A stretch of 54,993 nucleotides of DNA, from positions 1-54,993 of the IMG/VR virus record IMGVR_UViG_2923302340_000009; one strand, 5' to 3'. Positions 1 through 54,993 of this stretch are shown piece after piece. A program made the position numbers and the translations under genes. How positions within the stretch are numbered: the stretch's first letter is position 1; the number at the start of each line of letters is the position of its first letter. Origin of the DNA: a virus. Taxonomy: Duplodnaviria > Heunggongvirae > Uroviricota > Caudoviricetes. The notes beneath the pieces are model-generated. The model was given only the letters and a program-made list of their open reading frames with translations, made no database searches and had not been told where the DNA came from.

Positions 1-107
1 AAATTTAAAATCTATATTATCGTAACTTTTAAAGTTACAATTATATTGGATATTAGTGATATGGTTCCATTAATTAATAAGAGTTAAATTTAGCAATGTG
101 AAATTTC

Positions 108-134
108 TGATCAGGGTTGCTGCAACCCTGATCA
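108..134. repeat. perfect palindrome with 13-bp arms (tgatcagggttgc-t-gcaaccctgatca)
   Basis: Read directly in the AT-rich non-coding stretch 1-475. There is no adjacent U-tract, so it is not called a terminator. Confidence 0.6.
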
Positions 135-475
135 ATCAACATCCAATTATCCAAGATATGTCTGATGCATCAGAAACTCCTGTTTATACCTAATTGAATA
201 TACTCCCATTTTTTTCATACTACCTAACAGAAATAGTGCGCAAGTAAGTTCTTAGCTTATTGTACATAAAGTAAGATAAAACTATGTCTACTTCTGGCAC
301 ATAGCACACCTAAAACAGTAGCGTGTAATCATGTAAGCTCGGTGTAAGGAGGAGCAAATCCTCTCATGCAAAAAATACATAAAATCAGTAATGGCTGGAA
401 ATTATTCAATACCCGAACTATCAAAGGTTCGCCAGCAAGCCGCAGTATTCCGCCATGACAAGTTGCTGCGACTTT

Positions 476-784
476 TTATGTTGAATGGATAAATACCCAG
501 ACCAGCAGACACGCCACCACCGGCACAGCAAAATCCATCAGGCTTGTCACATCCCATGCACGTGTATCAAAACCGCCCCACCACGGCATATTCATTCGCT
601 TGCCATGCCCGAACATTTCGATCCAGCGATATTCTGCCTGGGTGTGTTCACGCGCAATGAAGAACGTACAACCGGCTATCGCCCCGTAAGCCCAGTTCCC
701 GGTAAAAAGACCAATCAGTAGCTGCGCAGCCACAGCACAAAGCGCATGAAGAAAAGGTGTTATATCCATTTTCATCCTACCCAA
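476..784 (-). CDS. small hypothetical membrane protein
   Basis: 102-aa ORF with three hydrophobic segments (ALCAVAAQLLIGLF, YGAIAGCTFFIA, FAVPVVACLLVWVFI). It is the last gene beyond the tail fibres. No family recognised; start uncertain. Confidence 0.5.
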   Translation of the reverse strand: MGRMKMDITPFLHALCAVAAQLLIGLFTGNWAYGAIAGCTFFIAREHTQAEYRWIEMFGHGKRMNMPWWGGFDTRAWDVTSLMDFAVPVVACLLVWVFIHST

Positions 785-811
785 TAAAACGGGGCGCTCG
801 GCCCCTTAATA

Positions 812-1852
812 TTATTTAGACGCAAGCGCCGCATCAATTGCAGATAATCTTTGTCTTAATTCTGCGTTTTCTTCTTCCAGTGCTGTTATTCTGTCGTCTG
901 ACTCTCTGGCTACCTGAACAAGCAAGCCAGTAACACCAGAATAATCTACTGTGTAATAACGTTCACCTTCTTCACCTTCCGATCCGCTCGCACCGTCCTG
1001 ATATTTCATTGCGGAACCTACAACTTCTGGGATTGCTTCCAGAGCTTCCTGTGCAATGACACCAGCATAGGGCATACCGTTTTCTTTAAGCGTGTATGTA
1101 TAGCCGTTCATTTTACGGATGCGGTCGGTTGCATTATCGATCACCTGAATGTTGTCTTTCAGATCCCGGTCGGAATGCTGGTTAAATGCGGTGGCATGAC
1201 ATGCACCATTAACGCTTAACATATAGGTGTTATCGGTATTTTTCTGCGCATAGAACATATAAGCGCCACCATCAACACCGACTTCATAAACAACAGGACG
1301 GCTGGAGTTGCCCCACAATTGAGCAGTAACACCAGCATAAGCGGTTCCCTGTGTGTTTAATGTCATGGTTGACCCATGATTGGCATATTTGATCTGTAAT
1401 GTGTCGGTGTAATCAAATTTAATAAGCGCGTTACTTCCACGCTTGCTGTATGACATAAGGCAGTTACCCATTTTGAGGTATCCGCTGTCACCGGGAAAAA
1501 TCATCGTACCGCCATAAAGGTTGGTAAAGTCCCAGCAAATGTTTGTCCCGTTATCGTTCAGGTTAAGGCGCGCCATTGCGTTACCTGGGCTGTCTATCCA
1601 TTTTTTGAGGTATAGCTCGCAATACGCATCCTCAACACCTGCCGTCCTGTGAGTTGAGCGGAGTTTTCTCCCAAATATAGCTCCGCTAGTTGGCAATACC
1701 TGCTGATACCATGAAGCAGACCAGTCACCAACGATTTCATCTTTGCTGTCTACATATAATTTTGTTGCGTAGCTTCCTTGATCGTTTTTTAATTTGCTAA
1801 CGTCGGATTTTAGCGTTTTGATGTCATCAGGAATTACTGTCGATGTAGCCAT
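812..1852 (-). CDS. tail fibre / tail spike-like protein with C-terminal intramolecular chaperone (peptidase S74-like) domain
   Basis: 346-aa ORF. The C-terminal part (HSDRDLKDNIQVIDNATDRIRKMNGYTYTLKENG...GVIAQEALEAIPEVV...LEEENAELRQRL) has the pattern of self-cleaving tail-fibre chaperone domains. Confidence 0.75.
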   Translation of the reverse strand: MATSTVIPDDIKTLKSDVSKLKNDQGSYATKLYVDSKDEIVGDWSASWYQQVLPTSGAIFGRKLRSTHRTAGVEDAYCELYLKKWIDSPGNAMARLNLNDNGTNICWDFTNLYGGTMIFPGDSGYLKMGNCLMSYSKRGSNALIKFDYTDTLQIKYANHGSTMTLNTQGTAYAGVTAQLWGNSSRPVVYEVGVDGGAYMFYAQKNTDNTYMLSVNGACHATAFNQHSDRDLKDNIQVIDNATDRIRKMNGYTYTLKENGMPYAGVIAQEALEAIPEVVGSAMKYQDGASGSEGEEGERYYTVDYSGVTGLLVQVARESDDRITALEEENAELRQRLSAIDAALASK

Positions 1853-1861
1853 TTTTCTTCC

Positions 1862-2143
1862 TCACATCCAGCCACGAAGTTGATGCTCAACAGCAACCAC
1901 GTATTCATCGAATAATGACGATATTTGCGAATCATTAATGATGCGCACGCTTACAAAATATCCGTCCTCCTTAACACATACCGGCTCGCCATCTTCAGTA
2001 AGTTCTCCGGTTTCTTTGTACACATTACCTATCACGTCAATAAGAATATCATCCTGCATCGACTCGTCATCATAATAGCCAATACTCTCCATAAAGGCCG
2101 AAAAGTCGGCCCTGTCGGCAAATTTGAGTGTTAAATCTTTCAT
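1862..2143 (-). CDS. hypothetical acidic protein in the tail-fibre module
   Basis: 93-aa ORF. Its start abuts the stf stop (2143), which suggests coupling. No family recognised. Confidence 0.45.
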   Translation of the reverse strand: MKDLTLKFADRADFSAFMESIGYYDDESMQDDILIDVIGNVYKETGELTEDGEPVCVKEDGYFVSVRIINDSQISSLFDEYVVAVEHQLRGWM

Positions 2144-4521
2144 TAGATTGACTCCCCCACCTGAGCATCAGTCAATGCCTTGTGCCATATTCTGAAATTC
2201 CTGACATGACCAAATAAATGACGTAACCCGGCTGTAGTCTGGCCTCCAATACGGATAATTGCGGTGTTCTGAATACAGGACCATGTGGTTTTTGTTTCGC
2301 TGGATATATGCCCGTTACTTACTGAGCACGTAGACTGCTCTGACTTTACACGCATCCCCATAACCATTTTTTCAAGCGATGCGTTTTCGTTTACCCGTCT
2401 GTTAGCTCCTCCAATATCGCAATAAGGAAATCCGTCGTAATCTGTTGAACGACCGAAGCCAAGAATAATAGCCGCTCCGGTTTGATGACCGCCGGTATCA
2501 AAAACACGTGGCGCTGCATTTGGCGTTTTATACCAGTTCTTATGTACCTCACAAAGAACCGTAAAAGGAAGATTATAAAGATTATTCTTAATTGGAACTG
2601 TAACTATATCGCTTGCGCGGGTCGCCGCCGTCGCTCCTGATATAATAAAAGATGATACACAAGGCCCATCTTCTACTTGTGGGGTGGCCAGATAAATATA
2701 GTCACCAGATACGGTTGCCCCGCTCTGCTTAGGAGAATACTGTATCTGAGAGCCTATTTTTAACTCCCCATCAATTGCCTGAATTGTTGCCTCTGCAAAA
2801 ATCCATCCGGTAGCTTCGTCCTTTCTGACTCTCGCTGTAATTCTTGAGGCAGCACCGCCTGTCATATTAATTTCAAGCGTTTGTGTATCAATATACGCAT
2901 CACCAAGAAAAGTTGTTGCGCTACCGTCATATTTATCAAACCGGATACGCAACCTTACCTGCAGTTCTGTTTTAAAACGACATGAGGTTGTCACGTGTTT
3001 ATTATCGCCTGAGACATCAACTGACTTTGTTGCAGCAATTGATGCCATATTAATGGCTGAGGTTTGCCCAATCAGAGAATCGTTGCAGACAAACTTTCCA
3101 TAGGTAAAACCAAAATTATCCGTCCCTGTTTCGGGCACATCCATATTTGACGATCGCCCCCAACTGGCAGGGCTTTCCGAATTGAGCATGTAGTTTGTTC
3201 TTTGCCCCTCAATAAGCAGGCCATCACGTTCAAATCGTGGCTCGTCAATGGCAGCCTCTGTCAGCACACCAGATTTGTTAATATAGGTTGCTTTCGATGC
3301 ACGTTTAAACTTAACAATCTTGTCGCCAGGCATCGTTATTTCATCGTCACCAATAACAATTTTTTTATATGATGGCGAAAAGCCCGTAATCATATCCAGC
3401 GAATCGTTAAATGGTATCCACACATCAGGCAGCGGCTGTAAGACATATTTATACGGCTCCGCAGCCTGGCTTGCGTACTCTCTGGCTGCATCTTCGCTTG
3501 CTTTAGCTGCCGTCTGGCTTGCTGCCGATGCTTTCGCTGAGTTCGCAGCCGCTGTTTCGCTCACCTTTGCGTTGGTTTCACTGGTTTTTGCTGCTTTTTG
3601 ACTGTTAGCTGATGCAGTGGCAGAAGCAGCCGCCGCGCTTGCAGAACTGGCTGCGGCACTCTCGCTTTGGGCCGCTGCATCCTGACTGCTTTTCGCCGCA
3701 GTTTCACTGGCTTTGGCATTCGTTTCGCTGGTCTTCGCTGCCGTCTGGCTGGACTTTGCGTTAGTTTCACTCGTCTTCGCAGCTTTCTGGCTGTTAGCCG
3801 CAGCAGTTGCTGATCCAGCTGCTGAAGTCGCAGAACCGGCTGCCGCGCTCTCGCTTTGGGCTGCTGCAACCTGGCTGTTTTTTGCTGCAGTTTCACTGGC
3901 TTTAGCATTCGTTTCGCTGGTCTTCGCTGCCGTCTGGCTGGACTTTGCGTTGGTTTCGCTCGTCTTTGCGGCTGTCTCGCTATTTTTCGCGTTGGTTTCT
4001 GATTTTTTAGCTGCTGTTGCGGAGTTTGCCGATGCAGTCTGCGAGGCCGCTGCCGCCTGTGCGCTGTTAGCTGCATTCGTTTCTGAGGTTTTCGCCGCGT
4101 TCTTCGATGATGCCGCTGCAGTTTCGGATTTCTTTGCCGCCGCTGCGCTCTGAGAGGCGGCTTCAGCGTTGCGTGCCGCTTCTTCCACCATTTCCTCAAA
4201 ACGACGCAATGCCTCCGGCATGACATCATCCTCCGTCATGGCACCGAGAAAATCATTCAGCGTACCGGGTTGAGAATCTTCATACACGGTGATGGTCCCG
4301 GCATGTGACGGCGGGAATCCCTCCACCAACAGAATAACGCTGTACTGACCGTACTCAACGTCCATGCTGTAACGCCCGGCTTCATCCGGATTTTCTGAGG
4401 CCAGCGTGTTCACCACCACCGTGGTACTGTTACGTTTTGCTTTCAGCTGGATTGTGCAGTTCTGTACCGGTTTTCCTGTGCCGTCTTTCAGTACACCTGA
4501 AATCTTTACTGCCATATTCAC
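2143..4521 (-). CDS. stf: side tail fibre, with lambda Stf N-terminus and non-lambda distal half
   Basis: 792 aa. The first ~100 aa (MAVKISGVLKDGTGKPVQNCTIQLKA...TITVYEDSQPGTLNDFL) match lambda Stf as I recall it. An Ala/Ser/Thr repeat shaft follows. The C-terminal ~400 aa are unlike lambda. Confidence 0.85.
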   Translation of the reverse strand: MNMAVKISGVLKDGTGKPVQNCTIQLKAKRNSTTVVVNTLASENPDEAGRYSMDVEYGQYSVILLVEGFPPSHAGTITVYEDSQPGTLNDFLGAMTEDDVMPEALRRFEEMVEEAARNAEAASQSAAAAKKSETAAASSKNAAKTSETNAANSAQAAAASQTASANSATAAKKSETNAKNSETAAKTSETNAKSSQTAAKTSETNAKASETAAKNSQVAAAQSESAAAGSATSAAGSATAAANSQKAAKTSETNAKSSQTAAKTSETNAKASETAAKSSQDAAAQSESAAASSASAAAASATASANSQKAAKTSETNAKVSETAAANSAKASAASQTAAKASEDAAREYASQAAEPYKYVLQPLPDVWIPFNDSLDMITGFSPSYKKIVIGDDEITMPGDKIVKFKRASKATYINKSGVLTEAAIDEPRFERDGLLIEGQRTNYMLNSESPASWGRSSNMDVPETGTDNFGFTYGKFVCNDSLIGQTSAINMASIAATKSVDVSGDNKHVTTSCRFKTELQVRLRIRFDKYDGSATTFLGDAYIDTQTLEINMTGGAASRITARVRKDEATGWIFAEATIQAIDGELKIGSQIQYSPKQSGATVSGDYIYLATPQVEDGPCVSSFIISGATAATRASDIVTVPIKNNLYNLPFTVLCEVHKNWYKTPNAAPRVFDTGGHQTGAAIILGFGRSTDYDGFPYCDIGGANRRVNENASLEKMVMGMRVKSEQSTCSVSNGHISSETKTTWSCIQNTAIIRIGGQTTAGLRHLFGHVRNFRIWHKALTDAQVGESI
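3655..4040. repeat. tandem duplication (~189-bp period, with 42-bp sub-repeats) inside stf
   Basis: The DNA block starting ctcgctttggg recurs about 189 bp later. The protein shows AAKTSETNAKSSQTAAKTSETNAKASETAAK twice. This explains the long spurious ORFs in other frames. Confidence 0.8.
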
Positions 4522-4579
4522 CCCACAAAAAAGCCCGCCTGAACCGGCGGGCTGTCATAACACTGTGTTACCTGGCTAA

Positions 4580-5179
4580 TCAGAATTTATAACCAACACC
4601 CACGATGAACCCGTCAGTGCGCCAGTCACCACTGCCAGAACCTTCATAAGCAATATCAATGGCCACGGATTCGGTCGGGTTAAACTGCACGCCAGCCCCC
4701 CACGCCAGAGACGTGTTGCTGTGGCGACCGTCATCACTTCCGGTCAGCACATCGTGCGTTTTCCCCTTGTTGTCAGTTACGCGAAGGTAATCCCCGGAAA
4801 AAGTCGAAACACGGCTGTAAGCCATACCCGCCATCGCATACGCGCTGAACCATTCATTCACGCGCACAGACGGCCCCGCCATCACGCTGAACCAGCGGTT
4901 ACGCACGGAATCTTCATGCCAGCGGGTATCGCTGTAACGGGTCAGCTGGCGATTCTTGTCTCCTGCATAGCTGAATGACGTCACCAGCCCCAGCGTATCC
5001 GTAAACTCATAACGGTATTTCACGTTAATCCCGTTCAGATCATCACTGCCGGGAACGTTGGTCCGGGCATGAAGATACCCCGCGCTCAGCGTGGACTGAT
5101 GTTCAGATGCCCATGCAGGCGCACCGGATACGGCCAGACAAATGGCTGCGGACAAAATGGCGGCATAAAGTTTACGCAT
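4580..5179 (-). CDS. lom: outer-membrane protein Lom (Ail/Lom family)
   Basis: 199 aa with a signal peptide and a beta-barrel C-terminus (GVGYKF). It holds the lambda position between J and stf. Confidence 0.95.
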   Translation of the reverse strand: MRKLYAAILSAAICLAVSGAPAWASEHQSTLSAGYLHARTNVPGSDDLNGINVKYRYEFTDTLGLVTSFSYAGDKNRQLTRYSDTRWHEDSVRNRWFSVMAGPSVRVNEWFSAYAMAGMAYSRVSTFSGDYLRVTDNKGKTHDVLTGSDDGRHSNTSLAWGAGVQFNPTESVAIDIAYEGSGSGDWRTDGFIVGVGYKF

Positions 5180-5245
5180 AATTACCTCTCGCTTTTCTGC
5201 AATAAAAAAGGCGTCATTTCTGACGCCCGTTCTGGGTTATAAAAT

Positions 5246-8647
<3,402 letters not shown>

Positions 8648-8704
8648 TCACGCTCCATAAATGACAAAACCGCCCGCAGGCGGTTTCACATAAAACATTT
8701 TGCA

Positions 8705-9376
8705 TCAGCGACCAATCACCACAACCTGACCACCGTCCCCTTCGTCTGCCGTGCTGATCTCCTGAGAAACCACACGTGATCCCACGCGCATTTCACCGTA
8801 CAGAACGGGCAGAACATTGCCCTGGGCAACCATGTTATCCAGTGAGGAGAAATAGGTGTTTTGTTTGCCGTTATCCGTTGTCTGTGTACGGGGAGTTCTG
8901 GCTTTCGGTGCCAGCATCTGGGCCACACCACCGAGCACCATACTGGCACCGAGAGAAAACAGGATGCCGGTCATACCACCGGCCCCAATGGCTGCCCCCC
9001 ACGCTGCAAGGGTGGCTCCGGCAGTAAAGAATGATCCGGCAATGGCGGCTGCTCCCAGGACAATCTGGAATACGCCACCTGACTTGGCCCCGGCGACTCT
9101 GGGAACAATATGAATCACAGCGCCATCAGGCAGAGTCTCATGTAACTGCGCCGTTAACCCGGACGTGCTGACATCCCGCCCGGCAATCCGTACCTGATAC
9201 CAGCCGTCGCTCAGTTTCTGACGAAACGCCGGGAGCTGTGTGGCCAGTGCGCGGATGGCTTCAGCCCCCGTTTTCACACGAAGGTCGATGCGGCGGCCAA
9301 ATCGTTGCAAATCCCCGTAAAGGCAGATGCGCGCCATGCCCGGTGACGCCAGAGGGAGTGTGTGCGTCGCTGCCAT
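8705..9376 (-). CDS. I: tail assembly protein I
   Basis: 223 aa, matching lambda I in length and position. Confidence 0.95.
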   Translation of the reverse strand: MAATHTLPLASPGMARICLYGDLQRFGRRIDLRVKTGAEAIRALATQLPAFRQKLSDGWYQVRIAGRDVSTSGLTAQLHETLPDGAVIHIVPRVAGAKSGGVFQIVLGAAAIAGSFFTAGATLAAWGAAIGAGGMTGILFSLGASMVLGGVAQMLAPKARTPRTQTTDNGKQNTYFSSLDNMVAQGNVLPVLYGEMRVGSRVVSQEISTADEGDGGQVVVIGR

Positions 9377-10017
9377 TTGTCGGTATACCTCTCTCGTTTG
9401 CTCAGTTGTTCAGGAATATGGTGCAGCAGCTCGCCATCACCACAGTAAATGGCGGCATGATTCGGCACCGATGAACCAAAACAGCACAGCAGCACATCGC
9501 CCAGTTGTGCTGATGACAACGGCACCTGATACAGCCCTGTGGCCTCCAGATTATCCAGATAGAGATTCTGACCGTGACGCCACCAGTCATCCCCGCGATG
9601 AAAATCCGGCATCTCAATCCCCGCCAGATGATAAGCATCCCGGAACAGCGTGTAACAGTCCGTCACCCCGTGCTCAAAGCGCCGCCCGGTGAGATGCGGC
9701 ACACAGCGGAACTTATGAATCGTCCCCCGGCAGACCAGCCACCACGGCAAATCACTCTGCACCTGCAGCCGCCGGTCGGCCTCACTCAGCCAGGGCAGAC
9801 CACCGGGGTGGCTGTGGACCAGCGCCACAATCTCACCCTGCATTTCTGCCTGCAGCCAGTCTTCCGGCGACATACGGAAATACGCCTCCGGCTCACCGGA
9901 GATATTCACGCAGGGGAAATATCTTTCCCCCTCCGGCGTGCTTACCACGAAGCCGCACGACTCCGCTGGCGCACATCGCCGGGCGTGCGCCAGAATCGCT
10001 GATTCTGTCTGTGTCAT
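9274..10017 (-). CDS. K: tail tip assembly protein K (JAB/MPN plus NlpC/P60-like)
   Basis: ORF MTQTESAILAHARRCAPAESCGFV...; lambda K sequence. The classical 199-aa annotation would start at the internal Met (MSPEDW). Confidence 0.93.
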   Translation of the reverse strand: MTQTESAILAHARRCAPAESCGFVVSTPEGERYFPCVNISGEPEAYFRMSPEDWLQAEMQGEIVALVHSHPGGLPWLSEADRRLQVQSDLPWWLVCRGTIHKFRCVPHLTGRRFEHGVTDCYTLFRDAYHLAGIEMPDFHRGDDWWRHGQNLYLDNLEATGLYQVPLSSAQLGDVLLCCFGSSVPNHAAIYCGDGELLHHIPEQLSKRERYTDKWQRRTHSLWRHRAWRASAFTGICNDLAAASTFV

Positions 10018-10022
10018 GGGAT

Positions 10023-10721
10023 TTACTGCGAAAGTTTGTTAATGGAAAGGAAGCCGCCAAAGTTGCCGACGTTATTGCGGAACTTACAACCGCTCAGGCA
10101 TTTGCTGCATTTATCCTTCGTGATATCGGACGTTGGCTGGTCATATTCATCCGCGACCGCCGGACCGTGATAACCGCACTCATCGCCGCGATAGGTCCAG
10201 GTGCAGGTGTTGGCCAGCATGATACGTCCCGGAAAAACAGCGCCGTCCGTTTCCGTCGGCGTGGACAGTACAAAAGAGGCACTCACCGCGCTCAGTTCGC
10301 TGCACTGCTCAATGCGCCAGCGGCTGATCACCTCCTGCTCCGGATCGGCGTCACTGTTTCCGTTGACGAAGTTCACCGCATCCAGAAAACGGGCGTAAAC
10401 CTTACGCCGGACCACCGTTCCGCCGACCAGACTCTGCAGATCTTCCGCCATCCCGGTGACCATACCGTACAGGTTAGAAACCGTCAGCGTGGGGCGCGTA
10501 CTGGTGCCTTTGCCATTCAGTTCAAAACCACTCCCCTGAATGGGATACGGCTGATACTGTCGCCCCTGCCAGGTGACCGGCTCACCTTTTTCGTTCTGCT
10601 CATTACAGAAAAAATAACGTTCTCCACCGACCTCTGTCAGATCGATTTCCCAGAGCACCACGCTGGCAGACTGCTCCGCACGGGTGCATTCATTCAGTGT
10701 TTCCTGCCGGATATCCTGCAT
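10023..10721 (-). CDS. L: minor tail protein L
   Basis: 232 aa, in lambda order. Confidence 0.95.
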   Translation of the reverse strand: MQDIRQETLNECTRAEQSASVVLWEIDLTEVGGERYFFCNEQNEKGEPVTWQGRQYQPYPIQGSGFELNGKGTSTRPTLTVSNLYGMVTGMAEDLQSLVGGTVVRRKVYARFLDAVNFVNGNSDADPEQEVISRWRIEQCSELSAVSASFVLSTPTETDGAVFPGRIMLANTCTWTYRGDECGYHGPAVADEYDQPTSDITKDKCSKCLSGCKFRNNVGNFGGFLSINKLSQ

Positions 10722-11050
10722 CAGTTCACCACCTGTTCAAACTCTGCGCTGAACTCAACACGCAGCATACTGACCCGCGACGACCATTTTGCGCAGGTCA
10801 CCTTTATCTGCCGCCACTCATAAGGCGGCGTCCACAGAAAGGATTTCCAGCCCCCGTGCTCAGCCAGAAACGACTCAAGCGCCGTGGCCTCCCAACGGGG
10901 AACAGAAAGCGTCACGCTGTACGTTTTCAGGTCGGCATTCAGCCCGGCAGGCGCTCGCTGGGAATAGCCATCACCAAAGCGCACCTTTCTTACGGAAGGG
11001 GCCGAAGCCACATCCATACCGGGTTTCACTTTCCAGCGGAAGGTTTTCAT
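10721..11050 (-). CDS. M: minor tail protein M
   Basis: 109 aa, in lambda order. Confidence 0.95.
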   Translation of the reverse strand: MKTFRWKVKPGMDVASAPSVRKVRFGDGYSQRAPAGLNADLKTYSVTLSVPRWEATALESFLAEHGGWKSFLWTPPYEWRQIKVTCAKWSSRVSMLRVEFSAEFEQVVN

Positions 11051-13596
11051 CGTCCACCTCCGGAGAACAGACCACCATCGCGCATCTGCCCGGTCACAAC
11101 ATCCATTGCCGCCTTACGGGCTACGTCATAAACCGCCTTCAGTGCCTGTGGCCCTATCTGCCCGTTCGTGCCGTCGTTGTTAATCACCACATGGTTATTC
11201 TGCTCAAACTTCCCGGACGCCTGCGAGAGGCTGTCCGCCATGCTGCCCGGTGTACCGACATAACCGCCGGTGGCATAGCCGCGCATCAGCCGGTAAAGAT
11301 TTCCCACGCCAATCCGGCTGGTTGCCTCCTTCGTGAAGACAAATTCACCACGGTGAACAATCCCCGCTGGCTCATATTTGCCGCCGGTTCCCGTAAACCC
11401 TCCGGCCGCAAAATGGAATTTCGCCGCAGCTGCCTGAATGGCTGTACCGCCTGACGCGGATGCGCCGCCGCCAATGGCGCTGCCTATACTTCCGACAATC
11501 CCCACCATTGCCTGCTTAAGCAGAATTTCTGTCATCATGGACAGCACGGAACGGGTGAAGCTGCGCCAGTTCTGTTCACTGCCGGTCAGCATCGCCGCCA
11601 TATTCTGTGCAATACCATCAAAGGTCTGCGTGGCAGCACTTTTAACCTGCGACATACTGTCCGTGGCGCTCTCTTCCCACTCACTCCAGCCTGACCTGAG
11701 GCCTGCCATCCAGCTCCCGCGAAGCTGGTCTTCAGCCGCCCAGGTCTTTTTCTGCTCTGACATGACGTTATTCAGCGCCAGCGGATTATCGCCATACTGT
11801 TCCTTCAGACGCTGTTCTGTGGCTTCCCGCGCTGCCTGCCGGTCAGTCAGCCCCCGGCTTTTCGCATCAATGGCGGCCCGTTTTGCCCGTTGCTGCTGTG
11901 CGAATTTATCCGCCTGCTGCGCCAGCGCGTTCAGGCGCTCCTGATACGTAACCTTGTCGCCAAGTGCAGCCAGCTGGCGTTTGTACTCCAGCGTCTCATC
12001 TTTATGCGCCAGCAGGGATTTCTCCTGTGCAGACAGCTGGCGACGTTGCGCCGCCTCCTCCAGTACCGCGAACTGACTCTCCGCCTTCCACAAATCCCGG
12101 CGCTGCTGGCTGATTTTCTCATTTGCTCCGGCATGCTTCTCCAGCGTCCGGAGTTCTGCCTGAAGCGTCAGCAGGGCAGCATGAGCACTGTCTTCCTGAC
12201 GATCGCCCGCAGACACCTTCACGCCGGACTGTTTCGGCTTTTTCAGCGTCGCTTCATAATCCTTTTTCGCCGCCGCCATCAGCGTGTTGTAATCTGCCTG
12301 CAGGATTTTCCCGTCTTTCAGTGCCTTGTTCAGTTCTTCCTGACGGGCGGTATATTTCTCCAGCGGCGTCTGCAGGCGTTCGTAAGCCTTCTGCGCCTCT
12401 TCGGTATATTTCAGCCGTGACGCTTCAGTATCGCTCTGCTGCTGCGCATTTTTGTCCTGTTGAGTCTGCTGCTCAGCCTTCTTTCGGGCGGCTTCAAGCG
12501 CAAGACGGGCCTTTTCACGATCATCCCAGTAACGCGCCCGCGCTTCATCGTTAACAAAATAATCATCCTTGCGCAGATTCCAGATGTCGTCTGCTTTCTT
12601 AAACGCAGCCTCTGCCTTAATCAGCATCTCCTGCGCGGTATCAGGACGACCAATATCCAGCACCGCATCCCACATGGATTTGAATGCCCGCGCAGTCCTG
12701 TCTGCCCAGGTCTCCAGCGTGCCCATGTTCTCTTTCAGGCGGCGGGTCTGGTCATCAAACCCTTTCGTTGCGGCCTCGTTCGCCGCCTGCAATGCCCCGG
12801 CTTCATCGCCGGAACGCTGCAACTGAGCAACATACGCAATCTGCTCCGCCGTCACGTTATGGAACTGGCGTGCCATCGCCGTCAGCCCCGACGTCGGGTC
12901 TGTGGTCAGCTTCCCGAAGGCTTCAGCGACCTTGTCCACCTCCACGCCGGATGCAGAGGAGAAACGCGCCACACTCTGGCTGATGGACGCAATCTGAGCC
13001 TCACCGCTTACCCCCGCCTTAACCAGTGCGCTGAGTGACTCGCTGGTCTGGTTAAACGTCAGCCCTGCCGCCTGCCCGGCTCTGGACAGGACCAGCATGC
13101 GATCTGCCGTCAGACCCGACTGATTGCCGGAAAGGACCAGCGTTTTGTTGAAATCGGACAGGGTTGAGTTGCCCTGATACCAGGCATACGCCAGCGCACC
13201 GGTCGCCACCGCCAGCGAGGTGGCCCCCACCATCGGCAGGGTGATCGCACCGGCAAGCCCCCTGAACATGGGGATCATCCCGCCGAAGGAGTCCTTCACC
13301 TGCCCCCCCTGTTGCAGCAGGATCAGCCACGGACTTTGCCCGCCTGCAAGCTGCGTGGCCACGTCGGTGAACTGTGCAGGCAGCATACGCATGGCGGCTT
13401 TATACTGCCCGACGGAAATCCCCGCTTTCTGTGCAGCCAGCGCCTGTCGGCTCAGCGACTGTTCAACGACTGCCGCTGTTTTTTTCGCATCACTTTCCGT
13501 ACCGGAAAAATGACGCCTGACTCTGGCCATCTGCTCGTCAAATCTGGCCGCATCCAGACTTAAATCAACGACCAGATCGCCTACCGGTTCAGCCAT
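11047..13596 (-). CDS. H: tape measure protein H
   Basis: 849 aa (lambda H is about 853 aa), with a lambda-like sequence. Confidence 0.95.
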   Translation of the reverse strand: MAEPVGDLVVDLSLDAARFDEQMARVRRHFSGTESDAKKTAAVVEQSLSRQALAAQKAGISVGQYKAAMRMLPAQFTDVATQLAGGQSPWLILLQQGGQVKDSFGGMIPMFRGLAGAITLPMVGATSLAVATGALAYAWYQGNSTLSDFNKTLVLSGNQSGLTADRMLVLSRAGQAAGLTFNQTSESLSALVKAGVSGEAQIASISQSVARFSSASGVEVDKVAEAFGKLTTDPTSGLTAMARQFHNVTAEQIAYVAQLQRSGDEAGALQAANEAATKGFDDQTRRLKENMGTLETWADRTARAFKSMWDAVLDIGRPDTAQEMLIKAEAAFKKADDIWNLRKDDYFVNDEARARYWDDREKARLALEAARKKAEQQTQQDKNAQQQSDTEASRLKYTEEAQKAYERLQTPLEKYTARQEELNKALKDGKILQADYNTLMAAAKKDYEATLKKPKQSGVKVSAGDRQEDSAHAALLTLQAELRTLEKHAGANEKISQQRRDLWKAESQFAVLEEAAQRRQLSAQEKSLLAHKDETLEYKRQLAALGDKVTYQERLNALAQQADKFAQQQRAKRAAIDAKSRGLTDRQAAREATEQRLKEQYGDNPLALNNVMSEQKKTWAAEDQLRGSWMAGLRSGWSEWEESATDSMSQVKSAATQTFDGIAQNMAAMLTGSEQNWRSFTRSVLSMMTEILLKQAMVGIVGSIGSAIGGGASASGGTAIQAAAAKFHFAAGGFTGTGGKYEPAGIVHRGEFVFTKEATSRIGVGNLYRLMRGYATGGYVGTPGSMADSLSQASGKFEQNNHVVINNDGTNGQIGPQALKAVYDVARKAAMDVVTGQMRDGGLFSGGGR

Positions 13597-14427
13597 ACCG
13601 GATTCCTCCTGCGATCCCTTCTGATACTGTCATCAGCATTACGTCATCCTCCGTCATGTCCGCCACATCCGGGGAAACGGGGATAACTTCATTCCCGTCC
13701 GGGCCAAAGCGGACACCTCCGGCAAGCCCTGTCGCTTTCTGCATCAGCACATCATCTTCAGGCTCTTCGTCAGCCTCGCGCCGGTTCAGCAGACTGAAAT
13801 CCAGCGGATGCATATCCGGATCGCTGAAAAACAGGCTGAGCACGATGTACGTCAGCCCGGAAAAGTGCATATCCAGCAGAACATCATGAAAATAATGGGT
13901 ACTGTAAAAGCGGTGCCAGTCGGCATACTCCGTGGATGACATCCCGGCAAGCATGGCACGCCAGTCGGGTCGCCCCATCTCGCGCGCCAGTTTCAGGGCA
14001 AAACTCAGCTCACCGTCGAACACTTTCCCGCAGAAACAGGCTCTGCAGGCCCGGCGTCCTCTGTCTGTTCAGGGGCATTATTCACAACAAACTCATACAT
14101 ACCAGACAGCCGGTACACCACGTTTTCAGCATGAGAAATTGCCTCTGTGGGCCAGGTGGTAAGCACTTCCTGCTCAATCTGTTTAACGGCTTCATTCATG
14201 GACGGCATCTGCGTCTTCTGCGGATGGTTATGCCACAGGGACATCGCCACCAGAAACGCGCCGGTTCTGATGGCGTCTTCCACAGTAAACTTCCGGTTGC
14301 TGTCTGACTCCGCCTGTTCTGCCTGCCGTTTCATCAGGGCGAGATGCTCAATACGCTGCAGGGCTGACAGTTCAGAAAGCGTGACGGTCACGCCGTTATG
14401 TTCAAATGATTCGGTTTTCAGGAACAT
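13589..14427 (-). CDS. T: G-T fusion chaperone made by -1 programmed frameshift
   Basis: The T frame (13589-14023) overlaps the end of G. The slippery heptamer lies at the overlap. Confidence 0.9.
14005..14427 (-). CDS. G: tail assembly chaperone G
   Basis: 140 aa, matching lambda G. Confidence 0.95.
   Translation of the reverse strand: MFLKTESFEHNGVTVTLSELSALQRIEHLALMKRQAEQAESDSNRKFTVEDAIRTGAFLVAMSLWHNHPQKTQMPSMNEAVKQIEQEVLTTWPTEAISHAENVVYRLSGMYEFVVNNAPEQTEDAGPAEPVSAGKCSTVS
14023..14029 (-). promoter_or_regulatory. G/T -1 frameshift slippery site GGGAAAG
   Basis: The plus strand reads ctttccc, which is GGGAAAG on the coding strand, at the G/T overlap as in lambda. Confidence 0.9.
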
Positions 14428-14442
14428 CGCTGACTCTCCGGA

Positions 14443-15183
14443 TTAACTGTCAGTGACAGTGATTTCTGCAACCGCAGCAAGTTCACCATTACCGGATACA
14501 ACCGGAATGTTGACCTTACCTGCAGCAACGCCGTTCACGGTGATGGTCATACCACTGACCGACACGGTGGCTTTTGTTTTATCCGCAGACACCGCACGAA
14601 AGCTCTTGTCGGTTACGCCCTCCGGCTGGAAGGCCACGGTCAGCGTGGTGCTCTGCCCTTTCACCACCGAGGTGCTGGCAGGCGTCACGGTCATGCCGGT
14701 TGCCGCTGTTACCGTGCTGCGATCTTCTGCCATCGACGGACGTCCCACATTGGTGACTTTCACCGTGCGGGTGATCACTTCCTTCGCCGTCACCGCCTTA
14801 CCGATACTGCTGACCCAGCCACGGAACACATCGACCGTGCCGTTCGGGAAGCGGATTTTATAGGCACGGGTATCGCCTTCATTAAACCACGCCAGCAGCG
14901 CCTGCTGCCCCTGCTCTCCGGGCATCCACGCCAGCGTGAAGCTGGTATCTCCGGCAGATTTCTGCCCCTGCCCGGTCGCAGTCCAGTCTGCATCTTCATC
15001 ATCGAGATAGCTGTCGTCACAGGACTCAGCGGTCAGTTCGCCGGGCGTCAGGTCTTTAACTTTTGCCAGACGCGACCAGTCAACGTCTGAAAGCGGATTC
15101 GCATAAGGGTCACCGCTCCCCTTATAAACCCACAGGGTGGTCCCGGCACCTTTCACCGGCATTGTAGGATTTGGTACAGGCAT
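14443..15183 (-). CDS. V: major tail protein V
   Basis: The lambda V N-terminus [14 protein letters not shown] starts at the ATG at 15183. The ORF track starts 10 codons upstream. An Ig-like C-terminus is present. Confidence 0.95.
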
Positions 15184-15190
15184 AGCGTCC

Positions 15191-15586
15191 TCACATTTCA
15201 TAGGTAATGACATAAGTCAGACCGGCTGAACTCCACAGGCCCGCATCATCGTCGCGCCGGTAGTCATAGCCGCTGGCCACCATACTGGTGATCAAATCTG
15301 ACAGTGCCGGGATATCGCTCATCACCGGATAAATCCGGGACTCCATCCACGCATCCAGCTCTGAATCCGGCACCTGAGCAGGCAGGAAAACTTCGATATG
15401 CAGCTCCGCCTGCCAGGTATCGCTGTCCAGCTCTTCGCCCGTGTATTCAGCGCCGGTGAGATAAACGGCAACTGCCGGAAAATCCGCCTCATCAAAAACA
15501 GCGGGGCGACCATCAAAAAGCGTCGCCCCGGTGTCATGCTTCTCCAGTGCATCCAGTACGGCTGCACGGAGTTCAGTATGTTTCAT
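15191..15586 (-). CDS. U: tail terminator U
   Basis: 131 aa, in lambda order. Confidence 0.95.
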
Positions 15587-16161
15587 CGCTTTATTACCAT
15601 TCTCAGTTGATGCTGCAGCGCATAGCCCAGCTCTTTCGGAAGACGTTCACGCCGTATCCGTTCAATATTCTGTTTAAACGCCGTGGTCAGCGGCACCGCC
15701 ATCGGGATTTTCACCACATCAATGGGGTAACGGTTTTTCCCGGCCACACGCTGCATGACATGCCAGCGGCCATTTTTCAGTTGCTGAATAAACGCGCCGG
15801 GAATACGACGGTTTCCCACCACAAGCACGCTGCCGCCACCTTTCAGGGCTGAACGCTGCCCCTTTTTACGACGCCTGCGTCGGGACAGGACAATCCGCGC
15901 GTTACCCTGCTTTATTACGGGCAAATCCCCCCGGTTAACCCTGATTCTGGCCTGCGGATTTTTGACCGTGGCCCTTTTCAGCCTGGCCCTTTCCTTTACC
16001 AGTTTCCGGCGTACCTTTGTCTCACGGGCAACCTGTGACGCAGACTGCGATATCGCGGATGACGCAACGCGGTTAATGGCCATTGCGGCGGCACCAGGCA
16101 CCGCCGTTTTGCTGATACGGCTGAGGTTTTCAACGGCCTGCTCAAGACCTTTTATGGCCAT
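15583..16161 (-). CDS. Z: tail completion protein Z
   Basis: 192 aa, in lambda order. Confidence 0.95.
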   Translation of the reverse strand: MAIKGLEQAVENLSRISKTAVPGAAAMAINRVASSAISQSASQVARETKVRRKLVKERARLKRATVKNPQARIRVNRGDLPVIKQGNARIVLSRRRRRKKGQRSALKGGGSVLVVGNRRIPGAFIQQLKNGRWHVMQRVAGKNRYPIDVVKIPMAVPLTTAFKQNIERIRRERLPKELGYALQHQLRMVIKR

Positions 16162-16172
16162 ACATCCCCCTT

Positions 16173-16523
16173 TCAGCGGCGACGGTTAACGGCAGGCGGC
16201 ACGCCACGCCCAAGCCAGAGATGACAGCTTCCGCCATCATCCGGCGAAACCCGGTCTATCCAGAAGTTTTCCTCACCGATGGTCAGCGTGTCTCCACGCC
16301 GCAGCTGCCGCACCTCATCAGTCCGGACAAACAGGGACGGGCTGGAGCCTTCAACGCGCACGCCCTGTCCGGCATAGCTGATATTTTCAGGGTCATCAAA
16401 AACACCACGTATCACAGCACCGGACTGCTCACCGGATGTCATGGTGGCTGACGTTCCCATGTACCCGCGTATCGTTTCATCAGCGCGGGCAATGGCAGCA
16501 TCGAACAGGTTATCGAAATCAGC
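16173..16523 (-). pseudogene. FII: head-tail joining protein FII, body severed from its start by IS insertion
   Basis: It encodes ADFDNLFDAAIARADETIRGYMGTSATMTSGEQSG...NRRR, i.e. lambda FII without its initiation codon. An in-frame TGA lies just inside the IS end. Confidence 0.9.
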
Positions 16524-16553
16524 GTAAGCGGCTCGTCAGAACCGTATTGATAT

Positions 16554-18125
16554 TTACTGAGAGCTCAGATCAACTTTCCAGGGCAACAGATCGCGTACCC
16601 GGTTTGCCGGCCAGTCCTGGATATGTTCAATGACGTAGCGCAGCCACTTTTCTGGCTCCACATTGTTCAGACGGCATGTGCCGATCAGCGAGTACAACAC
16701 CGCCGCATGTTCACCACCGCTGTCGGAACCCGCGAACATCCAGTTTTTCCGGCCTACGGCCACTCCCCGTAAGGCGTTCTCTGCGATGTTGTTGTCGATT
16801 TCCACCCAGCCATTACTGCAGTACACGTTCAGTGCATCCCACTGTTTCAGCAGGTATGCGAACGCTTTTGCCGTATCTGAGTGACGCGACAGTGTTTTCA
16901 TCTGTTGCTGTATCCAGTCATACAGTGACTGCATCAGTGGCGCGGCTCTGGTTTTTCTTGCCGCCAGACGCTGTTCTGCTGAACAGCCCCGGACCTCTGC
17001 CTCGATGGCATACAGTTCACCGATACGCTGCAGGGCTTCCGTGGTGATGTCGGTGGGCGCTCTTGCATGCACATCGTGGATTTTTCTCCGGGCATGAGCC
17101 ATACACGCGGCTTCCGTTATTCTGCCGGATTCGTATAACGCCCGGTAACCACCGTAAGCATCGGCCTGAAGCACACCGCTGTAACCGGCCAGGTGATTTT
17201 GTGGATGGATACCTTTCCGGTCCGGACTGTACGCGAACCAGACCGCCGGGGGCATCTGTGAACCGGCGTTACGGTCATCACGGACGTAGACCCACAGCCG
17301 GGCTGTCCGGGTTTTACCGCTGCCCGGCTCCTGGACCGGGACGGGGATATCATCAGCATGGACTTTACCGGGCATCAGCACATACTGGCGCAGGACGTCA
17401 TACAGCGGCTCCAGTAGTTCAGCAACGGCACCTGTCCAGCGCCCCAGCGTGGCGCGGCTCAGCTCCACACCCTGACGGCGGTATATCTCTGACTGGCGGT
17501 ATAACGGCAGATGGTCTGCATATTTTCCGGTGACGACATGGGCCAGGAGCCCCGCTCCGGCATAACTGCGTGCAATGGGTTTTGAAGGTACTGGTGCCTG
17601 CACGATATGGTCGCACCGGCAACAGGCCAGTTTCGGACGTTGTGTTTCGATAACCTTAAAGGCGCTGCTGATAAGCTCCAGTTGCTCTGACACATCACAT
17701 CCCAGAGAACTGAGTTCACCACCACAGGCCGGACAGCATTCCTCTTCCGGCCGGATAACCCGGGTTTCACGGGGAAGTGAGGCCGGTAACGGTTTACGGG
17801 CTGAAGACTGGCGCAGGGCGGATGGCAGTACCGGGTCATATTGCTCACCCAGCGTTTCCGCCATTTCTTCCTGAAGTGCGCTGATTCGCTCCTGTGCTTC
17901 CTGTATCTGCCGTTCGGTTTTTGCGCGAAGTTTTTCTGAGCTTTTACCGAACTGCATACGCTGCAGTTTCGCAACCAGCGCCTTCAGCCGGTTGATTTCG
18001 GAAGCATAAGCCGCCACCCGCTGTGAGAGCAGGCGGTTGTATTCAGCCATCTGGCGTATGGTGTCCTGTTGCGTCTGCAACAGTGCCCGCAGGCGGGCGT
18101 TCTCATGAGCAAGTGAGGTGTCCAT
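16554..18125 (-). CDS. tnpC: IS66-family transposase (TnpC/orf3)
   Basis: 523 aa with an N-terminal leucine-zipper-like coiled coil, a CxxC...CxxC zinc motif and a DDE-type core typical of IS66 orf3. Confidence 0.9.
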
Positions 18126-18144
18126 ATCCTCACTTTACAACGGG

Positions 18145-18492
18145 TTATATACGGATTCCAGCGCGTTCCGTTCGTTTCGGGTGCTTCCAGTTGATACCTT
18201 CAAGAAGCATGGATAACTGAGCCGGAGTAAGGTGCACCTTGCCGTCACGGGTGACTGGCCAGACGAAGCGGCCCCGCTCCAGGCGTTTGGTGAAGAGGCA
18301 CAGTCCGTCACTGTCAGCCCACAACACTTTTATCTGGTCACCCCGGCGTCCGCGGAAGATGAACAGGTGTCCGGAGAACGGGTCATCCTTCAGGACGTTC
18401 TGAACTTTTGATGCCAGGCCGTTAAAACCATTTCGCATGTCGGTGATACCGGCAACCAGCCAGATACGCGAACCGGCAGGGAGAGATATCAT
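18145..18492 (-). CDS. tnpB: IS66-family accessory protein TnpB (orf2)
   Basis: 115 aa, MISLPAGSRIWLVAGITDMRNGFNGL..., the characteristic IS66 orf2 sequence. Confidence 0.9.
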   Translation of the reverse strand: MISLPAGSRIWLVAGITDMRNGFNGLASKVQNVLKDDPFSGHLFIFRGRRGDQIKVLWADSDGLCLFTKRLERGRFVWPVTRDGKVHLTPAQLSMLLEGINWKHPKRTERAGIRI

Positions 18493-19169
18493 CAGTGGCT
18501 GCTCCCTTTCATTTCGCGGATAAGTGTCTGTAATAACGCCGGCGTCAGTTTACCTTTAAGCCTGAGAGTTCCGGCCGGCAGAACCAGCTCGCAGCACAGA
18601 CTGTCTGGCAGTGTATTTATCTGTTCAGGTATCTGCACTGGTGCCGGGATTTTATTATCCGGCTCCGGCGTTAACGTCACGGGAAGTAGCGATGTTTCAT
18701 GTTCGCCGGGCGGCTGCAGGCCGCCGTTACGCCAGAGATGCCGCCAGTTAAAGAGCAGGTTATCGTTGATTCCGTTTTCCCGGGCGATCTGCGCCACACA
18801 GGCTCCGGGCTGCAGTGACTGCTCCACTAAGGCGATTTTAAACTCATAAGGGAAGTTGGGCCGCCGGGGACGTTTTTTTACCACGGGGGCTTCGGATATA
18901 ACGGTGCTTTCAGGACGTACGACTGGTACCGTGGAAAATTGTCCGTAAAGGCAGGCATCAAGTTCCTGCTCCGACATGCCTGCGGGCAAAGGCCACGAAA
19001 GGCCAGCTCTCCGAAAGCGCACGAACATACTACAAACGGTTGATTTTGGTACACCCAGGCGACGCCCGGCCACAACCCGGGGTAAATGTTCTTCAAAGTG
19101 AAGACGTAAAGCTTCAGTGATCCAGGTCCGATGTTTCATACGATAGTGTCCATTAAAAATGATGGACAT
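18492..19169 (-). CDS. tnpA: IS66-family accessory protein TnpA (orf1)
   Basis: 225-aa ORF with HTH-like segments. Its stop overlaps the tnpB start. An alternative start lies at 19139. Confidence 0.8.
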   Translation of the reverse strand: MSIIFNGHYRMKHRTWITEALRLHFEEHLPRVVAGRRLGVPKSTVCSMFVRFRRAGLSWPLPAGMSEQELDACLYGQFSTVPVVRPESTVISEAPVVKKRPRRPNFPYEFKIALVEQSLQPGACVAQIARENGINDNLLFNWRHLWRNGGLQPPGEHETSLLPVTLTPEPDNKIPAPVQIPEQINTLPDSLCCELVLPAGTLRLKGKLTPALLQTLIREMKGSSH

Positions 19170-19222
19170 TATTTTTGTAGAGCCGGAGGAAACAGACCAG
19201 ACGGTTTAAATGAGCCGGTTAC

Positions 19223-19233
19223 AAATCAGCCAC
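19223..19233 (-). pseudogene. FII: orphaned 5' stub of FII (GTG GCT GAT TT) with its RBS
   Basis: The coding strand reads gggaggcgct GTG GCT GAT TT directly after the FI stop. Joining it to 16523 after removing the IS and one target-duplication copy restores FII. Confidence 0.85.
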
Positions 19234-19244
19234 AGCGCCTCCCG

Positions 19245-19640
19245 TTATTGCATTCTGGCCAGGCCACGTTCTGTCATTTCGGCTGCCACACCGGCAGAGA
19301 CACGAAACGCCGTTCCCGGCAGCACAAATGCCACAGGTTTATCCCGCGTGGCGTGAAGTGCATCAGTATGCAGCGTCACCAGTGCCACGACCGTGACCAG
19401 AGCAGCCGTATCAATCACGGTATCCGGCTGCGCTGATACCACCTCATTTTCATGCCCGGTCAGCACATTTTCCCGGCTGAGAGGGGTGTCCTGACCGGCA
19501 CTGTCGCCCGTGTCATCAAGCTCTTCTTCCAGCTCTGCCACACGGAGCGCCAGTTCTTCTTTCGTCCCCGTCAGGCTGATATCACGGTTCAGTTGTTCAC
19601 CCAGCGAGCGGAGACGGGCAATCAGTTCATCTTTCGTCAT
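19245..19640 (-). CDS. FI: DNA-packaging / head-assembly protein FI
   Basis: The lambda FI N-terminus MTKDELIARLRSLGEQLN starts at 19640, downstream of a GGAGGAG RBS. Confidence 0.94.
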   Translation of the reverse strand: MTKDELIARLRSLGEQLNRDISLTGTKEELALRVAELEEELDDTGDSAGQDTPLSRENVLTGHENEVVSAQPDTVIDTAALVTVVALVTLHTDALHATRDKPVAFVLPGTAFRVSAGVAAEMTERGLARMQ

Positions 19641-19681
19641 GGACTCCTCCACAGAGAAACAATGGCCCCGAAGGGCCATGA

Positions 19682-20707
19682 TTACGCCAGTTGTACAGAC
19701 ACGAACTCATCAGGGTCAGCCAGCAGCATCAGCGGTGCTGACTGAATCATGGTGAACTCACGCGCCGGGTCGCCGGTGGTCACCCAGTTTTTCGGGTAAC
19801 GGGCAGAGGCGTTAATGCCTTCACGCTGTGCGTCCGCATCCTGAATGCAGCCATAGGTGCGCAGACCGCGTGCCTGAGTGTTCCCCAGCACCATCGTGTT
19901 GTCCGGCAGGAAGTTCTTTTTGACGCCGTTTTCCACGTACTGTCCGGAATACACGACGATGGCCACATCGCCATACATTCCCTTATAAGACACCGCTTTG
20001 CCCAGGTCTTTTACCGCTGTCTCCAGCTCGGAATGAGAGCCGCGACGGGTATCCAGCTTCTCCTTGACGGCCTTGAAGGAACGGAACAGCGCCCAGCCTT
20101 TCGGATCAAACACGATGATATTCACCACACCGCTGGCGTTCAGCGCGTAGGCTTCGATATCGTCGGTCGGGTCATACGTGGACTTGTCACGCTTGCTCCA
20201 CTCCGTGCCGCCGGACTGCGTGATGTTATTCGCCGCACTGCGGCCCATATCCACCTCAACCGGATCGAAGGCTTCACCGGTCATGGTGTATTTGCCCTTA
20301 AGCACGGCAGAAACTGCCTGCATCTCTTCGACCTGGGCAATCGCCAGATTTTCATCCAGCATATTCTGCCGAATAATACGGCGACGACGGTAAGCCGGGT
20401 CAGCCAGGTTCTGCGGATCTTCATCCGGCAGGCGACGCAGGGTCATCTGCGGATTCACCTCATGCTTGGGTTTGACATAACCCGGCGTAAATTCAGAGGT
20501 GGAGCCGCCACGGGATCGGATAACCTCACCGGAAACAATCGGCGAAACGTACAGCGCCATGTTTACCAGTCCCGGAATTTGTGAGAGATAGACTTTCTCC
20601 GTGGTGAAGGGATAGCTCTCACGGAAAAAGAGACGCAGAAACAGCGGATCAAACTTAAATTTCTGCTCATTTGCCGCCAGCAGTTGGGCGGTTGTGTACA
20701 TCGACAT
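19682..20707 (-). CDS. E: major capsid protein E
   Basis: MSMYTTAQLLAANEQKFKFDPLFLRLFFRESYPF..., 341 aa as in lambda E. Confidence 0.96.
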   Translation of the reverse strand: MSMYTTAQLLAANEQKFKFDPLFLRLFFRESYPFTTEKVYLSQIPGLVNMALYVSPIVSGEVIRSRGGSTSEFTPGYVKPKHEVNPQMTLRRLPDEDPQNLADPAYRRRRIIRQNMLDENLAIAQVEEMQAVSAVLKGKYTMTGEAFDPVEVDMGRSAANNITQSGGTEWSKRDKSTYDPTDDIEAYALNASGVVNIIVFDPKGWALFRSFKAVKEKLDTRRGSHSELETAVKDLGKAVSYKGMYGDVAIVVYSGQYVENGVKKNFLPDNTMVLGNTQARGLRTYGCIQDADAQREGINASARYPKNWVTTGDPAREFTMIQSAPLMLLADPDEFVSVQLA

Positions 20708-20762
20708 AAAAAAATCCCGTAAAAAAAGCCGCACAGGCGGCCTTTAGTGATGAAGGGTAAAG

Positions 20763-21095
20763 TTAAACGATGCTGATTGCCGTTCCGGCAAACGCGGTCC
20801 GTTTTTTCGTCTCGTCGCTGGCAGCCTCCGGCCAGAGCACATCCTCATAACGGAACGTGCCGGACTTGTAGAACGTCAGCGTGGTGCTGGTCTGGTCAGC
20901 AGCAACCGCAAGAATGCCAACGGCAGCACCGTCGGTGGTGCCATCCCACGCAACCAGCTTACGGCTGGAGGTGTCCAGCATCAGCGGGGTCATTGCAGGC
21001 GCTTTCGCACTCAATACGCCGGGCGCGGTTGCGGTATGAGCCGGGTCACTGTTGCCCTGCGGCTGGTAATGGGTAAAGGTTTCTTTGCTCGTCAT
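20763..21095 (-). CDS. D: head decoration protein D
   Basis: [26 protein letters not shown]..., 110 aa as in lambda D. Confidence 0.96.
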
Positions 21096-21104
21096 AAACA
21101 TCCC

Positions 21105-21710
21105 TTACACTGGTGTGTTCAGCAAATCGTTAACGGCATCAGATGCCGGGTTACCTGCAGCCAGCGATGCCGGTGCCCCCTGCATCAGACGATCCAGCGC
21201 AGTGTCACTGCGCGCCTGTGCACTCTGTGGTGCTGCGGCCAGAATGCGGCGGGCCGTTTCCACGGTCATACCGGGGGTTTCTGCCAGCACGCGGGCCTGT
21301 TCTTCGCGTCCGTGAGCCTCCTCACAGTTGAGGATCCCCATAATGCGGCTGTTTTCTGCCGCAACCGCAGCGGTGATCTGCGCGTTCACGTCCGGCTGCG
21401 CCGCGCTGGCGTTTTCGCCCTCCGTCGCTGGCACCACGTCAGTAACGTCAGCCTGCGAAGCAGTGGCTGAAACAGTTGTTGATTGAGTCTCTTTGGTCAT
21501 TCGCCCTCCTGAGAGACGGGATTTACGTGCATCCAGTGCATCACGCATAACGGTGATCGCATCGGTACTGTTAACAAGTTCATCAGCCAGTCCGGCATCA
21601 ATGGCCTCCTGACCGCTGTACACTGCAGCCTCGGTATCCAGCACAGCCTGCACAGACAGGCCGGTATATGCCGACACCTTCTGCGCAAACATCTGGCGGG
21701 TTGCGTCCAT
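21105..21710 (-). CDS. Nu3: scaffolding protein Nu3 (nested in-frame in C)
   Basis: The internal ATG at 21710 (MDATRQMFAQKV...) gives 201 aa, the lambda Nu3 length. Confidence 0.75.
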   Translation of the reverse strand: MDATRQMFAQKVSAYTGLSVQAVLDTEAAVYSGQEAIDAGLADELVNSTDAITVMRDALDARKSRLSGGRMTKETQSTTVSATASQADVTDVVPATEGENASAAQPDVNAQITAAVAAENSRIMGILNCEEAHGREEQARVLAETPGMTVETARRILAAAPQSAQARSDTALDRLMQGAPASLAAGNPASDAVNDLLNTPV

Positions 21711-22424
21711 CCGGGACTGCAGTGTCTCCCGGACGTCATCCGGAAGATGGCTGTAGGGATTGCCATCCACCTTATGGCTGCCGCTGTAAATCAGCGTGAT
21801 TTCCACGCCCTGTTTCTCCAGCGCAGCACCGTAATTGCTGTGAGCCATCATGACGCCGATGGAGCCTGTCCGGGCGGTCTGCGTGACCAGACGCCGGGAG
21901 GCGGCGCTGGCAAGCAGCTGACCTGCACTGCAGTTCATGTCGTTGGCCAGCGCCCATACCGGTTTTATGTCTCGCACACGGGCGATGATGTCAGCACAGT
22001 CAAATGCTCCCGCCACCATCCCGCCCGGTGTGTCCATATCCAGCAGAATGCCGTCCACCATCGGATCGCTGGCAGCCTGTTGCAGACGGGCGATAATGCC
22101 GTTGTAACCGGTCATCCCCGAGTACGGCTGCAGCGCCCGCGTCCGGCTGACCAGCGTACCGGACACCGGCAGCACGGCGATGCCGTTCATGACCTGATAG
22201 CTGCGGGCCTGTCGTGGTCCGTCATCATCACCGGATATCGCCAGCGCCGCGGGTGCCTCTCCGGCAGTCAGGCTGTCGCCGGATACTGCATCCGTCAGGC
22301 GGCTGATCCCAAGCTGGCCTGCAAGCGCACAAAAGAAAACCCGCGCATAGGCGGGTTCAAGCATCAGCGGCTCATTAAAAGCCATGCTGGCAATATGCGG
22401 GAGATTACGCAGCTCTGCTGTCAC
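21105..22424 (-). CDS. C: head maturation protease C
   Basis: A GTG start after GAGGAGGAG gives VTAELRNLPHIASMAFNEPLMLEP..., 439 aa as in lambda C. Confidence 0.93.
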   Translation of the reverse strand: MTAELRNLPHIASMAFNEPLMLEPAYARVFFCALAGQLGISRLTDAVSGDSLTAGEAPAALAISGDDDGPRQARSYQVMNGIAVLPVSGTLVSRTRALQPYSGMTGYNGIIARLQQAASDPMVDGILLDMDTPGGMVAGAFDCADIIARVRDIKPVWALANDMNCSAGQLLASAASRRLVTQTARTGSIGVMMAHSNYGAALEKQGVEITLIYSGSHKVDGNPYSHLPDDVRETLQSRMDATRQMFAQKVSAYTGLSVQAVLDTEAAVYSGQEAIDAGLADELVNSTDAITVMRDALDARKSRLSGGRMTKETQSTTVSATASQADVTDVVPATEGENASAAQPDVNAQITAAVAAENSRIMGILNCEEAHGREEQARVLAETPGMTVETARRILAAAPQSAQARSDTALDRLMQGAPASLAAGNPASDAVNDLLNTPV

Positions 22425-23178
22425 TCTTCTCCTCCTCTGTTGATTGTCGCAGTCCGGATTCAAATGCCGCAGCCGCCCAGGCGGGCGGTTTAAGACCGGC
22501 TGCACGGCGCTCCATCGTTTCACGGACCTGCTGGGCAAAAATTTCCTGATAGTCGTCACCGCGTTTTGCGCACTCTTTCTCGTAGGTGCTCAGTCCGGCT
22601 TCTATCAGCATCACCGCTTCCTGTACTTCTTTCAGACCATCGATGGCCATACGACCGGAGCCTATCCAGTCACAGTTCCCCCAGGCACTGCGGGCTTCCT
22701 GAAAGCTGAAGCGCGCTTTTGAAGGTAACGTCACCACGCGGCGAACGATGGCCTCTTCCAGCCAGCACAGAAACATCTGGCTCGCCTGACGGGATGCGAC
22801 GAATTTTCGCCGCCCCATAAAGTACGCCCACGACTCGTTCGCGCTGGCCCGTGCCGTGGAGTAGCTCATCTGGGCGTAATTCCGGGAAAGCTGCTCATAC
22901 GAGACACCCAGCCCGGCAGCGATATACCGCAGCAGTGACTGCTCAAACACGGAGTAGCCGTTATCCGTATCCTGAGCCGTCTGCAGGTTCAGTGAGTCAC
23001 CCGGCATCAGGTGCGGCACTTTTGCGCCTCCAAGCCGGACCGGCGCTGCGGCGTAATACGCGGCAATTTCACCAATCCAGCCGGTCAGCTTGTCCCGCTG
23101 CTCCTGACTGTTCGCGCCCAGAATAAAATCCATCGCTGACTGCGTATCCAGCTCACTCTCAATGGTGGCGGCATACAT
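22405..23178 (-). pseudogene. B: portal protein B, 3' part (codons 277-533)
   Basis: MYAATIESELDTQSAMDFILGANSQEQR...EEEKSDSRAA is the C-terminal 257 aa of lambda B. It is separated from the 5' part by 10.9 kb. Confidence 0.93.
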
Positions 23179-23186
23179 CGCCTTTA
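23170..23186. repeat. island-proximal att repeat (core cata[c]atcgcctt)
   Basis: The 13-mer catacatcgcctt (23172-23184) recurs as cataaatcgcctt at 34072-34084, exactly 10,900 bp away. The extended match is 14/17. Confidence 0.85.
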
Positions 23187-23258
23187 TGAAAAGACAGGAA
23201 AAAATAAAATTTAAAAACAGTACATTACGAATGCTCAGACCTATCGTTTAAAGGAGTC

Positions 23259-23280
23259 GCAATACACACTGCAATACACG
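23259..23280 (+). repeat. two direct copies of GCAATACAC(A/G); candidate integrase arm-type sites
   Basis: The copies gcaatacaca (23259-23268) and gcaatacacg (23271-23280) lie ~80 bp from the att core. Three more copies sit at the other island end. Confidence 0.6.
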
Positions 23281-23313
23281 ATTATTTATAAGATGAGCGG
23301 CATCCGTCATAAA

Positions 23314-23552
23314 GCTGGTGGATGCTTTTTCTATGCATATATGCACAGTTTTAGTGGGCGTTAATGTCGATATAGGGATCCCCATATCGAGATTGGATAC
23401 CTGGCTTTTTTCCGGTTAACCTTTAATCAGGCTGGTGGGCTTTACCTGTTTTGTATGAGTGGTCATCATGACCATGTCATAACAAAAACCCCATATTCGT
23501 GGTTTTTCTGTGTCGGGCTATTCTGTCGTTGCTGTGCTGATTTGGCTGGTGG
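23314..23552 (+). repeat. three co-oriented Chi octamers (GCTGGTGG) in non-coding DNA
   Basis: Exact gctggtgg occurs at 23314-23321, 23431-23438 and 23545-23552. Confidence 0.9.
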
Positions 23553-23620
23553 GCTGAATCATCATTACGGCGATGCAGCTATGTAGACGTTCCGGCCTCC
23601 TCAAATTGAGGATTGTGGAA

Positions 23621-23769
23621 GAATCAATGGGTTAGTCTTACTTTCCCGACATCCCCCAATGGGGGTTTTCGAAACAATCAATAGCTTAGGCTTACTTCCC
23701 CGATTTCCTGCATTGCAGGTTTTCGAAATAATCAATGGGTTAGGCCATCGTGCAATTTTGCACTTTGCC
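23621..23769 (+). repeat. tandem units (54, 54 and ~41 bp), each an AATCAATRGSTTAG box plus a short GC hairpin and T-run
   Basis: Unit A (23621-23674) and unit B (23675-23728) are 42/54 identical. The hairpin cccccaatggggg in A becomes cctgcattgcagg in B through paired substitutions. The third unit carries gtgcaattttgcac. Confidence 0.75.
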
Positions 23770-23954
23770 AGCCAGCGCAATGTCGCGTTATCAGTCCTCA
23801 GATGTGAGGGATGTAGCCAGCTTTTCCCCCAGTGGGGGATATCCAGCACCGACGGCTTAACTGTGCGTGCCAGCACAAGGTAGCCTTGAACTACTTACTG
23901 CATCCCATCTTACAGGCCGTGCCTTCCTGCTTAACTTTTTGCAATGCAACAAGT

Positions 23955-23978
23955 CAGCCAGCGCAATTTTGCGTTATC
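23955..23978 (+). repeat. 24-bp direct repeat cagccagcgcaatNtNgcgttatc (second copy)
   Basis: The first copy lies at 23769-23792 and matches 22/24. It contains the small palindrome cgcaa-tt-ttgcg. Confidence 0.7.
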
Positions 23979-23993
23979 GGGAATATCAGCAAG

Positions 23994-24275
23994 TTACCGC
24001 CGCAATCGTTCCGGCTTCTTCCACTGGTAAGTATTTTTCGCGCTCTCCCTCCGTTGTTGAGAAAGGCGACGATATGCCAGCAACTCAAGGACTCTTGTTC
24101 GTATGTTGCGCATATCCACGCCGTTAAGCTCAATACCGTCACGGCGCATCACCTCAGCCACTACACGCACATAATTATCTGCGGTCACGCTGTCCGGCTG
24201 CGTGGCCTGTTCGTCATGCTGCTTGCTGATTCCACAAGCACGGCGGATTAATCGCAGTATTTCGGATTCAGTCAT
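23994..24275 (-). CDS. hypothetical basic protein downstream of the island small terminase
   Basis: 93-aa ORF, 12 nt after the terS-like stop. No family recognised. Confidence 0.5.
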   Translation of the reverse strand: MTESEILRLIRRACGISKQHDEQATQPDSVTADNYVRVVAEVMRRDGIELNGVDMRNIRTRVLELLAYRRLSQQRRESAKNTYQWKKPERLRR

Positions 24276-24286
24276 AGCGTACTACG

Positions 24287-24829
24287 TTACTTATCTTTAT
24301 TCGGCTGCAACTTATCCGGTACGTTTCCGGCAGTTTCCATCAGATAATCGGACAGCATCAGCGGTATGTTTTCGTCAAGTTTTGCGCATGCGTTACAGGC
24401 TCTGATAACTTCTTTTTTCAGTCCATCCAGCATAGACGGCTTCATGTCGGGAAACTTCCTTGTCATGGCAAGCGGCAGGCTGTCCATGATTGAAGAAATC
24501 TGACTCGCCAATTTTGAAAGCACGTATATACAAAACGCTGTATCAATAACGTCGCCGCGTTCGCGCTCGTTTTTAAGCTCCTGCGCCTCTGCCTGTGCTG
24601 TCAGCAATCTGATCCTGACTCGTAGGAGTTCATCATCATCAATCTCGCCTTTGTCGTCTGTAATCTGGTTAATTGCATTGCTAACCCGATTGTCTATTAC
24701 GCTGGCAACATCATAAAACGCCTCGCGGCCTTTACGTTCAACGGGAGTCACTCCCCACTTGTCGAACGCTGTCGCACTTACACGGCAGCTTTGCGCCATG
24801 TTTTTTTTGTTCATCAGGTGCGATTTCAT
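24287..24829 (-). CDS. small terminase subunit, Nu1-like (island-encoded)
   Basis: The C-terminal half (AQAEAQELKNERERGDVIDTAFCIYVLSKLASQISSIMDSLPLAMTRKFP...) aligns with Nu1 in this same window (AQADAQELKNARDSAEVVETAFCTFVLSRIAGEIASILDGIPLSVQRRFP...). The N-terminal wHTH part is diverged. The start at 24829 follows a GGGGA RBS; the ORF track starts at a GTG at 24841. Confidence 0.85.
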   Translation of the reverse strand: MKSHLMNKKNMAQSCRVSATAFDKWGVTPVERKGREAFYDVASVIDNRVSNAINQITDDKGEIDDDELLRVRIRLLTAQAEAQELKNERERGDVIDTAFCIYVLSKLASQISSIMDSLPLAMTRKFPDMKPSMLDGLKKEVIRACNACAKLDENIPLMLSDYLMETAGNVPDKLQPNKDK

Positions 24830-24841
24830 CAATATCCCCAC

Positions 24842-25030
24842 TTAAGTAATGTTTCAGGTTGGTGTATTGACTTTATCTTTTCCTTTTTATTCATAGAGAT
24901 AGAGCGAACAACAAAACCACCACCAGCACCCGAAAAAGGCTCATAAATAGCGAAAACCCGCGAGGTCGCCGCCCCGTAGCCTACCGGATCACCGGAAAGG
25001 ACCCGCCAGCCAGAGCGGGCCCTAATTTCA
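24842..25030 (-). promoter_or_regulatory. island cos site (cosQ-cosN-cosB); cosN 12-mer at 24963-24974
   Basis: Positions 24941-25012 are 64/72 identical to the prophage cos (37706-37777). cosN on the coding strand reads GGGCGGCGACCT, the canonical lambda cohesive end. The cosB side toward terS is unrelated to lambda. Confidence 0.85.
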
Positions 25031-25414
25031 TCAACCAATCAGCTTATAGCGACCATCCCGTGCATTGCGGCGTACACGCTCAATCTTGAGGCATAGCGCC
25101 GCATCTGGCTTTTTTGGGACAGGTACGCGGCAATATTCAGAAGCGCGAGGAATATTATTTATCCAGTCGATCACTTCACTTAAATACCAGGCCTTACGCC
25201 CTTCCGTAACCTGCACACGCTCCGGGAACTCTCCACTAGCCTCAAGGTTTAGCAGTGTACGACGACTCAGGGTTGTAATTTCCATCACCTGATTCATATC
25301 AACAAGGCGCTCGCTTAAACACATTTTGTCAGCGATAGCTTTTAATTCCTCTACAGCTGGATTCGGGTACATCATTTCGGCAATTGGCTTAAGGTCATTG
25401 TAATCATTCTGCAT
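25031..25414 (-). CDS. AlpA/MerR-type HTH protein (island late region)
   Basis: 127 aa. The central segment LVDMNQVMEITTLSRRTLLNLEASGEFPERVQVTEGRKAWYLSEVIDWI fits the AlpA-family HTH pattern. Confidence 0.65.
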   Translation of the reverse strand: MQNDYNDLKPIAEMMYPNPAVEELKAIADKMCLSERLVDMNQVMEITTLSRRTLLNLEASGEFPERVQVTEGRKAWYLSEVIDWINNIPRASEYCRVPVPKKPDAALCLKIERVRRNARDGRYKLIG

Positions 25415-25425
25415 TGTATCCCCCT

Positions 25426-25767
25426 TTACACACGAGCCAGCGGCTGAACAGAAATACCTGAGCCAACAAACGCTGCAACCTTTACTGACAGTTCTTTAAC
25501 AGACTCAGGCCAGTTCAGAGCATCAACATTTAAGACACCTGTCTTATAGACCTGAGCCTGTGTTTTTTTCGCGGTGTCGATTTGTACAGCGGAAACATAA
25601 ACCGCTTTACCTACGCTCGAACCATCCCATACCACCAGTGCACCTGTTGCATCTTCCTGCATCAGTGGCGTAAATGCAGGAATTACCCCTTTATTAGCTG
25701 AAAATATCCCCAGCGTAGTCACCAGTGCTTCAGTGCCAGCCATGAGTTCAGTGTAATGAGTAGCCAT
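25426..25767 (-). CDS. head decoration protein D homologue (island-encoded)
   Basis: 113 aa with a strong RBS. It shares the D pattern TPLM..D....LV.WDG....AV...YK.G......L.WPE......AF.G..ISV with the helper D at 20763-21095. Confidence 0.75.
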   Translation of the reverse strand: MATHYTELMAGTEALVTTLGIFSANKGVIPAFTPLMQEDATGALVVWDGSSVGKAVYVSAVQIDTAKKTQAQVYKTGVLNVDALNWPESVKELSVKVAAFVGSGISVQPLARV

Positions 25768-25776
25768 TGCTCCCCC

Positions 25777-26823
25777 TTAGCCAATGCGAACGGTAACAAA
25801 ACGATTGATGCGGGCCGGTATTGGCTGTGGTGCTGAATGTGTCTGCACATATTCAATAGCCGGATCACCAGGCACAATATAGTTTTTCGGTGCAAGTTCG
25901 GCTTTAGTCAGCCCCATTCGGATTAGCTCCGGATCCTGAATACCGCCATAGGCGACAATCCCCTGAAGAGCCGTATTGCCAAGCACCATCAAATCAGGAT
26001 CAAGGAAATGTTTTTCTGTTCCGTCCTCGTCGGTATAACGCCCGCTGTAAACAACAATCGCAACATCGCCCATATACCCTTTAAAACTCACCGAATCACC
26101 AAGGTCTTTAAGGGCCGTTTCCAGTTCGGAATTAGAACCACGACGGGTATCCAAAGCCTCTTTTATCGCTCTGAATGAACGGTATTTCTTCCATACATTA
26201 CCACCCATAATGATGATATTAGTGACGCCCTCACTAAATTCTGCGTAGCTCTCAATATCATCATTTGGATCAAAAGTTTCTTTATCCTTACCTGACCACT
26301 CAGTACCGCCAGACTGAGTGATGATATTTTGTGGTTTTATATTCCAGTCCAGCTCATAACGTTCAATACCATCGCCCTCAATGATATTTTTCCCCGTTGT
26401 GATTGCCTGAACAGCAAGCCATTCAATACGTGCACGAATAGCTTTAGCCTGATTTACAATCGCCTGTTTAACTTTAATATTACGCGCCCCAAAAGCATTG
26501 TATTGCTCAGGTGACACACCAGCAGGGCGCACAGCTAACTTATTTGGATCAATGCTGCTTTTCGGCTTCATATAACCTGGACGAATTGTTTTTGATTCGT
26601 ATCCCTCATCTCGTGAAACTTTACTGCCCACCATAGGAGAGCAAAACGCCGCGATCGGGATATTTGGATCGTCGATCGTATCAAGAATAATGTCTCTCGA
26701 TTCAAACATTACCGAGCGAGTGAAAAACAAACTGGTAAACAACGCATTTAATTTTTTTTGCACATCTTCAGCATTAGCCACCTGCACAAGCTGTGTAGGC
26801 GAATATAAATCAACCATACTCAT
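25777..26823 (-). CDS. major capsid protein E homologue (island-encoded)
   Basis: MSMVDLYSPTQL... compares with lambda MSMYTTAQLL. A long collinear similarity includes GGTEWSGKDKETFDPNDDIESYA...DTRRGSNSELETALKDLGDSVSFKGYMGDVAIVVYSG against the helper E. The start could be 26823 or 26817. Confidence 0.88.
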   Translation of the reverse strand: MSMVDLYSPTQLVQVANAEDVQKKLNALFTSLFFTRSVMFESRDIILDTIDDPNIPIAAFCSPMVGSKVSRDEGYESKTIRPGYMKPKSSIDPNKLAVRPAGVSPEQYNAFGARNIKVKQAIVNQAKAIRARIEWLAVQAITTGKNIIEGDGIERYELDWNIKPQNIITQSGGTEWSGKDKETFDPNDDIESYAEFSEGVTNIIIMGGNVWKKYRSFRAIKEALDTRRGSNSELETALKDLGDSVSFKGYMGDVAIVVYSGRYTDEDGTEKHFLDPDLMVLGNTALQGIVAYGGIQDPELIRMGLTKAELAPKNYIVPGDPAIEYVQTHSAPQPIPARINRFVTVRIG

Positions 26824-26988
26824 CCTCTTTACATTCATTACAAATAATTGTGAATATATTCTATTACCGATGTCTGCTATGCGAACACATGCAACCAAGT
26901 GCAATGTTGTATAAAATATGCCGTAACAACTTCAGTGCTGATAATTCGTGTTAATGTATTTACTTCCTTTGGTCGGGATTTATGTAGC

Positions 26989-27017
26989 ATGCCGGAAAAT
27001 CTATTTTTTTCCGGCAT
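26989..27017. other. 11-bp-arm hairpin (atgccggaaaa-N7-ttttccggcat) between the ssb and capsid genes
   Basis: Read directly. A T-rich run follows on the plus strand only, so its role as a terminator of the minus-strand operon is uncertain. Confidence 0.5.
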
Positions 27018-27034
27018 CTTTTTGTTTGCAGAAT

Positions 27035-27457
27035 TTAAAACGGTATATTATCGCCGTACGGATCATCATTCCCCGACTGTTGTTTTGCCCTGTTCAGTGC
27101 GTCAGTGGCCTGCCCCTGCTGGCCTTTTTTGCCGCCCGGTCGCGCCGTTCGCGCACTGATTACGCTGTCTGCGATAACCTGCCAGCCCCGCCGCGTTTCG
27201 CCGTTCTGGCCTGTCCACTGGCTTACCTGCATGTTACCCGCCACGCTCACCAGTTCGCCTTTGTGGTGTTTTGCCAGTGCGTCGGCCTGTCTGCCAAACG
27301 CCAGGACGGATAACCACATCGTCGCCGTTCCGTCATCTGCCTGGCTGCACGGCAGGGGAACCGCCATACTCGCCATCGCCATTTGTGTCCCTTTGCTGGT
27401 GGTCTTTAACTGCGGGTCAGCCACCAGCCGCCCGTAAGCCGCTATCTGTGCTGTCAT
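27035..27457 (-). CDS. ssb: single-stranded DNA-binding protein
   Basis: 140 aa with an OB-fold-like N-terminus, a Gly/Gln-rich linker and the acidic SSB tail ...DDPYGDNIPF. Confidence 0.8.
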   Translation of the reverse strand: MTAQIAAYGRLVADPQLKTTSKGTQMAMASMAVPLPCSQADDGTATMWLSVLAFGRQADALAKHHKGELVSVAGNMQVSQWTGQNGETRRGWQVIADSVISARTARPGGKKGQQGQATDALNRAKQQSGNDDPYGDNIPF

Positions 27458-27705
27458 GCTGTCTGCTCTCCGGTTTTAACATTGATGGTTGTCACCTGTT
27501 CCGCTTCGGCAATCTCCCGTTCTGTCAGCGTGGCAAAGTTTGCCGCTGCTGTGGTCATAAATGCGCTTATCAGGTCGGGATGTTCCTTCGCGTATCCTGC
27601 CCGTGTGTGGTGGTCTATCGCTTTGATTGCCACCTTTAAGGAAAGCTCTGTCATGTCTAACGCTTTATATTTTGCCTGTGTTCTGTCTCTGCGAATTTTG
27701 GTCAT
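27454..27705 (-). CDS. hypothetical protein
   Basis: The ORF overlaps the ssb start (ATGA). The likely start is MTKIRRDRTQAKYK at 27705; the tracked ORF extends to 27768. Confidence 0.5.
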   Translation of the reverse strand: MTKIRRDRTQAKYKALDMTELSLKVAIKAIDHHTRAGYAKEHPDLISAFMTTAAANFATLTEREIAEAEQVTTINVKTGEQTA

Positions 27706-27818
27706 TTGTCGCCCCTGATTCATGTTTTCGGCTGGCATGTTTGTTAAGTGATTTTTATGTATGCGCATTTATTTTCACCCCCCCTCGTTTAAAAAGTTTT
27801 TAGTTGTGCCTCCCCCCC

Positions 27819-28037
27819 TCTACCCATCTACCCGAATGCTCATCATGTCAGTAATGGCGCCGCTTTCAGCGGGTAGATAGCTTTTTTGACTCCTCTACCT
27901 GCCGTCTACCCTGCTACCTGAAACTGATAAAATCAGGTAGAAGAGGTAGAGAGCTTTTATTAGCCTTCTACCTAGCCCTATATCCACTTATCATGTTGAA
28001 TAATATGCATTTATTTCGTTCAGGTAGATGGGGTAGA
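27819..28037. repeat. island replication origin: at least 10 TCTACC/GGTAGA iterons flanking an AT-rich core
   Basis: tctacc occurs at 27819, 27827, 27894, 27905 and 27967. ggtaga occurs at 27872, 27936, 27945, 28023 and 28032. The AT-rich stretch at 27975-28020 lies immediately downstream of the primase-helicase gene. Confidence 0.8.
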
Positions 28038-28053
28038 TGGCTTTTACAAAAAA

Positions 28054-29808
28054 TTATAAAAACGCGTCGCAATCGTCTGTTGTAATTGCGTTGGTCTGCG
28101 TTACTCCCTTAACTTTTCGCGTAATATATTCATGCCCGTAAACTTTCGCCGCTGGCTTCATGGCCTTGCTGAACTCAGCCACGTTTAGCGGTTTGCTCCT
28201 GCCCGCGTATGCCATAAACGCCAGATAGACGCGGTAAAGGCTGTTCCTGGTCGTGTACTTCACTGAATCACCACCGCCACCCATCATCAGGCCGCGCGCT
28301 TCCTCCAGAAAATTCAGGAACTGGCAAAACTCAATAACCGGATCCGTCTGTTGCTTTATTGCCAGTGCTTCATCACCGTCACGCTGTTCCAGTAGTAAAG
28401 CCCGTGCCTTCTCAGGGTCGGTAAAGTTCGCCAGCAATCGGCGGATAATAACGGGGATTTCAGCCGCAATCTTTTCCGGTAGCTCCCTGTCTTTTTCGGC
28501 CTCACTGACGATATTGTCGAAACGGAAAATCACGCGACGACGTGCCACACCTCCGGCCCGTTCGGTGAATATCATCGGGTTGTTGTTGGTCGCCAGCACC
28601 ACCGCCCTGATTACCGCCGTGAAACGCTTTTCATATTTCGGGTTAATTTCCACGGGGTCGCCGCCTGTGATTTTCTTGATGCCCGTTCCTTCGCCTGTAT
28701 ATTTCGGCTGGTCAGCCAGGACGATAAGACGACTCCCGACAACCTGCGCACGTCCACCAGCATCATCAAGCGATGTCATTTCAGCGCTTACCGTGTTCTG
28801 TTTCCCTGCCAGAAGGCTGGCTATGTGTGTGAATGTACTTTTACCGCTCCCGCCGTCTCCGGTGGCCTCAATAAACATCTGCCAGTCGTACCGGTTCGCC
28901 ATAATCATGTACAGCGCGGCACATATACGCATCATCTTGCGCGGGTCTTTTCCGGCTGCGTGCTCAAGCCATTTATGAAAGTTTGGCGCGTTATCGCGGA
29001 TGTTCTCCCCTGGTGCTGGTGGCGTGTACTCAATGCCGTTGTGCGTGGTGATCCAGTTCTCCGGCGTGTGCGGGGAAAATTCCCCCGTTTTCAGGTCAAG
29101 CGCACCATTGGCGAACGGCAGCAAATCGCCAGACGGCTCGCCCATTGGTTCGGCAATAACTTTTAACGCTTCCACGGCGTTATTGATTACGCGCTTGCTG
29201 AAAGTGGCCCTGTGCTCTGAATAGATCGCCACCATTTCGCGGCTAAGTTCCATTGTGCTGACCGGACACCATACCCCGCCGCGCCATACGTGAACGATTT
29301 CACTTTCAGGATGTACGCAAACGCCATCAAAGCGATCGGCAAGCAACTGCGCGCGCTCACTGTCCGCCATCTGCGAAAGTTGCGCCTTTTGCTTTACCGG
29401 AAGCTCAATGACCAGACCATCAGAAAGATTCTGGCGTTCACGGGCCAGATATTCGCGCCAGGTCTGCACCTCCTGGCCGTGCATACCCTCAGGATAAAAA
29501 TTTGCATCCTGTACGCCTGCTGCCGCCAGCTTCTGACCAATCGCCTTTATCATTACAGGCGCAAGATATCCGGCCCTGTATATGCGTGCTGATTTTCGGC
29601 CTTCCGGCACAATTTGCAGATTATCCAGTTCGGATAGCTGCTGCTCCCCAAGCCACACAGGAGGCTCATTATCTCCGGCCATACGCGCATCATGTTCCTG
29701 CCATTGTTTCGCGTGTGCCCAGGCATCACTACCCGCAAAAATAATTACTTCTGTTCCTTTGTGTTTTATGCCGCGTGACTGCTGTTTTACGTTCGGTGCC
29801 AGTTTCAT
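28054..29808 (-). CDS. primase / SF3-helicase replication protein (P4-alpha / D5-like)
   Basis: 584 aa with a Walker A motif EATGDGGSGKSTF and a central phage/plasmid-primase-like region. It is adjacent to the iterons. Confidence 0.8.
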   Translation of the reverse strand: MKLAPNVKQQSRGIKHKGTEVIIFAGSDAWAHAKQWQEHDARMAGDNEPPVWLGEQQLSELDNLQIVPEGRKSARIYRAGYLAPVMIKAIGQKLAAAGVQDANFYPEGMHGQEVQTWREYLARERQNLSDGLVIELPVKQKAQLSQMADSERAQLLADRFDGVCVHPESEIVHVWRGGVWCPVSTMELSREMVAIYSEHRATFSKRVINNAVEALKVIAEPMGEPSGDLLPFANGALDLKTGEFSPHTPENWITTHNGIEYTPPAPGENIRDNAPNFHKWLEHAAGKDPRKMMRICAALYMIMANRYDWQMFIEATGDGGSGKSTFTHIASLLAGKQNTVSAEMTSLDDAGGRAQVVGSRLIVLADQPKYTGEGTGIKKITGGDPVEINPKYEKRFTAVIRAVVLATNNNPMIFTERAGGVARRRVIFRFDNIVSEAEKDRELPEKIAAEIPVIIRRLLANFTDPEKARALLLEQRDGDEALAIKQQTDPVIEFCQFLNFLEEARGLMMGGGGDSVKYTTRNSLYRVYLAFMAYAGRSKPLNVAEFSKAMKPAAKVYGHEYITRKVKGVTQTNAITTDDCDAFL

Positions 29809-30104
29809 TTTTTACCTCTGAATCCGTTAATCATGGTTTTCATTTTCTGGATATTTCCCCACGCTTTTTCCCTGCTGATGGGCTTACTGCGGGGTGCGGC
29901 ATATACCAGGGAAAAATCACGCCGGAACTGATAAACAGGCATCACGCAGTCATAGCTATACCCCTCACGGCGGTAAGTGATGCGCCGTTCTGCCACGCCT
30001 TTAATCGTTACCGTGCCGCCGTATTTATCGCGGTAAATATCGCCGTTCATAAATTCAGGTCGAGCGGGGCCGCTGGCAATAAAGCCAGAATTTTTCATTT
30101 CCAT
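29805..30104 (-). CDS. DUF4222-like small protein
   Basis: 99 aa. The motif GDIYRDKYGGTVTIKGVAERRITYRREGYSYDCVMPVYQFRRDF resembles DUF4222 proteins. Family recalled from memory. Confidence 0.5.
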   Translation of the reverse strand: MEMKNSGFIASGPARPEFMNGDIYRDKYGGTVTIKGVAERRITYRREGYSYDCVMPVYQFRRDFSLVYAAPRSKPISREKAWGNIQKMKTMINGFRGKK

Positions 30105-30121
30105 ATTATTTATTCCTCGAC

Positions 30122-30343
30122 TTAACTCGACTTATTTGATAGCAGGGCACTATTTATTGCGTCATTGAGTTTTTCTGCTGATTCATCAATAAGTGACAAC
30201 AGGCCATAAGCAATATTTGCATCTTCATTGTCATTTATGCAATCAAGCCACATATTTAATATTGCTTTTGCTGAATTATTTAAAGTTAATGAACTTTCTG
30301 CACATGCTAACAATTTAAAAAAGACTTCCCGTTCTGTATTCAT
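30122..30343 (-). CDS. hypothetical protein
   Basis: 73-aa ORF in the operon, low GC. Confidence 0.45.
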   Translation of the reverse strand: MNTEREVFFKLLACAESSLTLNNSAKAILNMWLDCINDNEDANIAYGLLSLIDESAEKLNDAINSALLSNKSS

Positions 30344-30535
30344 TTAATCCCCCACCAGCTTACTTTCTTCCTCAATCAAAAAACTAGCGACACTTCCCGA
30401 AAGACGCGCCAGTAGGCTCGCCAGTGCGGATATATCAGCATCTGTAATTTTGTTCGGGTATACCTCAAGAAGGCGGCAAATAATTTCTGTCTGGTGCGCA
30501 CGTTCAGCGGCTTCGTGTAATGTAATTTCCTGCAT
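30344..30535 (-). CDS. hypothetical protein
   Basis: 63-aa ORF abutting its neighbours, which suggests coupling. Confidence 0.45.
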   Translation of the reverse strand: MQEITLHEAAERAHQTEIICRLLEVYPNKITDADISALASLLARLSGSVASFLIEEESKLVGD

Positions 30536-30720
30536 TAATGCACCTCTTTTAATTCATACACTGCTGAAATAATGACTTGTGATAAGCCATATTCTGATGA
30601 TTCGCTTCTCACCGCAGCAATAGCCGTCTGAACATTAACAGCCTTCACATTCTGAGCGATACCAATTGTGTGGCCTATTGGGTTAACAGCTCGGGCAAAT
30701 ACACGGAAGGTTTTAAGCAT
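30535..30720 (-). CDS. hypothetical protein
   Basis: 61-aa ORF. Its start overlaps the stop of the upstream gene (ATGCTTAA). Confidence 0.45.
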   Translation of the reverse strand: MLKTFRVFARAVNPIGHTIGIAQNVKAVNVQTAIAAVRSESSEYGLSQVIISAVYELKEVH

Positions 30721-30910
30721 GACTCACTCCCTGGCGGATTTTTGCAGCGAATACAGCAACACAACCGGACGGGCAACGGCTACGCGCTTCGCGTTCCGTC
30801 CAGGCGGTTACGTGGATGATTTGAGATTCTCCGGCACTCAGTGCCAGAAAACGCCACACAAAGGCCGTTTGTGTGTGTACAAGGTGTGGTATATGATTTA
30901 CAGCAACCAT
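30713..30910 (-). CDS. Icd-like small protein (cell-division-inhibitor-like family of P1/P4-type elements)
   Basis: 65 aa, MVAVNHIPHLVHTQTAFVWRFLALSAGESQIIHVTAWTEREARSRCPSGCVAVFAAKIRQG, with an AGGAG RBS. It is the only credible part of the 356-aa tracked ORF. Family recalled from memory. Confidence 0.45.
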   Translation of the reverse strand: MVAVNHIPHLVHTQTAFVWRFLALSAGESQIIHVTAWTEREARSRCPSGCVAVFAAKIRQGVSHA

Positions 30911-30939
30911 AACGGCTCCTAGTTTACGTTGTTGGTTAG

Positions 30940-30973
30940 ACGCCCCGTATGTGTTCCCAGCACTGCGGGGCGT
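30940..30973. other. 8-bp-stem hairpin (acgccccg-N18-cggggcgt) in the leader of the island early operon
   Basis: Read directly. It lies between the operator repeats and the Icd-like start, so it is a candidate leader or antisense RNA element. Confidence 0.45.
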
Positions 30974-31001
30974 TGCTCTTTGTATTTCAACAATCCTTTC
31001 G

Positions 31002-31079
31002 GTGTGTTTCATGTTATGAGCGCATGAAACACACGTCAAGGCTTTTTGTATTTCTTTTTTTGTGTATACTGAAACACAC
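31002..31079. promoter_or_regulatory. operator-like repeats in the divergent control region
   Basis: A perfect 12-bp inverted repeat gtgtgtttcatg (31002-31013) / catgaaacacac (31023-31034) is present. A third half-site tgaaacacac lies at 31070-31079, just upstream of the RHH-like gene. Confidence 0.65.
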
Positions 31080-31100
31080 CGATGATTAGGAGTTTCAGAA

Positions 31101-31406
31101 ATGGCAACGGCTAACAAAAACGCAAAATCACAACTGACAACTGTCAGAGTCCCACTAGATGTTATGCAAGGGATGGAATCCGTTAAGCTGGACGGTGAAA
31201 GCAATGCCGGATTTATCGTAACCGCCATGCGCGGAGAAATAGCCCGCCGCCAAGCAGAAGGCAGCGGAGAAAATCCCCTTGTGTCGTCACTGGATGCCCT
31301 GGCTAAGGTCGAACAAATCGGCATCAAAGCAGCCGAGGAGATCGGGCAACTCGTCACCGTCGCGCGTGAAGAACTCCAGCGACGCAAGGTCAAAGAGCAT
31401 GAATAG
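31101..31406 (+). CDS. putative ribbon-helix-helix regulator (candidate island repressor)
   Basis: 101 aa with an AGGAG RBS. The N-terminus QLTTVRVPLDVMQGMESVKL...GFIVTAMRGEIARRQ fits a beta-strand plus two helices. It is divergent from the replication operon. Confidence 0.45.
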   Translation: MATANKNAKSQLTTVRVPLDVMQGMESVKLDGESNAGFIVTAMRGEIARRQAEGSGENPLVSSLDALAKVEQIGIKAAEEIGQLVTVAREELQRRKVKEHE

Positions 31407-31463
31407 CCAATATCAGCGCCATAGTTTGAGGAACGCAGGCGCATTGCTTTACAGGACAGCACC

Positions 31464-31643
31464 ATGAGCGACACAGAATCAACCAAAACACCATCACCAA
31501 CTCGTAAGAGACGACGCAAAAATATAGCGCATGAACATGAATCAGAAAGATTCGCACCTTGTTCGTTTGCTCTTGAGAAATTCCTTAAAGAGCACAGGAA
31601 AAAGCTCTCGTTGCAAACCTTGGAACGAACCAAATCTGACTGA
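31464..31643 (+). CDS. possible 59-aa basic protein
   Basis: ATG at 31464 with AGGA 7 nt upstream. It encodes MSDTESTKTPSPTRKRRRKN... and is followed by a terminator. It falls below the ORF-track cutoff. Confidence 0.35.
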   Translation: MSDTESTKTPSPTRKRRRKNIAHEHESERFAPCSFALEKFLKEHRKKLSLQTLERTKSD

Positions 31644-31709
31644 TCACATTGCCCACCAGCCGCAAATGTGGCATTGTTGGTGATGCTTTTGTTTTCCCTT
31701 GTTCCCACT

Positions 31710-31739
31710 GGCGACCCTTTTGCGGTCGCCTTTGTTTTG
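31710..31739 (+). terminator. rho-independent terminator
   Basis: The hairpin ggcgacc-cttttgc-ggtcgcc is followed by tttgttttg. Confidence 0.75.
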
Positions 31740-32318
31740 TCACTGAATGCGGTTACCAAAGTAAAACTCAGGCTGATATTCACGTATCAGCGTTTTTTCT
31801 TCTTCCTCCAGCTCACGCTTTTTGCGCTTACATGCCTGTAGCTCCCTCCCCTTCTCGCTGGCACTTATTTGATATTGCTCTTTACGGCGGGAAAAATCCT
31901 GTAATGCACCCCACGGGATACCATAAGTCCCCGTTTTTCTGATACCTGGTATCACATTTCTGAATACCCAGTTACTGAAACGATGAGCAAATGTGCCAGG
32001 CGTCGTTGCTTTGCGGCTGCGGGCTATTAGTTTGTAGAAACCTGACTCAGAGATAATTCTCATATTCTGATTTCCTCCTGGGGTGTAAGTTAAATTTACT
32101 CCCTTTTCATCATCATCAAGCATCTGCAACGCCGTACGCGAATTGGTTAGTTCCAGCGCAGCACAAACATCTTTTGCAACAAACCACGGATCGCCGTTCA
32201 GATACACCACACGAACGTTCACACTATCAAAGCGCAGAACGACGAGATCACGAATATCGCAGAATTTTTTCACTGGACGAGCGTACCCCTTGCCCGTCAC
32301 GGCAATATTTTTATTCAT
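31740..32318 (-). CDS. Bro-N domain protein (antirepressor-like)
   Basis: 192 aa. VRVVYLNGDPWFVAKDVCAALELTNSRTALQMLDDDEKG...ISESGFYKLIARSRK matches the Bro-N pattern. Confidence 0.75.
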   Translation of the reverse strand: MNKNIAVTGKGYARPVKKFCDIRDLVVLRFDSVNVRVVYLNGDPWFVAKDVCAALELTNSRTALQMLDDDEKGVNLTYTPGGNQNMRIISESGFYKLIARSRKATTPGTFAHRFSNWVFRNVIPGIRKTGTYGIPWGALQDFSRRKEQYQISASEKGRELQACKRKKRELEEEEKTLIREYQPEFYFGNRIQ

Positions 32319-32338
32319 CGCGTTTTTACCTTATAGAC

Positions 32339-32361
32339 AAAAAACCCCTCGTGATGAGGGG
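32339..32361 (-). terminator. rho-independent terminator between the alpA-like and bro-like genes
   Basis: The coding strand reads gcccctc-atcac-gaggggtttttt. Confidence 0.7.
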
Positions 32362-32374
32362 CATTATTTACTGG

Positions 32375-32632
32375 TTATTGCTGTTTTGTTTTTCCAGGTT
32401 TCCATCCAGGATGCCACTCACCACGGATCCATGCCTGAACCTCTGAAAGTCGATACCCTGCAGCACGTTCACCGATCTTGATACGTCGCGGGAATTTACC
32501 TGCCTGCTCCATTTTCCAGCGTGTTGAGTTTGCCAGCGTGGTAAGTGCTATGCACTCTTTTTCACGAATGAACCGATCAATGTCCTTCATTGTGCGCAAA
32601 TCGTTTTCATCAACAAGAGAATAAATTGCCAT
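32375..32632 (-). CDS. alpA: AlpA-family transcriptional regulator / excisionase-like
   Basis: 85 aa. FIREKECIALTTLANSTRWKMEQAGKFPRRIKIGERAAGYRLSEVQAWI is the AlpA pattern. It lies immediately downstream of int. Confidence 0.85.
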   Translation of the reverse strand: MAIYSLVDENDLRTMKDIDRFIREKECIALTTLANSTRWKMEQAGKFPRRIKIGERAAGYRLSEVQAWIRGEWHPGWKPGKTKQQ

Positions 32633-32633
32633 A

Positions 32634-33875
32634 TCACACCACCTCTTTATTAAGCTCGATAACGTTGTTGTTAAATCCTGCTATCGTATTAAGGTAATTA
32701 ACCCACATATTAAGCACCTCAAGTTTTTTCTTTATATGCCTGCTTTTATTGTAAACACCAGCAACCCCTTTCACTTTATGACCTAAAAGAAGTTCGACAA
32801 TATAAGGATCCGCCCCCATATCATTAAGCGTAGTGGAAAATGTGCGCCTGAAATCATGTATGCACCACAAGCCATTAGTATCATGACCAAGACGCCTGCA
32901 TATTCTGTTTGCAGCCCCTGTTATTGTCGCCCTTTGCAAAGCACAACCGACAACATAACCGCGATTTTTTGTTTCTGCGTAAAGATTAACGATCCATTGT
33001 TTTATTCCGTCAGGAACAGGCCTTACTATAGCCTCCTTGTTTTTGCTGTGCTCTTTTGGGACTGTCCATACCCAGTTTTTTAAATCCCATTCGTCCCAGG
33101 TGGATAGCCTCGCCTCCTGCTGTCGGCAACCAAACACCAGGCAGATAACCATTATTCTTCGGTTATATATTGATGACAGAGTTAGCAAATTATTACCGTA
33201 AGCATAAGACCATACATCAGCGGTTTCATTGATATTAAGAACGCGATCCCTTATACCGGATGAGCGCCCGACATAACTTACGTTAATATCTCCAAAGGGA
33301 TCGCACGCGATGTATTGCCTGACGCGACAAAAACGCAACGCCTGTTTGATATCAAGAAAAATTGCACCAGACATAACAGGCGCATTTTTTTTGATCCTGT
33401 CAAAGACGGTAAGCCATGTGTGTAATTTGCACTGTTCTATAGCCATATCACCGATATAGGGGAAGATATGCTTTTCAAATCGTTTTATTAAATATTCATG
33501 CTCTTTTCTGGCTGTTGTGGCGTGATTGTCGTACCAGTAAAACAGCGCATCCCTTACGGTCACTGGTTGCATAGTTTTTTCGGCAGCAAGTTTTATTTGC
33601 CTGCGGGGGTCCAGATTTTCAGCCAGCCATTCACGGCACTGATCACGCATGCGCCTGGCCGTTGCAAGAGACATGTCAGGATAGCGACCAAGTGTAAGCC
33701 ATACCGGAGGGAATTCCCTGCCACCAAGACGATAGTAAAAAACAAAGCTGATCCCCCCAACCATGCTTACACGCACAGACAACCCGCGCCCATCCGCTAT
33801 TGTTTTTTGTTTGTCCTGCCGTTTTCCGACAAGACTCTTTAACAGTTTGTCACTGAGTTTGTTTTCAATAGCCAT
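32634..33875 (-). CDS. int: tyrosine integrase, P4-type
   Basis: 413 aa with an N-terminal DUF4102-like arm-binding part and the catalytic motifs HDFRRT, LLGH and a C-terminal Tyr region. It is adjacent to the att repeat. Confidence 0.92.
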   Translation of the reverse strand: MAIENKLSDKLLKSLVGKRQDKQKTIADGRGLSVRVSMVGGISFVFYYRLGGREFPPVWLTLGRYPDMSLATARRMRDQCREWLAENLDPRRQIKLAAEKTMQPVTVRDALFYWYDNHATTARKEHEYLIKRFEKHIFPYIGDMAIEQCKLHTWLTVFDRIKKNAPVMSGAIFLDIKQALRFCRVRQYIACDPFGDINVSYVGRSSGIRDRVLNINETADVWSYAYGNNLLTLSSIYNRRIMVICLVFGCRQQEARLSTWDEWDLKNWVWTVPKEHSKNKEAIVRPVPDGIKQWIVNLYAETKNRGYVVGCALQRATITGAANRICRRLGHDTNGLWCIHDFRRTFSTTLNDMGADPYIVELLLGHKVKGVAGVYNKSRHIKKKLEVLNMWVNYLNTIAGFNNNVIELNKEVV

Positions 33876-33895
33876 TAAAAGCCCTCAAGAGATTT

Positions 33896-33947
33896 GCAAT
33901 ACACACCCATCCCGATCGCCAATTTGCAATACACATTGCAATACACA
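33896..33947 (+). repeat. three direct copies of GCAATACACA; candidate integrase arm-type sites
   Basis: The copies lie at 33896-33905, 33926-33935 and 33938-33947, in the same orientation as the two copies at 23259-23280. Confidence 0.6.
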
Positions 33948-34023
33948 AAACCGCGAAAAACTGGAAGGGTGATGAACGGTCATCAAAAGCATGGAAAACG
34001 ACATTCCAGACGCAGCAAGGGTT

Positions 34024-37004
<2,981 letters not shown>

Positions 37005-37030
<26 letters not shown>

Positions 37031-37550
37031 TCAGCAACCCCGGTATCAGTTCATCCAGCGCGGCTGCTTTGTTCATGGCTTTGATGATATCCCGTTTCAG
37101 GAAATCAACATGTCGGTTTTCCAGTTCCGGAAAACGCCGCTGCACCGACAGGGGGATCCCGTCGAGAATACTGGCAATTTCACCTGCGATCCGCGACAGC
37201 ACGAAAGTACAGAATGCAGTTTCCACCACTTCAGCGGAGTCTCTGGCATTTTTCAGCTCCTGTGCGTCGGCCTGCGCACGCGTAAGTCGATGGCGTTCGT
37301 ACTCAATAGTCCCTGGCTGGAGATCTGCCTCGCTGGCCTGTCGCAGTTCTTCAACCTCCCGGCGCAGCTTTTCGTTCTCAATTTCAGCATCCCTTTCGGC
37401 ATACCATTTTATGACGGCGGCAGAGTCATAAAGCACCTCATTACCCTTCCCACCGCCTCGCAGAACGGGCATTCCCTGCTCCTGCCAGTTCTGAATGGTA
37501 CGGATACTCGCGCCGAAAATGTCAGCCAGCTGCTTTTTGTTGACTTCCAT
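37005..37550 (-). CDS. Nu1: terminase small subunit Nu1
   Basis: 181 aa, MEVNKKQLADIFGASIRTIQNWQEQGMPV, matching lambda Nu1. Confidence 0.97.
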
Positions 37551-37790
37551 TGTTCATTCCACGGACAAAAACAGAGAAAGGAAACGACAGAGGCCAAAAA
37601 GCCCGTTTTCAGCACCTGTCGCTTCCTTTCTTTTCAGGGGGTATTTTAAATAAAAACATTAAGTTACGGCGAAGAAGAACGGAAACGCCTTAAACCGGAA
37701 AATTTTCATAAATAGCGAAAACCCGCGCGCCTTCCGCCCCGTAGCCTGCCGGATCGCCGGAAAGGACCCGCCAGCCATTCGGGTTTACTT
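37551..37790 (-). promoter_or_regulatory. prophage cos (cosB-cosN-cosQ); cosN 12-mer at 37728-37739
   Basis: The cosB and cosQ flanks match my recollection of lambda almost base for base. The coding-strand cosN reads GGGCGGAAGGCG instead of GGGCGGCGACCT. Confidence 0.85.
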
Positions 37791-38131
37791 CACAATGGGA
37801 TTTAATATCTGAACGACCAAAGTCGTGCGGCCACGGTCGCACAGACCTGAATACACGTCCTGTTTCTTCCACCCCCGCACAGGACTGGCGAGCATGAGGG
37901 ACAAACCCGCGAATCATAAACGCGGTAAAAACCCGGTGTGCATCGTTTTTGATTATTCCCGCACACTCGCGCAGAAGGAATTCCCCGTCGGGCTACGGTC
38001 ATGGTTAATGCGGGAATACGGCGACGATACAGCGCATAATGTGTCAGGCTTGAATACCTTTATCGAATCCCGGTAACGAATTCTCCTGACGTTCCAGTCA
38101 GGTGATGATATGCATGGTGAGATTCAGATAT

Positions 38132-38156
38132 GAAAAAGCCCCGCTAAAAGCGAGGC
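38132..38156 (-). terminator. rho-independent terminator after the post-Rz ORF
   Basis: The coding strand reads gcctcgc-tttta-gcggggc followed by ttttt. Confidence 0.65.
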
Positions 38157-38174
38157 CATAAATCACTTAATATC

Positions 38175-38549
38175 TTATTGAGGACGCTGGAGTAATCCGT
38201 GCTGAGCGAGAGTTAGAGCAATGTCATAAGACCCTTGCCTGTCTTTATAGCAAGTTTTATCAACTAGCTCAGCTTTGCTAATTCCGGGTAAATCAAGAAT
38301 CAGATTCGCAACTTCAATTGCCCTTTGGTACAACTTACCGATCTTTTTCTCCCCATGATGTGGTTTTACATTCTTCAGATAACCGCTATCCGCCAGAGCG
38401 AGAAACGTTGCCCTTGGGCATCCCTTCTTTCTTGCCGATTCGCTTTCTGTAACCTCAGCGACAGCAGCATCCCATGCATCACGCGGGGATATTGAATTAT
38501 CAGCAACCAAATAATAAGCAATTAAAGCGGCGCGCGCGTATTGAGACAT
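38175..38549 (-). CDS. hypothetical protein (moron between Rz and cos)
   Basis: 124 aa from the ATG at 38549 (MSQYARAALIAYYLVADNS...). It occupies the slot where lambda carries bor. No family recognised. Confidence 0.55.
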   Translation of the reverse strand: MSQYARAALIAYYLVADNSISPRDAWDAAVAEVTESESARKKGCPRATFLALADSGYLKNVKPHHGEKKIGKLYQRAIEVANLILDLPGISKAELVDKTCYKDRQGSYDIALTLAQHGLLQRPQ

Positions 38550-38587
38550 AATGCATCCATATACAAAAATCTTATGATAAGACTTTT

Positions 38588-39031
38588 CTAATATGAACAC
38601 TGTGATCTCACATACTCTTGCAGGCCATTCAATTGGTTAGTTATGGTTTCGATGCGCTCTCTGAGAACGAAATAATCCCGTTGAGCGGTGTCAGTAAGTC
38701 TGGGGCTGGAAGCATCATCCACGCCGGAGGCGGCGGTGGTTTTATGCATGTCGGGACAGACTGCTTTGACGTGCAGCCACTTACGACCAGCAGAAACATC
38801 AGCACGAAGACTTTCGATAGTCGCGTTAGCATCAGCAAGCTCCTTTGTATATCTGGCATCGAGTTCAGCTACATTACGTTGACGTTTCTGCATGTCAGCG
38901 ATAATGGATGCGGCCTTATCGCGCTGTTCTTTGTAGGCGATGGCGTTATCACGGTAATGATTAACAGCCCATGACAGGCAGGCGATGATACAAATAACCA
39001 GAGCGGAGATAATCGCAGTTACTCTGCTCAT
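38588..39031 (-). CDS. Rz: i-spanin Rz
   Basis: 147 aa with an N-terminal TM segment and a coiled coil. An Rz1 frame is embedded. Confidence 0.9.
38641..38832 (-). CDS. Rz1: o-spanin Rz1 (lipoprotein, embedded in Rz)
   Basis: [33 protein letters not shown] has a lipobox LVVSGC and a proline-rich region as in lambda Rz1. Confidence 0.85.
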
Positions 39032-39504
39032 ACCTCAATCTCACTGACCGTTCCGCCTGCTTCTTTGAATTTTGCAATCAGGCTGTCAACTTTATGCTCG
39101 AACTGACCATAACCAGCGCCCGGCAGTGAAGCCCAGATGTTGCTGCAACAGTCGATTGCCTGACGGATGTCACCGCGATCAATCATTAGTAAAGCACCAC
39201 GCTCCTTAATCTGCTGCAATGCAACAGCATCCTGGCTTTTAGGAGAGAAGTCTGTCAGCCCTAACTGCTTGCGGTAAGCATCCCACCAGCGTGAAAGAAG
39301 TTGATAACGGCCTGCGGCTGTTGATTTGAGTTTCGGGTTTAGCGTGACAAGTTTTCGAGGGTGATCGGAGTAATCAGTGAAGAGTTCGCCACCGACAATA
39401 ACGTCATAACCGCGGTTACGTGTCGGTTGTCGCCCGTTATCCGTTCCTTCTGACCACGCCAACATATCGAGGAAAGCTTTACGCTGAGGATTAAGATTTT
39501 GCAT
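39028..39504 (-). CDS. R: endolysin R (lambda-type lytic transglycosylase)
   Basis: 158 aa; [44 protein letters not shown] matches lambda R. Confidence 0.95.
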
Positions 39505-39808
39505 TTTTCACCCCTGTCAGTCGTTCCCAGAAGTACGTCAGTGCAACCGAGCCCATCGCACCACTAATCCCCGCTGTCGCGAGAATCATGTAAATACTGA
39601 ATCCACTTTCGATACTGATCAGGCCACCAATAACACCGGTGAATCCCGATACCACTATCTGAGCCAGAGCATTTATCCAGCTCCACGTTGCTTTACTTTG
39701 CTTCACATCTATCAGATAGCGGACCAGACCGCCCCAACCTGCGATGATCAGCAAAACGAGCCAGAACGCTCCGGCAAGGCTCTCTTTTTCGTGCATATGA
39801 ATAGCCAA
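39491..39808 (-). CDS. class I holin (three TM segments; not lambda-S-like)
   Basis: 105 aa with three hydrophobic helices and two closely spaced Met codons at the N-terminus (MAIHMHEKE). It lies directly upstream of R. Confidence 0.8.
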   Translation of the reverse strand: MAIHMHEKESLAGAFWLVLLIIAGWGGLVRYLIDVKQSKATWSWINALAQIVVSGFTGVIGGLISIESGFSIYMILATAGISGAMGSVALTYFWERLTGVKNAKS

Positions 39809-40025
39809 TGTTTCGCCGCCGACGAAAGGCCGGGACGCTAATGATTAAAAACTTACATGGGAAATATTGTTATAAACAGTCAACTCAAAAATAACTAAAA
39901 AATCTTATAACTACGCGAATGGCCTTCAAAAGCCGATCCGTGCAACTTGCATAAAACGATCTTTATCAATGAGTTACATGTGTGGTTAAATACCATGCTT
40001 TAAGGACTAAGAGCATTACCAGCAG

Positions 40026-40829
40026 ATGACAGAAAAAGATAACATTGGTAAGTTAATTTGGCATATTGCTTGCGATGAATCTGGCATTGATGGGCAACGT
40101 TTCTACGGCTTTGGCAGTCTGTGGATGAAGTACCAACGCCGTGGGGATTTCTGTCAACTAATCAGAGAACTACGCAGCAAACATGGTTTTTTTGAAGAAA
40201 TAAAATGGCAAAAAGCCCATTCAAAAAGATACTCTGAATTTTATCTTGAGCTGATCGACTTATTCTTTAGAGTTCCTTGGCTAGCTTTTCATTGTATCGT
40301 GGTTGAAAAATCAATAGTAAACAAGGCATTTCATAATGGGGATTATGACCTGGCAAGGAGAAAGCACTTCACAAATCTCATTACCACAAAAATTAGCTCT
40401 GTAATTTCTGCACACCCTGAAAGAGACAGTTACTTCAGGATTGAAGTTGATCCTATCGCATCTCGTTATAAAAAGGCCGATGAAGAACTAAATGTTATTG
40501 CCAATAACATATTGAATAGAAAATTTGGTCGTAAAGGGATAATCAGCAGTGTAGTGACAAAAGACTCTAAAGCATCTGAAAACATTCAGCTAGCCGATTT
40601 TTTCTTAGGTGCGGTTATGTGCGCATATCAAGGAAAAGCTTCATCTGAAGCCAAAATAAGAGTATCAAACTATGTTGCTTCATATTTAGGCTGGGATCAT
40701 TTGCAATATGATACATGGCACACTGAGAGAAAATTTAATATCTGGTATTTTTATGATAAAACTCGAGGGCCACGAGATATAGAAACTCAAAATGTTAGCT
40801 TAAAGTATCCACTTCCCCAAAAGAAATAG
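40026..40829 (+). CDS. DUF3800-like protein (orphan moron, antisense to the late operon)
   Basis: 267 aa, low GC. The motifs HIACDESGIDG, EIKWQKAHS and NIQLADFFLGAV resemble the DUF3800 signature. Family recalled from memory. Confidence 0.55.
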   Translation: MTEKDNIGKLIWHIACDESGIDGQRFYGFGSLWMKYQRRGDFCQLIRELRSKHGFFEEIKWQKAHSKRYSEFYLELIDLFFRVPWLAFHCIVVEKSIVNKAFHNGDYDLARRKHFTNLITTKISSVISAHPERDSYFRIEVDPIASRYKKADEELNVIANNILNRKFGRKGIISSVVTKDSKASENIQLADFFLGAVMCAYQGKASSEAKIRVSNYVASYLGWDHLQYDTWHTERKFNIWYFYDKTRGPRDIETQNVSLKYPLPQKK

Positions 40830-40948
40830 ACGTCGACCTCTCAGCCGACACGGTTGGAGTCCCAGACCAATTATCGAGTCGAAGTTACCAACTTGGCGGT
40901 TATCTTTTGGGAGCCGCCCCTTCATTCCCAAAACCTTTATTGCAGAAA

Positions 40949-40977
40949 AATCTATATCCTGGAAATTGGATAGTCAA
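40949..40977 (-). promoter_or_regulatory. late promoter PR' candidate
   Basis: The coding strand reads TTGACT, a 17-nt spacer, then TAGATT, ~75 bp downstream of the Q stop. Confidence 0.65.
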
Positions 40978-41050
40978 CCCTTACGACACCTACGAACAGT
41001 TGCACATACAACATTGGCAAAATATCAGATTTACACGGAATATATGCCTT

Positions 41051-41740
41051 TCAATCCAGTTTTGCAATACTTTGCTGTGAAAATGTCGTCTTTTGTTTTG
41101 AACGTGTTCTCGTTACAAGCAATAAAGCTTCGCTATCAAGCTGTAGAAAAATGTGCTTCATTGCAACCCAGCGTTCAGTAAATGTCTCAGACCAGTTTTT
41201 TGATGTCACTCCCACCAGTGATGCCAGCTCCTGGTATTCATAGGTCTTACGCCCTGCCAGCTCATTCTTCACATCCTGTGCCGCCAGCCAGATCAACTTC
41301 TTCAAACGTTCCAGTGTCTTACCTGCAATTTTCCTGGTACCCAACAGAGTCTTAAACTCGCTCCATACCCACTGCGTTATGGTGACCTGATGTTCCCAGC
41401 GAACACTTTCGCTGTAACTCCACAGCAACCACGCTTTCTGATGTTCTTCGAGAGACAGAACCGCGCGGCGCCATGAAGATGTTGAGAACTCAACCTGGCT
41501 GACCAGTGCAATGGATGAACCTTTTGCGTACGACTGCTTACCGGAAATCGGCGGATTATCCAGCGTAATCATCTTGCCCGTTACCTCATCCAGAATGCGC
41601 GGCTTCTTTCGTTTATATGTACCAGTATCAAATTGTGCATGCTCCAGCCAGGCTTCAAGCTGGCCTTTCGTTGCTCCGCTCAAATCAGCAGTAGCCACAA
41701 TGAGTTGCTCGCGGACATACTGTAAATATTGGGTATTCAT
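41051..41740 (-). CDS. Q: late antiterminator Q (DLP12 QuuD / phage-82-like type)
   Basis: 229 aa from the ATG at 41740 (MNTQYLQYVREQLI...) with an AGGAG RBS. It sits between rusA and the lysis genes. Confidence 0.8.
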   Translation of the reverse strand: MNTQYLQYVREQLIVATADLSGATKGQLEAWLEHAQFDTGTYKRKKPRILDEVTGKMITLDNPPISGKQSYAKGSSIALVSQVEFSTSSWRRAVLSLEEHQKAWLLWSYSESVRWEHQVTITQWVWSEFKTLLGTRKIAGKTLERLKKLIWLAAQDVKNELAGRKTYEYQELASLVGVTSKNWSETFTERWVAMKHIFLQLDSEALLLVTRTRSKQKTTFSQQSIAKLD

Positions 41741-41873
41741 GCGGCAGCTCCTTTCAGTGTTTTGGCGTAATTCTTCAGTATTCGGTAATCGGTCAAAACA
41801 GAACCGGGGAAACGATATAAGCGCAGACGCCACCAGCGGTGGCGAAGAAGTTCTGCCATATAAAACTCAAACA

Positions 41874-42236
41874 TCATTCATTCCCCATTTCGGTGATGGT
41901 CAGTTCCAGCCTCCCACCTTTGGTAACAGGCATCTTCACAACGCGGTAATCAACGACCTGAGCATCATCCAGCCAGAAACCTGCTTTGGTGAGTGCGTCA
42001 AAAGCGGCTTTTTGCAGATTATCCAGGTCACGGCGACGGCGATCCGGCATGTGGCACTCAATACGGATTTTCACTGGCATAGCCAAGCCGATATCCAGCA
42101 TTGCGTTTTTAATGATTCGGGCGACGTTATCACGGTATGCCTGCCCTTCTGCGCTGATGTGCGTGCGCCCGCGATTATGCCTGTAGTAGCGGTTATTGCT
42201 CGGCGGCCAGGGTAGTGTGATGTGGTAAGTATTCAC
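41874..42236 (-). CDS. rusA: Holliday-junction resolvase RusA
   Basis: A GTG start gives (V)[25 protein letters not shown]...[11 protein letters not shown], 120 aa, matching E. coli RusA. Confidence 0.93.
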
Positions 42237-42523
42237 GCCTTGATTACCCCCTCTTTCAGCCAGATAACCTGCGTTCTCGCCATACCTTCCAGCGCGCATT
42301 CTTTTGCGTACTCAGCATCGACAAAATGCGTGCGGCGGTCGATTTCGTCGTGACAGGCAGAACAGGCAATGGTGGCAATAAGGTCTGGCGGTTTGATACC
42401 GGTACCGCACAATCCAGCCAGCCGGATATGTGCCAGTACTGACGTTTCAGGATTGCCATTACATACGCCAGGGATTCTTACCTGGCATTCCCGACCACGC
42501 GCTGCTTTTCTCAAATCAGCCAT
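42233..42523 (-). CDS. ybcO: YbcO (DUF1364) protein
   Basis: [35 protein letters not shown]..., 96 aa, matching DLP12 YbcO. Confidence 0.9.
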
Positions 42524-42686
42524 GATTCCTCCTTGCTGCCAGTCGCAACCATTTTTTATCAACCAGGCTGGCGGTATACCCGAGCAGTGTTGGTATTTCG
42601 GATGGCTTCAGCTCAGGTTTACGCTTACGACGATTTGGTACTTTGTAGATGTGTCCGTTCATGACACGAATAAGCGGTGTAGCCAT
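42516..42686 (-). CDS. ninE: NinE
   Basis: 56-aa ORF below the track cutoff, translated by hand: [56 protein letters not shown]. The start overlaps the ybcN stop and the stop overlaps the ybcO start. Confidence 0.85.
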   Translation of the reverse strand: MATPLIRVMNGHIYKVPNRRKRKPELKPSEIPTLLGYTASLVDKKWLRLAARRNHG

Positions 42687-43141
42687 TACGCCTCCTGCTT
42701 GTCGCGCAGCAGCTGGAACTCGCAGCTCTGCGGAATAGTCAGGTGGCAGCCAATATTCATCGCCCAGGCTTCAACCTTACACAGGAAGACATACATCTCT
42801 CCGGTATCAAGATCGGAGGTATGGCGTAACGACTGGATAGTAGTGATTTCGCCGGTTACGACATCAACCAGGTCCTTGGTTTCATAACCGAGGTATGTGT
42901 GTTTGAGAGCATCTTTTACCCAAGCTGGAGTAGCAAACGTTTTACCCCTGCTGATGAGGTACTCACTAATTTCGCTGTACCACATGTGGCTAAGTGCATT
43001 CTGGGAAAGACTGCGTCTCTTGCGCCACGGTTTAAGCACCATGCGAAAGCATTTGCCTTCCTCCAGATAAGGCTGGATCTGCTGGCCGATAGCGGTGAAG
43101 TTGCCGCGATGTAATTTGATGCCGTCTTGTGAGAGGTTCAC
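42686..43141 (-). CDS. ybcN: YbcN (NinB-position DNA-binding protein)
   Basis: 151 aa, [38 protein letters not shown], matching DLP12 YbcN. Confidence 0.9.
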
Positions 43142-43328
43142 GCTTCACCTCCGCAGAGGTCAAACGCTAGATGCAAAGAATTGCAGGTGCATTTCTGCAT
43201 CTGTGAAGGGAGAAGAGAGTTTGGATTGTATGTGCGCATAAACGTCCCCGTTTAGCGCAGAAGTCACCGGAGTTGTTCAGGCTCCGATGACATGATTATG
43301 GCTAATAGCTTAGTTTTTATCAATTGTA

Positions 43329-44639
43329 CTATGGATTAGAGAGTGAATCTGGATGTGGTATTTCAGCCATGACCTCCTCTGCATCACAGTTGTCGATAAA
43401 AAAGTATAAAGTTGAGTCAACAATTTTTAAACGCCTGGTACCTTGATCATAATCGAATAATGGCGGAACGATATTCTGATTTGTTTGAAGTATAGGCAAT
43501 CGCTTCAGTGTCCCTGTTACATCAGAAGTTCTGACGTTATCAGGATGAGTATGTATTTCTTTAATAAGTTCCTGTAGAGTCTTTCTCTCAATCCCATCCT
43601 TGAGCTCAGAATAAGTTCTACTTAACAGAACTTGAACTAAATAATACTGAAGATACAAAGCCACAGCCTCTTCACTTGGCCTGCGACTTCGACTCCCTGC
43701 GGCAATTGACTCAAGACTACGGACATGTCTTGACGAATAATCTGCAACCTTAACGTCAATTGCTCTTTGTAGAACGGCCATATCACTCAAATAAACTACT
43801 TCTTGTTGGACCATTCGTATTCCTGACAATTCACAAAGTTGCTTAAGAAGCTCTTGCACTACTGCAACACTTCCATGGGCCTCTTCAAATATACGCTCTT
43901 TAATTTGCTCTGAAATAGATATATTTAAACACTGCTCGCCAACTGTAGCGATTCTTGAAAAGTCACCTTTATCCCATGGCTCAACAGGAACCTCAGCCAT
44001 ACGGTCCTGTAAGTCGCCATTAAACTGAATAAGACGATTATTTTCTCTCCATACTCCGAGTATGATAAATCTAATACCCATTTCTTCAAATGTACGAAGA
44101 TCAAATGCCAACTGTCCTTGAACTTCAACAGAGAGATAATGAAAGTTTTCGAGAACGAAGAACTTATCCTTCCCGCCAACATTAATCAATAATTCTCCTA
44201 CATCTTGTGCCGCCGTCAAGTTGAACTCAATCGGCCTAGATTTTGTTTCTGTATTTTTGGATATCGTCCCTTCAACCCCCGCCTCTACTTCAGTTTTTGC
44301 TAAAAATGGCAGGATGGCAGAAAAAGTGCTTTTTAAAGACGCTGAAGCCTCCTTAGAGTTACCTGTTGTTCTCTCGGTAATAATTTCCACTCCAAAGTGA
44401 CGTAAAAATGTACGATAGATATCTTCCGCAGAATTGGTGGGACCACAATGATATGTAACCCTGCTGTTTTCATCTAAATGGCGCTGAAGTAAGGCTGTTT
44501 TCCCTTGTTTTGATGAGCCATAAATCACGATCTGCTTCGTCGTTGCAAGTGCATCAGCAAGTGCCTGATCGACCTTTTCACGTTCAATATAGCTGGCTAC
44601 CGGATCTCTTGATACTCCGAATACATTATTTAGATGCAT
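43329..44639 (-). CDS. orphan P-loop ATPase (AAA/Arch-ATPase-like) with alpha-helical C-terminal half
   Basis: 436 aa. Walker A is GSSKQGKT and the Walker-B-like motif is FFVLENFHYL. It is low in GC and flanked by non-coding DNA on both sides. Confidence 0.7.
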   Translation of the reverse strand: MHLNNVFGVSRDPVASYIEREKVDQALADALATTKQIVIYGSSKQGKTALLQRHLDENSRVTYHCGPTNSAEDIYRTFLRHFGVEIITERTTGNSKEASASLKSTFSAILPFLAKTEVEAGVEGTISKNTETKSRPIEFNLTAAQDVGELLINVGGKDKFFVLENFHYLSVEVQGQLAFDLRTFEEMGIRFIILGVWRENNRLIQFNGDLQDRMAEVPVEPWDKGDFSRIATVGEQCLNISISEQIKERIFEEAHGSVAVVQELLKQLCELSGIRMVQQEVVYLSDMAVLQRAIDVKVADYSSRHVRSLESIAAGSRSRRPSEEAVALYLQYYLVQVLLSRTYSELKDGIERKTLQELIKEIHTHPDNVRTSDVTGTLKRLPILQTNQNIVPPLFDYDQGTRRLKIVDSTLYFFIDNCDAEEVMAEIPHPDSLSNP

Positions 44640-44830
44640 GGTTCATTTCCTTGTTATAAAAGAAAAATCTTAGCATATTAATACATTAATAACTTCCGCC
44701 CCTTGTTTAACTGTACAATTAATAGACTTTTATGCCTCCTACCCAATGACCGGAAGAATATCCGTAATACCTAGCCCCATTTATCACCTTGTCATGAGTT
44801 GAATCCGAGGTCCGTAGCCTCCCTAGCAAA

Positions 44831-44855
44831 ATAGCCCTCCATTCGGAAGGGCTAT
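44831..44855 (-). terminator. hairpin terminator downstream of emrE
   Basis: atagccctcc-att-c-ggaagggctat has A/T runs on both sides. Confidence 0.6.
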
Positions 44856-45028
44856 TTTTAGATTGTTATAAATCGAGCAGTTTCCCAATGAGTGGAGAGC
44901 ACTAAAATGTCTAAATAGTCATAAGGGCAATATCCAAAATCTCCAACAACAATTGGTAGTCTTATAAATTACTCAGTTCAACATACGGTAGGTGTGTTTC
45001 TAATTGATGAAGTAGCATGGTGCGTTAT

Positions 45029-45361
45029 TTAATGTAGTGCACTTCGTGACAACAAATTAATCACCAACACACCGGCACAAATCAACATCATGCCTATAAT
45101 GGCTGGCAGGTCCAGCCGTTGGCCGAAAAATCCCCATGACAGTAAGCTAATCAGGACAATCCCGACTCCTGACCAGATAGCATAAGCAATCCCTGTAGGA
45201 ATATAAGCCAGCGTCTGAGCTAATAACCAGAATGATGCACAGTAACAAATAATTGTACCAACAGATGGCCATAACCGTGTAAAACCTTCTGAAAACTTCA
45301 TTAAGGTTGTACCAATGACCTCTGCAAGTATTGCACCACCAAGATAAATATAAGGGTTCAT
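45029..45361 (-). CDS. emrE: small multidrug resistance transporter EmrE
   Basis: 110 aa, MNPYIYLGGAILAEVIGTTLMKFSEGFTRLWPSVGTIICYCASFWLLAQTLAYIPTGIAYAIWSG..., matching E. coli EmrE. The position next to ren is the same as in DLP12. Confidence 0.95.
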   Translation of the reverse strand: MNPYIYLGGAILAEVIGTTLMKFSEGFTRLWPSVGTIICYCASFWLLAQTLAYIPTGIAYAIWSGVGIVLISLLSWGFFGQRLDLPAIIGMMLICAGVLVINLLSRSALH

Positions 45362-45428
45362 AGCATATTCTTTCCTGTTCAAACTGGAGAGAATTGTACT
45401 ACAGTTTGAACTCAACTCACCTGTTTCA

Positions 45429-45731
45429 TCATTGTGTTCCCATTGATGTTCTTTTATATACCCTCAATACCCGTTTCATCGCGGCACTCTGGCGACACTC
45501 CTTAAAAATCAGATTCGTGCTCACCTTTCCTTCCCGTTCTTCTCTGGTAGCGAACCGGTAATACACCGTTCGCCAGACCTTACCATCAACGACCAGGATT
45601 CCTGCCCGCGCCATTTTAGCCGCAGCCTGATTTATGCTGGTTACGGTTGCGCCTGTTACCGCGGCAACGTCCTGTGCACAGAAGCTCTTATGCGTCCCCA
45701 GGTAATGAATAATTGCCTCTTTGCCCGTCAT
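45429..45731 (-). CDS. ren: Ren
   Basis: MTGKEAIIHYLGTHKSFCAQDVAAVTGATVTSINQAAAKMARAG matches lambda Ren. Confidence 0.92.
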   Translation of the reverse strand: MTGKEAIIHYLGTHKSFCAQDVAAVTGATVTSINQAAAKMARAGILVVDGKVWRTVYYRFATREEREGKVSTNLIFKECRQSAAMKRVLRVYKRTSMGTQ

Positions 45732-46429
45732 ACACTTGCTCCTTTCAGTCCGAACTTAGCTTTAATTTCTGCGATCTTCGCCAGAGCCTGTGCACGATTT
45801 AGAGGTCTACCGCCCATAACAGGAAGTTGTTTTACTGGTTCAGGTATCGTCTCACCACGGTTAATTCGCGCTGTCATACAGGTCAGTTCATCGGCAGCCT
45901 TGCGCCGTAATTCCGCGTCAGTCAGCGCATTGGCCCGCATGTTCTGGTACAAGTTGGTAACCAACCAGTAATGCGCGTTCGATTTCCACGGATAAGACTC
46001 TGCATCCGGATACAGGCCACGCTTCCGGCAATACTCGTAAACCATATCAACCAGCTCGCTGACGTTTGGCAGCCCGGCGTTAACAGATGCTTCTTCCCGG
46101 CACCAGGCGACAAACTGCCCGGGTGATGGCAGGAATGGTCGATTCTGCCGACGGGCTACGCGCATTCCAGCGTTAACCTGTTCCATTGTGGTGATCCCGT
46201 TTTCCCGGAAAGCCAGAACCCACTGGCAGCGGATTTCGTTCAGTTCATTCTGGTCACGGTTAGCCAGGCTCGCCGGGAAAGTTGCCAGTAACTGGCTGAA
46301 CACACCGTTGATGATCTGCGCTACCTGCTGTACCTGTGGCTTTTCGTCGTACTGTTCCGGCATGTTGTTGGCGATCCGGCGCATCTGCTCACAGTCAAAG
46401 TTAACCATCTGTGCGGCGATGTTTTTCAT
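45728..46429 (-). CDS. P: replication protein P (DnaB loader)
   Basis: 233 aa, MKNIAAQMVNFD.EQMRRIANNMPEQYDEKPQVQQ, matching lambda P. Confidence 0.95.
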   Translation of the reverse strand: MKNIAAQMVNFDCEQMRRIANNMPEQYDEKPQVQQVAQIINGVFSQLLATFPASLANRDQNELNEIRCQWVLAFRENGITTMEQVNAGMRVARRQNRPFLPSPGQFVAWCREEASVNAGLPNVSELVDMVYEYCRKRGLYPDAESYPWKSNAHYWLVTNLYQNMRANALTDAELRRKAADELTCMTARINRGETIPEPVKQLPVMGGRPLNRAQALAKIAEIKAKFGLKGASV

Positions 46430-47355
46430 AGCTCCACCCCGTAAATCCAGTCAGTGTTCGTCAGGTCGAGTTTTGGTTTGCCGGCTGTCACGCCAGCCTG
46501 TTGCTTGTTTCGGTTGATTTCGAGCTGGGTCCACTTGTCGCGGAGTTTGGCCGGACTTAGCACGTTACCGGACCAGAAGTTGTCCTGGCATGCCCAGCGG
46601 AACAGCACGCACATGTCGCGGTGGTTACGTCCGTCACGTTCACGCATCAGGCGGATATCGTTAGCCCACCCTGCAAAATTCGGTTTTCTGGCTGATGGCG
46701 CGATGGTCTTCACCATGTCAAACATCCACTCTGCGGCGGTCAGGTCTTCTGCTGTCCCCCACTTGCTGCCGCTCTGAATTGCAGCATCCGGTTTCACCAC
46801 AGGAAGATCGTTTTCTGGTTGGTCAGAGGATTCGCCAGAATTCTCGGACGAAAAAGGTTTTATATTGTCTTTTGTTAGTTTGTCTTTTGTGTTTACCTGA
46901 TTCGGGTAAACGCCTTTACCTGATTTGGGTAAACTTTTTTTACCTGATTCAGGTAAATTTACCTCTTTCAGGTAAACTTTATTTTTCTTACCTGATTCGG
47001 GTAATGTTGACCATTCACTGACCACATTATTAATGCCGGTATTCCGCCCGCTCTGAATAAAAATCCCACGCTTTACCAGAACACTTTTTGCAGCAGAACA
47101 CTTGTGCGGCAATATCCCGGTTAATTCGGAAAGTTGCTCGTTGCTCACCCAATCCAGTTTTTTATTAAAGCCATATGTTTTGCGCATGACAGCCAGAAAG
47201 ACCAGAAGCTGGTGCTGTGTTAATCCGGCCAGCATCACAGCTTCCAGCAACTCATTTGCAATGCGCGTATAACCATCATCGAGATCTGCCACGCGCGGCT
47301 CCTTTTGTGCCGCATCCGGCACTGGAAAATTGAATATCTCAGCAGTGTTTGCCAT
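46426..47355 (-). CDS. O: replication initiator O-type protein (non-lambda iteron specificity, lambda-like C-terminus)
   Basis: The start MANTAEIFNF follows GGGAGG. The iterons lie inside the gene. The C-terminal P-interacting part is lambda-like. Confidence 0.88.
   Translation of the reverse strand: MANTAEIFNFPVPDAAQKEPRVADLDDGYTRIANELLEAVMLAGLTQHQLLVFLAVMRKTYGFNKKLDWVSNEQLSELTGILPHKCSAAKSVLVKRGIFIQSGRNTGINNVVSEWSTLPESGKKNKVYLKEVNLPESGKKSLPKSGKGVYPNQVNTKDKLTKDNIKPFSSENSGESSDQPENDLPVVKPDAAIQSGSKWGTAEDLTAAEWMFDMVKTIAPSARKPNFAGWANDIRLMRERDGRNHRDMCVLFRWACQDNFWSGNVLSPAKLRDKWTQLEINRNKQQAGVTAGKPKLDLTNTDWIYGVEL
46893..47004. repeat. prophage ori: five 17-bp iterons TTACCTSWTTCRGGTAA followed by an AT-rich tract
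   Basis: The copies lie at 46893-46909, 46916-32, 46940-56, 46959-75 and 46988-47004. The AT-rich stretch at 46857-46890 is adjacent. Confidence 0.88.
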
Positions 47356-47441
47356 AATTCCTCCCGCAATGAGTGTGTTACGATTTGCACCTGAAAGTCG
47401 GTTCTGTTCCAGCAGACCGGCTTTCGCCATTTCTGAACCTG

Positions 47442-47981
47442 TCATATCGCCCCCAGCATGGTAGTAACCATCGCCATCAATGGACCAGCCAGATCTGGGT
47501 CCACACGAAACATCGACACAATACCTTCACTAATTTCCTTCAGTTTCTGGTGGCGTGGTGCGTTGAGAATGACAGCCTGTTTTGCCTCACTGAGTTCCTT
47601 TTCCATTTCAGCCAACCTAGCCATGAAGCTATCCTGCTCAACCAGGTAACCGCGATATTCCAGCGGTAGTACCGCCAGAATTGCCGGGGTCAGTTCACGC
47701 ACGTTATTTCGGTATTTTTCAGAATCGAATTTGTTATCGAGGAAGCGGAACAGCTTCTGGCGTGCACGGCTGACATCATCAGGGAAATCGATGGTGCCGC
47801 CGCCCTGCTCCCGATACTCATTCACAATGAGTGTGGCAACGACATCCTGATTATCTACAGCCGACCAGGCGCGGACGGCATCACGGATTTTTTCGTGGCC
47901 TGGCACCTGTTTTGTTTGAGAACGATTTATCACCGCAGTCGGGCTAAATCCGCTAGTCTGTTGGTATGTAAGTGGTTGCAT
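47442..47981 (-). CDS. YdaT-family protein in the cII position
   Basis: 179 aa. IVNEYREQGGGTIDFP and LTPAILAVLPLEYRGYL resemble Rac YdaT. Confidence 0.7.
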   Translation of the reverse strand: MQPLTYQQTSGFSPTAVINRSQTKQVPGHEKIRDAVRAWSAVDNQDVVATLIVNEYREQGGGTIDFPDDVSRARQKLFRFLDNKFDSEKYRNNVRELTPAILAVLPLEYRGYLVEQDSFMARLAEMEKELSEAKQAVILNAPRHQKLKEISEGIVSMFRVDPDLAGPLMAMVTTMLGAI

Positions 47982-48026
47982 AATTGACTCCTTTAGTTTG
48001 AATTGACTGTTAAGTTGATTGCTTAT

Positions 48027-48038
48027 TGTTAAAGAGCG
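48027..48038 (-). promoter_or_regulatory. boxA-like element (CGCTCTTTAACAA) downstream of cro
   Basis: The coding strand reads cgctctttaacaa 13 nt after the cro stop. It matches the rrn/lambdoid boxA consensus. I could not find a convincing boxB hairpin after it. Confidence 0.55.
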
Positions 48039-48050
48039 TGAAATGGAAAT

Positions 48051-48281
48051 TTAAGCTGCGTTCTTTTCGGTGTGTGGAAACAACTTCGGAAGATCCGGGC
48101 GAATCTGGTATGCCTTCACTACTCCACCAGTAGCCGTAACAATGCTGCCGACATGTTCAGGGGATACCTTTGCTTTGTTGTGAAGCCACTTATAGACGGC
48201 CTGCTGTGAAACTTCGCAAGCAGCGCCCAGTTTCTTTTGTGAACCAACGATATTGATCGCTGTTTTGATAGCTGGGTTCAT
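48051..48281 (-). CDS. cro: Cro-like repressor (YdaS type HTH)
   Basis: 76 aa with an HTH (GSQKKLGAACEVSQQAVYKWL). It is divergent from cI. Confidence 0.8.
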   Translation of the reverse strand: MNPAIKTAINIVGSQKKLGAACEVSQQAVYKWLHNKAKVSPEHVGSIVTATGGVVKAYQIRPDLPKLFPHTEKNAA

Positions 48282-48385
48282 AACAACCTCCGTGGTTAAT
48301 TTGAATCAAGATTAAAACTATGGTTGTTTTTAGTCAACAACCATTTTCGCTTGATGGAATAAAACCTTGGTTGTACATTTGGACT
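48282..48385. promoter_or_regulatory. OR/PR/PRM control region
   Basis: A perfect inverted repeat atggttgtt-N7-aacaaccat lies at 48320-48344, with related AACC..GGTT sites at 48283-48300 and 48363-48376. The PR candidate on the minus strand is TTGACT (48332-48337), 17 nt, TAATCT (48309-48314). A possible TACATT -10 lies 7 nt before the cI ATG, which would give a leaderless cI message as in lambda. Confidence 0.65.
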
Positions 48386-49075
48386 ATGAAAACAACACTC
48401 TCAGAAAGACTTAAAGAAGCCAGATTAGCGCGAGGCCTTACACAAAAGGCGCTTGGGGATTTGGTCGGGGTTAGCCAGGCTGCTATTCAGAAAATCGAAA
48501 CAGGGAAAGCTAATCAAACAACTAAAATCGTGGAGATCGCGAACGCTTTGGGTGTGCGCGCAGAATGGTTATCTTCTGGCGTTGGAAATATGTCAGACAG
48601 TACAGTGCAACCAATACAATCAACTGTCAGCCATTCCAAATACTTCAAGATTGACGTTCTTGATATAGAAGTCAGTGCTGGGCCGGGAGTCATCAACCGT
48701 GAGTTTGTAGAAGTTCTACGCTCGGTTGAGTACTCGTTTGACGATGCTCGTCACATGTTCGATGGTAGGAAGGCGGAAAATATCCGCATCATTAACGTGC
48801 GTGGTGACAGCATGTCAGGAACGATCGAACCAGGTGATCTGCTGTTCGTTGATATCACAGTTAAATCTTTCGACGGTGATGGTATCTATGCGTTTCTGTA
48901 CGACGACACAGCCCATGTAAAGCGCCTGCAAATGATGAAGGATAAGCTGCTGGTCATCTCTGATAACAAAAGCTACTCACCGTGGGACCCGATCGAGAAA
49001 GACGAGATGAACCGGGTGTTCATCTTCGGTAAGGTTATTGGGAGCATGCCGCAGACATATAGGAAGCATGGGTAG
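48386..49075 (+). CDS. cI: CI-type prophage repressor (HTH plus S24 LexA-like autopeptidase)
   Basis: 229 aa from MKTTLSERLKEARLARGLTQKALGDLVGVSQAAIQKIE. The C-terminal part carries GDSM...K (VRGDSMSGTIEPGDLLFVD...HVKRL). Confidence 0.9.
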   Translation: MKTTLSERLKEARLARGLTQKALGDLVGVSQAAIQKIETGKANQTTKIVEIANALGVRAEWLSSGVGNMSDSTVQPIQSTVSHSKYFKIDVLDIEVSAGPGVINREFVEVLRSVEYSFDDARHMFDGRKAENIRIINVRGDSMSGTIEPGDLLFVDITVKSFDGDGIYAFLYDDTAHVKRLQMMKDKLLVISDNKSYSPWDPIEKDEMNRVFIFGKVIGSMPQTYRKHG

Positions 49076-49195
49076 TACCAATTAAAAATTATCAACTGGG
49101 CATTGTGCTCATTCAGTAAAGAACTAATTCCTATCTTTGCTCTAGGTAGTAATATTAAGCCACCGCAATAATATCTTTACCTAACGGCGTAAGAA

Positions 49196-49222
49196 TCCCG
49201 GTCACCGTGCCGGGTTTTCTTT
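49196..49222 (+). terminator. rho-independent terminator after cI
   Basis: The hairpin cccgg-tcaccgtg-ccggg is followed by ttttctttt. Confidence 0.75.
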
Positions 49223-49319
49223 TGCCCTCCCCTCATCACACACACCGTTAAAAAAACCACCATAACCTCGCTTCAGTTATCGCTATGCGATTCAAGTCAC
49301 AAAATAAATCCATCCTAAA

Positions 49320-49393
49320 TACAACCAGTTATATCTAAAACAACCAATAAAACAACTTTTGTTGTTGACGATAAAACAACCATGGTTTTAAAT
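49320..49393 (+). promoter_or_regulatory. OL operators and PL promoter candidate
   Basis: The inverted repeats are aacaac-tttt-gttgtt (49351-49366) and aaaacaaccatggtttt (49373-49389). The promoter candidate is TTGACG (49365-49370), 17 nt, TTAAAT (49388-49393). Confidence 0.6.
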
Positions 49394-49398
49394 AAGTT

Positions 49399-49540
49399 CA
49401 TCGCAACAACACAACGATACGGCAACTACCTGATTCACCGTTGCGATGACCGCTTAGATCCGCAGTTTGAATTTCAGCAGGCTTCGGGGAGTGCGAGGGG
49501 TGAAACGGACGCGTGAACGTCGGTGTGACCAGCTGAAATT
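49399..49540 (+). other. two long-range 9-bp stems in the PL leader (candidate structured RNA)
   Basis: catcgcaac (49399-49407) pairs with gttgcgatg (49440-49448). aatttcagc (49470-49478) pairs with gctgaaatt (49532-49540). Confidence 0.4.
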
Positions 49541-49586
49541 AACTCAACATTTCATACCTTAGTCGCTTCAACGAGGCGGCTTAGTT

Positions 49587-49877
49587 ATGACAACCGGCGG
49601 CCATCCACCGCCTGAATACGCGCAGAAGTCTCTATATGTTCAGCAGCCCAGCTTACGGGCAGGAGTTTTTATGGTTCATCAACATTATGGAACGCAGACC
49701 GTTAATCGAGGTGCGGTCATGCCAGGAATGCTGGTCAAACACAAAGATGGTACCTGGACTGCATCAGCTAATTTACGCGGACGGCTTTATCTGCATCGCG
49801 GCATCGAGCGCACTTATACCCGTGATTTGCTCGTGGAAGTTTTTCTCGACGGACGCGGTAACGGCCTGAATCACTAA
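49587..49877 (+). CDS. hypothetical protein in the N/early-left position
   Basis: 96-aa ORF, possibly starting at the internal MVHQHYG. It has no arginine-rich motif, so it is not called N. Confidence 0.35.
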
Positions 49878-49952
49878 TCCCCTTTCCTGTTTTCCTAATC
49901 AGCCTGGCATTTCGCGGGCGATATTTTCACAGCCATTTTCAGGAGGTCAGCC

Positions 49953-50249
49953 ATGAACGCTTATTACATTCAGGATCGTCTTGAGGCTCAGAGCTGGGCG
50001 CGTCACTACCAGCAGATCGCCCGTGAAGAGAAAGAGGCAGAACTGGCAGACGACATGGAAAAAGGCCTGCCCCAGCACCTGTTTGAATCGCTATGCATCG
50101 ATCATTTGCAACGCCACGGGGCCAGCAAAAAAGCCATTACCCGTGCGTTTGATGACGATGTTGAGTTTCAGGAGCGCATGGCAGAACACATCCAGTACAT
50201 GGTTGAAACCATTGCTCACCACCAGGTTGATATTGATTCAGAGGTATAA
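49953..50249 (+). CDS. gam: RecBCD inhibitor Gam (short form)
   Basis: 98 aa, [59 protein letters not shown], matching lambda Gam. Confidence 0.95.
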
Positions 50250-50254
50250 AACGG

Positions 50255-51040
50255 ATGAGTACAGCACTCGCAACGCTGGCAGGGAAGCTGGCTGAACGTG
50301 TCGGCATGGATTCTGTCGACCCACAGGAACTGATCACCACTCTTCGCCAGACGGCATTTAAAGGTGATGCCAGCGATGCGCAGTTCATCGCATTGTTGAT
50401 CGTCGCCAACCAGTACGGCCTTAATCCGTGGACGAAAGAAATTTACGCCTTCCCTGATAAGCAGAACGGCATCGTTCCGGTGGTGGGCGTTGATGGCTGG
50501 TCCCGCATCATCAATGAAAACCAGCAGTTTGATGGCATGGACTTTGAGCAGGACAATGAATCCTGTACATGCCGGATTTACCGCAAGGACCGTAATCATC
50601 CGATCTGCGTTACCGAATGGATGGATGAATGCCGCCGCGAACCATTCAAAACTCGCGAAGGCAGAGAAATCACGGGGCCGTGGCAGTCGCATCCCAAACG
50701 GATGTTACGGCATAAAGCCATGATTCAGTGTGCCCGTCTCGCCTTCGGATTTGCTGGTATCTATGACAAGGATGAAGCCGAGCGCATTGTCGAAAATACC
50801 GCATACACTGCAGAACGTCAGCCGGAACGCGACATCACTCCGGTTAACGATGAAACCATGCAGGAGATTAACACTCTGCTGATCGCCCTGGATAAAACAT
50901 GGGATGACGACTTATTGCCGCTCTGTTCCCAGATATTTCGCCGCGACATTCGCGCATCGTCAGAACTGACACAGGCCGAAGCAGTGAAAGCTCTTGGATT
51001 CCTGAAACAGAAAGCCACTGAGCAGAAGGTGGCAGCATGA
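50255..51040 (+). CDS. bet: recombinase Bet
   Basis: 261 aa, [48 protein letters not shown], matching lambda Bet. Confidence 0.96.
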
Positions 51041-51717
51041 CACCGGACATTATCCTGCAGCGTACCGGGATCGACGTGAGAGCTGTCGAACAGGGGGATG
51101 ATGCGTGGCACAAATTACGGCTCGGCGTCATCACCGCTTCAGAAGTTCACAACGTGATAGCAAAGCCCCGCTCAGGAAAGAAGTGGCCTGACATGAAAAT
51201 GTCCTACTTCCACACCCTGCTGGCTGAGGTTTGCACCGGTGTGACTCCGGAAGTTAATGCTAAGGCGCTGGCCTGGGGAAAACAGTACGAGAACGACGCC
51301 AGAACTCTGTTTGAATTCACTTCCGGCGTGAATGTTACTGAATCCCCGATCATCTATCGCGACGAAAGTATGCGCACCGCCTGCTCTCCCGATGGTTTAT
51401 GCAGTGACGGCAATGGCCTTGAGCTGAAATGCCCGTTTACCTCCCGGGATTTCATGAAGTTCCGGCTCGGTGGTTTCGAGGCCATAAAGTCGGCTTACAT
51501 GGCCCAGGTGCAGTACAGCATGTGGGTGACACGAAAAGATGCCTGGTACTTTGCCAACTATGACCCGCGTATGAAGCGTGAAGGACTGCATTATGTCGTG
51601 GTTGAGCGGGATGAAAAGTACATGGCGAGTTTTGACGAGATGGTGCCGGAGTTCATCGAAAAAATGGACGAGGCACTGGCTGAAATTGGTTTTGTATTTG
51701 GGGAGCAATGGCGATGA
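51037..51717 (+). CDS. exo: exonuclease Exo
   Basis: 226 aa, [54 protein letters not shown], matching lambda Exo. Confidence 0.96.
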
Positions 51718-51872
51718 CGCATCCTCACGATAATATCCGGGTAGGCGCGATCACTTTCGTCTACTCCATTACAAAGCGAGGCTGGGTATTTCCCGGCCTT
51801 TCTGTTATCAGAAATCCACTGAAAGCACAGCGGCTGGCTGAGAAGATAAATAATAAACAGGAGGATATATGA
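51714..51872 (+). CDS. small ORF after exo (lambda orf60a-like N-terminus, shortened)
   Basis: 52 aa, translated by hand: [52 protein letters not shown]. It overlaps the exo stop and, through ATGA, the next gene. Confidence 0.55.
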
Positions 51873-52933
51873 GTCAGGTTGGTAATCATTCATTCGAATT
51901 TCCGGCATCGCAAGGTGTACAGGGTGGTACTGTTACACTCTTCCTTACCATACCAGGAAGATCGCTGGCTCGTTTCCTCGCTTCAGATAATTACGGCCAT
52001 ACACTGGAACGCTCTCAGCGAGAAATTAATCCAAATCGAGTACGAAAATTTTTAAATTATCTCACTAACGCAGACTCAAGAAATGAGCCTTTTATCATTC
52101 CCCCTCTCGTAGGTAACTGTGATTCGAATATAGAATTTGTACCGTTTGGCAACACAAATGTTGGTATAGCCAGAATTCCCCTCGACGCCGAAATAAAACT
52201 TTTTGATGGTCAACATCGTGCAGCTGGCATTGAGATATTTTGCCGAAGCTCCCCATCAACGCTCATGGTTCCCATGATGCTTACAATGAATCTGCCGCTA
52301 AAAACCCGGCAGCAGTTCTTTTCGGACATAAATAACAACGTTTCTAAGCCATCAGCGACCATCAATATGGCGTATAACGGCCGGGATGATATTGCTCAGG
52401 GAATGATATCCTTCCTGACCCAACATACTGTATTTGCCGATATAACCGATTTTGAACACAACGTAGTGCCATTAAAAAGTAATATGTGGGTGAGTTTCAA
52501 GGCACTCACTGATGCAACGTCAAAGTTCGCTAGGAACGGCAATCAACAACTTGAAATGGGATATATAGAATCTGTCTGGGAGGCATGGATTACACTAACT
52601 CAGATTGACTCAATTCGACATGGTGTACACCACGCTACGTACAAGCGCGATTATATTCAGTTCCATGGAGTAATGATTAACGCTTTCGGTTTTGCGGTTC
52701 AACAGATGATGGTTAATCATTCCATCGCAGAAATAACTTCTATGATCGAAAAACTATGTGCAACTACCAGCTCTGCAGAAAGAGAGGATTTTTTTCTGAT
52801 GGATAACTGGGCGGGGATCTGCACGAAAGCCAGCCAGGAAAAACTATCTGTTATTGCCAATGTGGCAGCGCAGAAAGCAGCAGCAAACAGACTGATACAA
52901 GCTTTTACCAAAGGAAGTCTGGAAACAACTTAA
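51869..52933 (+). CDS. DGQHR-domain protein (DndB-like, ParB/Srx fold)
   Basis: 354 aa. The literal motif LFDGQHRAAGIE is preceded by QREINPNRVRKFLNYL. GC is low relative to exo. It has its own terminator. Confidence 0.75.
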   Translation: MSQVGNHSFEFPASQGVQGGTVTLFLTIPGRSLARFLASDNYGHTLERSQREINPNRVRKFLNYLTNADSRNEPFIIPPLVGNCDSNIEFVPFGNTNVGIARIPLDAEIKLFDGQHRAAGIEIFCRSSPSTLMVPMMLTMNLPLKTRQQFFSDINNNVSKPSATINMAYNGRDDIAQGMISFLTQHTVFADITDFEHNVVPLKSNMWVSFKALTDATSKFARNGNQQLEMGYIESVWEAWITLTQIDSIRHGVHHATYKRDYIQFHGVMINAFGFAVQQMMVNHSIAEITSMIEKLCATTSSAEREDFFLMDNWAGICTKASQEKLSVIANVAAQKAAANRLIQAFTKGSLETT

Positions 52934-53000
52934 TGAATCAACATTGTCTCATATCAGCATGCTGTACGGCGTCTTTAAGGAACGGTGAGCATGAAAAACA

Positions 53001-53021
53001 AAATCATCATGGAGCTACAGG
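53001..53021 (+). terminator. rho-independent terminator after the DGQHR gene
   Basis: The hairpin ggagc-tacag-gctcc is followed by tttttt. Confidence 0.75.
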
Positions 53022-53086
53022 CTCCTTTTTTATTATTCGCATTCACCCTCAAGCGTATTAACCAACAATTCAGGGATTAATGAAAG

Positions 53087-53305
53087 ATGGCAGACATCAT
53101 TGATTCAGCATCAGAAATCGAAGAATTACAGCGCAATACAGCAATAAAAATGCGTCGTCTGAACTACCAGACTGTATCCGCAACTCATTGTTGTGAGTGT
53201 GGCGATCCGATAGATGAGCGAAGACGCCTGGCTGTTCAGGGTTGTCGGACTTGTGCTAGTTGCCAGGAGGAGATCGAACTTAAGAACAAACAATGGGGAC
53301 TGTGA
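53087..53305 (+). CDS. TraR/DksA-family C4 zinc-finger protein
   Basis: 72 aa with CCECGDPIDERRRLAVQGCRTCASC. Confidence 0.8.
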   Translation: MADIIDSASEIEELQRNTAIKMRRLNYQTVSATHCCECGDPIDERRRLAVQGCRTCASCQEEIELKNKQWGL

Positions 53306-53352
53306 TGGCCTCAAAGCAGCAAATTTCAACATCGTCCAACTGAGGTGTAAAA

Positions 53353-53631
53353 ATGTTCAGAATCATTTTTCCTAACACCTGGTACGTCGACCACCACGGC
53401 ACTCCCTGCAAAATCCTGCGTTCTACCCACAACAAAGTTCACTACATCCGAAAAGGCAGAACATGTATCGCCAGCATGTTCCGCTTTAATCATGACTTTG
53501 AACCTGTGAATAAAGCTGATGCAGATCGGATAGCAGAAGAGATCGAAACGGCAGAACACATTAAGAAGTTACGTGACATGCGTTCAAAAAGCAGAGGTAA
53601 CCATGGAATCATACAGCCTCACACTCGATGA
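53353..53631 (+). CDS. DUF4222-like small protein
   Basis: 92 aa. WYVDHHGTPCKILRSTHNKVHYIRKGRTCIASMFRFNHDFEPV resembles the island ORF at 29805-30104. Confidence 0.5.
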   Translation: MFRIIFPNTWYVDHHGTPCKILRSTHNKVHYIRKGRTCIASMFRFNHDFEPVNKADADRIAEEIETAEHIKKLRDMRSKSRGNHGIIQPHTR

Positions 53632-53974
53632 GGCCTGTCAGTTTCTTAAGATATCCAGACCAACCGCCACCAACTGGATACGAACAGGCCGCCTACAGGC
53701 AACACGTAAAGATCCAACCAAGCCAAAATCTCCTTACCTCACAACACGGCAAGCCTGCATTGCGGCGCTTCAGTCTCCGCTGCATACTGTCCAGGTGAGC
53801 GCGGGTGATGGCATAACAGAGGAAAGAAAATGTCACTCTTCCGCAGAAATGAAATATGGTATGCCTCGTATTCGCTCCCGGGCGGGAAACGAATTAAGGA
53901 ATCTCTTGGCACAAAGGACAAGCGGCAAGCTCAGGAGTTGCACGACAAGCGAAAAGCAGAACTCTGGCGTGTAG
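53603..53974 (+). CDS. xis: excisionase (P22 Xis-like HTH)
   Basis: [50 protein letters not shown] follows an AGAGG RBS. The 3' end overlaps int. Confidence 0.75.
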
Positions 53975-54993
53975 AAAAGCTAGGGGATTTACCTGATGTC
54001 ACTTTTGAAGAGGCCTGCCTAAGATGGCTTGAGGAAAAAGCTGATAAAAAATCTCTCGATTCAGATAAAAGCCGGATTGAGTTCTGGCTTGAACATTTTG
54101 AGGGTATAAGGCTTAAAGATATCTCGGAGGCAAAGATTTACTCTGCTGTAAGCAGAATGCATAACAGAAAGACGAAAGAAATATGGAAACAGAAAGTTCA
54201 GGCCGCTATCAGGAAAGGTAAAGAACCGCCTGTTTATGAACCAAAGCCAGTATCAACTCAGACAAAGGCAAAGCATCTTGCCATGATAAAGGCCATTCTC
54301 CGTGCTGCAGAACGCGACTGGAAGTGGCTGGAAAAAGCGCCTGTCATCAAGATACCAGCGGTCAGAAACAAGCGAGTCAGATGGCTGGAAAAGGAGGAAG
54401 CAAAACGCCTTATTGATGAGTGCCCCGAACCACTGAAATCTGTCGTCAAGTTTGCGCTGGCAACTGGTCTGAGAAAGTCGAACATCATAAATCTGGAATG
54501 GCAACAAATCGACATGCAGCGACGAGTTGCCTGGGTGAATCCAGAAGAGAGCAAATCAAACCGCGCCATTGGTGTGGCGCTGAACGATACCGCCTGTAAA
54601 GTGTTGCGTGATCAAATAGGCAAGCATCACAAATGGGTGTTTGTACATACCAAGGCGGCTAAGCGAGCAGATGGAACATCAACGCCTGCGGTCAGGAAGA
54701 TGCGCATCGACAGCAAGACATCATGGCTATCAGCTTGTCGTCGTGCAGGAATTGAAGATTTCCGTTTCCATGACCTCAGACACACCTGGGCAAGCTGGCT
54801 GATTCAGTCAGGCGTCCCATTATCAGTGCTTCAGGAAATGGGCGGATGGGAGTCCATAGAAATGGTTCGTAGGTATGCTCACCTTGCGCCTAATCATTTG
54901 ACAGAGCATGCGAGGAAAATAGACGACATTTTTGGTGATAATGTCCCAAATATGTCCCACTCTGGAATTATGGAGGATATAAAGAAGGCGTAA
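53830..54993 (+). CDS. int: tyrosine integrase, P22 / DLP12 IntD type
   Basis: 387 aa. [40 protein letters not shown]...[39 protein letters not shown]. The stop codon is the last base of the window, so the att site lies outside. Confidence 0.95.

Follow-up and report, generated by a model that had tools for sequence, protein, structure and literature searches.

The classical FII amber mutants of phage lambda, reportedly described by Casjens, Hohn and Kaiser in 1972, are said to have lost gpFII. Elements of the IS66 family are likewise said, following the work of Han and colleagues on IS679 and IS66 in 2001 and the ISfinder entries, to end in imperfect inverted repeats beginning 5'-GTAA. An element is usually assigned to a specific IS as an isoform when its nucleotide identity to the ISfinder reference exceeds 95%. 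In lambda, a hexamer of gpFII acts as the stopper between gpW and gpU, and the helix ring in which gpW sits is made by residues 4-24 of gpFII (PMC10721106). The target duplication of IS66 elements has been reported as 8 bp (PMC6778807), and ISCro1 was first catalogued in Citrobacter rodentium ICC168, which holds 24 copies of it (PMC3072379). Helper-embedded PICI satellites are found at sites such as B:Phage_portal_2:241 in the portal gene (Tommasini, Mageeney and Williams, 2023; PMC10111431), and experiments have shown that, once the helper is induced, they excise precisely and restore the late gene (PMC10111431).

The window, the whole 54,993-nt stretch of viral DNA analysed here (IMG/VR record IMGVR_UViG_2923302340_000009), contains a lambda-like late operon interrupted by an ISCro1-like IS66-family insertion sequence of 2,699 bp (16524..19222, minus strand), with its tnp genes co-oriented with the operon. 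The element enters between nt 11 and 12 of the FII coding sequence, in codon 4, and splits the start region of the gene from its body at the boundaries given by the initial annotation. The perfect 8-bp target duplication claimed there is also present: AAATCAGC, read from the sequence, occupies 16516..16523 on the left and 19223..19230 on the right, the two flanking 8-mers being identical when compared and each directly abutting an element end. Identical 8-mers at two fixed positions have a chance of 4^-8 (~1.5e-5), and the + strand of the 55-kb window contains just 5 occurrences of AAATCAGC. The left junction runs from GGTTATCG AAATCAGC (duplication at 16516-16523) into GTAAGCGGCTCG at 16524, and the right one from GAGCCGGTTAC, ending at 19222, into AAATCAGC CACAGCGCC (duplication at 19223-19230). 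Removal of the element and one repeat gives the predicted empty site GGTTATCGAAATCAGCCACAGCG. The terminal inverted repeats are GTAAGCGGCTCGTCAGAACCGT at the tnpC-proximal end (16524..16545) and, as reverse complement, GTAACCGGCTCATTTAAACCGT at the tnpA-proximal end (19201..19222), with 10 of the first 11 and 17 of the first 22 positions identical. The description of the ends as GTAAGCG-type inverted repeats thus stands as to the repeats and their GTAA start, but they are imperfect, of the form GTAA(G/C)CGGCTC. It is barely conceivable that an assembler misplaced a repeated IS into the prophage: IS copies are frequent break or misjoin points and many IMG/VR contigs end at ISCro1, but a misjoin would not yield a perfect 8-bp duplication together with seamless FII sequence.

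The element encodes three full-length proteins on the minus strand, all scoring above the Pfam and NCBIfam cut-offs for IS66. TnpC (16554..18125) is a 523-aa DDE transposase (PF03050, E=8e-104; NF033517, 480 bits against a cut-off of 180) with additional zf-IS66, LZ_Tnp_IS66 and DDE_Tnp_IS66_C domains. TnpB (18145..18492) is a 115-aa IS66 accessory protein (PF05717, E=5e-40; NF033819), identical to that of the copy in H10407, and TnpA (18492..19169) is a 225-aa accessory helix-turn-helix protein (HTH_Tnp_1; NF038385, 292 bits against a cut-off of 150). The tnpA and tnpB genes overlap by 1 nt and tnpC starts 19 nt after tnpB. These three reading frames, the 8-bp duplication, the GTAA-type ends (GTAAGCGGCTC against GTAACCGGCTC, 17 of 22 positions identical) and the close match to named copies bear out the earlier assignment to the IS66 family. 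Judged by its sequence, the element is very probably ISCro1, a common and already catalogued IS, the name being taken from PGAP-labelled copies: it aligns with E. coli copies annotated 'IS66-like element ISCro1 family' over 100% of its length at 99.8% identity, and across the copies that PGAP names 'ISCro1 family' the nucleotide identity is 97.6-99.8%. It shares with ISCro1 the length of 2,699 bp, the tnpA-tnpB-tnpC order (225, 115 and 523 aa), the GTAA(G/C)CGGCTC termini and the 8-bp duplication, which is perfect in 22 of 29 unique complete ISCro1 copies from the fetched loci. It is nevertheless a sequence variant, differing from the copies in other lambda-like prophages by 63-65 nt, with 15 amino-acid changes clustered in TnpA residues 145-188; the length of TnpA equals that of the PGAP reference. 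At least 80% of the element is contained in 2,180 records.

FII lies between FI (19248-19640) and Z (15586-16161), as in the lambda-type late operon. Its translation start has been orphaned upstream of the IS (19231..19243, minus strand), where the Shine-Dalgarno sequence GGGAGG (19243-19238) and the GTG codon (19233-19231) are followed by GCT GAT TTG TAA, so that only V-A-D-L-stop is read; lambda FII likewise begins with GTG behind GGGAGG. The initial annotation had the ribosome-binding site, the GTG and the first 8 nt of FII cut off within 19223-19233. The separation is as described, with the first 11 nt cut off from the rest of the gene; as a small correction, GGGAGG falls just outside that end. 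The remaining 3' part (16173..16523, minus strand) runs, after the duplicated nt 4-11, from the last nt of codon 4 to codon 117 and the stop, and in tblastn lambda gpFII matches it over residues 2-117 at 98.3% identity. When 16524-19230 is deleted in silico, the check proposed at the outset, the 117-codon GTG-initiated FII frame is recovered. It encodes VADFDNLFDAAIARADETIRGYMGTSATMTSG...NRRR, which shares 115 of 117 residues with lambda gpFII and hits PF05354 (Phage_attach) with E=4e-19. Lambda, E. coli EC93 and two contigs with identical gpZ all have an uninterrupted FII with the same flanks.

The 3' part by itself lacks both a start codon and a ribosome-binding site. Its frame is closed upstream by a TGA inside the IS (16538-16536), and no ATG, GTG or TTG start precedes Met23 (16460), its first ATG, across the IS/FII junction. 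A tnpC-FII fusion was considered, the two being in the same frame, and rejected since a TAA and the TGA intervene (stops at 16556 and 16538). The IS likewise showed neither an outward promoter nor a strong terminator: promoter-like sites are absent from 16000-19400, including the IS end, and terminator-like sites there do not rise above chance. Nor did tblastn with lambda gpFII find a second FII homologue in the window.

The events may be reconstructed as follows. An ISCro1 copy would have transposed into a lambda-like, DLP12-type (intD) prophage, duplicating 8 bp of its target. The FII ribosome-binding site and GTG would then be left upstream of the IS, encoding just Val-Ala-Asp-Leu-stop, with the remaining ~113 codons stranded downstream of tnpC, behind two stops and without a usable start or Shine-Dalgarno. 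Full-length gpFII, the linker between gpW on filled heads and the tail end formed by gpU, would not be made. Since FII lacks a ribosome-binding site, a start codon and an in-frame entry, loss of head-tail joining is likely. Induction would at best give DNA-filled heads and free tails unable to join, and we infer from the gene's disruption both the loss of gpFII expression and the tail-less-head phenotype. Altogether the insertion very probably precludes full-length gpFII and leaves heads and tails unjoined, and the position of gpFII as the stopper between gpW and gpU (PMC10721106) supports the earlier proposal that an FII knockout should block head-tail joining. As in the lambda FII ambers, gpFII would be lost, filled heads and tails would be expected not to join, and gpFII supplied in vitro or in trans should complement the defect. 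It differs from the ambers in being an IS insertion in a resident prophage instead of a point mutation, with a phenotype deduced from the DNA.

Could FII function nonetheless be kept, through a shortened gpFII initiated at a rare start (CTG codon 7, ATT codon 12) or at Met23, or through the gpFII of another lambdoid prophage in the same cell? In E. coli 2020C08-115, where the IS lies close by, PGAP calls a 'head-tail joining protein' of 111 aa downstream of it, and a product lacking residues 1-6 alone might retain some function. However, no Shine-Dalgarno-like sequence precedes codons 7, 12 or 23, no promoter-like site exists in the IS end, and the Met23 product would lack the whole gpW-contacting helix (residues 4-24). 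Supply in trans by a co-resident or superinfecting lambdoid phage is possible because gpFII is a diffusible structural protein, and E. coli often carries several lambda-like late regions (a 7-kb query, itself partly IS, finds a median of 3 places per genome), but such complementation leaves this prophage genetically incompetent. Retention of function is considered very unlikely.

Outside the IS, the portal gene B is also interrupted, at codon ~277, by a 10,899-bp element (23185..34083, minus strand) that has the features of a helper-embedded PICI: a tyrosine integrase, a late-gene site, co-orientation with the late genes, no replacement sequence, and restoration of B on excision. It carries int, Bro-N, DUF4222, a D5-type primase, SSB, E-like capsid and D-like decoration genes, as well as an AlpA-domain gene, a Nu1-like TerS and a cos-like segment. 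Its att identity block ATCGCCTT (aaggcgat) stands at 23177-23184 and 34076-34083, and the element matches the published site B:Phage_portal_2:241 at 119 of 119 attR and 79 of 80 attL positions when compared with Eco10269.11. Excision in silico leaves the attB junction GTGAAGGCGATGTATGCC and a 533-aa gpB identical to that of lambda at 528 of 533 residues. The satellite resembles published helper-embedded PICIs in the att block aaggcgat, in its length of 10,899 bp (as Eco14781.11), in late-gene co-orientation and in the int / Bro-N / primase / late-zone layout. What sets this window apart is that the helper's FII gene, downstream of the satellite, is also knocked out by an IS.

This second interruption bears on whether the prophage was already dead when the IS arrived, through the split portal gene or through an undetected defect in an early gene, so that the IS would be irrelevant. 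Such a history is quite unlikely. B is indeed split by a 10.9-kb element, and the early region was checked by gene presence and length only; but the element sits at a published att site from which such satellites excise precisely (PMC10111431), and excision in silico restores the 533-aa gpB, so the B lesion is expected to reverse. The repressor, Q, O, P, holin-region, R, Rz and int frames are all present and full length. Each late gene from nu1 to J gives one full-length single tblastn alignment except B, which the satellite splits, and FII is the only irreversible lesion found in the late genes. Other defects could still make the prophage non-inducible, since its early, regulatory and lysis genes were checked by presence and length only. 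The claim that FII loss would keep the prophage from making infectious particles even if everything else worked holds for the FII block, but the prophage is not otherwise uninterrupted, and even heads and tails would first require excision of the PICI from the portal gene to restore B. The satellite uses the neck and tail of its helper, so the FII defect would strand it as well.

In an annotation, this prophage is best recorded as defective in particle formation, and FII as a pseudogene disrupted by ISCro1. It adds one more case of an IS inactivating prophage morphogenesis genes, a well-known route of domestication. The insertion is real but ordinary, a routine event with a known IS, and opens no new question.

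The initial annotation also held the event to be recent, on the intact target duplication and the undegraded flanking genes. As given, this argument is weak: an intact 8-bp repeat survives long periods. Better support comes from the intact tnp frames and from a junction found nowhere else searched, and a recent insertion is plausible on these grounds; the sequence assigns no date to it. Both exact junctions are absent from 185,579 species-representative genomes (GTDB), the exact left junction is absent from JGI metagenomes, and the exact junction is absent from IMG/VR. Among 5,426 complete E. coli genomes, a 300-bp junction query returned only an independent insertion shifted by 8 bp. A near-identical prophage without the IS was not found, the best match being 97% identical over 75% of the 20.9-kb early half. 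Exact-protein look-up of FI gave no record; that of gpZ gave two contigs, both with FII intact, which were rejected as a pre-insertion sibling with only 96.7-98% DNA identity. The exact TnpC protein, present in 1,275 blocks of the protein collection, proved too widespread to mark relatives.

Alternatively, the IS may have resided for long in a domesticated, vertically inherited prophage at the DLP12 locus undergoing slow decay, which is rather unlikely. The same B/PICI junction, in related intD-type prophages, is found in 61 of 5,426 complete E. coli genomes, and some relatives are visibly decaying; in EC93, E contains an internal stop and ren is frameshifted. An ISCro1 insertion in E with the duplication GATCAAAC is common to ~30 diverse genomes, H10407 and NCTC86 among them, which shows that insertions of this kind can persist, and at bacterial substitution rates a 16-bp duplication pair long stays perfect. 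Against long residence, none of the other genomes, metagenomes and viral contigs searched contains the exact junction, the three tnp frames and the late genes are full length, and TnpC is identical to the widespread form.

ISCro1 has inserted independently at no fewer than 18 other positions in lambda-like late genes; besides the E. coli cases in E, C and FII, others lie on IMG/VR contigs. The targets comprise nu1, A, B, C, D, E, FII, Z, U, V, H, J and lom-like regions, with, for instance, an insertion in C in HCP5S3_I2 (duplication GTTGATTG). Like the present insertion they have 8-bp duplications and mostly the orientation of the late operon, but positions and duplications differ and none shares the AAATCAGC junction. 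The nearest, only 8 bp away, is in FII of E. coli 2020C08-115. The window's insertion is independent of the others: the 2020C08-115 duplication, GGTTATCG, lies 8 bp from that in the window and its IS copy differs at 63 nt. The two variants thus occupy abutting duplications (GGTTATCG then AAATCAGC) in the same orientation, and of the 19 ISCro1 sites mapped in lambda-like late or lysis regions, 14 are co-oriented with transcription. These counts would fit the idea, distinctly unlikely though it is, that the 5' end of FII is a micro-hotspot and that ISCro1 prefers co-orientation with late transcription in lambdoid late operons; if true, it would point to a so far unrecognised determinant of target or orientation in an IS66-family element, or to selection for co-oriented morphogenesis knockouts. 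An "AACAG" motif upstream of the target, striking in three loci (L006-L008), is a selection artefact, those loci having been ranked by BLAST similarity to the window's flank, and is absent from 90 unbiased unique ISCro1 left flanks. These 90 flanks show a weak preference for G/C at -11/-10, T at -5 and A/T at -3, of at most 0.26 bits per position.

The window carries a lambda-like prophage in reverse orientation, with J at about 5.2-8.6 kb, nu1 at 37.0-37.5 kb, the cos region near 37.7 kb, R and Rz at 38.6-39.5 kb, P and O at 45.7-47.4 kb, bet and exo at 50.3-51.7 kb and an intD-type integrase at the right end. All late genes give a single full-length alignment to their lambda counterparts except the head-tail joining gene FII and the portal gene B. 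In FII, a block of 2,699 bp (16524-19222) is inserted between two identical 8-mers. On the plus strand the left boundary reads CAGGTTATCG-AAATCAGC-GTAAGCGGCTCGTCAG, where AAATCAGC occupies 16516-16523 and the element starts at 16524, and the right boundary reads AATGAGCCGGTTAC-AAATCAGC-CACAGCGCC, the element ending at 19222 and the second AAATCAGC lying at 19223-19230. The two termini of the element, GTAAGCGGCTCGTCAGAACCGT and GTAACCGGCTCATTTAAACCGT, form an imperfect inverted repeat in which 17 of 22 positions agree. The insertion in the first codons of FII described in the initial annotation can thus be read directly from the window. In silico removal of 16524-19230 yields a minus-strand ORF of 117 codons with a GTG start after GGGAGG, a start found in the same context in lambda's own FII. 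The restored product matches the Pfam model Phage_attach and equals lambda gpFII at 115 of 117 residues. The extent first assigned to the insertion and FII start holds overall, except that the ribosome-binding site (19243-19238) falls a few bases past its end. This earlier reading of the insertion is careful and correct, and the event itself is biologically ordinary.

The element encodes tnpA (18492-19169, 225 aa), tnpB (18145-18492, 115 aa) and tnpC (16554-18125, 523 aa), all on the minus strand. The three ORFs score far past the curated thresholds of IS66 models in Pfam (PF01527, PF05717 and PF03050, together with zf-IS66, LZ_Tnp_IS66 and DDE_Tnp_IS66_C) and of NF038385, NF033819 and NF033517, which bears out the proposed family. 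End to end, the element is 99.8% identical to E. coli plasmid and chromosomal copies labelled “IS66-like element ISCro1 family”, and at least 80% of it is present in 2,180 records of the complete-genome set. ISCro1 takes its first catalogue entry from Citrobacter rodentium ICC168; with its 24 copies, it has expanded further in that genome than any other IS (PMC3072379). Compared with the copy in E. coli H10407, TnpB is unchanged, TnpC differs at three residues and TnpA at 15, grouped in residues 145-188; within the protein collection searched, 1,275 blocks contain a TnpC identical to that of the window. Among the fetched loci, 22 of 29 unique other complete ISCro1 copies have a perfect 8-bp duplication; a duplication of 8 bp is also reported for IS66 itself (PMC6778807). 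Because its ORFs have the reference lengths, annotated copies are near-identical and the duplication is the usual one, the element is judged from its sequence to be a structurally intact copy of a known IS.

What remains of FII at its upstream end now reads GTG GCT GAT TTG TAA (Val-Ala-Asp-Leu-stop). The remainder shares the frame of tnpC, and TAA (16556) and TGA (16538) stand before it. A tnpC-FII fusion (minus strand, 16554-16523) was considered and rejected: the common frame is a coincidence, TAA, five sense codons and TGA intervene, and no product is predicted. Read from the IS junction, the remainder offers no ATG, GTG or TTG start before Met23, although a product begun at the rare starts CTG-7 or ATT-12 may be made. 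In the virion, residues 4-24 of gpFII form the helix ring that seats the gpW barrel, while the hairpin 46-62 engages gpU (PMC10721106); a gpFII begun at Met23 would therefore be without its head-side contact. A search of 16000-19400 for sigma-70-like promoters found none, and terminator-like sites there are no commoner than in shuffled sequences. The window contains no second FII homologue, and gpFII may be complemented in trans by another prophage. Given the stops, the lack of a start before Met23, of a promoter and of a second homologue, loss of head-tail joining is the most likely outcome, by inference from classical lambda genetics.

The initial annotation expected no infectious particles even if everything else in the prophage works. 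The other late genes are full length, but B is also interrupted: foreign DNA of 10.9 kb separates its residues 273 and 279. This block (23185-34083, 10,899 bp), co-oriented with the late operon, is a helper-embedded PICI (HE-PICI) of the kind that Tommasini, Mageeney and Williams reported (PMC10111431). Its genes encode a P4-type tyrosine integrase, a Bro-N protein, DUF4222, a D5-type primase, SSB, an E-like capsid protein, a D-like decoration protein, an AlpA-domain protein and a Nu1-like small terminase, and its cos-like segment (24892-25012) is 77% identical to 37657-37777. The bounding att repeats (23177-23184 and 34076-34083) read ATCGCCTT; the identity block of the published site B:Phage_portal_2:241 is “aaggcgat” (PMC10111431). 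The published attR of Eco10269.11 agrees with the window at 119 of 119 positions and its attL at 79 of 80, and the E. coli HE-PICI Eco14781.11 is likewise 10,899 bp long (PMC10111431). Excision in silico restores a gpB of 533 aa, 528 of them as in lambda. Since such satellites excise precisely once the helper is induced (PMC10111431), the interruption of B would be only conditional, whereas the FII lesion would have no dedicated means of reversal. The satellite requires the neck and tail of its helper, and the IS in FII would therefore strand it too. The integrase-portal junction was seen in 61 of 5,426 complete E. coli genomes. One of these junctions is in strain EC93, where the surrounding prophage is DLP12-like and FII is intact; in this related intD-type prophage, ren is frameshifted and an internal stop interrupts the major capsid gene E (5983-7008 of the fetched locus). 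Prophages of this lineage decay through different lesions.

The exact IS junction is absent from the 5,426 complete E. coli genomes, from JGI metagenomes and from 181 IMG/VR stretches with ISCro1 ends, and both exact junctions are absent from 185,579 species-representative genomes. Recency, as first proposed, is supported by the intact ORFs and by a junction unique among these collections, but no date can be assigned, since the searches gave neither a near-identical prophage nor a sibling genome: for the early half, the best match has 75% coverage and 97% identity, and contigs sharing an identical gpZ reach a DNA identity of only 96.7-98%.

Late regions of the lambda type often receive ISCro1. 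When all fetched ISCro1 flanks were mapped onto the window, 18 other distinct sites were obtained, from the lom-like gene to Rz (at about 5000, 5184, 5737, 12138, 15056, 15129, 15466, 15933, 16515, 20654, 20822, 21223, 21485, 34324, 35731, 35904, 37101 and 38544), representing at least 18 independent insertions into homologous lambda-like prophages. About 30 complete genomes, including ETEC H10407 and NCTC86, share one insertion at the 5' end of E, with duplication GATCAAAC. Since this insertion is common to diverse strains (H10407 and DLI.6n among the fetched loci), a lambda-like prophage that an IS has inactivated can evidently survive and become widespread. In C, an insertion (duplication GTTGATTG) occurs in one lineage. 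In E. coli 2020C08-115, ISCro1 lies in FII in the same orientation with duplication GGTTATCG (5009-5016 and 7716-7723 of the fetched locus), exactly abutting AAATCAGC of the window (compare 16508-16523); its copy differs from that of the window by 63 nt, and the two insertions are therefore independent. By our estimate, about 0.04 such close pairs are expected by chance among 19 mapped sites. Relative to the window insertion, 13 of the other sites have the same orientation and five the opposite, so that 14 of 19 place the tnp genes along the late operon (binomial p = 0.03 one-sided, about 0.06 two-sided). Neither the abutting pair nor the skew in orientation amounts to an established bias; both are marginal curiosities. 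Target preference is weak (at most 0.26 bits at any position over 90 unique sites), and an apparent AACAG motif proved an artefact of the BLAST ranking of loci.

ISCro1 and its IS66 family, lambda FII as a target and the neighbouring HE-PICI at its published site are already described, as is the expected phenotype, the classical FII- defect. Particular to the window are the exact insertion point and the three-layer nesting of IS and satellite in one helper prophage.

Three accessory slots of the prophage hold candidate anti-phage genes: a DndB/DGQHR-like protein between exo and xis/int (51869-52933, plus strand), the PADLOC candidate PDC-S59 ATPase in the nin region (43329-44639, minus strand) and a DUF3800/PDC-M04A protein between Q and the lysis genes (40026-40829, plus strand). 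The side-tail-fibre-like gene (2143-4521, minus strand) contains diverged tandem repeats of 189 nt and 42 nt at 3548-4026. Downstream of it, a 346-aa ORF (812-1852, minus strand) carries a Peptidase_S74 (endosialidase chaperone) domain, by which the fibre module differs from stf/tfa of lambda.

Follow-up and report, generated by a model that had tools for sequence, protein, structure and literature searches.

Escherichia coli Chi sites are enriched in a helper-embedded PICI-type satellite with a lambda cosN and in its family, which may exploit RecBCD

The island and its Chi sites

The window, by which we mean the whole stretch of 54,993 nucleotides that was analysed, is a lambda-like prophage whose genes are carried by the minus strand, and its portal gene is interrupted by a 10.9-kb island. 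The direct repeat CATAnATCGCCTT is found at both island junctions (23173-23184 and 34072-34083), and the two portal halves are pseudogene fragments in the RefSeq annotation of a copy that is 99.9% identical. The island genes, which are on the same strand (-) as the portal gene, are ordered as int, AlpA, BRO, Icd-like, several small ORFs, DUF4222, D5/P4-type primase, SSB, lambda E-like major capsid, D-like decoration, a second AlpA, Nu1-like terS and a 93-aa ORF; the last of these is followed by an 809-bp non-coding tail that extends to the att site. Pfam matches among the island proteins are to integrase, AlpA, Bro-N, D5_N/DUF5906 primase, SSB, Phage_cap_E, HDPD and Nu1. The G+C content of the island is 47%, which is below that of the host.

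The following features define the island:

about 23185-34083, minus strand: satellite island, 10.9 kb
24963-24974, minus strand: island cosN, with the exact lambda sequence GGGCGGCGACCT, just upstream of the Nu1-like terS
27800-28050: probable replication origin of the island, where about 12 GGTAGA/TCTACC iterons surround an AT-rich stretch immediately downstream of the primase gene

The assignment of 27800-28050 as the probable origin is based on its anatomy. The cosQ side of the island cos site is lambda-like and its cosB is different from that of lambda. The island shows the zones expected of a satellite, which are int and AlpA, Bro, replication (primase and origin), captured late genes and a cos site, and in these zones, as well as in being located in and co-oriented with late gene B, it resembles helper-embedded satellites and Gram-negative PICIs. 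According to Tommasini, Mageeney and Williams (bioRxiv 10.1101/2022.07.18.500453), helper-embedded satellites sit in late genes of lambdoid helpers, among them A, B, C and E, and share the orientation of these genes. Judged from its borders and gene content, the island is a helper-embedded PICI-type satellite of the lambda-cos-packaged kind inside the portal gene of a lambdoid prophage. Island-like segments that are 99.5-99.9% identical and have the same portal junctions are found in 52 complete E. coli genomes. These near-identical copies, together with the intact int, primase, capsid and terS, argue that the islands are not decaying remnants.

An exact search for E. coli Chi (GCTGGTGG) found 12 copies in the window, and 10 of them are in the island, five on each strand. 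Each of the ten positions and strands that a sequence-only reading of the window had given by eye was confirmed. The Chi octamer fits the host, as near-identical copies of the island sit in E. coli chromosomes. The ten sites are:

23314-23321, plus strand: first Chi of a co-oriented triple; a terminator-like hairpin (23299-23326, then TTTTT) contains it in its loop and 3' stem
23431-23438, plus strand: second Chi of the triple, within the conserved block TTAATCAG-Chi-GnTTTACCTGTT
23545-23552, plus strand: third Chi of the triple, with the local sequence GTGCTGATTTGGCTGGTGGGCT in the window
24920-24927, minus strand: Chi in the island cosB, 43 bp from cosN, top strand in lambda-standard orientation
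27395-27428: back-to-back pair of Chi, 27395 (plus) and 27421 (minus), in the SSB gene, about 400 bp from the origin
28754-28761, minus strand: Chi on the coding strand of the primase gene, codons GCT GGT GG
29015-29022, plus strand: Chi on the template strand of the primase gene, codons CCA CCA GC
30352-30359, minus strand: Chi on the coding strand of a 63-aa gene of unknown function, ..G CTG GTG G
31653-31660, minus strand: intergenic Chi, with the YlcI/YnfO-like gene on one side and the BRO gene on the other

Chi density in the island, the prophage and the satellite family

The two remaining Chi of the window, which were absent from the sequence-only reading, are at 39283 (minus) and 41830 (minus) in the right-hand part of the prophage. 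The claim of that reading that the lambda-like late genes are free of Chi is borne out by exact search, as no copies are found in 1-23178 or 34084-39282; the Chi-free DNA includes the head and tail genes (1-23178) as well as the portal fragment, W, A and Nu1 (34084-37550). Dinucleotide shuffles of the window contain 2.2 +/- 1.5 Chi, compared with the 12 observed, a number that none of 100 shuffles reaches. For the island itself, with synonymous-codon shuffles used for coding DNA and base composition for non-coding DNA, about 0.4 Chi are expected (0.35 coding and 0.05 non-coding), which is close to the chance expectation of 0.3 in the sequence-only reading. Counted per kb, the island is enriched: its Chi density is 0.92/kb, about four times the 0.22/kb of E. 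coli K-12, which has 1008 Chi in 4.6 Mb (PMC12315714). At host density 2.4 Chi are expected in the island and 10 are seen (Poisson P = 1.7e-4), whereas the prophage has 2 Chi in 44 kb versus 9.6 expected (P = 0.004).

Among all octamers of the island, Chi ranks first, with 10 copies versus 7 of the next octamer. Because nearly all GCTGGTG and CTGGTGG heptamers of the island extend to the full Chi (10/12 and 10/11, respectively), it is precisely the octamer that is enriched. The bases flanking Chi vary in both the island and its family, and a longer motif that includes Chi was therefore rejected. The ten copies are divided equally between intergenic DNA, where five are found in 2.35 kb and base composition predicts 0.05, and genes, where five are found (two each in SSB and primase and one in the 63-aa ORF) and synonymous shuffles predict 0.35, with none of 3000 shuffles reaching 5. 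The five genic Chi occupy three reading-frame offsets and both coding and template strands. Codon or amino-acid usage was consequently rejected as the cause of the Chi excess, and the shuffle, intergenic and density figures together show that neither codon usage, nor a G+C composition of 47%, nor host-like amelioration explains it.

Relatives of the island were collected from an IMG/VR scan and from searches of E. coli genomes. Alignment of the conserved 93-aa protein identified 80 further IMG/VR loci, which after de-duplication yielded 31 island variants (304 kb). In scans of species-representative genomes, the terS query had no match and the query with the 93-aa protein matched one locus. 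The 31 variants contain 287 Chi in 304 kb, or 0.94/kb, which is 4.3 times the K-12 density, although these counts are not phylogenetically independent. Chi is again the top octamer of the family (287 copies, compared with 126 of the next octamer), and its copies are on the top strand in 157 cases and on the bottom strand in 130. DNA beyond the family islands has 15 Chi in 75 kb (0.20/kb), and the islands are 3-5 times as dense in Chi as their own flanks, which are at 0.20-0.30/kb. Diverged members of the family occupy other chromosomal sites, and all those included in the comparison are Chi-dense:

ETEC4091 island, at clpS/cspD: 1.23 Chi/kb in the island and 0.55 in its own flanks
Nissle 1917 island, beside tRNA-Pro: 1.12 Chi/kb in the island and 0.45 in its own flanks
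O157:H7 strain 9234 island, at phoQ/roxA: 1.06 Chi/kb in the island and 0.14 in its own flanks
Ec-2939 island, at tRNA-Ile/nfeF: 0.73 Chi/kb in the island and 0.15 in its own flanks
EDL933 island (a capsid-forming PICI), at phoQ: 0.84 Chi/kb in the island and 0.18 in its own flanks

The density also varies by zone:

captured late genes, from capsid to the 93-aa ORF: about 0.33 Chi/kb
integration, Bro and replication: about 1.1 Chi/kb

These figures bear on the question of whether any selection for Chi has to be invoked. Inactive prophages are expected to accumulate Chi as the chromosome does (PMC12315714), and homologous Chi positions are common to many family members, both of which would suit a density that was inherited from Chi-rich ancestors or built up during long chromosomal residence by amelioration or by a bias in mutation or gene conversion. 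Amelioration, however, cannot overshoot the host, and the islands, despite a lower G+C content, are 4.3 times as dense in Chi as K-12 and 3-5 times as dense as the DNA that flanks them. Half of the island Chi are also in non-coding DNA, where 0.05 are expected, and int, primase, capsid and terS are intact, with near-identical copies in 52 genomes. An origin of the density without selection thus appears very unlikely.

The non-coding tail and the orientation of Chi relative to cos

The three co-oriented Chi of the tail are within 239 bp (23314-23552; P = 2e-5). They had been described as lying in non-coding DNA, and this description holds: 23185-23600 is without any ORF of more than 45 aa, and RefSeq annotates no CDS there in the 99.9% identical copy. 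Tandem duplication was rejected as the origin of the triple, since TRF detects only a neighbouring 54-nt array; the flanks of the three sites have no more than 2-5 bases in common. The triple is located 130-370 bp from the att core and adjoins TGCAATACAC arm-like repeats.

The individual sites of the triple differ in how they are shared among relatives. The flank context of the first Chi is found in 15 unique tails, and other tails have variants that keep the hairpin. The second Chi is identical in 8/8 columns in 24 non-identical relatives, and its flanks are equally conserved. The conservation of these two sites could therefore have another reason. At the place of the third Chi, the ETEC4091 and Nissle islands have a Chi that is 11 nt away and in a different local sequence, GTGCTGGTGGATATT. 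Elsewhere in the island, the Chi in cosB is found at the same offset in ETEC4091, and 11/31 family variants have a top-strand Chi in that bin.

Across the family, the tail (800 bp each) contains 49 Chi in 24 kb, or 2.0/kb, which is 9 times the host density. These Chi fall in 17 flank clusters, of which at least 12 are unrelated. That non-homologous Chi occur near the same place of the tail in different lineages indicates that the octamer itself has been gained or retained repeatedly. Three co-oriented tail Chi of the window type are the extreme of the distribution, and most variants have one or two. The orientation of the triple is shared by 33/49 tail Chi and 16/49 are opposite (binomial P = 0.02), whereas the bias is reversed in the mainly coding part, at 141 to 97 (tail versus coding, Fisher P = 8e-4, a value that ignores shared ancestry). 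Given that the genes are all co-oriented and that sense-strand Chi are easier to encode, the tail may supply the Chi orientation that the coding DNA under-provides.

These tail data also allow the triple to be weighed as an incidental part of attP-adjacent non-coding elements, such as recombination-arm or regulatory sites, a terminator hairpin or an RNA, a reading that could hold even if the island-wide enrichment is related to RecBCD. It would account for the flanks of the second Chi, whose block is 100% conserved in 24 variants, for the first Chi, whose terminator-like hairpin recurs with different stem sequence, and for the position of the cluster beside the att core and the arm-like repeats. 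It is at odds with the number of unrelated contexts of the tail Chi (at least 12), with their non-homologous positions across lineages, with a tail density 9 times that of the host and with Chi being the top word of the coding part of the island as well. No extended motif surrounds the octamer, and no Rfam family matches the tail, even at E = 1. We consequently regard an incidental triple as quite unlikely. The idea that the triple guards a rolling-circle tail issuing from an adjacent origin was rejected, as the iteron-type origin at 27800-28050 is outside the tail. The Chi on either side of this origin face outward; they are few and shared by descent, and no conclusion is drawn from them.

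To recognise 5'-GCTGGTGG-3', RecBCD has to come from its 3' side, and in lambda the active Chi is on the top strand and is read upon entry at the right cos end (PMC12315714). The triple had been claimed to be in the active orientation for RecBCD that enters from the terS-proximal cos end, and it is indeed recognisable from there, with the nearest Chi 1.41 kb from cosN. An enzyme reading it would start at the cos cut at 24974 and run through terS towards att, in the direction of decreasing coordinates. In the lambda-standard orientation of the island, this makes the triple a bottom-strand cluster that faces the left end. According to Kobayashi (1982), as cited in PMC12315714, the left cos end of lambda stays bound by terminase, and in lambda and LLS-type phages it is the right end that is exposed and the top-strand Chi that are active (PMC12315714, with Kobayashi 1982 as cited there). 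From the right end of the island, no Chi is found in the adjoining 2.4 kb, and the first readable Chi is at 27421, 2.45 kb in, followed by those at 28754, 30352 and 31653. With five Chi on the top and five on the bottom strand, the island shows no bias towards either cos end, and the top-strand bias and clustering at the right end that characterise the LLS class are absent from the island and from the family (157/130). From either end and in either direction, a readable Chi is within about 5 kb at most. Across the family, the strand profile alternates and independent sites are few, and no decisive rule of orientation relative to cos or the origin was found.

Readable Chi inward of both cos ends raise the possibility of a shield that acts in the recipient. 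Outward Chi near the cos ends might save the injected linear DNA before it circularises, with any role in donor concatemers being secondary, and a side effect might be fewer RecBCD-derived fragments that feed CRISPR spacer acquisition; PMC8791490 mentions that spacer acquisition is linked to RecBCD and Chi. A newly infected cell is without helper Gam, so that the DNA would be exposed there regardless of the helper, and three Chi are readable from 1.4 kb of the left end and one from 2.45 kb of the right end, with attP, int and the replicon in the stretch between them. However, resection that stops only at the first Chi would have taken away cos, terS and the capsid genes, so that neither cos circularisation nor intact integration would be left, and Chi is useful only where a homologous partner is present. 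The Chi are also spread over the whole island, and the late zone that adjoins cos has only 0.33/kb. We therefore consider a shield in the recipient to be rather improbable as the main function.

A proposed role in concatemer formation and its relation to known systems

Lambdoid phages that encode a recombination module and a RecBCD inhibitor are mostly without Chi, and those without the module are Chi-rich (PMC12315714; PMC3784561), as was first noted by Bobay, Touchon and Rocha in 2013 (PMC3784561). The prophage of the window carries such a module, in which Bet belongs to the RecT family and Exo is YqaJ:

49953-51717, plus strand: gam-bet-exo of the surrounding prophage (Pfam Gam E = 2e-64, RecT 3e-33, YqaJ 4e-30)
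49953-50249: prophage gam (Pfam E = 2e-64)

The island had been said to have no gam, and no Gam is found among its proteins with Pfam and PHROGs, nor do these proteins match the Abc, RecT, Erf or exonuclease families in the same searches. The island carries an SSB and six small proteins without known function, which could hide an anti-RecBCD activity. With a Chi-poor prophage that is Gam/Red-positive and a Chi-rich island in which no such module is recognisable, the two together reproduce the published dichotomy.

Based on these results, we propose, with a probability of roughly 60%, that the satellite lineage exploits RecBCD rather than inhibiting it, and that Chi aids recombination to packageable concatemers. 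The lineage would have been selected to hold Chi at about 1 per kb and in both orientations, with the coding DNA holding mostly top-strand Chi and the attP-adjacent tail adding mostly bottom-strand copies, of which the triple would be the densest example. RecBCD would enter at free ends, which may be those of rolling-circle products or concatemers, those made by cos cleavage or those of broken forks, and would reach a correctly oriented Chi within at most ~5 kb and usually 1.4-2.5 kb from a cos end. There it would swap degradation for the loading of RecA, by which the concatemer would be preserved and recombination between satellite copies promoted; the outcome would be the multimeric, cos-to-cos substrate that a lambda-type terminase requires. 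Three Chi in a row would raise the probability of recognition from ~0.3 to ~0.66, if 0.3 per site is assumed.

The resident helper complicates this proposal. As it encodes Gam, RecBCD should be inhibited during induction, and the need for Chi is then not obvious. The benefit would then come with Gam-less helpers, before Gam accumulates or in the recipient; 72/325 lambdoid genomes are without a recombination module (PMC12315714). The sequence-only reading had held that the island protects its DNA with Chi instead of an anti-RecBCD protein, and this claim stands in part. The enrichment, the lack of a recognisable gam, the Chi-poor neighbour and the published logic speak for a substitution of this sort, whereas the helper Gam, the left-end-facing triple and the balanced strands speak against it. 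As to the benefit, recombination that makes concatemers is at least as likely as protection, since protection alone cannot restore degraded ends.

The closest known counterpart is phage LLS, which represents class A of Zheng, Casjens, Davidson, Amundsen and Smith (Genome Res 2025) and grows better with RecBCD (PMC12315714). Like LLS, the island comes from E. coli, is of the lambda-type cos-packaged kind and encodes neither a recognisable Gam nor a recognisable recombinase, its top octamer is Chi at above host density and without an explanation in codon use, and its Gam/Red-carrying counterpart, the prophage in which it is embedded, is nearly free of Chi, as are the Gam/Red-carrying relatives of LLS. 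Unlike LLS, the island is a 10.9-kb satellite with 1 Chi per 1.09 kb (1 per 1.86 kb in LLS) and a strand ratio of 5/5 (20/3 in LLS), the right-end clustering of LLS is absent, half of the Chi are non-coding and the main cluster of its Chi-rich tail faces the left cos end. By analogy, the island probably works like the LLS class, although it is not filed as a member of it because the right-end top-strand bias is missing.

The proposed mechanism is that known from lambda red gam chi+, in which packageable multimers depend on Chi-stimulated recombination by RecA and RecBCD (Lam 1974; Henderson and Weil 1975; Kobayashi 1982, all as cited in PMC12315714), and in which, according to the work cited there, Chi is active in one orientation only, relative to the cos end entered by RecBCD. 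A single mutational Chi suffices in that phage, whereas the island has ten natural ones in both orientations. Phage P1, with 50 Chi in 94.8 kb (1 per 1.9 kb), needs RecBCD (PMC12315714). It resembles the island in being a Chi-dense mobile element whose top octamer is Chi and whose growth uses the host RecBCD and RecA, but it is packaged by the headful, circularises by recombination between terminal repeats and differs in biology and size. In plasmid work that is said to go back to Dabert, Ehrlich and Gruss in 1992 and to Kuzminov in 1994, a properly oriented Chi reportedly stops the degradation of linear plasmid multimers by RecBCD, so that they accumulate. The rolling-circle tails protected in this way were those of engineered plasmids.

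Neither the description of helper-embedded satellites (bioRxiv 10.1101/2022.07.18.500453) nor Fillol-Salom 2019 (PMC6739421) mentions Chi or RecBCD, and non-exhaustive literature searches found no paper that links Chi or RecBCD to PICIs or other satellites. Both the phage rule, by which the absence of a recombination module goes with many Chi, and helper-embedded PICIs are known; a satellite family that follows the rule appears to be new. This family is unusual in that it has about 1 Chi per kb, that its strands are balanced and that its non-coding tail is Chi-rich. We consider it doubtful, if worth stating, that the reading extends further, such that no known mobile element of E. coli would match PICI-type satellites, helper-embedded and capsid-forming ones included, in Chi density, and that these would depend on the host RecBCD and RecA for replication or packaging, with the tail being an evolved "Chi cassette" for the orientation that co-oriented genes do not readily encode. 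Were that the case, a satellite could work with Gam-plus and Gam-less helpers alike and avoid defences that sense RecBCD inhibition.

If the rule does hold for satellites, RecBCD would be a host factor for the spread of PICIs and hence of the virulence and defence genes that they carry, and independence from the Gam status of the helper would be explained. The islands of Nissle 1917 and EDL933 share the enrichment, which makes the idea testable in established systems, and it may also be relevant to engineered PICI "drones" and to the stability of linear DNA in E. coli.

The satellite P4 offers a natural comparison. It is, like the island, a cos-packaged satellite of E. coli, is of similar size and has related types of primase and integrase. 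The P2-type terminase packages P4 from monomeric circles, and concatemers are not needed. Unlike the island, P4 (NC_001609) is without any Chi in its 11.6 kb, which fits the proposed role in concatemer formation, as P4 needs no concatemers. Chi density would then, if the rule holds for satellites, mark the need for concatemers, at ~1/kb in lambda-cos PICIs versus zero in P4.

Satellite Insertion and Chi Distribution

The satellite lies within the portal gene of the prophage, the cognate of lambda B, and both share the same orientation:

22405-23178 and 34072-34905, portal gene fragments of the prophage
23173-23184 and 34072-34083, direct-repeat junctions of the satellite
49953-51717, gam-bet-exo of the lambda-like prophage

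As the portal gene is split, the helper can make no portal protein before the island is excised. Identical satellite/portal junctions are found in 52 complete E. coli genomes, and the insertion in the portal gene together with the co-orientation matches the published class of helper-embedded satellites.

The prophage (1-23178 and 34084-54993) contains only two copies of Chi, the RecBCD recognition octamer, in 44 kb; at the density of the host there would be 9.6 (P = 0.004). Such scarcity is active avoidance, as published for lambdoid phages that have both a recombination module and an inhibitor of RecBCD. Within the satellites, Chi density varies by zone. Among the surveyed family loci L005-L090, with positions taken relative to the conserved 93-aa ORF, the late genes captured from helpers carry about 0.33 Chi/kb, against about 1.1 Chi/kb in the zones for integration, Bro and replication. 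The low value in the late zone fits late genes that were acquired recently from helpers lacking Chi. Phage P4 (L091, NC_001609) has zero Chi in 11.6 kb and contrasts sharply with the Chi-dense PICI-type satellites, with which it has its host in common.

cos Regions of Helper and Satellite

37728-37739, - strand, helper prophage cosN position, which reads GGGCGGAAGGCG
24963-24974, - strand, satellite cosN, the exact lambda cosN GGGCGGCGACCT
24920-24927, Chi within the satellite cosB, 43 bp from cosN
24287-24829, satellite small terminase gene

Despite GGGCGGAAGGCG at the cosN position, the cosQ and cosB flanks of the helper are lambda-like. Judged from these two sequences, the cohesive ends of helper and satellite in the window would be unlike, or else the helper cos would be defective. 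In strain 20Y000092 (L001), whose locus is otherwise 99.9% identical, the helper cosN matches that of lambda exactly (position 20630).

The Chi in the satellite cosB occupies the position at which lambda has the R3 terminase-binding site, and it is on the strand that is unreadable for RecBCD coming in at that end. The ETEC4091 island has a Chi at the identical 43-bp offset from cosN, and a top-strand Chi is found in the cosB bin of 11 of the 31 family variants. The satellite small terminase matches Nu1 only in its C-terminal part (Pfam positions 80-162) and its N-terminus is unrelated, a composition that fits a protein that may bind the helper large terminase while recognising the satellite's own cosB.

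Repeats and Hairpins at the Satellite Ends

23258-23281 and 33895-33945, TGCAATACAC repeats flanking the att core
23299-23326, + strand, terminator-like hairpin followed by TTTTT
23592-23753 (and 23825-23843), three tandem 54-nt units

The att core has two copies of TGCAATACAC to one side and three to the other, and GCAATACA, which ranks second in frequency among the island's octamers, is part of these repeats. They are probably arm-type sites of the integrase, for whose clade a "doubled motif" is mentioned.

In the non-coding tail, the first of three + strand Chi octamers occupies the loop and 3' stem of the terminator-like hairpin. Other islands retain a hairpin around this Chi, in which the stem differs (GTTATCTGTCATCAA-Chi-ATGATCACAGATAAA). 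Each 54-nt unit also forms a hairpin, followed by a constant TTTTCGAAAnAATCAATGGGTTAGG, and the stems vary yet remain paired (CCTCCTC/GAGGA, CCCCC/GGGGG and CCTGC/GCAGG). The array has no match in Rfam, and its fold z-score is -3.15. The units may be terminators that stop + strand transcription entering the region, sites at which a protein binds, or an RNA. Comparable hairpin units are present in the island tails of O157, Nissle and EDL933.

Follow-up and report, generated by a model that had tools for sequence, protein, structure and literature searches.

Tandem units of a dyad and an IHF consensus, homologous to a segment of lambdoid rha/roi genes, in the non-coding tail of an E. coli PICI satellite

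The rha genes of phages P22 and phi80 are reportedly linked to IHF, and in HK022 the Roi protein is said to bind within its own gene beside an IHF site, with IHF stabilising the binding. The Roi and IHF sites mapped in HK022 are assumed here to correspond to the dyads and IHF consensus described below. The titles of two papers present rha and roi as genes that inhibit phage growth in IHF-deficient hosts (Henthorn & Friedman 1995; Clerget & Boccard 1996), and in the phi80 record rha carries the annotation "DNA synthesis inhibition in IHF- hosts". This work describes an array of short units in the tail of a PICI satellite, within a window of 54,993 nucleotides (the whole stretch of DNA that was analysed), which share with the intragenic region of HK022 roi and with P22 rha the same dyad position, spacer and perfect IHF consensus, in homologous sequence. 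In the rha/roi genes this site is present as one copy within coding sequence, whereas the islands contain three to six non-coding copies, arranged in tandem or loosely, in which several dyad allele classes stand side by side, and the satellite in the window does so without a Rha protein.

Satellites that carry cis-sites of their helpers are known from the cos-type PICIs and SaPIs, which contain helper cos sites (PMC6092414, PMC6739421), and EcCICFT073 has both a carried cos site and the array. In contrast to the carried cos sites, the site in the array comes from an early regulator gene (a regulator plus IHF) and not from packaging, and it is multiplied and multi-allelic. The IHF sites of lambda attP (H1, H2 and H') and cosB (I1) have the same consensus, an A/T-rich 5' flank and an att- or cos-proximal position in a mobile element, but the array is located more than 400 bp from the att core and 1 kb from cosN, and consists of repeats in the same orientation, each with its own dyad. 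Like F sopC, with its tandem 43-bp units that each contain a short inverted repeat, the array is built of tandem units of ~50 bp with a dyad, and like P1 parS, in which an IHF site lies between ParB boxes, it has an IHF site as an architectural element. However, sopC and iterons use one recognition sequence throughout, whereas the dyads of the array differ from unit to unit and covary, and no partition genes are present; an iteron or centromere array, which needs one common recognition sequence, was therefore rejected. Mosaics of an extragenic palindrome and an IHF consensus are likewise found in the BIME/RIP elements of E. coli, in which REP palindromes flank an IHF site. REP units are ~35 nt long and apparently unrelated in sequence, and BIMEs are chromosomal, intergenic and of other than phage-gene origin. 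The PICI literature searched contained no account of arrays of IHF sites, and as a cis element that closes the late zone of PICIs the array has apparently not been described before.

The window is an E. coli lambdoid prophage with its genes on the minus strand, and near-identical DNA is present in 53 complete E. coli genomes. In the RefSeq annotation of one of these genomes, an island interrupts the portal gene of the prophage; in the window, the C-terminal portal fragment ends at ~23187 and the N-terminal one starts at ~34024. The island is an integrase-bearing satellite of ~10.9 kb, inserted in and co-oriented with a lambdoid late gene, with AlpA and with Bro, replication and late zones, and it belongs to the helper-embedded PICI class (PMC10111431). 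Its genes, all on the minus strand, encode a tyrosine integrase (32634-33875), an AlpA-type regulator, a Bro-N protein, an Icd-like protein, a RepA-family helicase and an SSB, and further a major capsid protein, a lambda-D-like decoration protein, a second AlpA-like protein, the small terminase and a final 93-aa hypothetical protein. The gene for the latter, c0 (23994-24275, minus strand; phrog_1561), is the last of the late zone; its product has a basic C-terminal tail and no PDB or Pfam match, and the pLDDT of its AlphaFold model (57.7) is too low for a structure search. The array lies convergent with c0 in a non-coding tail of ~800 bp (23188-23993) between the island end and this last gene, so that the first-pass annotation of the repeat region as non-coding and near the island end was correct on both points. 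Three Chi sites (GCTGGTGG, plus strand, at 23314, 23431 and 23545, together spanning 23314-23552) are located between the array and the island end; the window contains 12 Chi sites, 10 of them in the island, and by the textbook orientation rule the three tail sites presumably suit an action on RecBCD entering from the cos end of the island. The small terminase gene terS (24287-24841) encodes a product that is Nu1-like in its C-terminal part only, and no PDB relative of TerS was found by sequence, therefore no sequence link to Rpp was found. Since the island encodes no Rha-domain protein, and the host prophage, as far as the window extends over it, contains no roi-type unit, there is no evident cognate binder in cis.

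Some obvious identities of the array could be excluded from this context. The only exact cosN of the island, GGGCGGCGACCT (24963-24974, minus strand), is located upstream of terS and 1 kb away from the array, and the cos sites of EcCICFT073 also lie outside the tail; the array is not a cos site. It is not formed by integrase arm sites either, as the doubled TGCAATACAC motif, the arm-type motif of HE-PICI integrases (PMC10111431), which is expected ~80-130 bp to each side of the attP centre, is found outside the array at 23259-23279 on the plus strand and again at the other island end (33895-33946). A coding gene or pseudogene was likewise rejected. No start codon precedes 23659, no Pfam family was matched, and the homology to Rha is limited to an excerpt. 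When Rha domains were compared by tblastn with the island loci, including complete islands, only residues ~37-78 were matched, in tandem, and the helix-turn-helix and the rest of the domain never were; the islands thus contain an excerpt rather than a gene in decay. The frame that came with the phage gene is still open across three units here and is broken in other islands.

The first-pass annotation had described two 54-bp units and a shorter third one, each beginning with the same motif and ending in a GC hairpin, and every one of its structural observations was reproduced. Tandem Repeats Finder returned 23622-23745 with a period of 54, 2.3 copies and 80% matches; in that register, units 1 and 2 are identical at 42 of 54 positions, and the unit starts are AATCAATGGGTTAG at 23622, AATCAATAGCTTAG at 23676 and AATCAATGGGTTAG at 23730. 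The stems CCCCC/GGGGG and CCTGC/GCAGG are two paired substitutions apart, the small palindromes GTGCAATTTTGCAC (23750-23763), CCCCCAGTGGGGG (23826-23838) and TTGCAATGCAA (~23940) are present, and the copies of a 24-bp direct repeat at 23769 and 23955 are 92% identical. When the register is moved to start at 23592, three complete 54-bp units are obtained (23592-23753), the first of which gains the third dyad, TCCTCAAATTGAGGA. The plan of a unit is a short dyad, a spacer of 9-10 nt and then a perfect IHF consensus, WATCA(A/R)NNNNTTR. On the plus strand, unit A (23592-23645) consists of the dyad TCCTCAAATTGAGGA at 23598-23612, the spacer TTGTGGAAG and the consensus AATCAATGGGTTA at 23622-23634; unit B (23646-23699) of the dyad CCCCCAATGGGGG at 23653-23665, the spacer TTTTCGAAAC and the consensus AATCAATAGCTTA at 23676-23688; and unit C (23700-23753) of the dyad CCTGCATTGCAGG at 23707-23719, the spacer TTTTCGAAAT and the consensus AATCAATGGGTTA at 23730-23742. 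A fourth unit is found at 23962-23996, and together with the second copy of the 24-bp repeat it forms unit E (23955-23996, plus strand), with the dyad CGCAATTTTGCG at 23962-23973, the spacer TTATCGGGAA and TATCAGCAAGTTA at 23984-23996, a match to WATCARNNNNTTR; its final three bases, read on the other strand, form the stop codon of the 93-aa gene.

The DNA between units C and E contains further dyads, also on the plus strand. The palindrome GTGCAATTTTGCAC is an orphan dyad, followed by TTTGCC and without an IHF consensus; in 29 IMG/VR loci and in L004-L007 it is likewise found immediately behind the final full unit. The first copy of the 24-bp repeat, CAGCCAGCGCAATGTCGCGTTATC (23769-23792), is a degenerate form of the CGCAATTTTGCG dyad, and its core, CCAGCGCAATTTTGCG, is the dyad within phi80 rha. 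Two more dyads, CCTCAGATGTGAGG at 23796-23809 and CCCCCAGTGGGGG, are located at 23796-23838, inside a 186-bp segment bounded by the 24-bp repeats; this segment is missing in some related tails (L006, L008, L012 and L013), in which the two repeat copies are joined directly. The dyads differ from unit to unit (TCCTCAA, CCCCCA, CCTGCA, CGCAA and others). For an HTH dimer, 13-bp dyads have an unusually short half-site spacing, a point against the model discussed below.

The conserved "unit start" of the first-pass annotation, AATCAATRGSTTAG, agrees perfectly with the IHF consensus cited in PMC10380432 and PMC9452768, a feature that had been missed. There are six perfect matches to WATCAANNNNTTR in the 55-kb window, and three of the six are those of units A, B and C, all on the plus strand and 54 bp apart; unit E is a perfect match to WATCARNNNNTTR. 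The sequence TTTTCGAAAN immediately 5' of the consensus in units B and C is the A/T-rich element of IHF sites, and the corresponding flanks in units A (TTGTGGAAG) and E (TTATCGGGAA) have a lower A/T content. When both strands of the 55-kb window were scanned for a composite pattern (dyad arms of at least 5 bp, a spacer of 8-13 nt and a perfect WATCARNNNNTTR), five matches were found, four of which are co-oriented within 23622-23996; since the mean in shuffled sequence was 0.1, the composite units are beyond chance. Several unit sets used in this work were gathered with DNA patterns that contain the IHF motif, and conservation of the motif in those sets is partly circular. This circularity was avoided in two samples ascertained by protein, one through the C-terminal half of Roi and the other through the c0 protein. 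The consensus matches make it fairly probable that IHF binds the units of the array.

A search of phage genomes with the array region gave matches only inside roi and anti-repressor genes. Over 50 nt, unit A shares 96% identity with codons ~41-57 of the anti-repressor gene of phage phi330, which encodes a Rha + KilAC protein, and over 53 nt unit B shares 90.6% identity with these codons in VT2-Sakai roi. The dyad of unit C, CCTGCATTGCAGG, is also present in the PALQ class of roi genes, and HK022 roi has it with one outer mismatch. Each unit corresponds to one 18-codon stretch of lambdoid-phage roi/rha, with different units matching different alleles, a relationship that had escaped the earlier analysis. 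The matching Roi and anti-repressor proteins combine a winged helix-turn-helix domain of the Rha type at the N-terminus with a KilAC/ANT domain at the C-terminus, and the units map to the stretch just past the recognition helix, in the wing-coding part of the gene. A sample of 80 roi loci, picked through the C-terminal half of the protein alone and independently of the array DNA, comprised 14 distinct upstream variants, each of which carries at the same codons a perfect IHF consensus together with a dyad in which 5-6 of 6 positions pair. HK022 roi contains CCTGCATTGCAGC + AATCAATGATTTA, and P22 rha, whose protein is only distantly related to Roi, contains GCGCATTTTTGCG + TTTCCGAAAA + AATCAATAACTTAGG. 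In Stx-phage rha, AGCGCAATTTTGCGCT is combined with an IHF motif that has one mismatch, and phi80 rha has the dyad CAGCGCAATTTTGCGCC, the core of the 24-bp repeat of the window, without a perfect IHF site, an observation that also counts against the model. The unit is absent from more distant Rha genes (those of three further coliphages, a Pseudomonas phage and a Paenibacillus phage), and therefore the protein fold does not force it.

The distribution of the array was determined with a 174-bp core in 5,426 complete E. coli genomes. Matches were obtained in 713 of them, with at least 80% of the core covered in 232, and were located either in unannotated DNA or in genes annotated as "phage antirepressor KilAC". 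Array-bearing tails were found in islands inserted in a prophage terminase gene, beside paoD after perC and beside clpS, and also in 29 IMG/VR contigs. In its general form, the unit is a dyad with arms of 4-7 bp, a spacer of 9-12 nt and then WATCARNNNNTTA(G/C); there are at least nine different kinds of dyads among the tails, and the units are co-oriented. The array adjoins the 3' end of c0 in 24 of 33 loci, and in PICIs found only through variants of the c0 protein (at clpS, mdtJI, phoQ and thiM) every tail has two to six units pointing at c0. The repeats are thus present in related islands, including those whose tails were found through c0 alone. The strict 54-bp phasing is particular to the island type of the window, other tails being irregular in spacing, and this restriction to one island type is a further observation against the model. 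The model PICI EcCICFT073 has a layout like that of the window island (capsid, decoration, a 137-aa gene, a 144-aa gene, c0, tail, phoQ), with the 144-aa gene in the position expected for rpp. Its tail (NC_004431, 1388655-1389208) contains three units, apart from cos1 and cos2, and its cos sites are located upstream of the 144-aa gene and, inverted, between the 144-aa gene and c0 (PMC6739421). Transfer by phi80 is ~600-fold above that by lambda (PMC6092414, Table 1); of these two helpers, phi80 has rha and lambda has neither rha nor roi. Representative bacterial genomes were scanned twice, which gave no matches in the first scan and mostly chance matches in the second; the one relevant match was a satellite-like locus of Xenorhabdus ehlersii, where three units are located in non-coding DNA upstream of genes for an Ash-family protein and a DUF927 primase.

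Covariation was analysed in 25 distinct units (12 coding and 13 non-coding) with a dyad of six pairs. In this set, 94.7% of the cells are paired and changes on both sides are seen in five of the six pairs, and the covariation score was 0.514, compared with 0.14 in shuffled sets (0 of 500 reached 0.514) and 0.02-0.08 when the partner column was slid, with the reservation that the units share descent and the counts are therefore not independent events. The covariation that had been noticed between two stems of the window is thus seen as strict Watson-Crick double changes across 25 distinct units. None of the five variable pairs shows one-sided (G-U type) changes, and the palindromy mostly continues up to the innermost A-T pair, so that 1-2 nt remain at the centre; this absence of G-U intermediates and the short centre fit the symmetry of a DNA dyad better than an RNA hairpin. 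Inside rha/roi, the module of dyad and IHF consensus is kept by compensatory changes that alter amino acids. In the phage genes, dyad class and recognition-helix allele furthermore segregate together on different N-terminal and wing backgrounds: the dyad CCTCAAATTGAGG is found with the allele KRHDNVKRTIETLAK, CCTGCATTGCAGG with SRPDNVKISIERLAK, CCCCCAATGGTGG with SRHDKVKQSIERLA and GCGCCAATGGCGA with SQHKDVKRSIERLM. This is how a module of protein and operator specificity would be expected to look. Alternatively, plain linkage could be the source of the co-segregation, because the dyad and the recognition helix are 30-80 nt apart.

The first-pass annotation had offered small RNAs or plus-strand terminators as one explanation of the hairpins. 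An RNA role, in which the units would act as hairpins in a transcript, that is, as weak intrinsic terminators in tandem, an insulator of transcription or small RNAs, draws on the T-rich plus-strand sequence after most hairpins (GGGGGTTTTCGAAA, GCAGGTTTTCGAAA and GCACTTTGCC), on the plus strand folding better than shuffled sequences (z = -2.88, compared with -1.47 for the minus strand), and on the PerC-type PICIs, in which the array comes straight after perC and in sense orientation. Two diverged units elsewhere were also seen, by eye, to contain a G-T pair on the plus strand. However, the Rfam check that the annotation had proposed, made on both strands of 23000-24400 at E<=10, gave nothing relevant; two chance-level matches, neither of them on the units, scored 16 bits against gathering scores of 40 and 80. 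No promoter-like site feeding the array was found on the plus strand, and none of the unit hairpins was flagged there in a terminator scan that called a G+C-rich stem of at least five pairs followed by a T run (at least five T in eight). As RNA, the stems reach only -6 to -8.5 kcal/mol and are followed by only 3-4 T. The lack of G-U intermediates in the five covarying pairs and the centres of 1-2 nt, which do not fit hairpin loops, speak for DNA as noted above, and the motif after each dyad follows the IHF consensus position by position, with its N positions variable. Furthermore, the array in the window is antisense to and convergent with the island operon, and its orientation is not constant among islands (convergent with c0 here, co-directional after perC elsewhere); such flips between island types suit a DNA site better than a transcript. 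They also weaken the idea of an array acting antisense to roi mRNA, as do the island-specific bases at the variable IHF positions (TGGG in the island units and TAAC in the phages). The RNA explanation was not supported by these comparisons, and we regard it as improbable.

Two further explanations were considered. The array might be functionless debris, left as recombination scars or fragments of rha/roi that were taken up by the late zone of PICIs and duplicated by slippage. The units clearly come from phage coding DNA or were exchanged with it, the inherited frame is still open over three of them, their number and order vary among islands, the 186-bp segment with its 24-bp repeats looks like a recombination product, and the late zone of PICIs is dynamic and captures phage DNA (PMC10111431). 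What makes debris improbable is that only the same 54-nt excerpt is ever found, never the flanking parts of the gene, and that co-oriented units keep a perfect IHF consensus and dyads while the linkers diverge. Spacings that break the frame (55 nt, 48 nt and more) are tolerated while the spacing from dyad to IHF consensus is kept, and the same architecture is present in PICIs at at least seven integration sites, in EcCICFT073 and in Xenorhabdus. The array might instead be an accessory element for replication or packaging, IHF-bent and perhaps forming single-strand hairpins, that serves as a second cos-type site or in the processing of concatemers. IHF assists lambda cos function. In the tail, the dyad CGATATAGGGATCCCCATATCG followed by TTTTTTCCGGTTAA resembles the sequence just to the right of lambda cosN, and in other tails TATCAACCAGTTACCGCCG, similar to the end of lambda cosQ, stands ahead of this CGATATAGGGATCCCCATATCG/TTTTTTCCGGTTAA element. 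In addition, the array is always in the packaging end of the island, and by the textbook rule the flanking Chi sites are oriented so as to protect against RecBCD from the cos end. Nevertheless, the functional cos sites of the window island and of EcCICFT073 are elsewhere (PMC6739421), the unit is also present inside phage regulator genes far from cos, and in Xenorhabdus the units are upstream of an ash gene by the primase zone and not by packaging genes, which leaves a packaging role with a low probability.

Among the alternatives proposed in the first-pass annotation, a phased array of protein-binding sites appears to fit best, with a perfect IHF consensus in each unit and covarying dyads. 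We suggest, with a probability of roughly 0.5, that the array in the non-coding tail of the satellite is a DNA-level platform for IHF and a dyad binder, the latter probably Rha/Roi of a helper. On this model, each unit would be a copy of a cis-site that lies within the wing-coding part of lambdoid rha/roi, and each dyad would be the cognate operator of its own Rha/Roi allele, because dyad and recognition-helix allele change together. By bending the DNA next to the dyad, IHF would stabilise the binding of Rha/Roi, as it is said to do for HK022 Roi. The satellite would have multiplied this module and gathered the dyads of the PQIE, PPM(V/G), PALQ and QRNFA allele classes, so that the array could bind IHF together with the Rha/Roi proteins of different helper phages. 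Binding of the dyads by Rha/Roi proteins themselves is held more tentatively, as a possibility suggested by the dyads and their allele classes. More speculatively still, the array might sense helper infection, form a roadblock or insulator where the late operon ends, or act as a decoy for Rha/Roi. It is also conceivable, though we consider it unlikely, that PICIs copied and multiplied the self-operator of rha/roi in several allele classes and thereby acquired a multi-specific landing pad by which the Rha/Roi of the active helper is detected, sequestered or exploited.

The module inside rha/roi clearly exemplifies a cis-site superimposed on a gene. If the landing-pad proposal is true, rha/roi would encode part of a DNA-binding domain on its own binding site, and allele and site would co-evolve. 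The array is present in EcCICFT073, where it is experimentally tractable, and its sequence is tied to Rha/Roi, regulators whose only known phenotype depends on IHF. If the array binds Rha/Roi, the satellite would be reusing a regulatory operator of its helper rather than a packaging site, and the array would provide a direct handle on what Rha/Roi do.

In two IMG/VR loci (L220 and L243) that carry homologues of the array units within the helper-phage regulator gene roi, a single inserted nucleotide in the spacer (TTTTCGAAAAA) frameshifts roi, and both the dyad and the IHF consensus are still perfect. Outside the array, the window contains only one other composite of a dyad and a perfect IHF consensus (39935-39976, + strand; TGCAACTTGCA ... 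TATCAATGAGTTA). This composite is intergenic and lies amid prophage lysis genes, approximately 50 nt upstream of a + strand ORF of 267 aa (40026-40829); it probably represents an unrelated promoter region that depends on IHF. It has been reported that the transfer of EcCICFT073, a model PICI with three units, is approximately 600-fold higher with phi80 than with lambda (PMC6092414, Table 1). Phage phi80 encodes the regulator gene rha, and lambda is without rha or roi; many other differences could explain this gap in transfer.

The late zone of the island ends in a gene convergent with the array (23994-24275, - strand), which encodes a 93-aa protein of phrog_1561 with a basic C-terminal tail and whose stop codon shares bases with the final IHF-like motif. 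The late zone of this PICI family always ends with the gene for this protein, including that of EcCICFT073 (C_RS07030). For the 93-aa protein, 976 close homologues were obtained from a database search, and those with a named source were from E. coli, except for single Shigella and Salmonella entries. No relatives of the protein were found in Pfam or PDB, and the confidence of its AlphaFold model was low. Within the Bro zone of the island, an ORF of 356 aa (30713-31783, - strand) had no Pfam match. The island coordinates at this ORF are shifted by approximately 500 bp relative to the otherwise near-identical island of NZ_CP031134, in whose annotation a gene of this size is absent. This ORF may represent cargo with an accessory or defence role, or else may not be a real gene.

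The island (approximately 23188-34024) is strongly enriched in Chi (GCTGGTGG), containing 10 of the 12 sites in the window, when 2.2 are expected for the whole 55 kb. Three co-oriented + strand copies (23314-23321, 23431-23438, and 23545-23552) are clustered in a 240-bp stretch that separates the array from the island end, and other PICI tails contain similar Chi sites that are likewise co-oriented. According to the textbook orientation rule, the target of these three sites would be RecBCD entering from the cos end of the island. The tail of this island also contains a 43-aa ORF (23455-23586, + strand), which has a hydrophobic cysteine-rich stretch, stops 6 nt short of unit A, and overlaps a perfect dyad, TGGTCATCATGACCA (23460-23474). 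This dyad was seen again in other PICI tails as TGGTCATTATGACCA or TAATCATAATGATTA; the conserved feature is therefore the DNA dyad, because the peptide itself is not conserved. Furthermore, a doubled TGCAATACAC motif near both island ends (23259-23279 and 33895-33946) fits the putative integrase arm-type motif described for HE-PICIs (PMC10111431).

A near-perfect dyad, CGATATAGGGATCCCCATATCG, occupies 23363-23425 together with the GGCTTTTTTCCGGTTAA and the Chi site that come after it, and has counterparts in other PICI tails (L004, 2266-2350 and 2806-2900; L256, 3930-4000), where TATCAACCAGTTACCGCCG stands before the element. A similar dyad is located upstream of the units in the Xenorhabdus locus L156 (approximately 455-475). 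The flanks of this element resemble the lambda cosQ end and the sequence to the right of cosN, but its core is different. The element could serve a different helper class as a cos-like site.

The cos region of the island itself (24842-24975, - strand) contains the exact lambda cosN (GGGCGGCGACCT), flanked by a lambda-like cosQ and by a lambda-like first ~25 bp after cosN, beyond which the sequence is the island's own as far as the chimeric terS. At the equivalent position of the host prophage (approximately 37700-37760, - strand), the flanks and the R-site region are lambda-like. Because GGGCGGAAGGCG replaces the exact lambda cosN there despite these lambda-like surroundings, the prophage may have a defective cos alongside an intact cos in its satellite.

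Follow-up and report, generated by a model that had tools for sequence, protein, structure and literature searches.

The window analysed here, a single stretch of 54,993 nucleotides, contains a lambda-type prophage whose portal gene (B) is interrupted by an island of 10,899 bp (~10.9 kb), co-oriented with the portal gene. The break lies at positions 238-242 of the Pfam Phage_portal_2 profile, both portal fragments are truncated, and the att identity block is short (8 bp) and supplies nothing to replace the lost part of the target gene. The minus strand encodes all main genes of the island as well as the late genes of the helper, and the island integrase is a 413-aa tyrosine integrase, as judged from its Pfam domains. 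The element is a helper-embedded PICI (HE-PICI), a known type found at portal profile position ~240. It shares with the HE-PICIs described at B:Phage_portal_2:240-243 (Tommasini, Mageeney and Williams 2023, PMC10111431) the insertion site (238-242), the co-orientation, the short att block and the four-zone gene order. Its Nu1-like gene and private cosB are not discussed in that work, where the model element 11capE has no terS and has 258 bp of cos in common with its helper at 90% identity (PMC10111431). No Rfam match was found in the island, and scans for promoters and terminators around its cos yielded no signal above chance. The main features, in window coordinates, are the following.

23177-23184, strand not assigned: att core AAGGCGAT (8 bp) at the terS end of the island, with a partner copy at 34076-34083; this repeat pair bounds the 10,899 bp
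23994-24275, minus strand: 93-aa ORF directly after terS, matching phrog_1561 and 75% identical to the ORF after rppA/cos2 in EcCICFT073
24287-24829, minus strand: island terS, 180 aa, Nu1-family small terminase with an N15-type winged helix-turn-helix (Pfam and phrog_57 matches)
24830-24962, minus strand: island cosB interval, 133 bp between cosN and the start codon of terS; alignment with the helper ends at bp 34
24855-24869, minus strand: cosB box 2, CAATACACCAACCTG, bp 106-120 from the cohesive end, at the R2-equivalent position (predicted function)
24907-24924, minus strand: cosB box 1, GGTGGTGGTTTTGTTGTT, bp 51-68 from the cohesive end, R3-equivalent, proposed binding site of the island TerS
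24963-24974, minus strand: island cosN cohesive end GGGCGGCGACCT, base 1 being 24974
24998-25004, minus strand: island cosQ, GGGTCCT, identical to that of the helper and at the same ungapped spacing from cosN
25031-25414, minus strand: AlpA-like gene, 127 aa, ending 27 bp before cosQ (Pfam Phage_AlpA and phrog_2790)
35105-37030, minus strand: helper large terminase gpA, 641 aa, presumed partner of the island TerS
37005-37550, minus strand: helper Nu1 (intact, 181 aa); L002 has an identical Nu1
37571-37739, minus strand: helper cosN GGGCGGAAGGCG (37728-37739) and lambda-type cosB, with R3, R2 and R1 present
37672-37687, 37620-37635 and 37571-37586, minus strand: helper R3, R2 and R1, respectively, all lambda-type R sites

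The resemblance between the island and prophage cos cores, counted in the initial annotation as 64 identical bases over 72 bp, proved to be one base closer. Positions 24941-25012 (minus strand) and 37706-37777 align without gaps with 65 of 72 bases identical, as compared with 38 of 72 for the best of 20 shuffles of the window. Two of the seven mismatches lie in the cosQ-cosN interval and the other five inside the 12-nt cohesive end; the spacing between cosQ and cosN is preserved between island and helper. The island GGGTCCT, which we take to be the lambda cosQ as it stands at the lambda right end, begins a GGGTCCTTYC motif that is invariant in 10 island lineages. The cohesive end GGGCGGCGACCT, which lies within the 72-bp match and is that of lambda, is identical to the cos of the L001 and L002 helpers and to that of EcCICFT073. 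It differs at 5 of 12 bases from the GGGCGGAAGGCG of the resident prophage. That this odd prophage cosN might reflect damage was considered and rejected, since the same variant is found in the inducible phage PhiR46_1. With a complete cosQ/cosN site, the island departs from the pac-type headful packaging of the SaPIs.

No large terminase (TerL) is encoded by the island, as had been stated initially and as is borne out by Pfam scans and by the PGAP annotation of L001 and L002, which contain the identical island; none was found either in the ~25 related islands examined. Any packaging of the island must thus use a helper TerL. The gpA of the resident helper, whose N-terminus matches that of lambda gpA, shows 4-6 residue differences from the gpA of other helpers carrying an identical island. 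The protein is near-identical in helpers with either cosN variant, and both variants are thus evidently cut. This last point bears on another possible partnership, in which the TerL suited to the island TerS would be that of another, superinfecting helper, the embedding prophage providing induction and virion parts only, or in which this strain would simply hold a mismatched pair. The five differing cosN bases speak for such a situation. Against it, the other strains examined hold the identical island and TerS in the portal gene, together with a near-identical gpA and a canonical cosN.

The cosB interval, 133 bp long in the island versus 178 bp in lambda, had been described as unrelated to the lambda R/I sites. 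As far as sequence goes this description stands, no lambda R-like site with up to 3 mismatches being present within 24830-24962. It does not extend to the layout, because two conserved boxes are found at the places of R3 and R2 (box 1 at bp 51-68 vs R3 at bp 53-68; box 2 at bp 106-120 vs R2 at bp 105-120). The consensus of box 1, GGTGGTGGTKTTGTTRTT, is conserved in 10 of 10 lineages, from five genera, with diverging flanks. Its exact match occurs at one locus only in the window (0.12 expected by chance), and the island box is absent from the helper cos. Box 2, in its conserved form CAATACACCMACYTG, is kept in 9 of the 10 lineages, and its distance from box 1 is constant and ungapped. Compared with lambda, the island thus has the same order of cosQ, cosN, cosB and terS, boxes at the R3 and R2 coordinates, and a small terminase of the same family and three-domain plan; it differs in having no R1, no adjacent A gene and, by eye, no IHF consensus (WATCAANNNNTTR) between box 1 and box 2, as well as in an identity of 33-49% per protein domain. 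The distance from cosN to box 1 differs by 6 bp between the near-identical islands L003 and L004, and in lambda a 3-bp change of such spacing is severe (PMC9026076).

Box 1 may be compared with the cosB of phage N15. Where R3 lies, N15 has a repeat of G/T triplets, GTTGTTGTT (bp 51-59), and the island has GGTGGTGGT at the same coordinates; the N15 R3 as a whole spans bp 48-60 and reads GAGGTTGTTGTTT, with island box 1 in register (PMC9026076). G/T triplet repeats go with N15-type DNA-binding domains in three independent lineages, and a Pseudomonas prophage with such a domain has GGTTGGTTGTTGTGTTGTT upstream of its terS. The N15 cosB is reported to consist of a single R3 (PMC9026076), whereas the island family has its second conserved box at the R2 position (bp 106-120), with no reported N15 counterpart. 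No extra copy of box 1 lies inside the island terS, which thus holds no analogue of the N15 rR2 site.

The terS gene lies directly downstream of cosQ-cosN-cosB, its ATG at 24829 being bp 146 when base 1 of cosN (24974) is counted as the first. The gene starts there, after a ribosome-binding site, GGGGA, and not at the GTG at 24841. No overlapping cognate large terminase gene follows terS, the next ORF being that of 93 aa. The match to phrog_57 covers residues 1-176 (E 5e-51). The Pfam profile Phage_Nu1 (PF07471) scores 85.7 bits (cutoff 30) over residues 61-143 only, a span that may explain the earlier impression of a kept C-terminal half.

A Nu1-like C-terminal half joined to a strongly diverged N-terminal half had indeed been proposed. 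The domain-wise alignment shows that the contrast between the halves was overstated. The identity to helper Nu1, 37% overall (E 4e-36), amounts to 35% over Nu1 residues 1-68, 33% over 69-99, 49% over 100-140 and 39% over 141-181, all domains being diverged. Nor is the N-terminal domain novel, since it resembles that of N15 gp1, the closest phage relative of the island TerS (47.6% identity overall, 56% in the DNA-binding domain). The recognition helix and the wing have equal lengths in the two proteins, and both have a short wing and a short helix alpha-3; an 11-residue stretch of Nu1 helix alpha-3, including Y50 and A55, is missing from the island domain. The two proteins differ in their surroundings and C-terminal parts: the C-terminal half of N15 gp1 is lambda-like, with 78-80% identity to Nu1, and its gene is followed by that of its own TerL, gp2. 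The AF2 model of the island TerS is of modest confidence (pLDDT 66.6), and a PDB sequence search with the protein returned no 1J9I, 6HLK or 6HN7 match, even at E 10. The strict mutual exclusion of island and helper packaging that had been envisaged becomes doubtful with a DNA-binding domain of the N15 type, since the N15 terminase is reported to package lambda DNA efficiently (PMC9026076).

In the Nu1 family, TerL is bound by the C-terminal 30-40 residues. The island tail had been regarded as kept, which its 39% identity to helper Nu1 hardly allows, the tail being the most variable part of the TerS family and the DNA-binding domain the conserved part. Lambda-type and 21-type tails, which are 32% identical, differ in their TerL-binding specificity (PMC9026076), and gpA binding by the island tail cannot thus be deduced from identity alone. 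Indirect signs are found at the residue level. Three residues of the C-terminal third, K138 (shortly before the tail), P156 and Y162 (both in it), do not vary among the island family, N15 and lambda. The tail also keeps the lambda/N15-type motif IPxxLxxY[IL], which is missing from 21-type TerS and argues against a partner other than a lambda-type helper. The idea of a superinfecting helper draws on the same region, the island tail and a 21-type tail being at a similar distance from Nu1, and on the presence of the same tail type in chromosomal PICIs with no linked helper (L029). Taken with the cosN and gpA comparisons given above, it appears rather improbable. No matching tail turned up in any phage TerS; a query with the C-terminal 88 residues returned only island-family fragments.

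A system with a comparable layout is the cos1-rppA module of EcCICFT073 (Fillol-Salom et al. 2018, PMC6092414, and 2019, PMC6739421; review of Murialdo and Feiss 2022, PMC9026076). The island shares with it the order int, alpA, DUF4222, primase, SSB, gpE-like, gpD-like, small gene, cos, specificity gene and 93-aa ORF (75% identical). In both elements cosQ and cosN are of the lambda type, cosB is private and the specificity protein opens with a winged helix-turn-helix. The cos-terS cassette sits in the exact slot of cos1-rppA, with conserved flanking genes. The island differs from EcCICFT073 in having no second, inverted cos site, and in its specificity protein, a full-length 180-aa Nu1 homologue with a C-terminal tail instead of a 135-153-aa tail-less Rpp; on these sequence grounds the helper TerS is predicted to be dispensable for the island.

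This shared slot in an otherwise syntenic island nevertheless raises the question of whether the island TerS might work as an Rpp does. It would then co-assemble with helper Nu1, through the central oligomerisation domain or the dimer interface of the DNA-binding domain, the mixed complex would bind the island cosB and gpA would be reached mainly via the Nu1 tail, the helper TerS being required as it is for EcCICFT073. Residues 100-140 are indeed the closest to helper Nu1 (49%), and the gpA-binding tail is poorly conserved (39%). The tail is present, however, whereas the Rpps have no equivalent of the last 30-40 residues, an absence proposed to be the cause of their need for TerS (PMC9026076). 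The island tail evolves with an omega of 0.07-0.37, which denotes purifying selection, and keeps the three invariant residues. The 11-residue alpha-3 stretch missing from the island protein includes the very positions, Nu1 Y50 and A55, to which Rpp-escape mutations map (PMC6739421). Neither BLASTP nor hhalign detected any similarity of the island TerS to RppA, the sole link between the two being the match of RppA residues 7-47 to phrog_57. An Rpp-like mode of action is unlikely but not negligible.

The cassette is not peculiar to this island and is common in E. coli. Of 5426 complete genomes of that species, 792 contain DNA resembling terS, O157:H7 and Nissle 1917 among them, and 110 contain rppA-like DNA, a ratio to be taken as rough because RppB and RppC are too diverged for a DNA search. 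In a one-genome-per-species set only 4 related loci were found, 2 of which correspond to a Pseudomonas prophage. No homologue of more than 48% identity was found among phage or phage-plasmid records in the collections searched, so that the clade appears to be satellite-specific. Homologues of terS in Gram-negative PICIs had been noted in 2018 (PMC6092414), but those of E. coli PICIs were never studied in that work. The two E. coli PICIs with a TerS of their own that were assayed, a TerS that may belong to the island family, showed poor transfer out of their native hosts (PMC6092414).

The cos-terS cassette is under purifying selection across five genera, with a terS dN/dS of 0.03-0.2 and purifying selection in every domain. 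These values bear on the possibility that the cassette is a decaying remnant of captured phage late genes with no present role in packaging. PICI 'late zones' do capture helper late genes (PMC10111431), and EcCICFT073 can be transferred without its capsid genes (PMC6092414). A remnant would nevertheless be hard to reconcile with such dN/dS values, with the intact ORF of the full-length terS matches seen in 762 E. coli genomes, with non-coding cosB boxes conserved across genera, or with the 48% ceiling on any phage source in the collections searched. We disfavour this explanation as very improbable. The proposal of the initial annotation that the island has its own packaging-specificity module is, by contrast, supported by the conserved cassette, the purifying selection, the conserved boxes and the position-for-position replacement of rppA.

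The cos-terS cassette is probably the means by which such satellites steal the phage packaging motor. As to how, we hold it to be the likeliest course, somewhat more probable than not from the sequence comparisons above, that the TerS of this HE-PICI recognises the private cosB of the island and brings in the helper gpA. Upon induction of the helper, and excision and replication of the island, a TerS dimer would bind the island cosB at box 1 and probably also at box 2. Its C-terminal tail would recruit the helper gpA, which would nick the island cosN and package island concatemers into helper-built capsids; four island copies amount to ~43.6 kb. Helper Nu1 would be dispensable for island transfer, unlike in Rpp-type PICIs, and the helper would produce less because of competition for gpA. 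In the family as a whole, the DNA-binding domain would form a conserved 'address' together with cosB, the TerL-adaptor tail being exchanged by recombination. Direct recruitment of gpA by TerS is weakened by the 39% tail identity, which is comparable to the 32% between lambda and 21, and by the location of the most Nu1-like segment in the oligomerisation domain, which would also fit hetero-oligomers. The 6-bp difference in spacing between L003 and L004, the failure to find a matching phage tail, the poor transfer of the two assayed PICIs and the modest confidence of the AF2 model count against it as well.

A broader and more tentative proposition, plausible but short of probable, is that enterobacterial cos satellites use a two-part recombining system. 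It would comprise a constant address (N15-type domain, (GGT)n(GTT)n box and CAATACACC box) and a swappable TerL-adaptor tail, the helper TerS being dispensable. Tail swaps, sometimes with helper Nu1 genes, would fit the satellite to any TerL at hand, and Rpp would be a truncated, tail-less alternative in the same slot. Tail shuffling, which counts in favour of the direct-recruitment reading as well, is seen in several comparisons. DNA-binding-domain variants and C-terminal tail types assort independently across the family, and dS between the window and L003 is 0.23 in the DNA-binding domain and 1.16 in the tail. In L017, the TerS joins a DNA-binding domain of the island type (89% identity to that of L023) to a C-terminal half of the lambda type, with 83% and 63% identity to helper Nu1. 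This natural chimera parallels the engineered lambda-21 TerS hybrid, which mapped TerL specificity to the C-terminal half (PMC9026076).

These proposals are best appreciated next to the other known forms of packaging piracy. SaPIs use headful pac packaging; their TerS is thought to pair with the helper TerL and to redirect packaging to satellite DNA, and a separate inhibitor, Ppi, blocks the phage TerS. The present island similarly encodes a TerS homologous to that of its helper and would likewise use the helper TerL; it differs from SaPIs by its cos packaging and by the unrelated family of its TerS. Work on packaging redirection by cos-type Gram-negative PICIs has centred on Rpp, although terS-like DNA is the more frequent in E. 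coli by the rough count above (792 vs 110 genomes). If the island TerS does recruit gpA directly, it would add a third packaging-piracy strategy to those of the Rpp heterodimer and of the pac-type TerS of SaPIs. Direct recruitment would also offer a natural, single-polypeptide test of the TerL-binding specificity site in Nu1, and a compact orthogonal pair of cosB and DNA-binding domain for cosmid or PICI-based delivery vectors. The two-part system, if real, would put to a natural test the hypothesis of Murialdo and Feiss, in which the sole need for TerS is the delivery of TerL. The cassette also bears on how embedded satellites escape packaging as part of their helper.

Some minor observations concern the boxes and the genes that flank the cassette. 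That box 2 is an inverted copy of box 1 is suggestive only, with 7-9 matches over 12-13 positions; one T/G position covaries between the two boxes, which reflects a single phylogenetic split. In cos1 of EcCICFT073, ACCACCACC at bp 55-63 is the inverse of the island GGTGGTGGT. The 93-aa ORF after terS is kept in the E. coli-lineage relatives (L001-L006, L020-L022, L029, L030), and its slot holds other genes in Enterobacter, Citrobacter and related islands (L007-L010, L023-L028). The AlpA-like 127-aa gene is part of the conserved cassette, being also present in L007-L010 and L023-L029, and alternates with a 137-aa protein in EcCICFT073-type islands.

The minus strand of the window carries a lambda-type prophage, with the C, D, E and tail genes following the portal gene. 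The latter is split by an island of 10,899 bp, a satellite flanked by an 8-bp repeat, AAGGCGAT, at 34076-34083 and 23177-23184.

Helper genes
37005-37550, minus strand: helper Nu1, the small terminase (TerS)
35105-37030, minus strand: helper gpA, the large terminase (TerL)
34024-34905 and 22405-23178, minus strand: helper portal gene, in two pieces

The split falls at positions 238-242 of the Phage_portal_2 profile (Pfam). The island thereby matches the helper-embedded PICIs (HE-PICIs) of Tommasini et al. (PMC10111431), whose list of sites includes one in the portal gene at profile positions 240-243. The same island (identity at least 99.5%, coverage at least 80%) is found in 52 complete E. 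coli genomes, and in the two inspected (L001 and L002) the prophage that hosts it, again in the portal gene, is similar. Read in order, its genes, all on the minus strand, encode an integrase, AlpA, BRO, an Icd-like protein, DUF4222, a D5/DUF5906 primase, SSB, a gpE-like capsid protein, a gpD-like decoration protein and a second AlpA-like protein; then come cos, terS and an ORF of 93 aa. A 356-aa GTG-initiated ORF at 30713-31783 (minus), with neither a Pfam match nor a PGAP annotation in the identical L001 island, is probably spurious.

The packaging module pointed out in the initial annotation is real and correctly located. The 72-bp match to the prophage cos core, announced at 64/72, could be confirmed without gaps at 65/72 (24941-25012 versus 37706-37777), shuffled sequences scoring at most 38/72.

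cos core features
24998-25004, minus strand: island cosQ, GGGTCCT, with the cosQ-cosN spacing of the helper
24963-24974, minus strand: island cohesive end (cosN), GGGCGGCGACCT
37728-37739, minus strand: helper cohesive end, GGGCGGAAGGCG

GGGTCCT is a lambda-type cosQ, and GGGCGGCGACCT is the cohesive-end sequence of lambda itself. The helper end, GGGCGGAAGGCG, differs at 5/12 bases from that of lambda and of the island. Damage to the helper end is ruled out, the same variant being present in the inducible phage PhiR46_1. The gpA proteins of helpers with either variant differ at 4-6 of 641 residues; T466I is the sole gpA change common to both variant-cosN phages. Before excision, the composite prophage contains two co-oriented cos sites (24974 and 37739), 12.8 kb apart and with unlike cosB sequences, which could have a bearing on its mis-packaging.

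The island terS ORF belongs to the Nu1 family (Pfam, 85.7 bits; phrog_57 over its full length), and its product is 37% identical to helper Nu1 (E 4e-36). An ATG at 24829 serves as the conserved start (MKSHLMNKK), with a ribosome-binding site upstream. As initially stated, no TerL was found in the island. The two TerS proteins were aligned pairwise, domain by domain, along Nu1, as the same annotation had proposed.

Identity of island TerS to helper Nu1, by Nu1 residues
1-68, DNA-binding domain: 35%
69-99, linker: 33%
100-140, oligomerisation: 49%
141-181, TerL-binding tail: 39%

With 39% in the tail against 35, 33 and 49% elsewhere, the tail does not stand out as conserved, and the idea of a retained Nu1-like C-terminal half is overstated. 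Over the same 41 tail residues, identity between lambda-type Nu1 and the 21-type TerS from prophage 4 of CFT073 is 32%; the TerL-binding specificities of lambda and 21 differ, and this difference was mapped to the C-terminal half (PMC9026076). The N-terminal half, for its part, is no orphan, being 56% identical in the DNA-binding domain to N15 gp1, the closest phage protein (47.6% overall). Island TerS and N15 gp1 share a shortened wing, and helix alpha-3 lacks the same 11 residues in both. An AF2 model of modest confidence (pLDDT 66.6) shows a winged helix-turn-helix topology.

Within the TerS family, conservation resides in the DNA-binding domain and variation in the tail. Between the window and L003 proteins, identity is 93% in the former and 54% in the latter, and synonymous divergence is 0.23 and 1.16, respectively, a pattern that indicates a mosaic history rather than faster drift. 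In a set of about 100 full-length homologues, variants of the DNA-binding domain assort independently of the two main tail types in E. coli (KLDENIP... and VADNLPQ...). An IPxxLxxY[IL] motif is kept in all tails but the 21-type. The TerS of a Superficieibacter PICI (L017, 10001-10504) is a natural counterpart to the engineered lambda-21 chimera, joining a DNA-binding domain that shares 89% identity with the one in an Enterobacter HE-PICI (L023) to a C-terminal half of lambda type (identity to lambda-type Nu1 83% over residues 100-140 and 63% over 141-181). Pairwise dN/dS of terS is 0.03-0.20 overall; by domain it stays below 0.4 in nearly all comparisons with unsaturated dS, the exception (0.76) being one tail comparison near saturation.

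In cosB, positions are counted from base 1 of the cohesive end (window 24974 in the island). The helper has the lambda sites R3, R2 and R1 at 0-2 mismatches, whereas no R-like site with up to 3 mismatches was detected in the island cosB, and the likeness between the two stops at about bp 34. The unrelatedness to the lambda R/I sites proposed earlier is thus verified for the R sites. When the cos regions of ten distinct lineages are aligned, the conserved elements are cosQ, cosN with CGCTATTTATGAG, two boxes and the ribosome-binding site.

Conserved island cosB boxes
24907-24924 (bp 51-68), minus strand: box 1, GGTGGTGGTKTTGTTRTT
24855-24869 (bp 106-120), minus strand: box 2, CAATACACCMACYTG

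The 37-nt spacer between them has diverged in sequence and kept its length across the ten lineages. The boxes occupy the positions that the helper's lambda-type R3 (bp 53-68) and R2 (bp 105-120) hold, and the R3 of N15 (bp 48-60), which reads GAGGTTGTTGTTT, lies in register with box 1 (PMC9026076). A Pseudomonas prophage that encodes a TerL of its own, and whose DNA-binding domain is N15-type, has GGTTGGTTGTTGTGTTGTT immediately 5' of its terS. G/T triplet repeats thus stand next to N15-type domains in three independent lineages (the island family, N15 and this prophage), and this co-occurrence is the best available argument from which we infer that box 1 is the TerS site. The (GGT)n of box 1, in the cosB about 150-200 bp upstream of terS, has between 3 and 5 units in otherwise near-identical PICIs (L003 versus L004 and L020), and L025 has (GGT)2(GTT)4. 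Through this microsatellite-like variation, the distance from cosN to box 2 and to the downstream part of box 1 changes by 6 bp between near-identical islands, which is a caveat to the mechanism considered here.

Judged on sequence, the island combines a complete lambda-type cos, a family-specific cosB and a Nu1-type TerS under selection, with no TerL; terS selection and the conserved cos boxes are evidence for a functional cassette. Island TerS would bind box 1, perhaps also box 2 across a bend, and its tail would recruit helper gpA, which would nick the island cosN and package island concatemers, four copies making 43.6 kb (90% of lambda length). Competition for gpA would lower helper yield. 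The main rival is that island TerS and helper Nu1 form a hetero-oligomer, as does Rpp, the redirecting specificity protein of EcCICFT073-type PICIs. The 49% identity of the oligomerisation domain to helper Nu1 and the weakly conserved tail would suit such an assembly, but this tail is full-length and under selection. Direct gpA recruitment and the hetero-oligomer differ in one clean prediction, the need for helper Nu1. Strict mutual exclusion of island and helper, as first envisaged, is open to doubt in one direction, given that the terminase of N15 was reported to package lambda DNA (PMC9026076).

The cos-terS module is not confined to this island but recurs as a conserved cassette. Homologues of terS, at identities of 58-99%, are found in E. 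coli, Shigella, Enterobacter, Citrobacter, Kosakonia and Superficieibacter, in PICIs at chromosomal sites (roxA/phoQ, cspD/clpS, the yejM region and mug/rpoD) and in HE-PICIs within capsid or portal genes. All inspected contexts show a gpE-like gene, a gpD-like gene, a small gene, cos and then terS, with no TerL after terS in any of them. No homologue above 48% identity was found in the phage or phage-plasmid records searched. The gpE-like and gpD-like genes (window 25426-26904) adjoin the packaging module; their EcCICFT073 counterparts were reported dispensable for transfer (PMC6092414).

At the roxA/phoQ site there is synteny between the island and EcCICFT073 (L014), the model PICI, terS lying exactly in the slot of rppA (c1503, 144 aa). 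The specificity gene is followed in both TerS-type and Rpp-type PICIs by the 93-aa ORF (phrog_1561; window 23994-24275, L014 18374-18655; 75% identity). No direct similarity was detected between RppA and island TerS; RppA residues 7-47 match the Nu1-type profile phrog_57. At bp 55-63, EcCICFT073 cos1 (L014 17528-17640) has ACCACCACC, which is the (GGT)3 of TerS-type islands (bp 51-59) in reverse complement, and the segment with this inverse repeat is the Rpp site proposed by Murialdo and Feiss (PMC9026076). The two cosB types may share a common ancestry despite their unlike specificity proteins. The slot just 5' of cos holds one of two genes, encoding either a 127-aa AlpA-like protein (window 25031-25414; this island and the Enterobacter and Citrobacter ones) or a 137-aa protein (phrog_1999; L014 17084-17497). 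The latter may be a Nu3-like scaffold, because it weakly matches the C-terminal part of head maturation proteases.

Already known are the HE-PICI class, the private-cosB principle (in Rpp-type PICIs) and the fact that E. coli PICIs can carry terS homologues. Such homologues were noted in 2018 in some Gram-negative PICIs, naming IHE3034 and 18098, with no helper identified and the mechanism not studied (PMC6092414); no later paper on PICI-borne terS was found in the literature searched. What is new is that the rppA slot holds a Nu1-family TerS whose DNA-binding domain is of N15 type, that cosB has two conserved boxes where R3 and R2 would lie, that TerS tails are shuffled and that the cassette is highly prevalent. 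DNA resembling terS is present in 792 of 5426 complete E. coli genomes, and rppA-like DNA in 110. E. coli O157:H7 (L030) carries a TerS-type PICI at roxA/phoQ, the EcCICFT073 site, and the probiotic strain Nissle 1917 has the terS gene as well (hit H93).

Follow-up and report, generated by a model that had tools for sequence, protein, structure and literature searches.

The window, which is the whole stretch of 54,993 nucleotides that was analysed, contains an island set within a lambdoid prophage, the ends of which are marked by two copies of the 8-bp direct repeat aaggcgat. One copy of this att core lies where the island meets the 5' part of the helper portal gene B (34076..34083, minus strand, position computed from the sequence) and the other where it meets the 3' part (23177..23184, minus strand), this gives an island of 10,899 bp between the repeats and a computed span of 23177-34083, in agreement with the 10.9 kb given in an earlier, sequence-only reading of this DNA. 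The 5' part of the interrupted portal gene (34084..34905, minus strand) sits in an ORF at 34024-34905 that is portal sequence as far as ...QSAIVKA and island sequence thereafter, and the 3' part (22405..23176, minus strand) is an ORF starting MYAATIESEL.... In the RefSeq annotation of an identical copy the two are labelled 'phage portal protein, missing C-terminus' and 'phage portal protein, missing N-terminus'. Precise excision of the island restores the gene, with the two halves joined in silico at the core giving an uninterrupted portal ORF of 533 codons. The location of the island within the portal gene does not feature in the text of the sequence-only reading on the capsid and decoration genes.

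The core genes of the island are all on the late-operon strand of the prophage (the minus strand here) and are co-oriented with the interrupted late gene. At one end a tyrosine integrase of 413 aa (32634..33875, an ORF also annotated in RefSeq) adjoins an AlpA of 85 aa (32375..32632, from the RefSeq annotation of a 99.9% identical copy), followed by a Bro-N protein (31740..32318; Pfam PF02498, E=4.9e-20), a primase/helicase of 584 aa with the Pfam domains D5_N, DUF5906 and Pox_D5 (28054..29808) and, still within the replication zone, an SSB (27035..27457; PF00436). Next come the two genes that are the subject here, a homologue of the lambda major capsid protein (E-like) and a homologue of the head decoration protein (D-like), and after them a second AlpA-family regulator of 127 aa (25031..25414; PF05930, E=7.6e-9), a cos region, a small terminase gene and, as the last gene of the island, a conserved 93-aa protein (23994..24275) that is 75% identical to the last gene of the E. 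coli island EcCICFT073 and matched no family in a Pfam scan. It had been claimed that the E-like and D-like genes lie, in that order, directly upstream of cos and terS; the order holds, but the second AlpA gene, which the integrase-proximal AlpA resembles, intervenes before cos. It also directly follows D-like in five related loci (L005-L008 and L012), with 49-69% identity. A scan of the late zone for promoters and terminators gave fewer promoter-like sites than in shuffles, with one weak promoter-like site upstream of E-like (26885-26858) that does not count as evidence of function.

The cos region of the island (24892..25012, minus strand) is 121 nt long and shares 77% identity with the cos of the helper (37657-37777). 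The alignment places an exact lambda cosN, GGGCGGCGACCT, at 24963-24974, and the divergence from the helper lies downstream of cosN towards terS, where lambda cosB would be expected. The small terminase of 180 aa (24287..24829, minus strand) is of the Nu1 type, matching the C-terminal half of the Pfam Phage_Nu1 profile (E=3.5e-24, 85.7 bits against a cut-off of 30). It aligns with helper Nu1 along its full length at 37% identity, which is concentrated in the C-terminal half, the half that in lambda Nu1 binds the large terminase gpA. In the N-terminal part (residues 6-50), where a winged-helix DNA-binding domain would be expected, there is only weak similarity; no match to the island protein was found among PDB sequences at E<0.01. 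The possibility that this gene is instead an Rpp gene, the products of which are 144-153 aa long, was rejected as no BLAST match to RppA was obtained at E<1e-3, Rpp homologues occurring instead in CFT073 and in one of the related loci (L011).

With int and alpA at one end, unidirectional genes, a pri/rep module, a length that falls within 10-20 kb and a cos with lambda cosN beside a Nu1-type TerS, the island has the make-up of a Gram-negative PICI as defined by Fillol-Salom et al. 2018. Genes for lysis and for tails are absent, as is a complete head module, the Pfam scan of the window and the RefSeq annotation of the 99.9% identical copy finding no portal, S49 protease/scaffold, TerL, W, FI, FII or tail gene, as had been claimed. 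The earlier description of a satellite adjoining its helper was equally sound, with int, AlpA, primase, cos and terS recovered from ORFs, Pfam and RefSeq alike. Moreover, the island lies within a late gene of the helper and in that gene's orientation, between attL and attR blocks of aaggcgat, which is the same core as that listed for the B_Phage_portal_2_241 group of helper-embedded PICIs (HE-PICIs) (PMC10111431). Three islands of Tommasini et al. 2023 (CP011416, CP006834, CP015912) match it over its full length at 99.5-99.9%, and it is by this whole-island identity to catalogued members, without a tree, that its integrase is placed in the HE-PICI clade. The island is a member of the published helper-embedded type B:Phage_portal_2:241, sharing with an example such as Eco2613.11 (CP011416.1/3698288-3709185) the core, the portal target, the length of ~10.9 kb and the orientation; no difference from the group was found. 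At least 80% of the island is present in 52 E. coli genomes, and strains with this composite of island and helper include EC93 (CP061329), APEC O2-211 (CP006834) and CFSAN029787 (CP011416). The function and evolution of the E/D pair were not analysed by Tommasini, Mageeney and Williams in 2023 (PMC10111431).

The E-like gene (25777..26817, minus strand) encodes a lambda gpE-family capsid homologue of 346 aa. It had earlier been started at 26823, an in-frame ATG two codons upstream, but the ATG at 26817 is the better supported, being ~7 nt after AGAGGA and also the start used by RefSeq. The product matches Pfam Phage_cap_E (PF03864) from position 4 to 327 of the 329 in the profile (E=2.9e-41, 142 bits against a cut-off of 22.9). 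The claimed collinearity with the major capsid protein of the helper (gene E, 19682..20707, minus strand, identified by ORF, alignment and RefSeq) extends over the full length, with 42% identity across 349 columns (E=2e-87). Of the two motifs that had been said to be shared with the helper, GDVAIVVYSG is exact, whereas the other is DTRRGSNSELETALKDLG in the island and DTRRGSHSELETAVKDLG in the helper, the string given earlier being one residue off (N/H) in addition to its wildcard position.

In both sequence and fold the best PDB match of E-like is 3BQW (E=1e-121), an entry described as the putative capsid protein of a prophage in E. coli CFT073; it is apparently c1499 of EcCICFT073. The AlphaFold model of E-like (pLDDT 80.5) has a TM of 0.89 to 3BQW and of 0.84-0.88 to the lambda gpE chains 7SJ5/7VI9, and it is predicted to have the complete HK97-type fold with N-arm, E-loop, spine helix and A-domain. 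Divergence from phage E is greatest at residues 1-20 and 41-60, which in the model are the N-arm and the E-loop, and at residues 121-140, the spine helix, a mapping that is coarse as it is made by predicted secondary-structure element. In established structures of lambda the N-arm and E-loop are where gpD is contacted, and divergence in these elements agrees with E-like requiring a matching D. E-like and the E of the helper in which it resides are 41-45% identical, E-like being no closer to it than to other phage E, and there is therefore no sign of co-adaptation between the two.

The D-like gene (25426..25767, minus strand) encodes such a candidate partner, a gpD/SHP head decoration homologue of 113 aa that matches Pfam HDPD (PF02924; E=4.5e-15, 56.3 bits against a cut-off of 29.1). 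As had been claimed it is a homologue of the helper decoration protein (gene D, 20763..21095, minus strand, identified by ORF, alignment and RefSeq), with 37% identity and E=3e-17. Its best PDB sequence match is the 'head decoration protein' 1TD0/1TD3 (E=5e-16), presumably SHP of phage 21, with lambda gpD at E=1e-11. The island pair thus shares Pfam families, full-length collinearity and fold with gpE and gpD of lambda and SHP of phage 21, but it falls in a separate clade from them at 38-44% identity (E) and 37% (D), and is satellite-borne in every locus examined.

The distinctness of this clade is apparent from the list of matches to E-like, which splits in two, one set having 50-100% identity (at least 362 bits) and the other, to which the full-length phage-type matches belong (38-44%, at most 288 bits), not exceeding 44%. 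By sequence, then, the pair forms a discrete satellite clade apart from phage E, and per-site conservation of E within this clade equals that within phage E. Each of the 8 other PICI loci examined carries both genes, which together with the window makes 8 genera, and every context was PICI-like with the same neighbours, although that the pair always lies in PICIs is a statement about nine loci and not a systematic scan, the census having started from 4 related loci in a single-protein search and been widened by three look-ups of encoding contigs. The integration sites are the E gene (L007, L008), the portal gene (L009) and a site next to fis (L011, L012). Whether the trio of E-like, D-like and terS recurs in other islands had been raised in the sequence-only reading; E and D are constant, but the TerS is not, with the packaging gene downstream across the examined loci being TerS, Rpp, another protein or absent.

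No indels are found in the 346 or the 113 codons across 5 genera, synonymous sites are saturated and there are no stops. For E-like pS is 0.66-0.84 and pN 0.04-0.13 with a dN/dS of 0.02-0.07, and for D-like dN/dS is 0.06-0.11, values which indicate that the pair is intact and under strong purifying selection. It is scarcely credible, given these values, that E and D are a recently captured or decaying piece of the head module of another prophage without a function of its own. The late zones of PICIs do capture prophage late genes (PMC10111431) and one metagenome scaffold (LARS22-1_SAMN17618183_METAG-scaffold_2787) shows a chimera of helper E and island E, which may be either a real recombinant or an artefact of assembly; yet the clade is discrete with at most 44% identity to any phage E found, the neighbours are unchanged in 8 genera, no portal or protease remnants lie beside the pair, and pN is low against saturated synonymous sites with neither indels nor stops. 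On clade structure and dN/dS a stray prophage fragment was rejected, an outcome that the sequence-only reading had named as fatal to its proposal, and the separate clade, shared neighbours and selection are those of conserved island genes. The pair is, as judged from these comparisons, a conserved satellite module of old lineage.

The feature is real but known, the island type, the helper-embedded configuration, the E and D homologues and the crystal structure of an orthologue having all been published. The novelty suggested earlier cannot stand, as the homologues of capsid (c1499) and head decoration (c1500) proteins in the E. coli island EcCICFT073 were published by Fillol-Salom et al. in 2018 (PMC6092414) and the island type has been catalogued since, with a capsid gene in 21 of 29 reference Gram-negative PICIs (PMC10111431). 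E-like is 55% identical to c1499 and D-like 54% to c1500, and EcCICFT073 is syntenic with the present island in its primase (97.6% identical), SSB (69%), E, D, a small gene, cos with a packaging gene and the 93-aa gene. It differs in having a chromosomal site and an integrase that is 40% identical, in carrying RppA (144 aa) where the island has a full Nu1-type TerS, and in carrying a 137-aa gene where the island has the second AlpA gene. When c1499 or c1500 was deleted singly, transfer by the resident prophage and interference with lambda were both unchanged, and with c1499 replaced by cat there were still 1e5-1e6 transductants/ml (PMC6092414). These knock-outs are of a 55%-identical orthologue, and with neither transfer nor interference changed any structural contribution of the pair is dispensable there. 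The DNA packaged by EcCICFT073 is all phage-sized (PMC6092414; PMC6893505). Later functional work on capsid or decoration genes of PICIs was not found in the literature, in which subscription-only papers may have been missed.

These results bear directly on the suggestion in the sequence-only reading of island-specific, possibly smaller shells, here taken to be shells of T<7 that E-like and D-like would make on the portal, protease and scaffold of the helper and into which only the 10.9-kb island would fit, as in a Ccm-like or partial capsid-forming strategy. A precedent is Ccm of SaPIbov5, a capsid homologue that redirects size (PMC6092414; PMC6893505), and like Ccm E-like is a satellite HK97-fold homologue of the helper capsid protein without a portal or protease (PMC6893505). 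Ccm differs in being ~23% identical to the helper capsid protein, in having no decoration protein and in making small capsids (PMC6893505), whereas the capsids and packaged DNA of the E. coli orthologue of the pair are phage-sized (PMC6092414; PMC6893505). PmCI172, also with a capsid homologue, gives small capsids (PMC6092414; PMC6893505), but the gene responsible was never identified (PMC6092414). The strong selection on the pair does call for some function, and by a geometric estimate (T^1.5 scaling from lambda, 48.5 kb at T=7) shells of T=3 and T=4 would hold ~13.6 kb and ~21 kb, so that 1-2 copies of the island fit. Against this, four copies make 43.6 kb, ~89% of the ~49-kb helper (a length inferred from 60-kb composites), and so a full-size head fits as well, whilst EcCICFT073 with the same module packages phage-sized DNA and is unaltered in transfer and interference when c1499 or c1500 is deleted (PMC6092414; PMC6893505). 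Smaller shells are therefore quite unlikely. Dispensable genes and an unaltered size are what the sequence-only reading had said would refute its proposal, although the result comes from a 55%-identical orthologue and not from the present island.

A second comparison is with the capsid-forming PICIs (cf-PICIs), which are described as encoding all the proteins for their own small capsids. Like the island they encode their own major capsid protein, but they also encode a head-tail adaptor, connector and TerL (PMC10085698), none of which is in the island. Membership of the island in the cf-PICIs was rejected for its lack of genes for head-tail adaptor or connector, TerL, portal and protease.

A different use for the pair could be as a spare part that replaces E and D of a helper in which these are missing, interrupted or incompatible, thereby widening the range of usable helpers. 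The commonest HE-PICI site is within gene E (201 of 491) and the authors of that catalogue suggested the island copy as a possible backup (PMC10111431), two of the examined loci (L007 and L008) carry the E/D module whilst interrupting E of their helper, and the absent phenotype with intact laboratory helpers would be accounted for. Yet the present island interrupts B rather than E, the pair is also present in PICIs at chromosomal sites, whether beside fis or not (L011, L012 and CFT073), excision restores the helper gene anyway, and Tommasini et al. hold that the redundancy is not essential (PMC10111431). Such a role is thus doubtful.

It is very unlikely that E-like, D-like or both are dominant-negative subunits that poison head assembly of the helper and lower its yield of phage. 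Disturbance of helper capsid assembly is common amongst satellites (PMC6092414; PMC6893505) and capsomers of mixed composition could be defective owing to the divergence of the N-arm and E-loop. Nevertheless, deletion of c1499 and c1500 left the interference with lambda unrelieved (PMC6092414), interference in that family comes from Rpp, which acts on TerS (PMC6739421), and a poison would have no need of a cognate decoration protein.

The best explanation overall, which as a whole is probably correct, starts from what the comparisons show, namely that this is the E/D pair of a PICI late zone, of satellite lineage, and adds that its products would be structural proteins in full-size heads. The more specific claim, that both products are real structural proteins that assemble into lambda-type full-size heads on the portal and scaffold-protease of the helper, is put forward tentatively, its chances being somewhat short of even. 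Under this proposal E-like and D-like would be made late, E-like, by itself or together with helper gpE, would assemble on the helper portal and the Nu3/C scaffold-protease, and the cognate D-like trimer would stabilise the resulting full-size heads. As decoration proteins act on shells only once these have expanded, it can be argued that an E-like which has kept a matched D becomes part of mature heads. Judging by homology and published work, packaging would start at the island's own cos using the island Nu1-type TerS, the putative DNA-binding part of which is the diverged N-terminus whilst the C-terminal half is well conserved with helper Nu1, and island DNA would enter the heads as phage-length concatemers (4 x 10.9 = 43.6 kb). 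The pair would be redundant where a laboratory helper provides E and D itself, which would explain why deletion of the EcCICFT073 orthologues gave no phenotype. Some observations count against the full-size-head proposal. The deletions of c1499 and c1500 in EcCICFT073 make any structural contribution dispensable there, the diverged N-arm, E-loop and spine helix could block mixing with helper gpE, and E-like is no closer to the E of its own helper than to other phage E.

A puzzle is presented by the pair in that most Gram-negative PICIs have a capsid gene (21/29) and yet the only knock-outs gave no phenotype. What is newly added here is the discrete clade, the presence in 9 loci, the purifying selection and the variable packaging gene downstream. 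Retention of the pair extends to at least 8 genera and to integration sites of three kinds, while the packaging gene next to it is freely swapped, and the selection on the pair is as strong as would be expected for a working structural protein. Its old lineage, strong selection and wide retention argue for a real function. It is a rather improbable extension of this that with its native helper the pair builds part or all of the transducing head, possibly one of altered size or stability, as satellite-only shells or particular capsomers on the portal and scaffold of the helper, for instance. If that were true, the null phenotype of EcCICFT073 would come from the genes having been deleted singly and in combination with laboratory helpers, and these widespread PICIs would be 'half capsid-forming' satellites that stand between classical PICIs and cf-PICIs.

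The reading of the ORFs places all of the relevant genes of the window on the minus strand and reveals a lambdoid prophage, the helper. In transcription order its genes are Nu1 (37005-37550), A (35105-37030), W (34902-35108), the portal gene B, which is split into a 5' part (34084-34905) and a 3' part (22405-23176), the S49 protease/scaffold gene (21105-22559), D (20763-21095) and E (19682-20707), with FI, FII and the tail genes last. Between the two halves of B, and co-oriented with the late operon, sits a satellite island (PICI) of 10,899 bp. Read on the minus strand, ...GTGAAGGCGAT runs into TTATG... at the 5' junction and ...ATAAAGGCGAT into GTATGCC... at the 3' junction, with the att core block aaggcgat (minus strand, 34076-34083 and 23177-23184) common to both. 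Joining the portal halves at this core in silico gives an uninterrupted 533-codon ORF that reads ...QSAIVKAMYAATIESEL..., and the helper portal protein requires prior excision of the island at aaggcgat. Late transcription can run into the island genes, which share the orientation of the operon, and such read-through has been argued by Tommasini et al. for an island at the E site (PMC10111431). A doubled motif, GCAATACACAnTGCAATACAC, lies ~80-150 bp inside each island end (23259-23279 and 33926-33946, repeat family D13) and probably corresponds to the doubled attP-arm motif reported by the same authors as unique to HE-PICIs (PMC10111431).

The island is a helper-embedded PICI, a class described by Tommasini, Mageeney and Williams in 2023, with 491 mapped to 14 sites (PMC10111431). 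For their type B_Phage_portal_2_241 the supplementary table gives aaggcgat as identity block and ~10.9 kb as size (PMC10111431), with records that include CP011416.1/3698288-3709185, CP006834.2/1830842-1841738 and CP015912.1/4478746-4489644. By megablast at least 80% of the island is present in 52 complete E. coli genomes, many of the matches being 99.5-99.9% identical and having the same split portal gene; CP011416, CP006834 and CP015912 are three of these matches, thus the window holds a catalogued island.

The island begins with an integrase, AlpA, a Bro-N protein, small ORFs, DUF4222, a D5/DUF5906 primase and SSB, and its late zone then runs from E-like and D-like, homologues of the lambda capsid protein gpE and decoration protein gpD, through a second AlpA-family gene and cos to a Nu1-type small terminase and a 93-aa gene. 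The sequence-only reading had placed the pair, E then D, directly upstream of cos and terS; the order holds, but the second AlpA gene stands between D-like and cos. Its claim that portal, protease, scaffold, W, FI, FII and tail genes are missing is borne out, with none of these, nor TerL, found in the island by a Pfam scan and the RefSeq annotation of a near-identical copy. The sole clearly annotated opposite-strand island gene, of the YlcI/YnfO family (31101-31406, plus strand), has the Bro-N gene on one side and on the other a gene annotated in an identical copy as an Icd-like cell-division inhibitor. Between the 93-aa gene and the island 3' end are three tandem 54-nt units (23592-23753, family D2), 65-72% identical and each with a short inverted repeat. 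Directly past the SSB stop is a perfect hairpin with an 11-bp stem, ATGCCGGAAAA...TTTTCCGGCAT (26989-27017), and E-like is preceded by a weak promoter-like site (26885-26858, minus strand); besides read-through, the pair may have transcription signals of its own.

E-like (25777-26817, minus strand) encodes 346 aa and matches Pfam Phage_cap_E over positions 4-327 of 329 (E=2.9e-41). It is 42% identical to helper E (E=2e-87) and, as had been read from the sequence, collinear with it from end to end, although 26823, the end then given, overshoots by two codons; the ATG at 26817 is better spaced from the ribosome-binding site AGAGGA and is the RefSeq start too. D-like (25426-25767, minus strand, 113 aa) is likewise confirmed as a D homologue by a Pfam HDPD match and 37% identity to helper D, and a PDB sequence search gives 1TD0/1TD3, entries for a decoration protein, and lambda gpD as its closest solved structures. 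The best PDB sequence match of E-like is 3BQW (E=1e-121), released in 2008 as 'putative capsid protein of prophage (E. coli CFT073)', and the AlphaFold model of E-like (pLDDT 80.5) likewise fits this entry best (TM 0.89), with lambda gpE second (TM 0.84-0.88). Confidence in these identities is high.

A clear gap in identity divides the homologues of E-like into two groups. Those of the first, which includes c1499 of the E. coli CFT073 island EcCICFT073, are 50-100% identical to E-like and at most 48% to helper E, whereas those of the second are at most 44% identical to E-like and 47-96% to helper E. All first-group neighbourhoods read, the window and 8 other loci, are PICIs with a D-like gene directly after E-like. 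The window island and that of Edwardsiella (L009) lie in the portal gene, those of Kosakonia (L008) and Cedecea (L007) inside the helper E gene and those of Serratia (L012) and Lelliottia (L011) adjoining fis; the islands of Kluyvera (L005), Superficieibacter (L006) and CFT073 are the other three. The E-like/D-like/terS trio once envisaged does not hold as a unit, E/D is constant and the packaging gene downstream varies. A Nu1-type TerS follows in the window, Superficieibacter and Kosakonia, an Rpp homologue in CFT073 and Lelliottia and an unrelated 208-aa protein in Kluyvera and Serratia; after the Cedecea pair there is no match to the TerS, Rpp or 208-aa query proteins, and in Edwardsiella there is no island gene past D-like. 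In Lelliottia sp. SL45 an S49 protease/scaffold gene (11409-12752), 52% identical to helper C, comes directly after the pair and before the Rpp homologue, with a Phage_HCP gene near alpA. Late-gene carriage is thus graded among these islands.

A chimeric E gene (P0043) occurs at 2801-3829 of an ENA metagenome scaffold (L014, LARS22-1_SAMN17618183_METAG-scaffold_2787). Residues 1-~230 are nearly identical to helper-type E (87-100% per 30-residue block) and residues ~240-342 are identical to island E-like, with helper-type portal, protease and D before it, island D-like and AlpA after, and a 52-nt overlap of the two blastn matches. The gene may be a true recombinant of helper and satellite or else an artefact of short-read assembly.

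Compared with four islands of other genera, the window pair has saturated synonymous sites (pS 0.66-0.84) while pN stays at 0.04-0.13 (E-like) and 0.08-0.21 (D-like), and its 346 and 113 codons are free of indels and stops. For pairs with computable dS, dN/dS is 0.02-0.07 and 0.06-0.11 respectively. A decaying captured prophage fragment is contradicted by dN/dS of 0.02-0.11, the intact codons and the separate clade; this clade and the strong purifying constraint also speak against the recombinational fragment of another prophage that the pair might have proved to be.

Site by site, the satellite clade is no less conserved than phage E. Identity between the satellite and phage E consensus is lowest at residues 1-20 (0.20), 41-60 (0.35) and 121-140 (0.30), which map on the model to the N-arm helices, the E-loop (its tip, residues 56-70, having low model confidence) and the long spine helix (108-141), and highest at residues 221-260 (0.80-0.85). 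In lambda capsid structures gpD contacts the N-arm and E-loop of gpE, so divergence there fits an island that carries a matched D. E-like and D-like would be structural proteins that enter lambda-type heads on the helper portal and scaffold, as the fold is complete, the constraint capsid-like and the decoration partner, which acts on expanded shells only, invariable; such co-assembly is tentatively favoured, at somewhat under an even chance.

The only experimental data come from EcCICFT073 (L004:27931-38700), which has the same gene order as the window island, with identities of 97.6% for the primase, 75% for the last gene, 73% for DUF4222, 69% for SSB, 55% for E-like/c1499, 54% for D-like/c1500 and 40% for the integrase. 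Prompted by the Ccm precedent, Fillol-Salom et al., who had reported the pair in 2018, deleted c1499 and c1500 each; lambda plaque formation was not restored and island transfer not altered in either case, transfer with c1499 replaced by cat was still 1e5-1e6 per ml, and the DNA of the particles was all phage-sized (PMC6092414; the last repeated in Dokland's review, PMC6893505). The island-specific, possibly smaller shells proposed by the sequence-only reading are therefore improbable, as heads and DNA of this orthologous island are phage-sized and each gene of the pair singly dispensable for transfer (PMC6092414), an outcome that reading had itself named as counting against it. That E/D poison helper head assembly is contradicted by the same knock-outs (PMC6092414). 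The pair might plausibly serve as a spare part or in helper range, above all in the islands that interrupt gene E, but this leaves chromosomal PICIs unexplained. For the structural role, full-size heads are favoured because of the EcCICFT073 data and because four island copies, 43.6 kb, come near the helper length (~89% of ~49 kb, a size implied by the 60-kb composites in the PMC10111431 table); the pair would then be redundant in laboratory settings. Tommasini et al. count a capsid gene in 21 of 29 reference Gram-negative PICIs and state that transfer does not need it (PMC10111431).

Packaging of the island may be specific without Rpp. The island cos stretch (24892-25012, minus strand) is 77% identical to helper cos, and within it the lambda cosN, GGGCGGCGACCT, is reproduced exactly; the sequence downstream of this cosN is unlike that of the helper. 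Opposite the canonical island cosN (24963-24974) the helper (~37700-37720) has GGGCGGAAGGCG; 5 of the 12 bases differ between nearly identical flanks on both sides, and satellite and helper would thus carry different cohesive ends. Aligned with helper Nu1, the island TerS is weakly similar in its N-terminal part and well conserved in its C-terminal half. From lambda biology and the work on Rpp (PMC6739421), the island TerS would read the island cos and recruit helper gpA.

The E/D pair is strongly conserved in satellites. The island type, the gene pair, the knock-outs of the orthologues and a crystal structure have all been published already.
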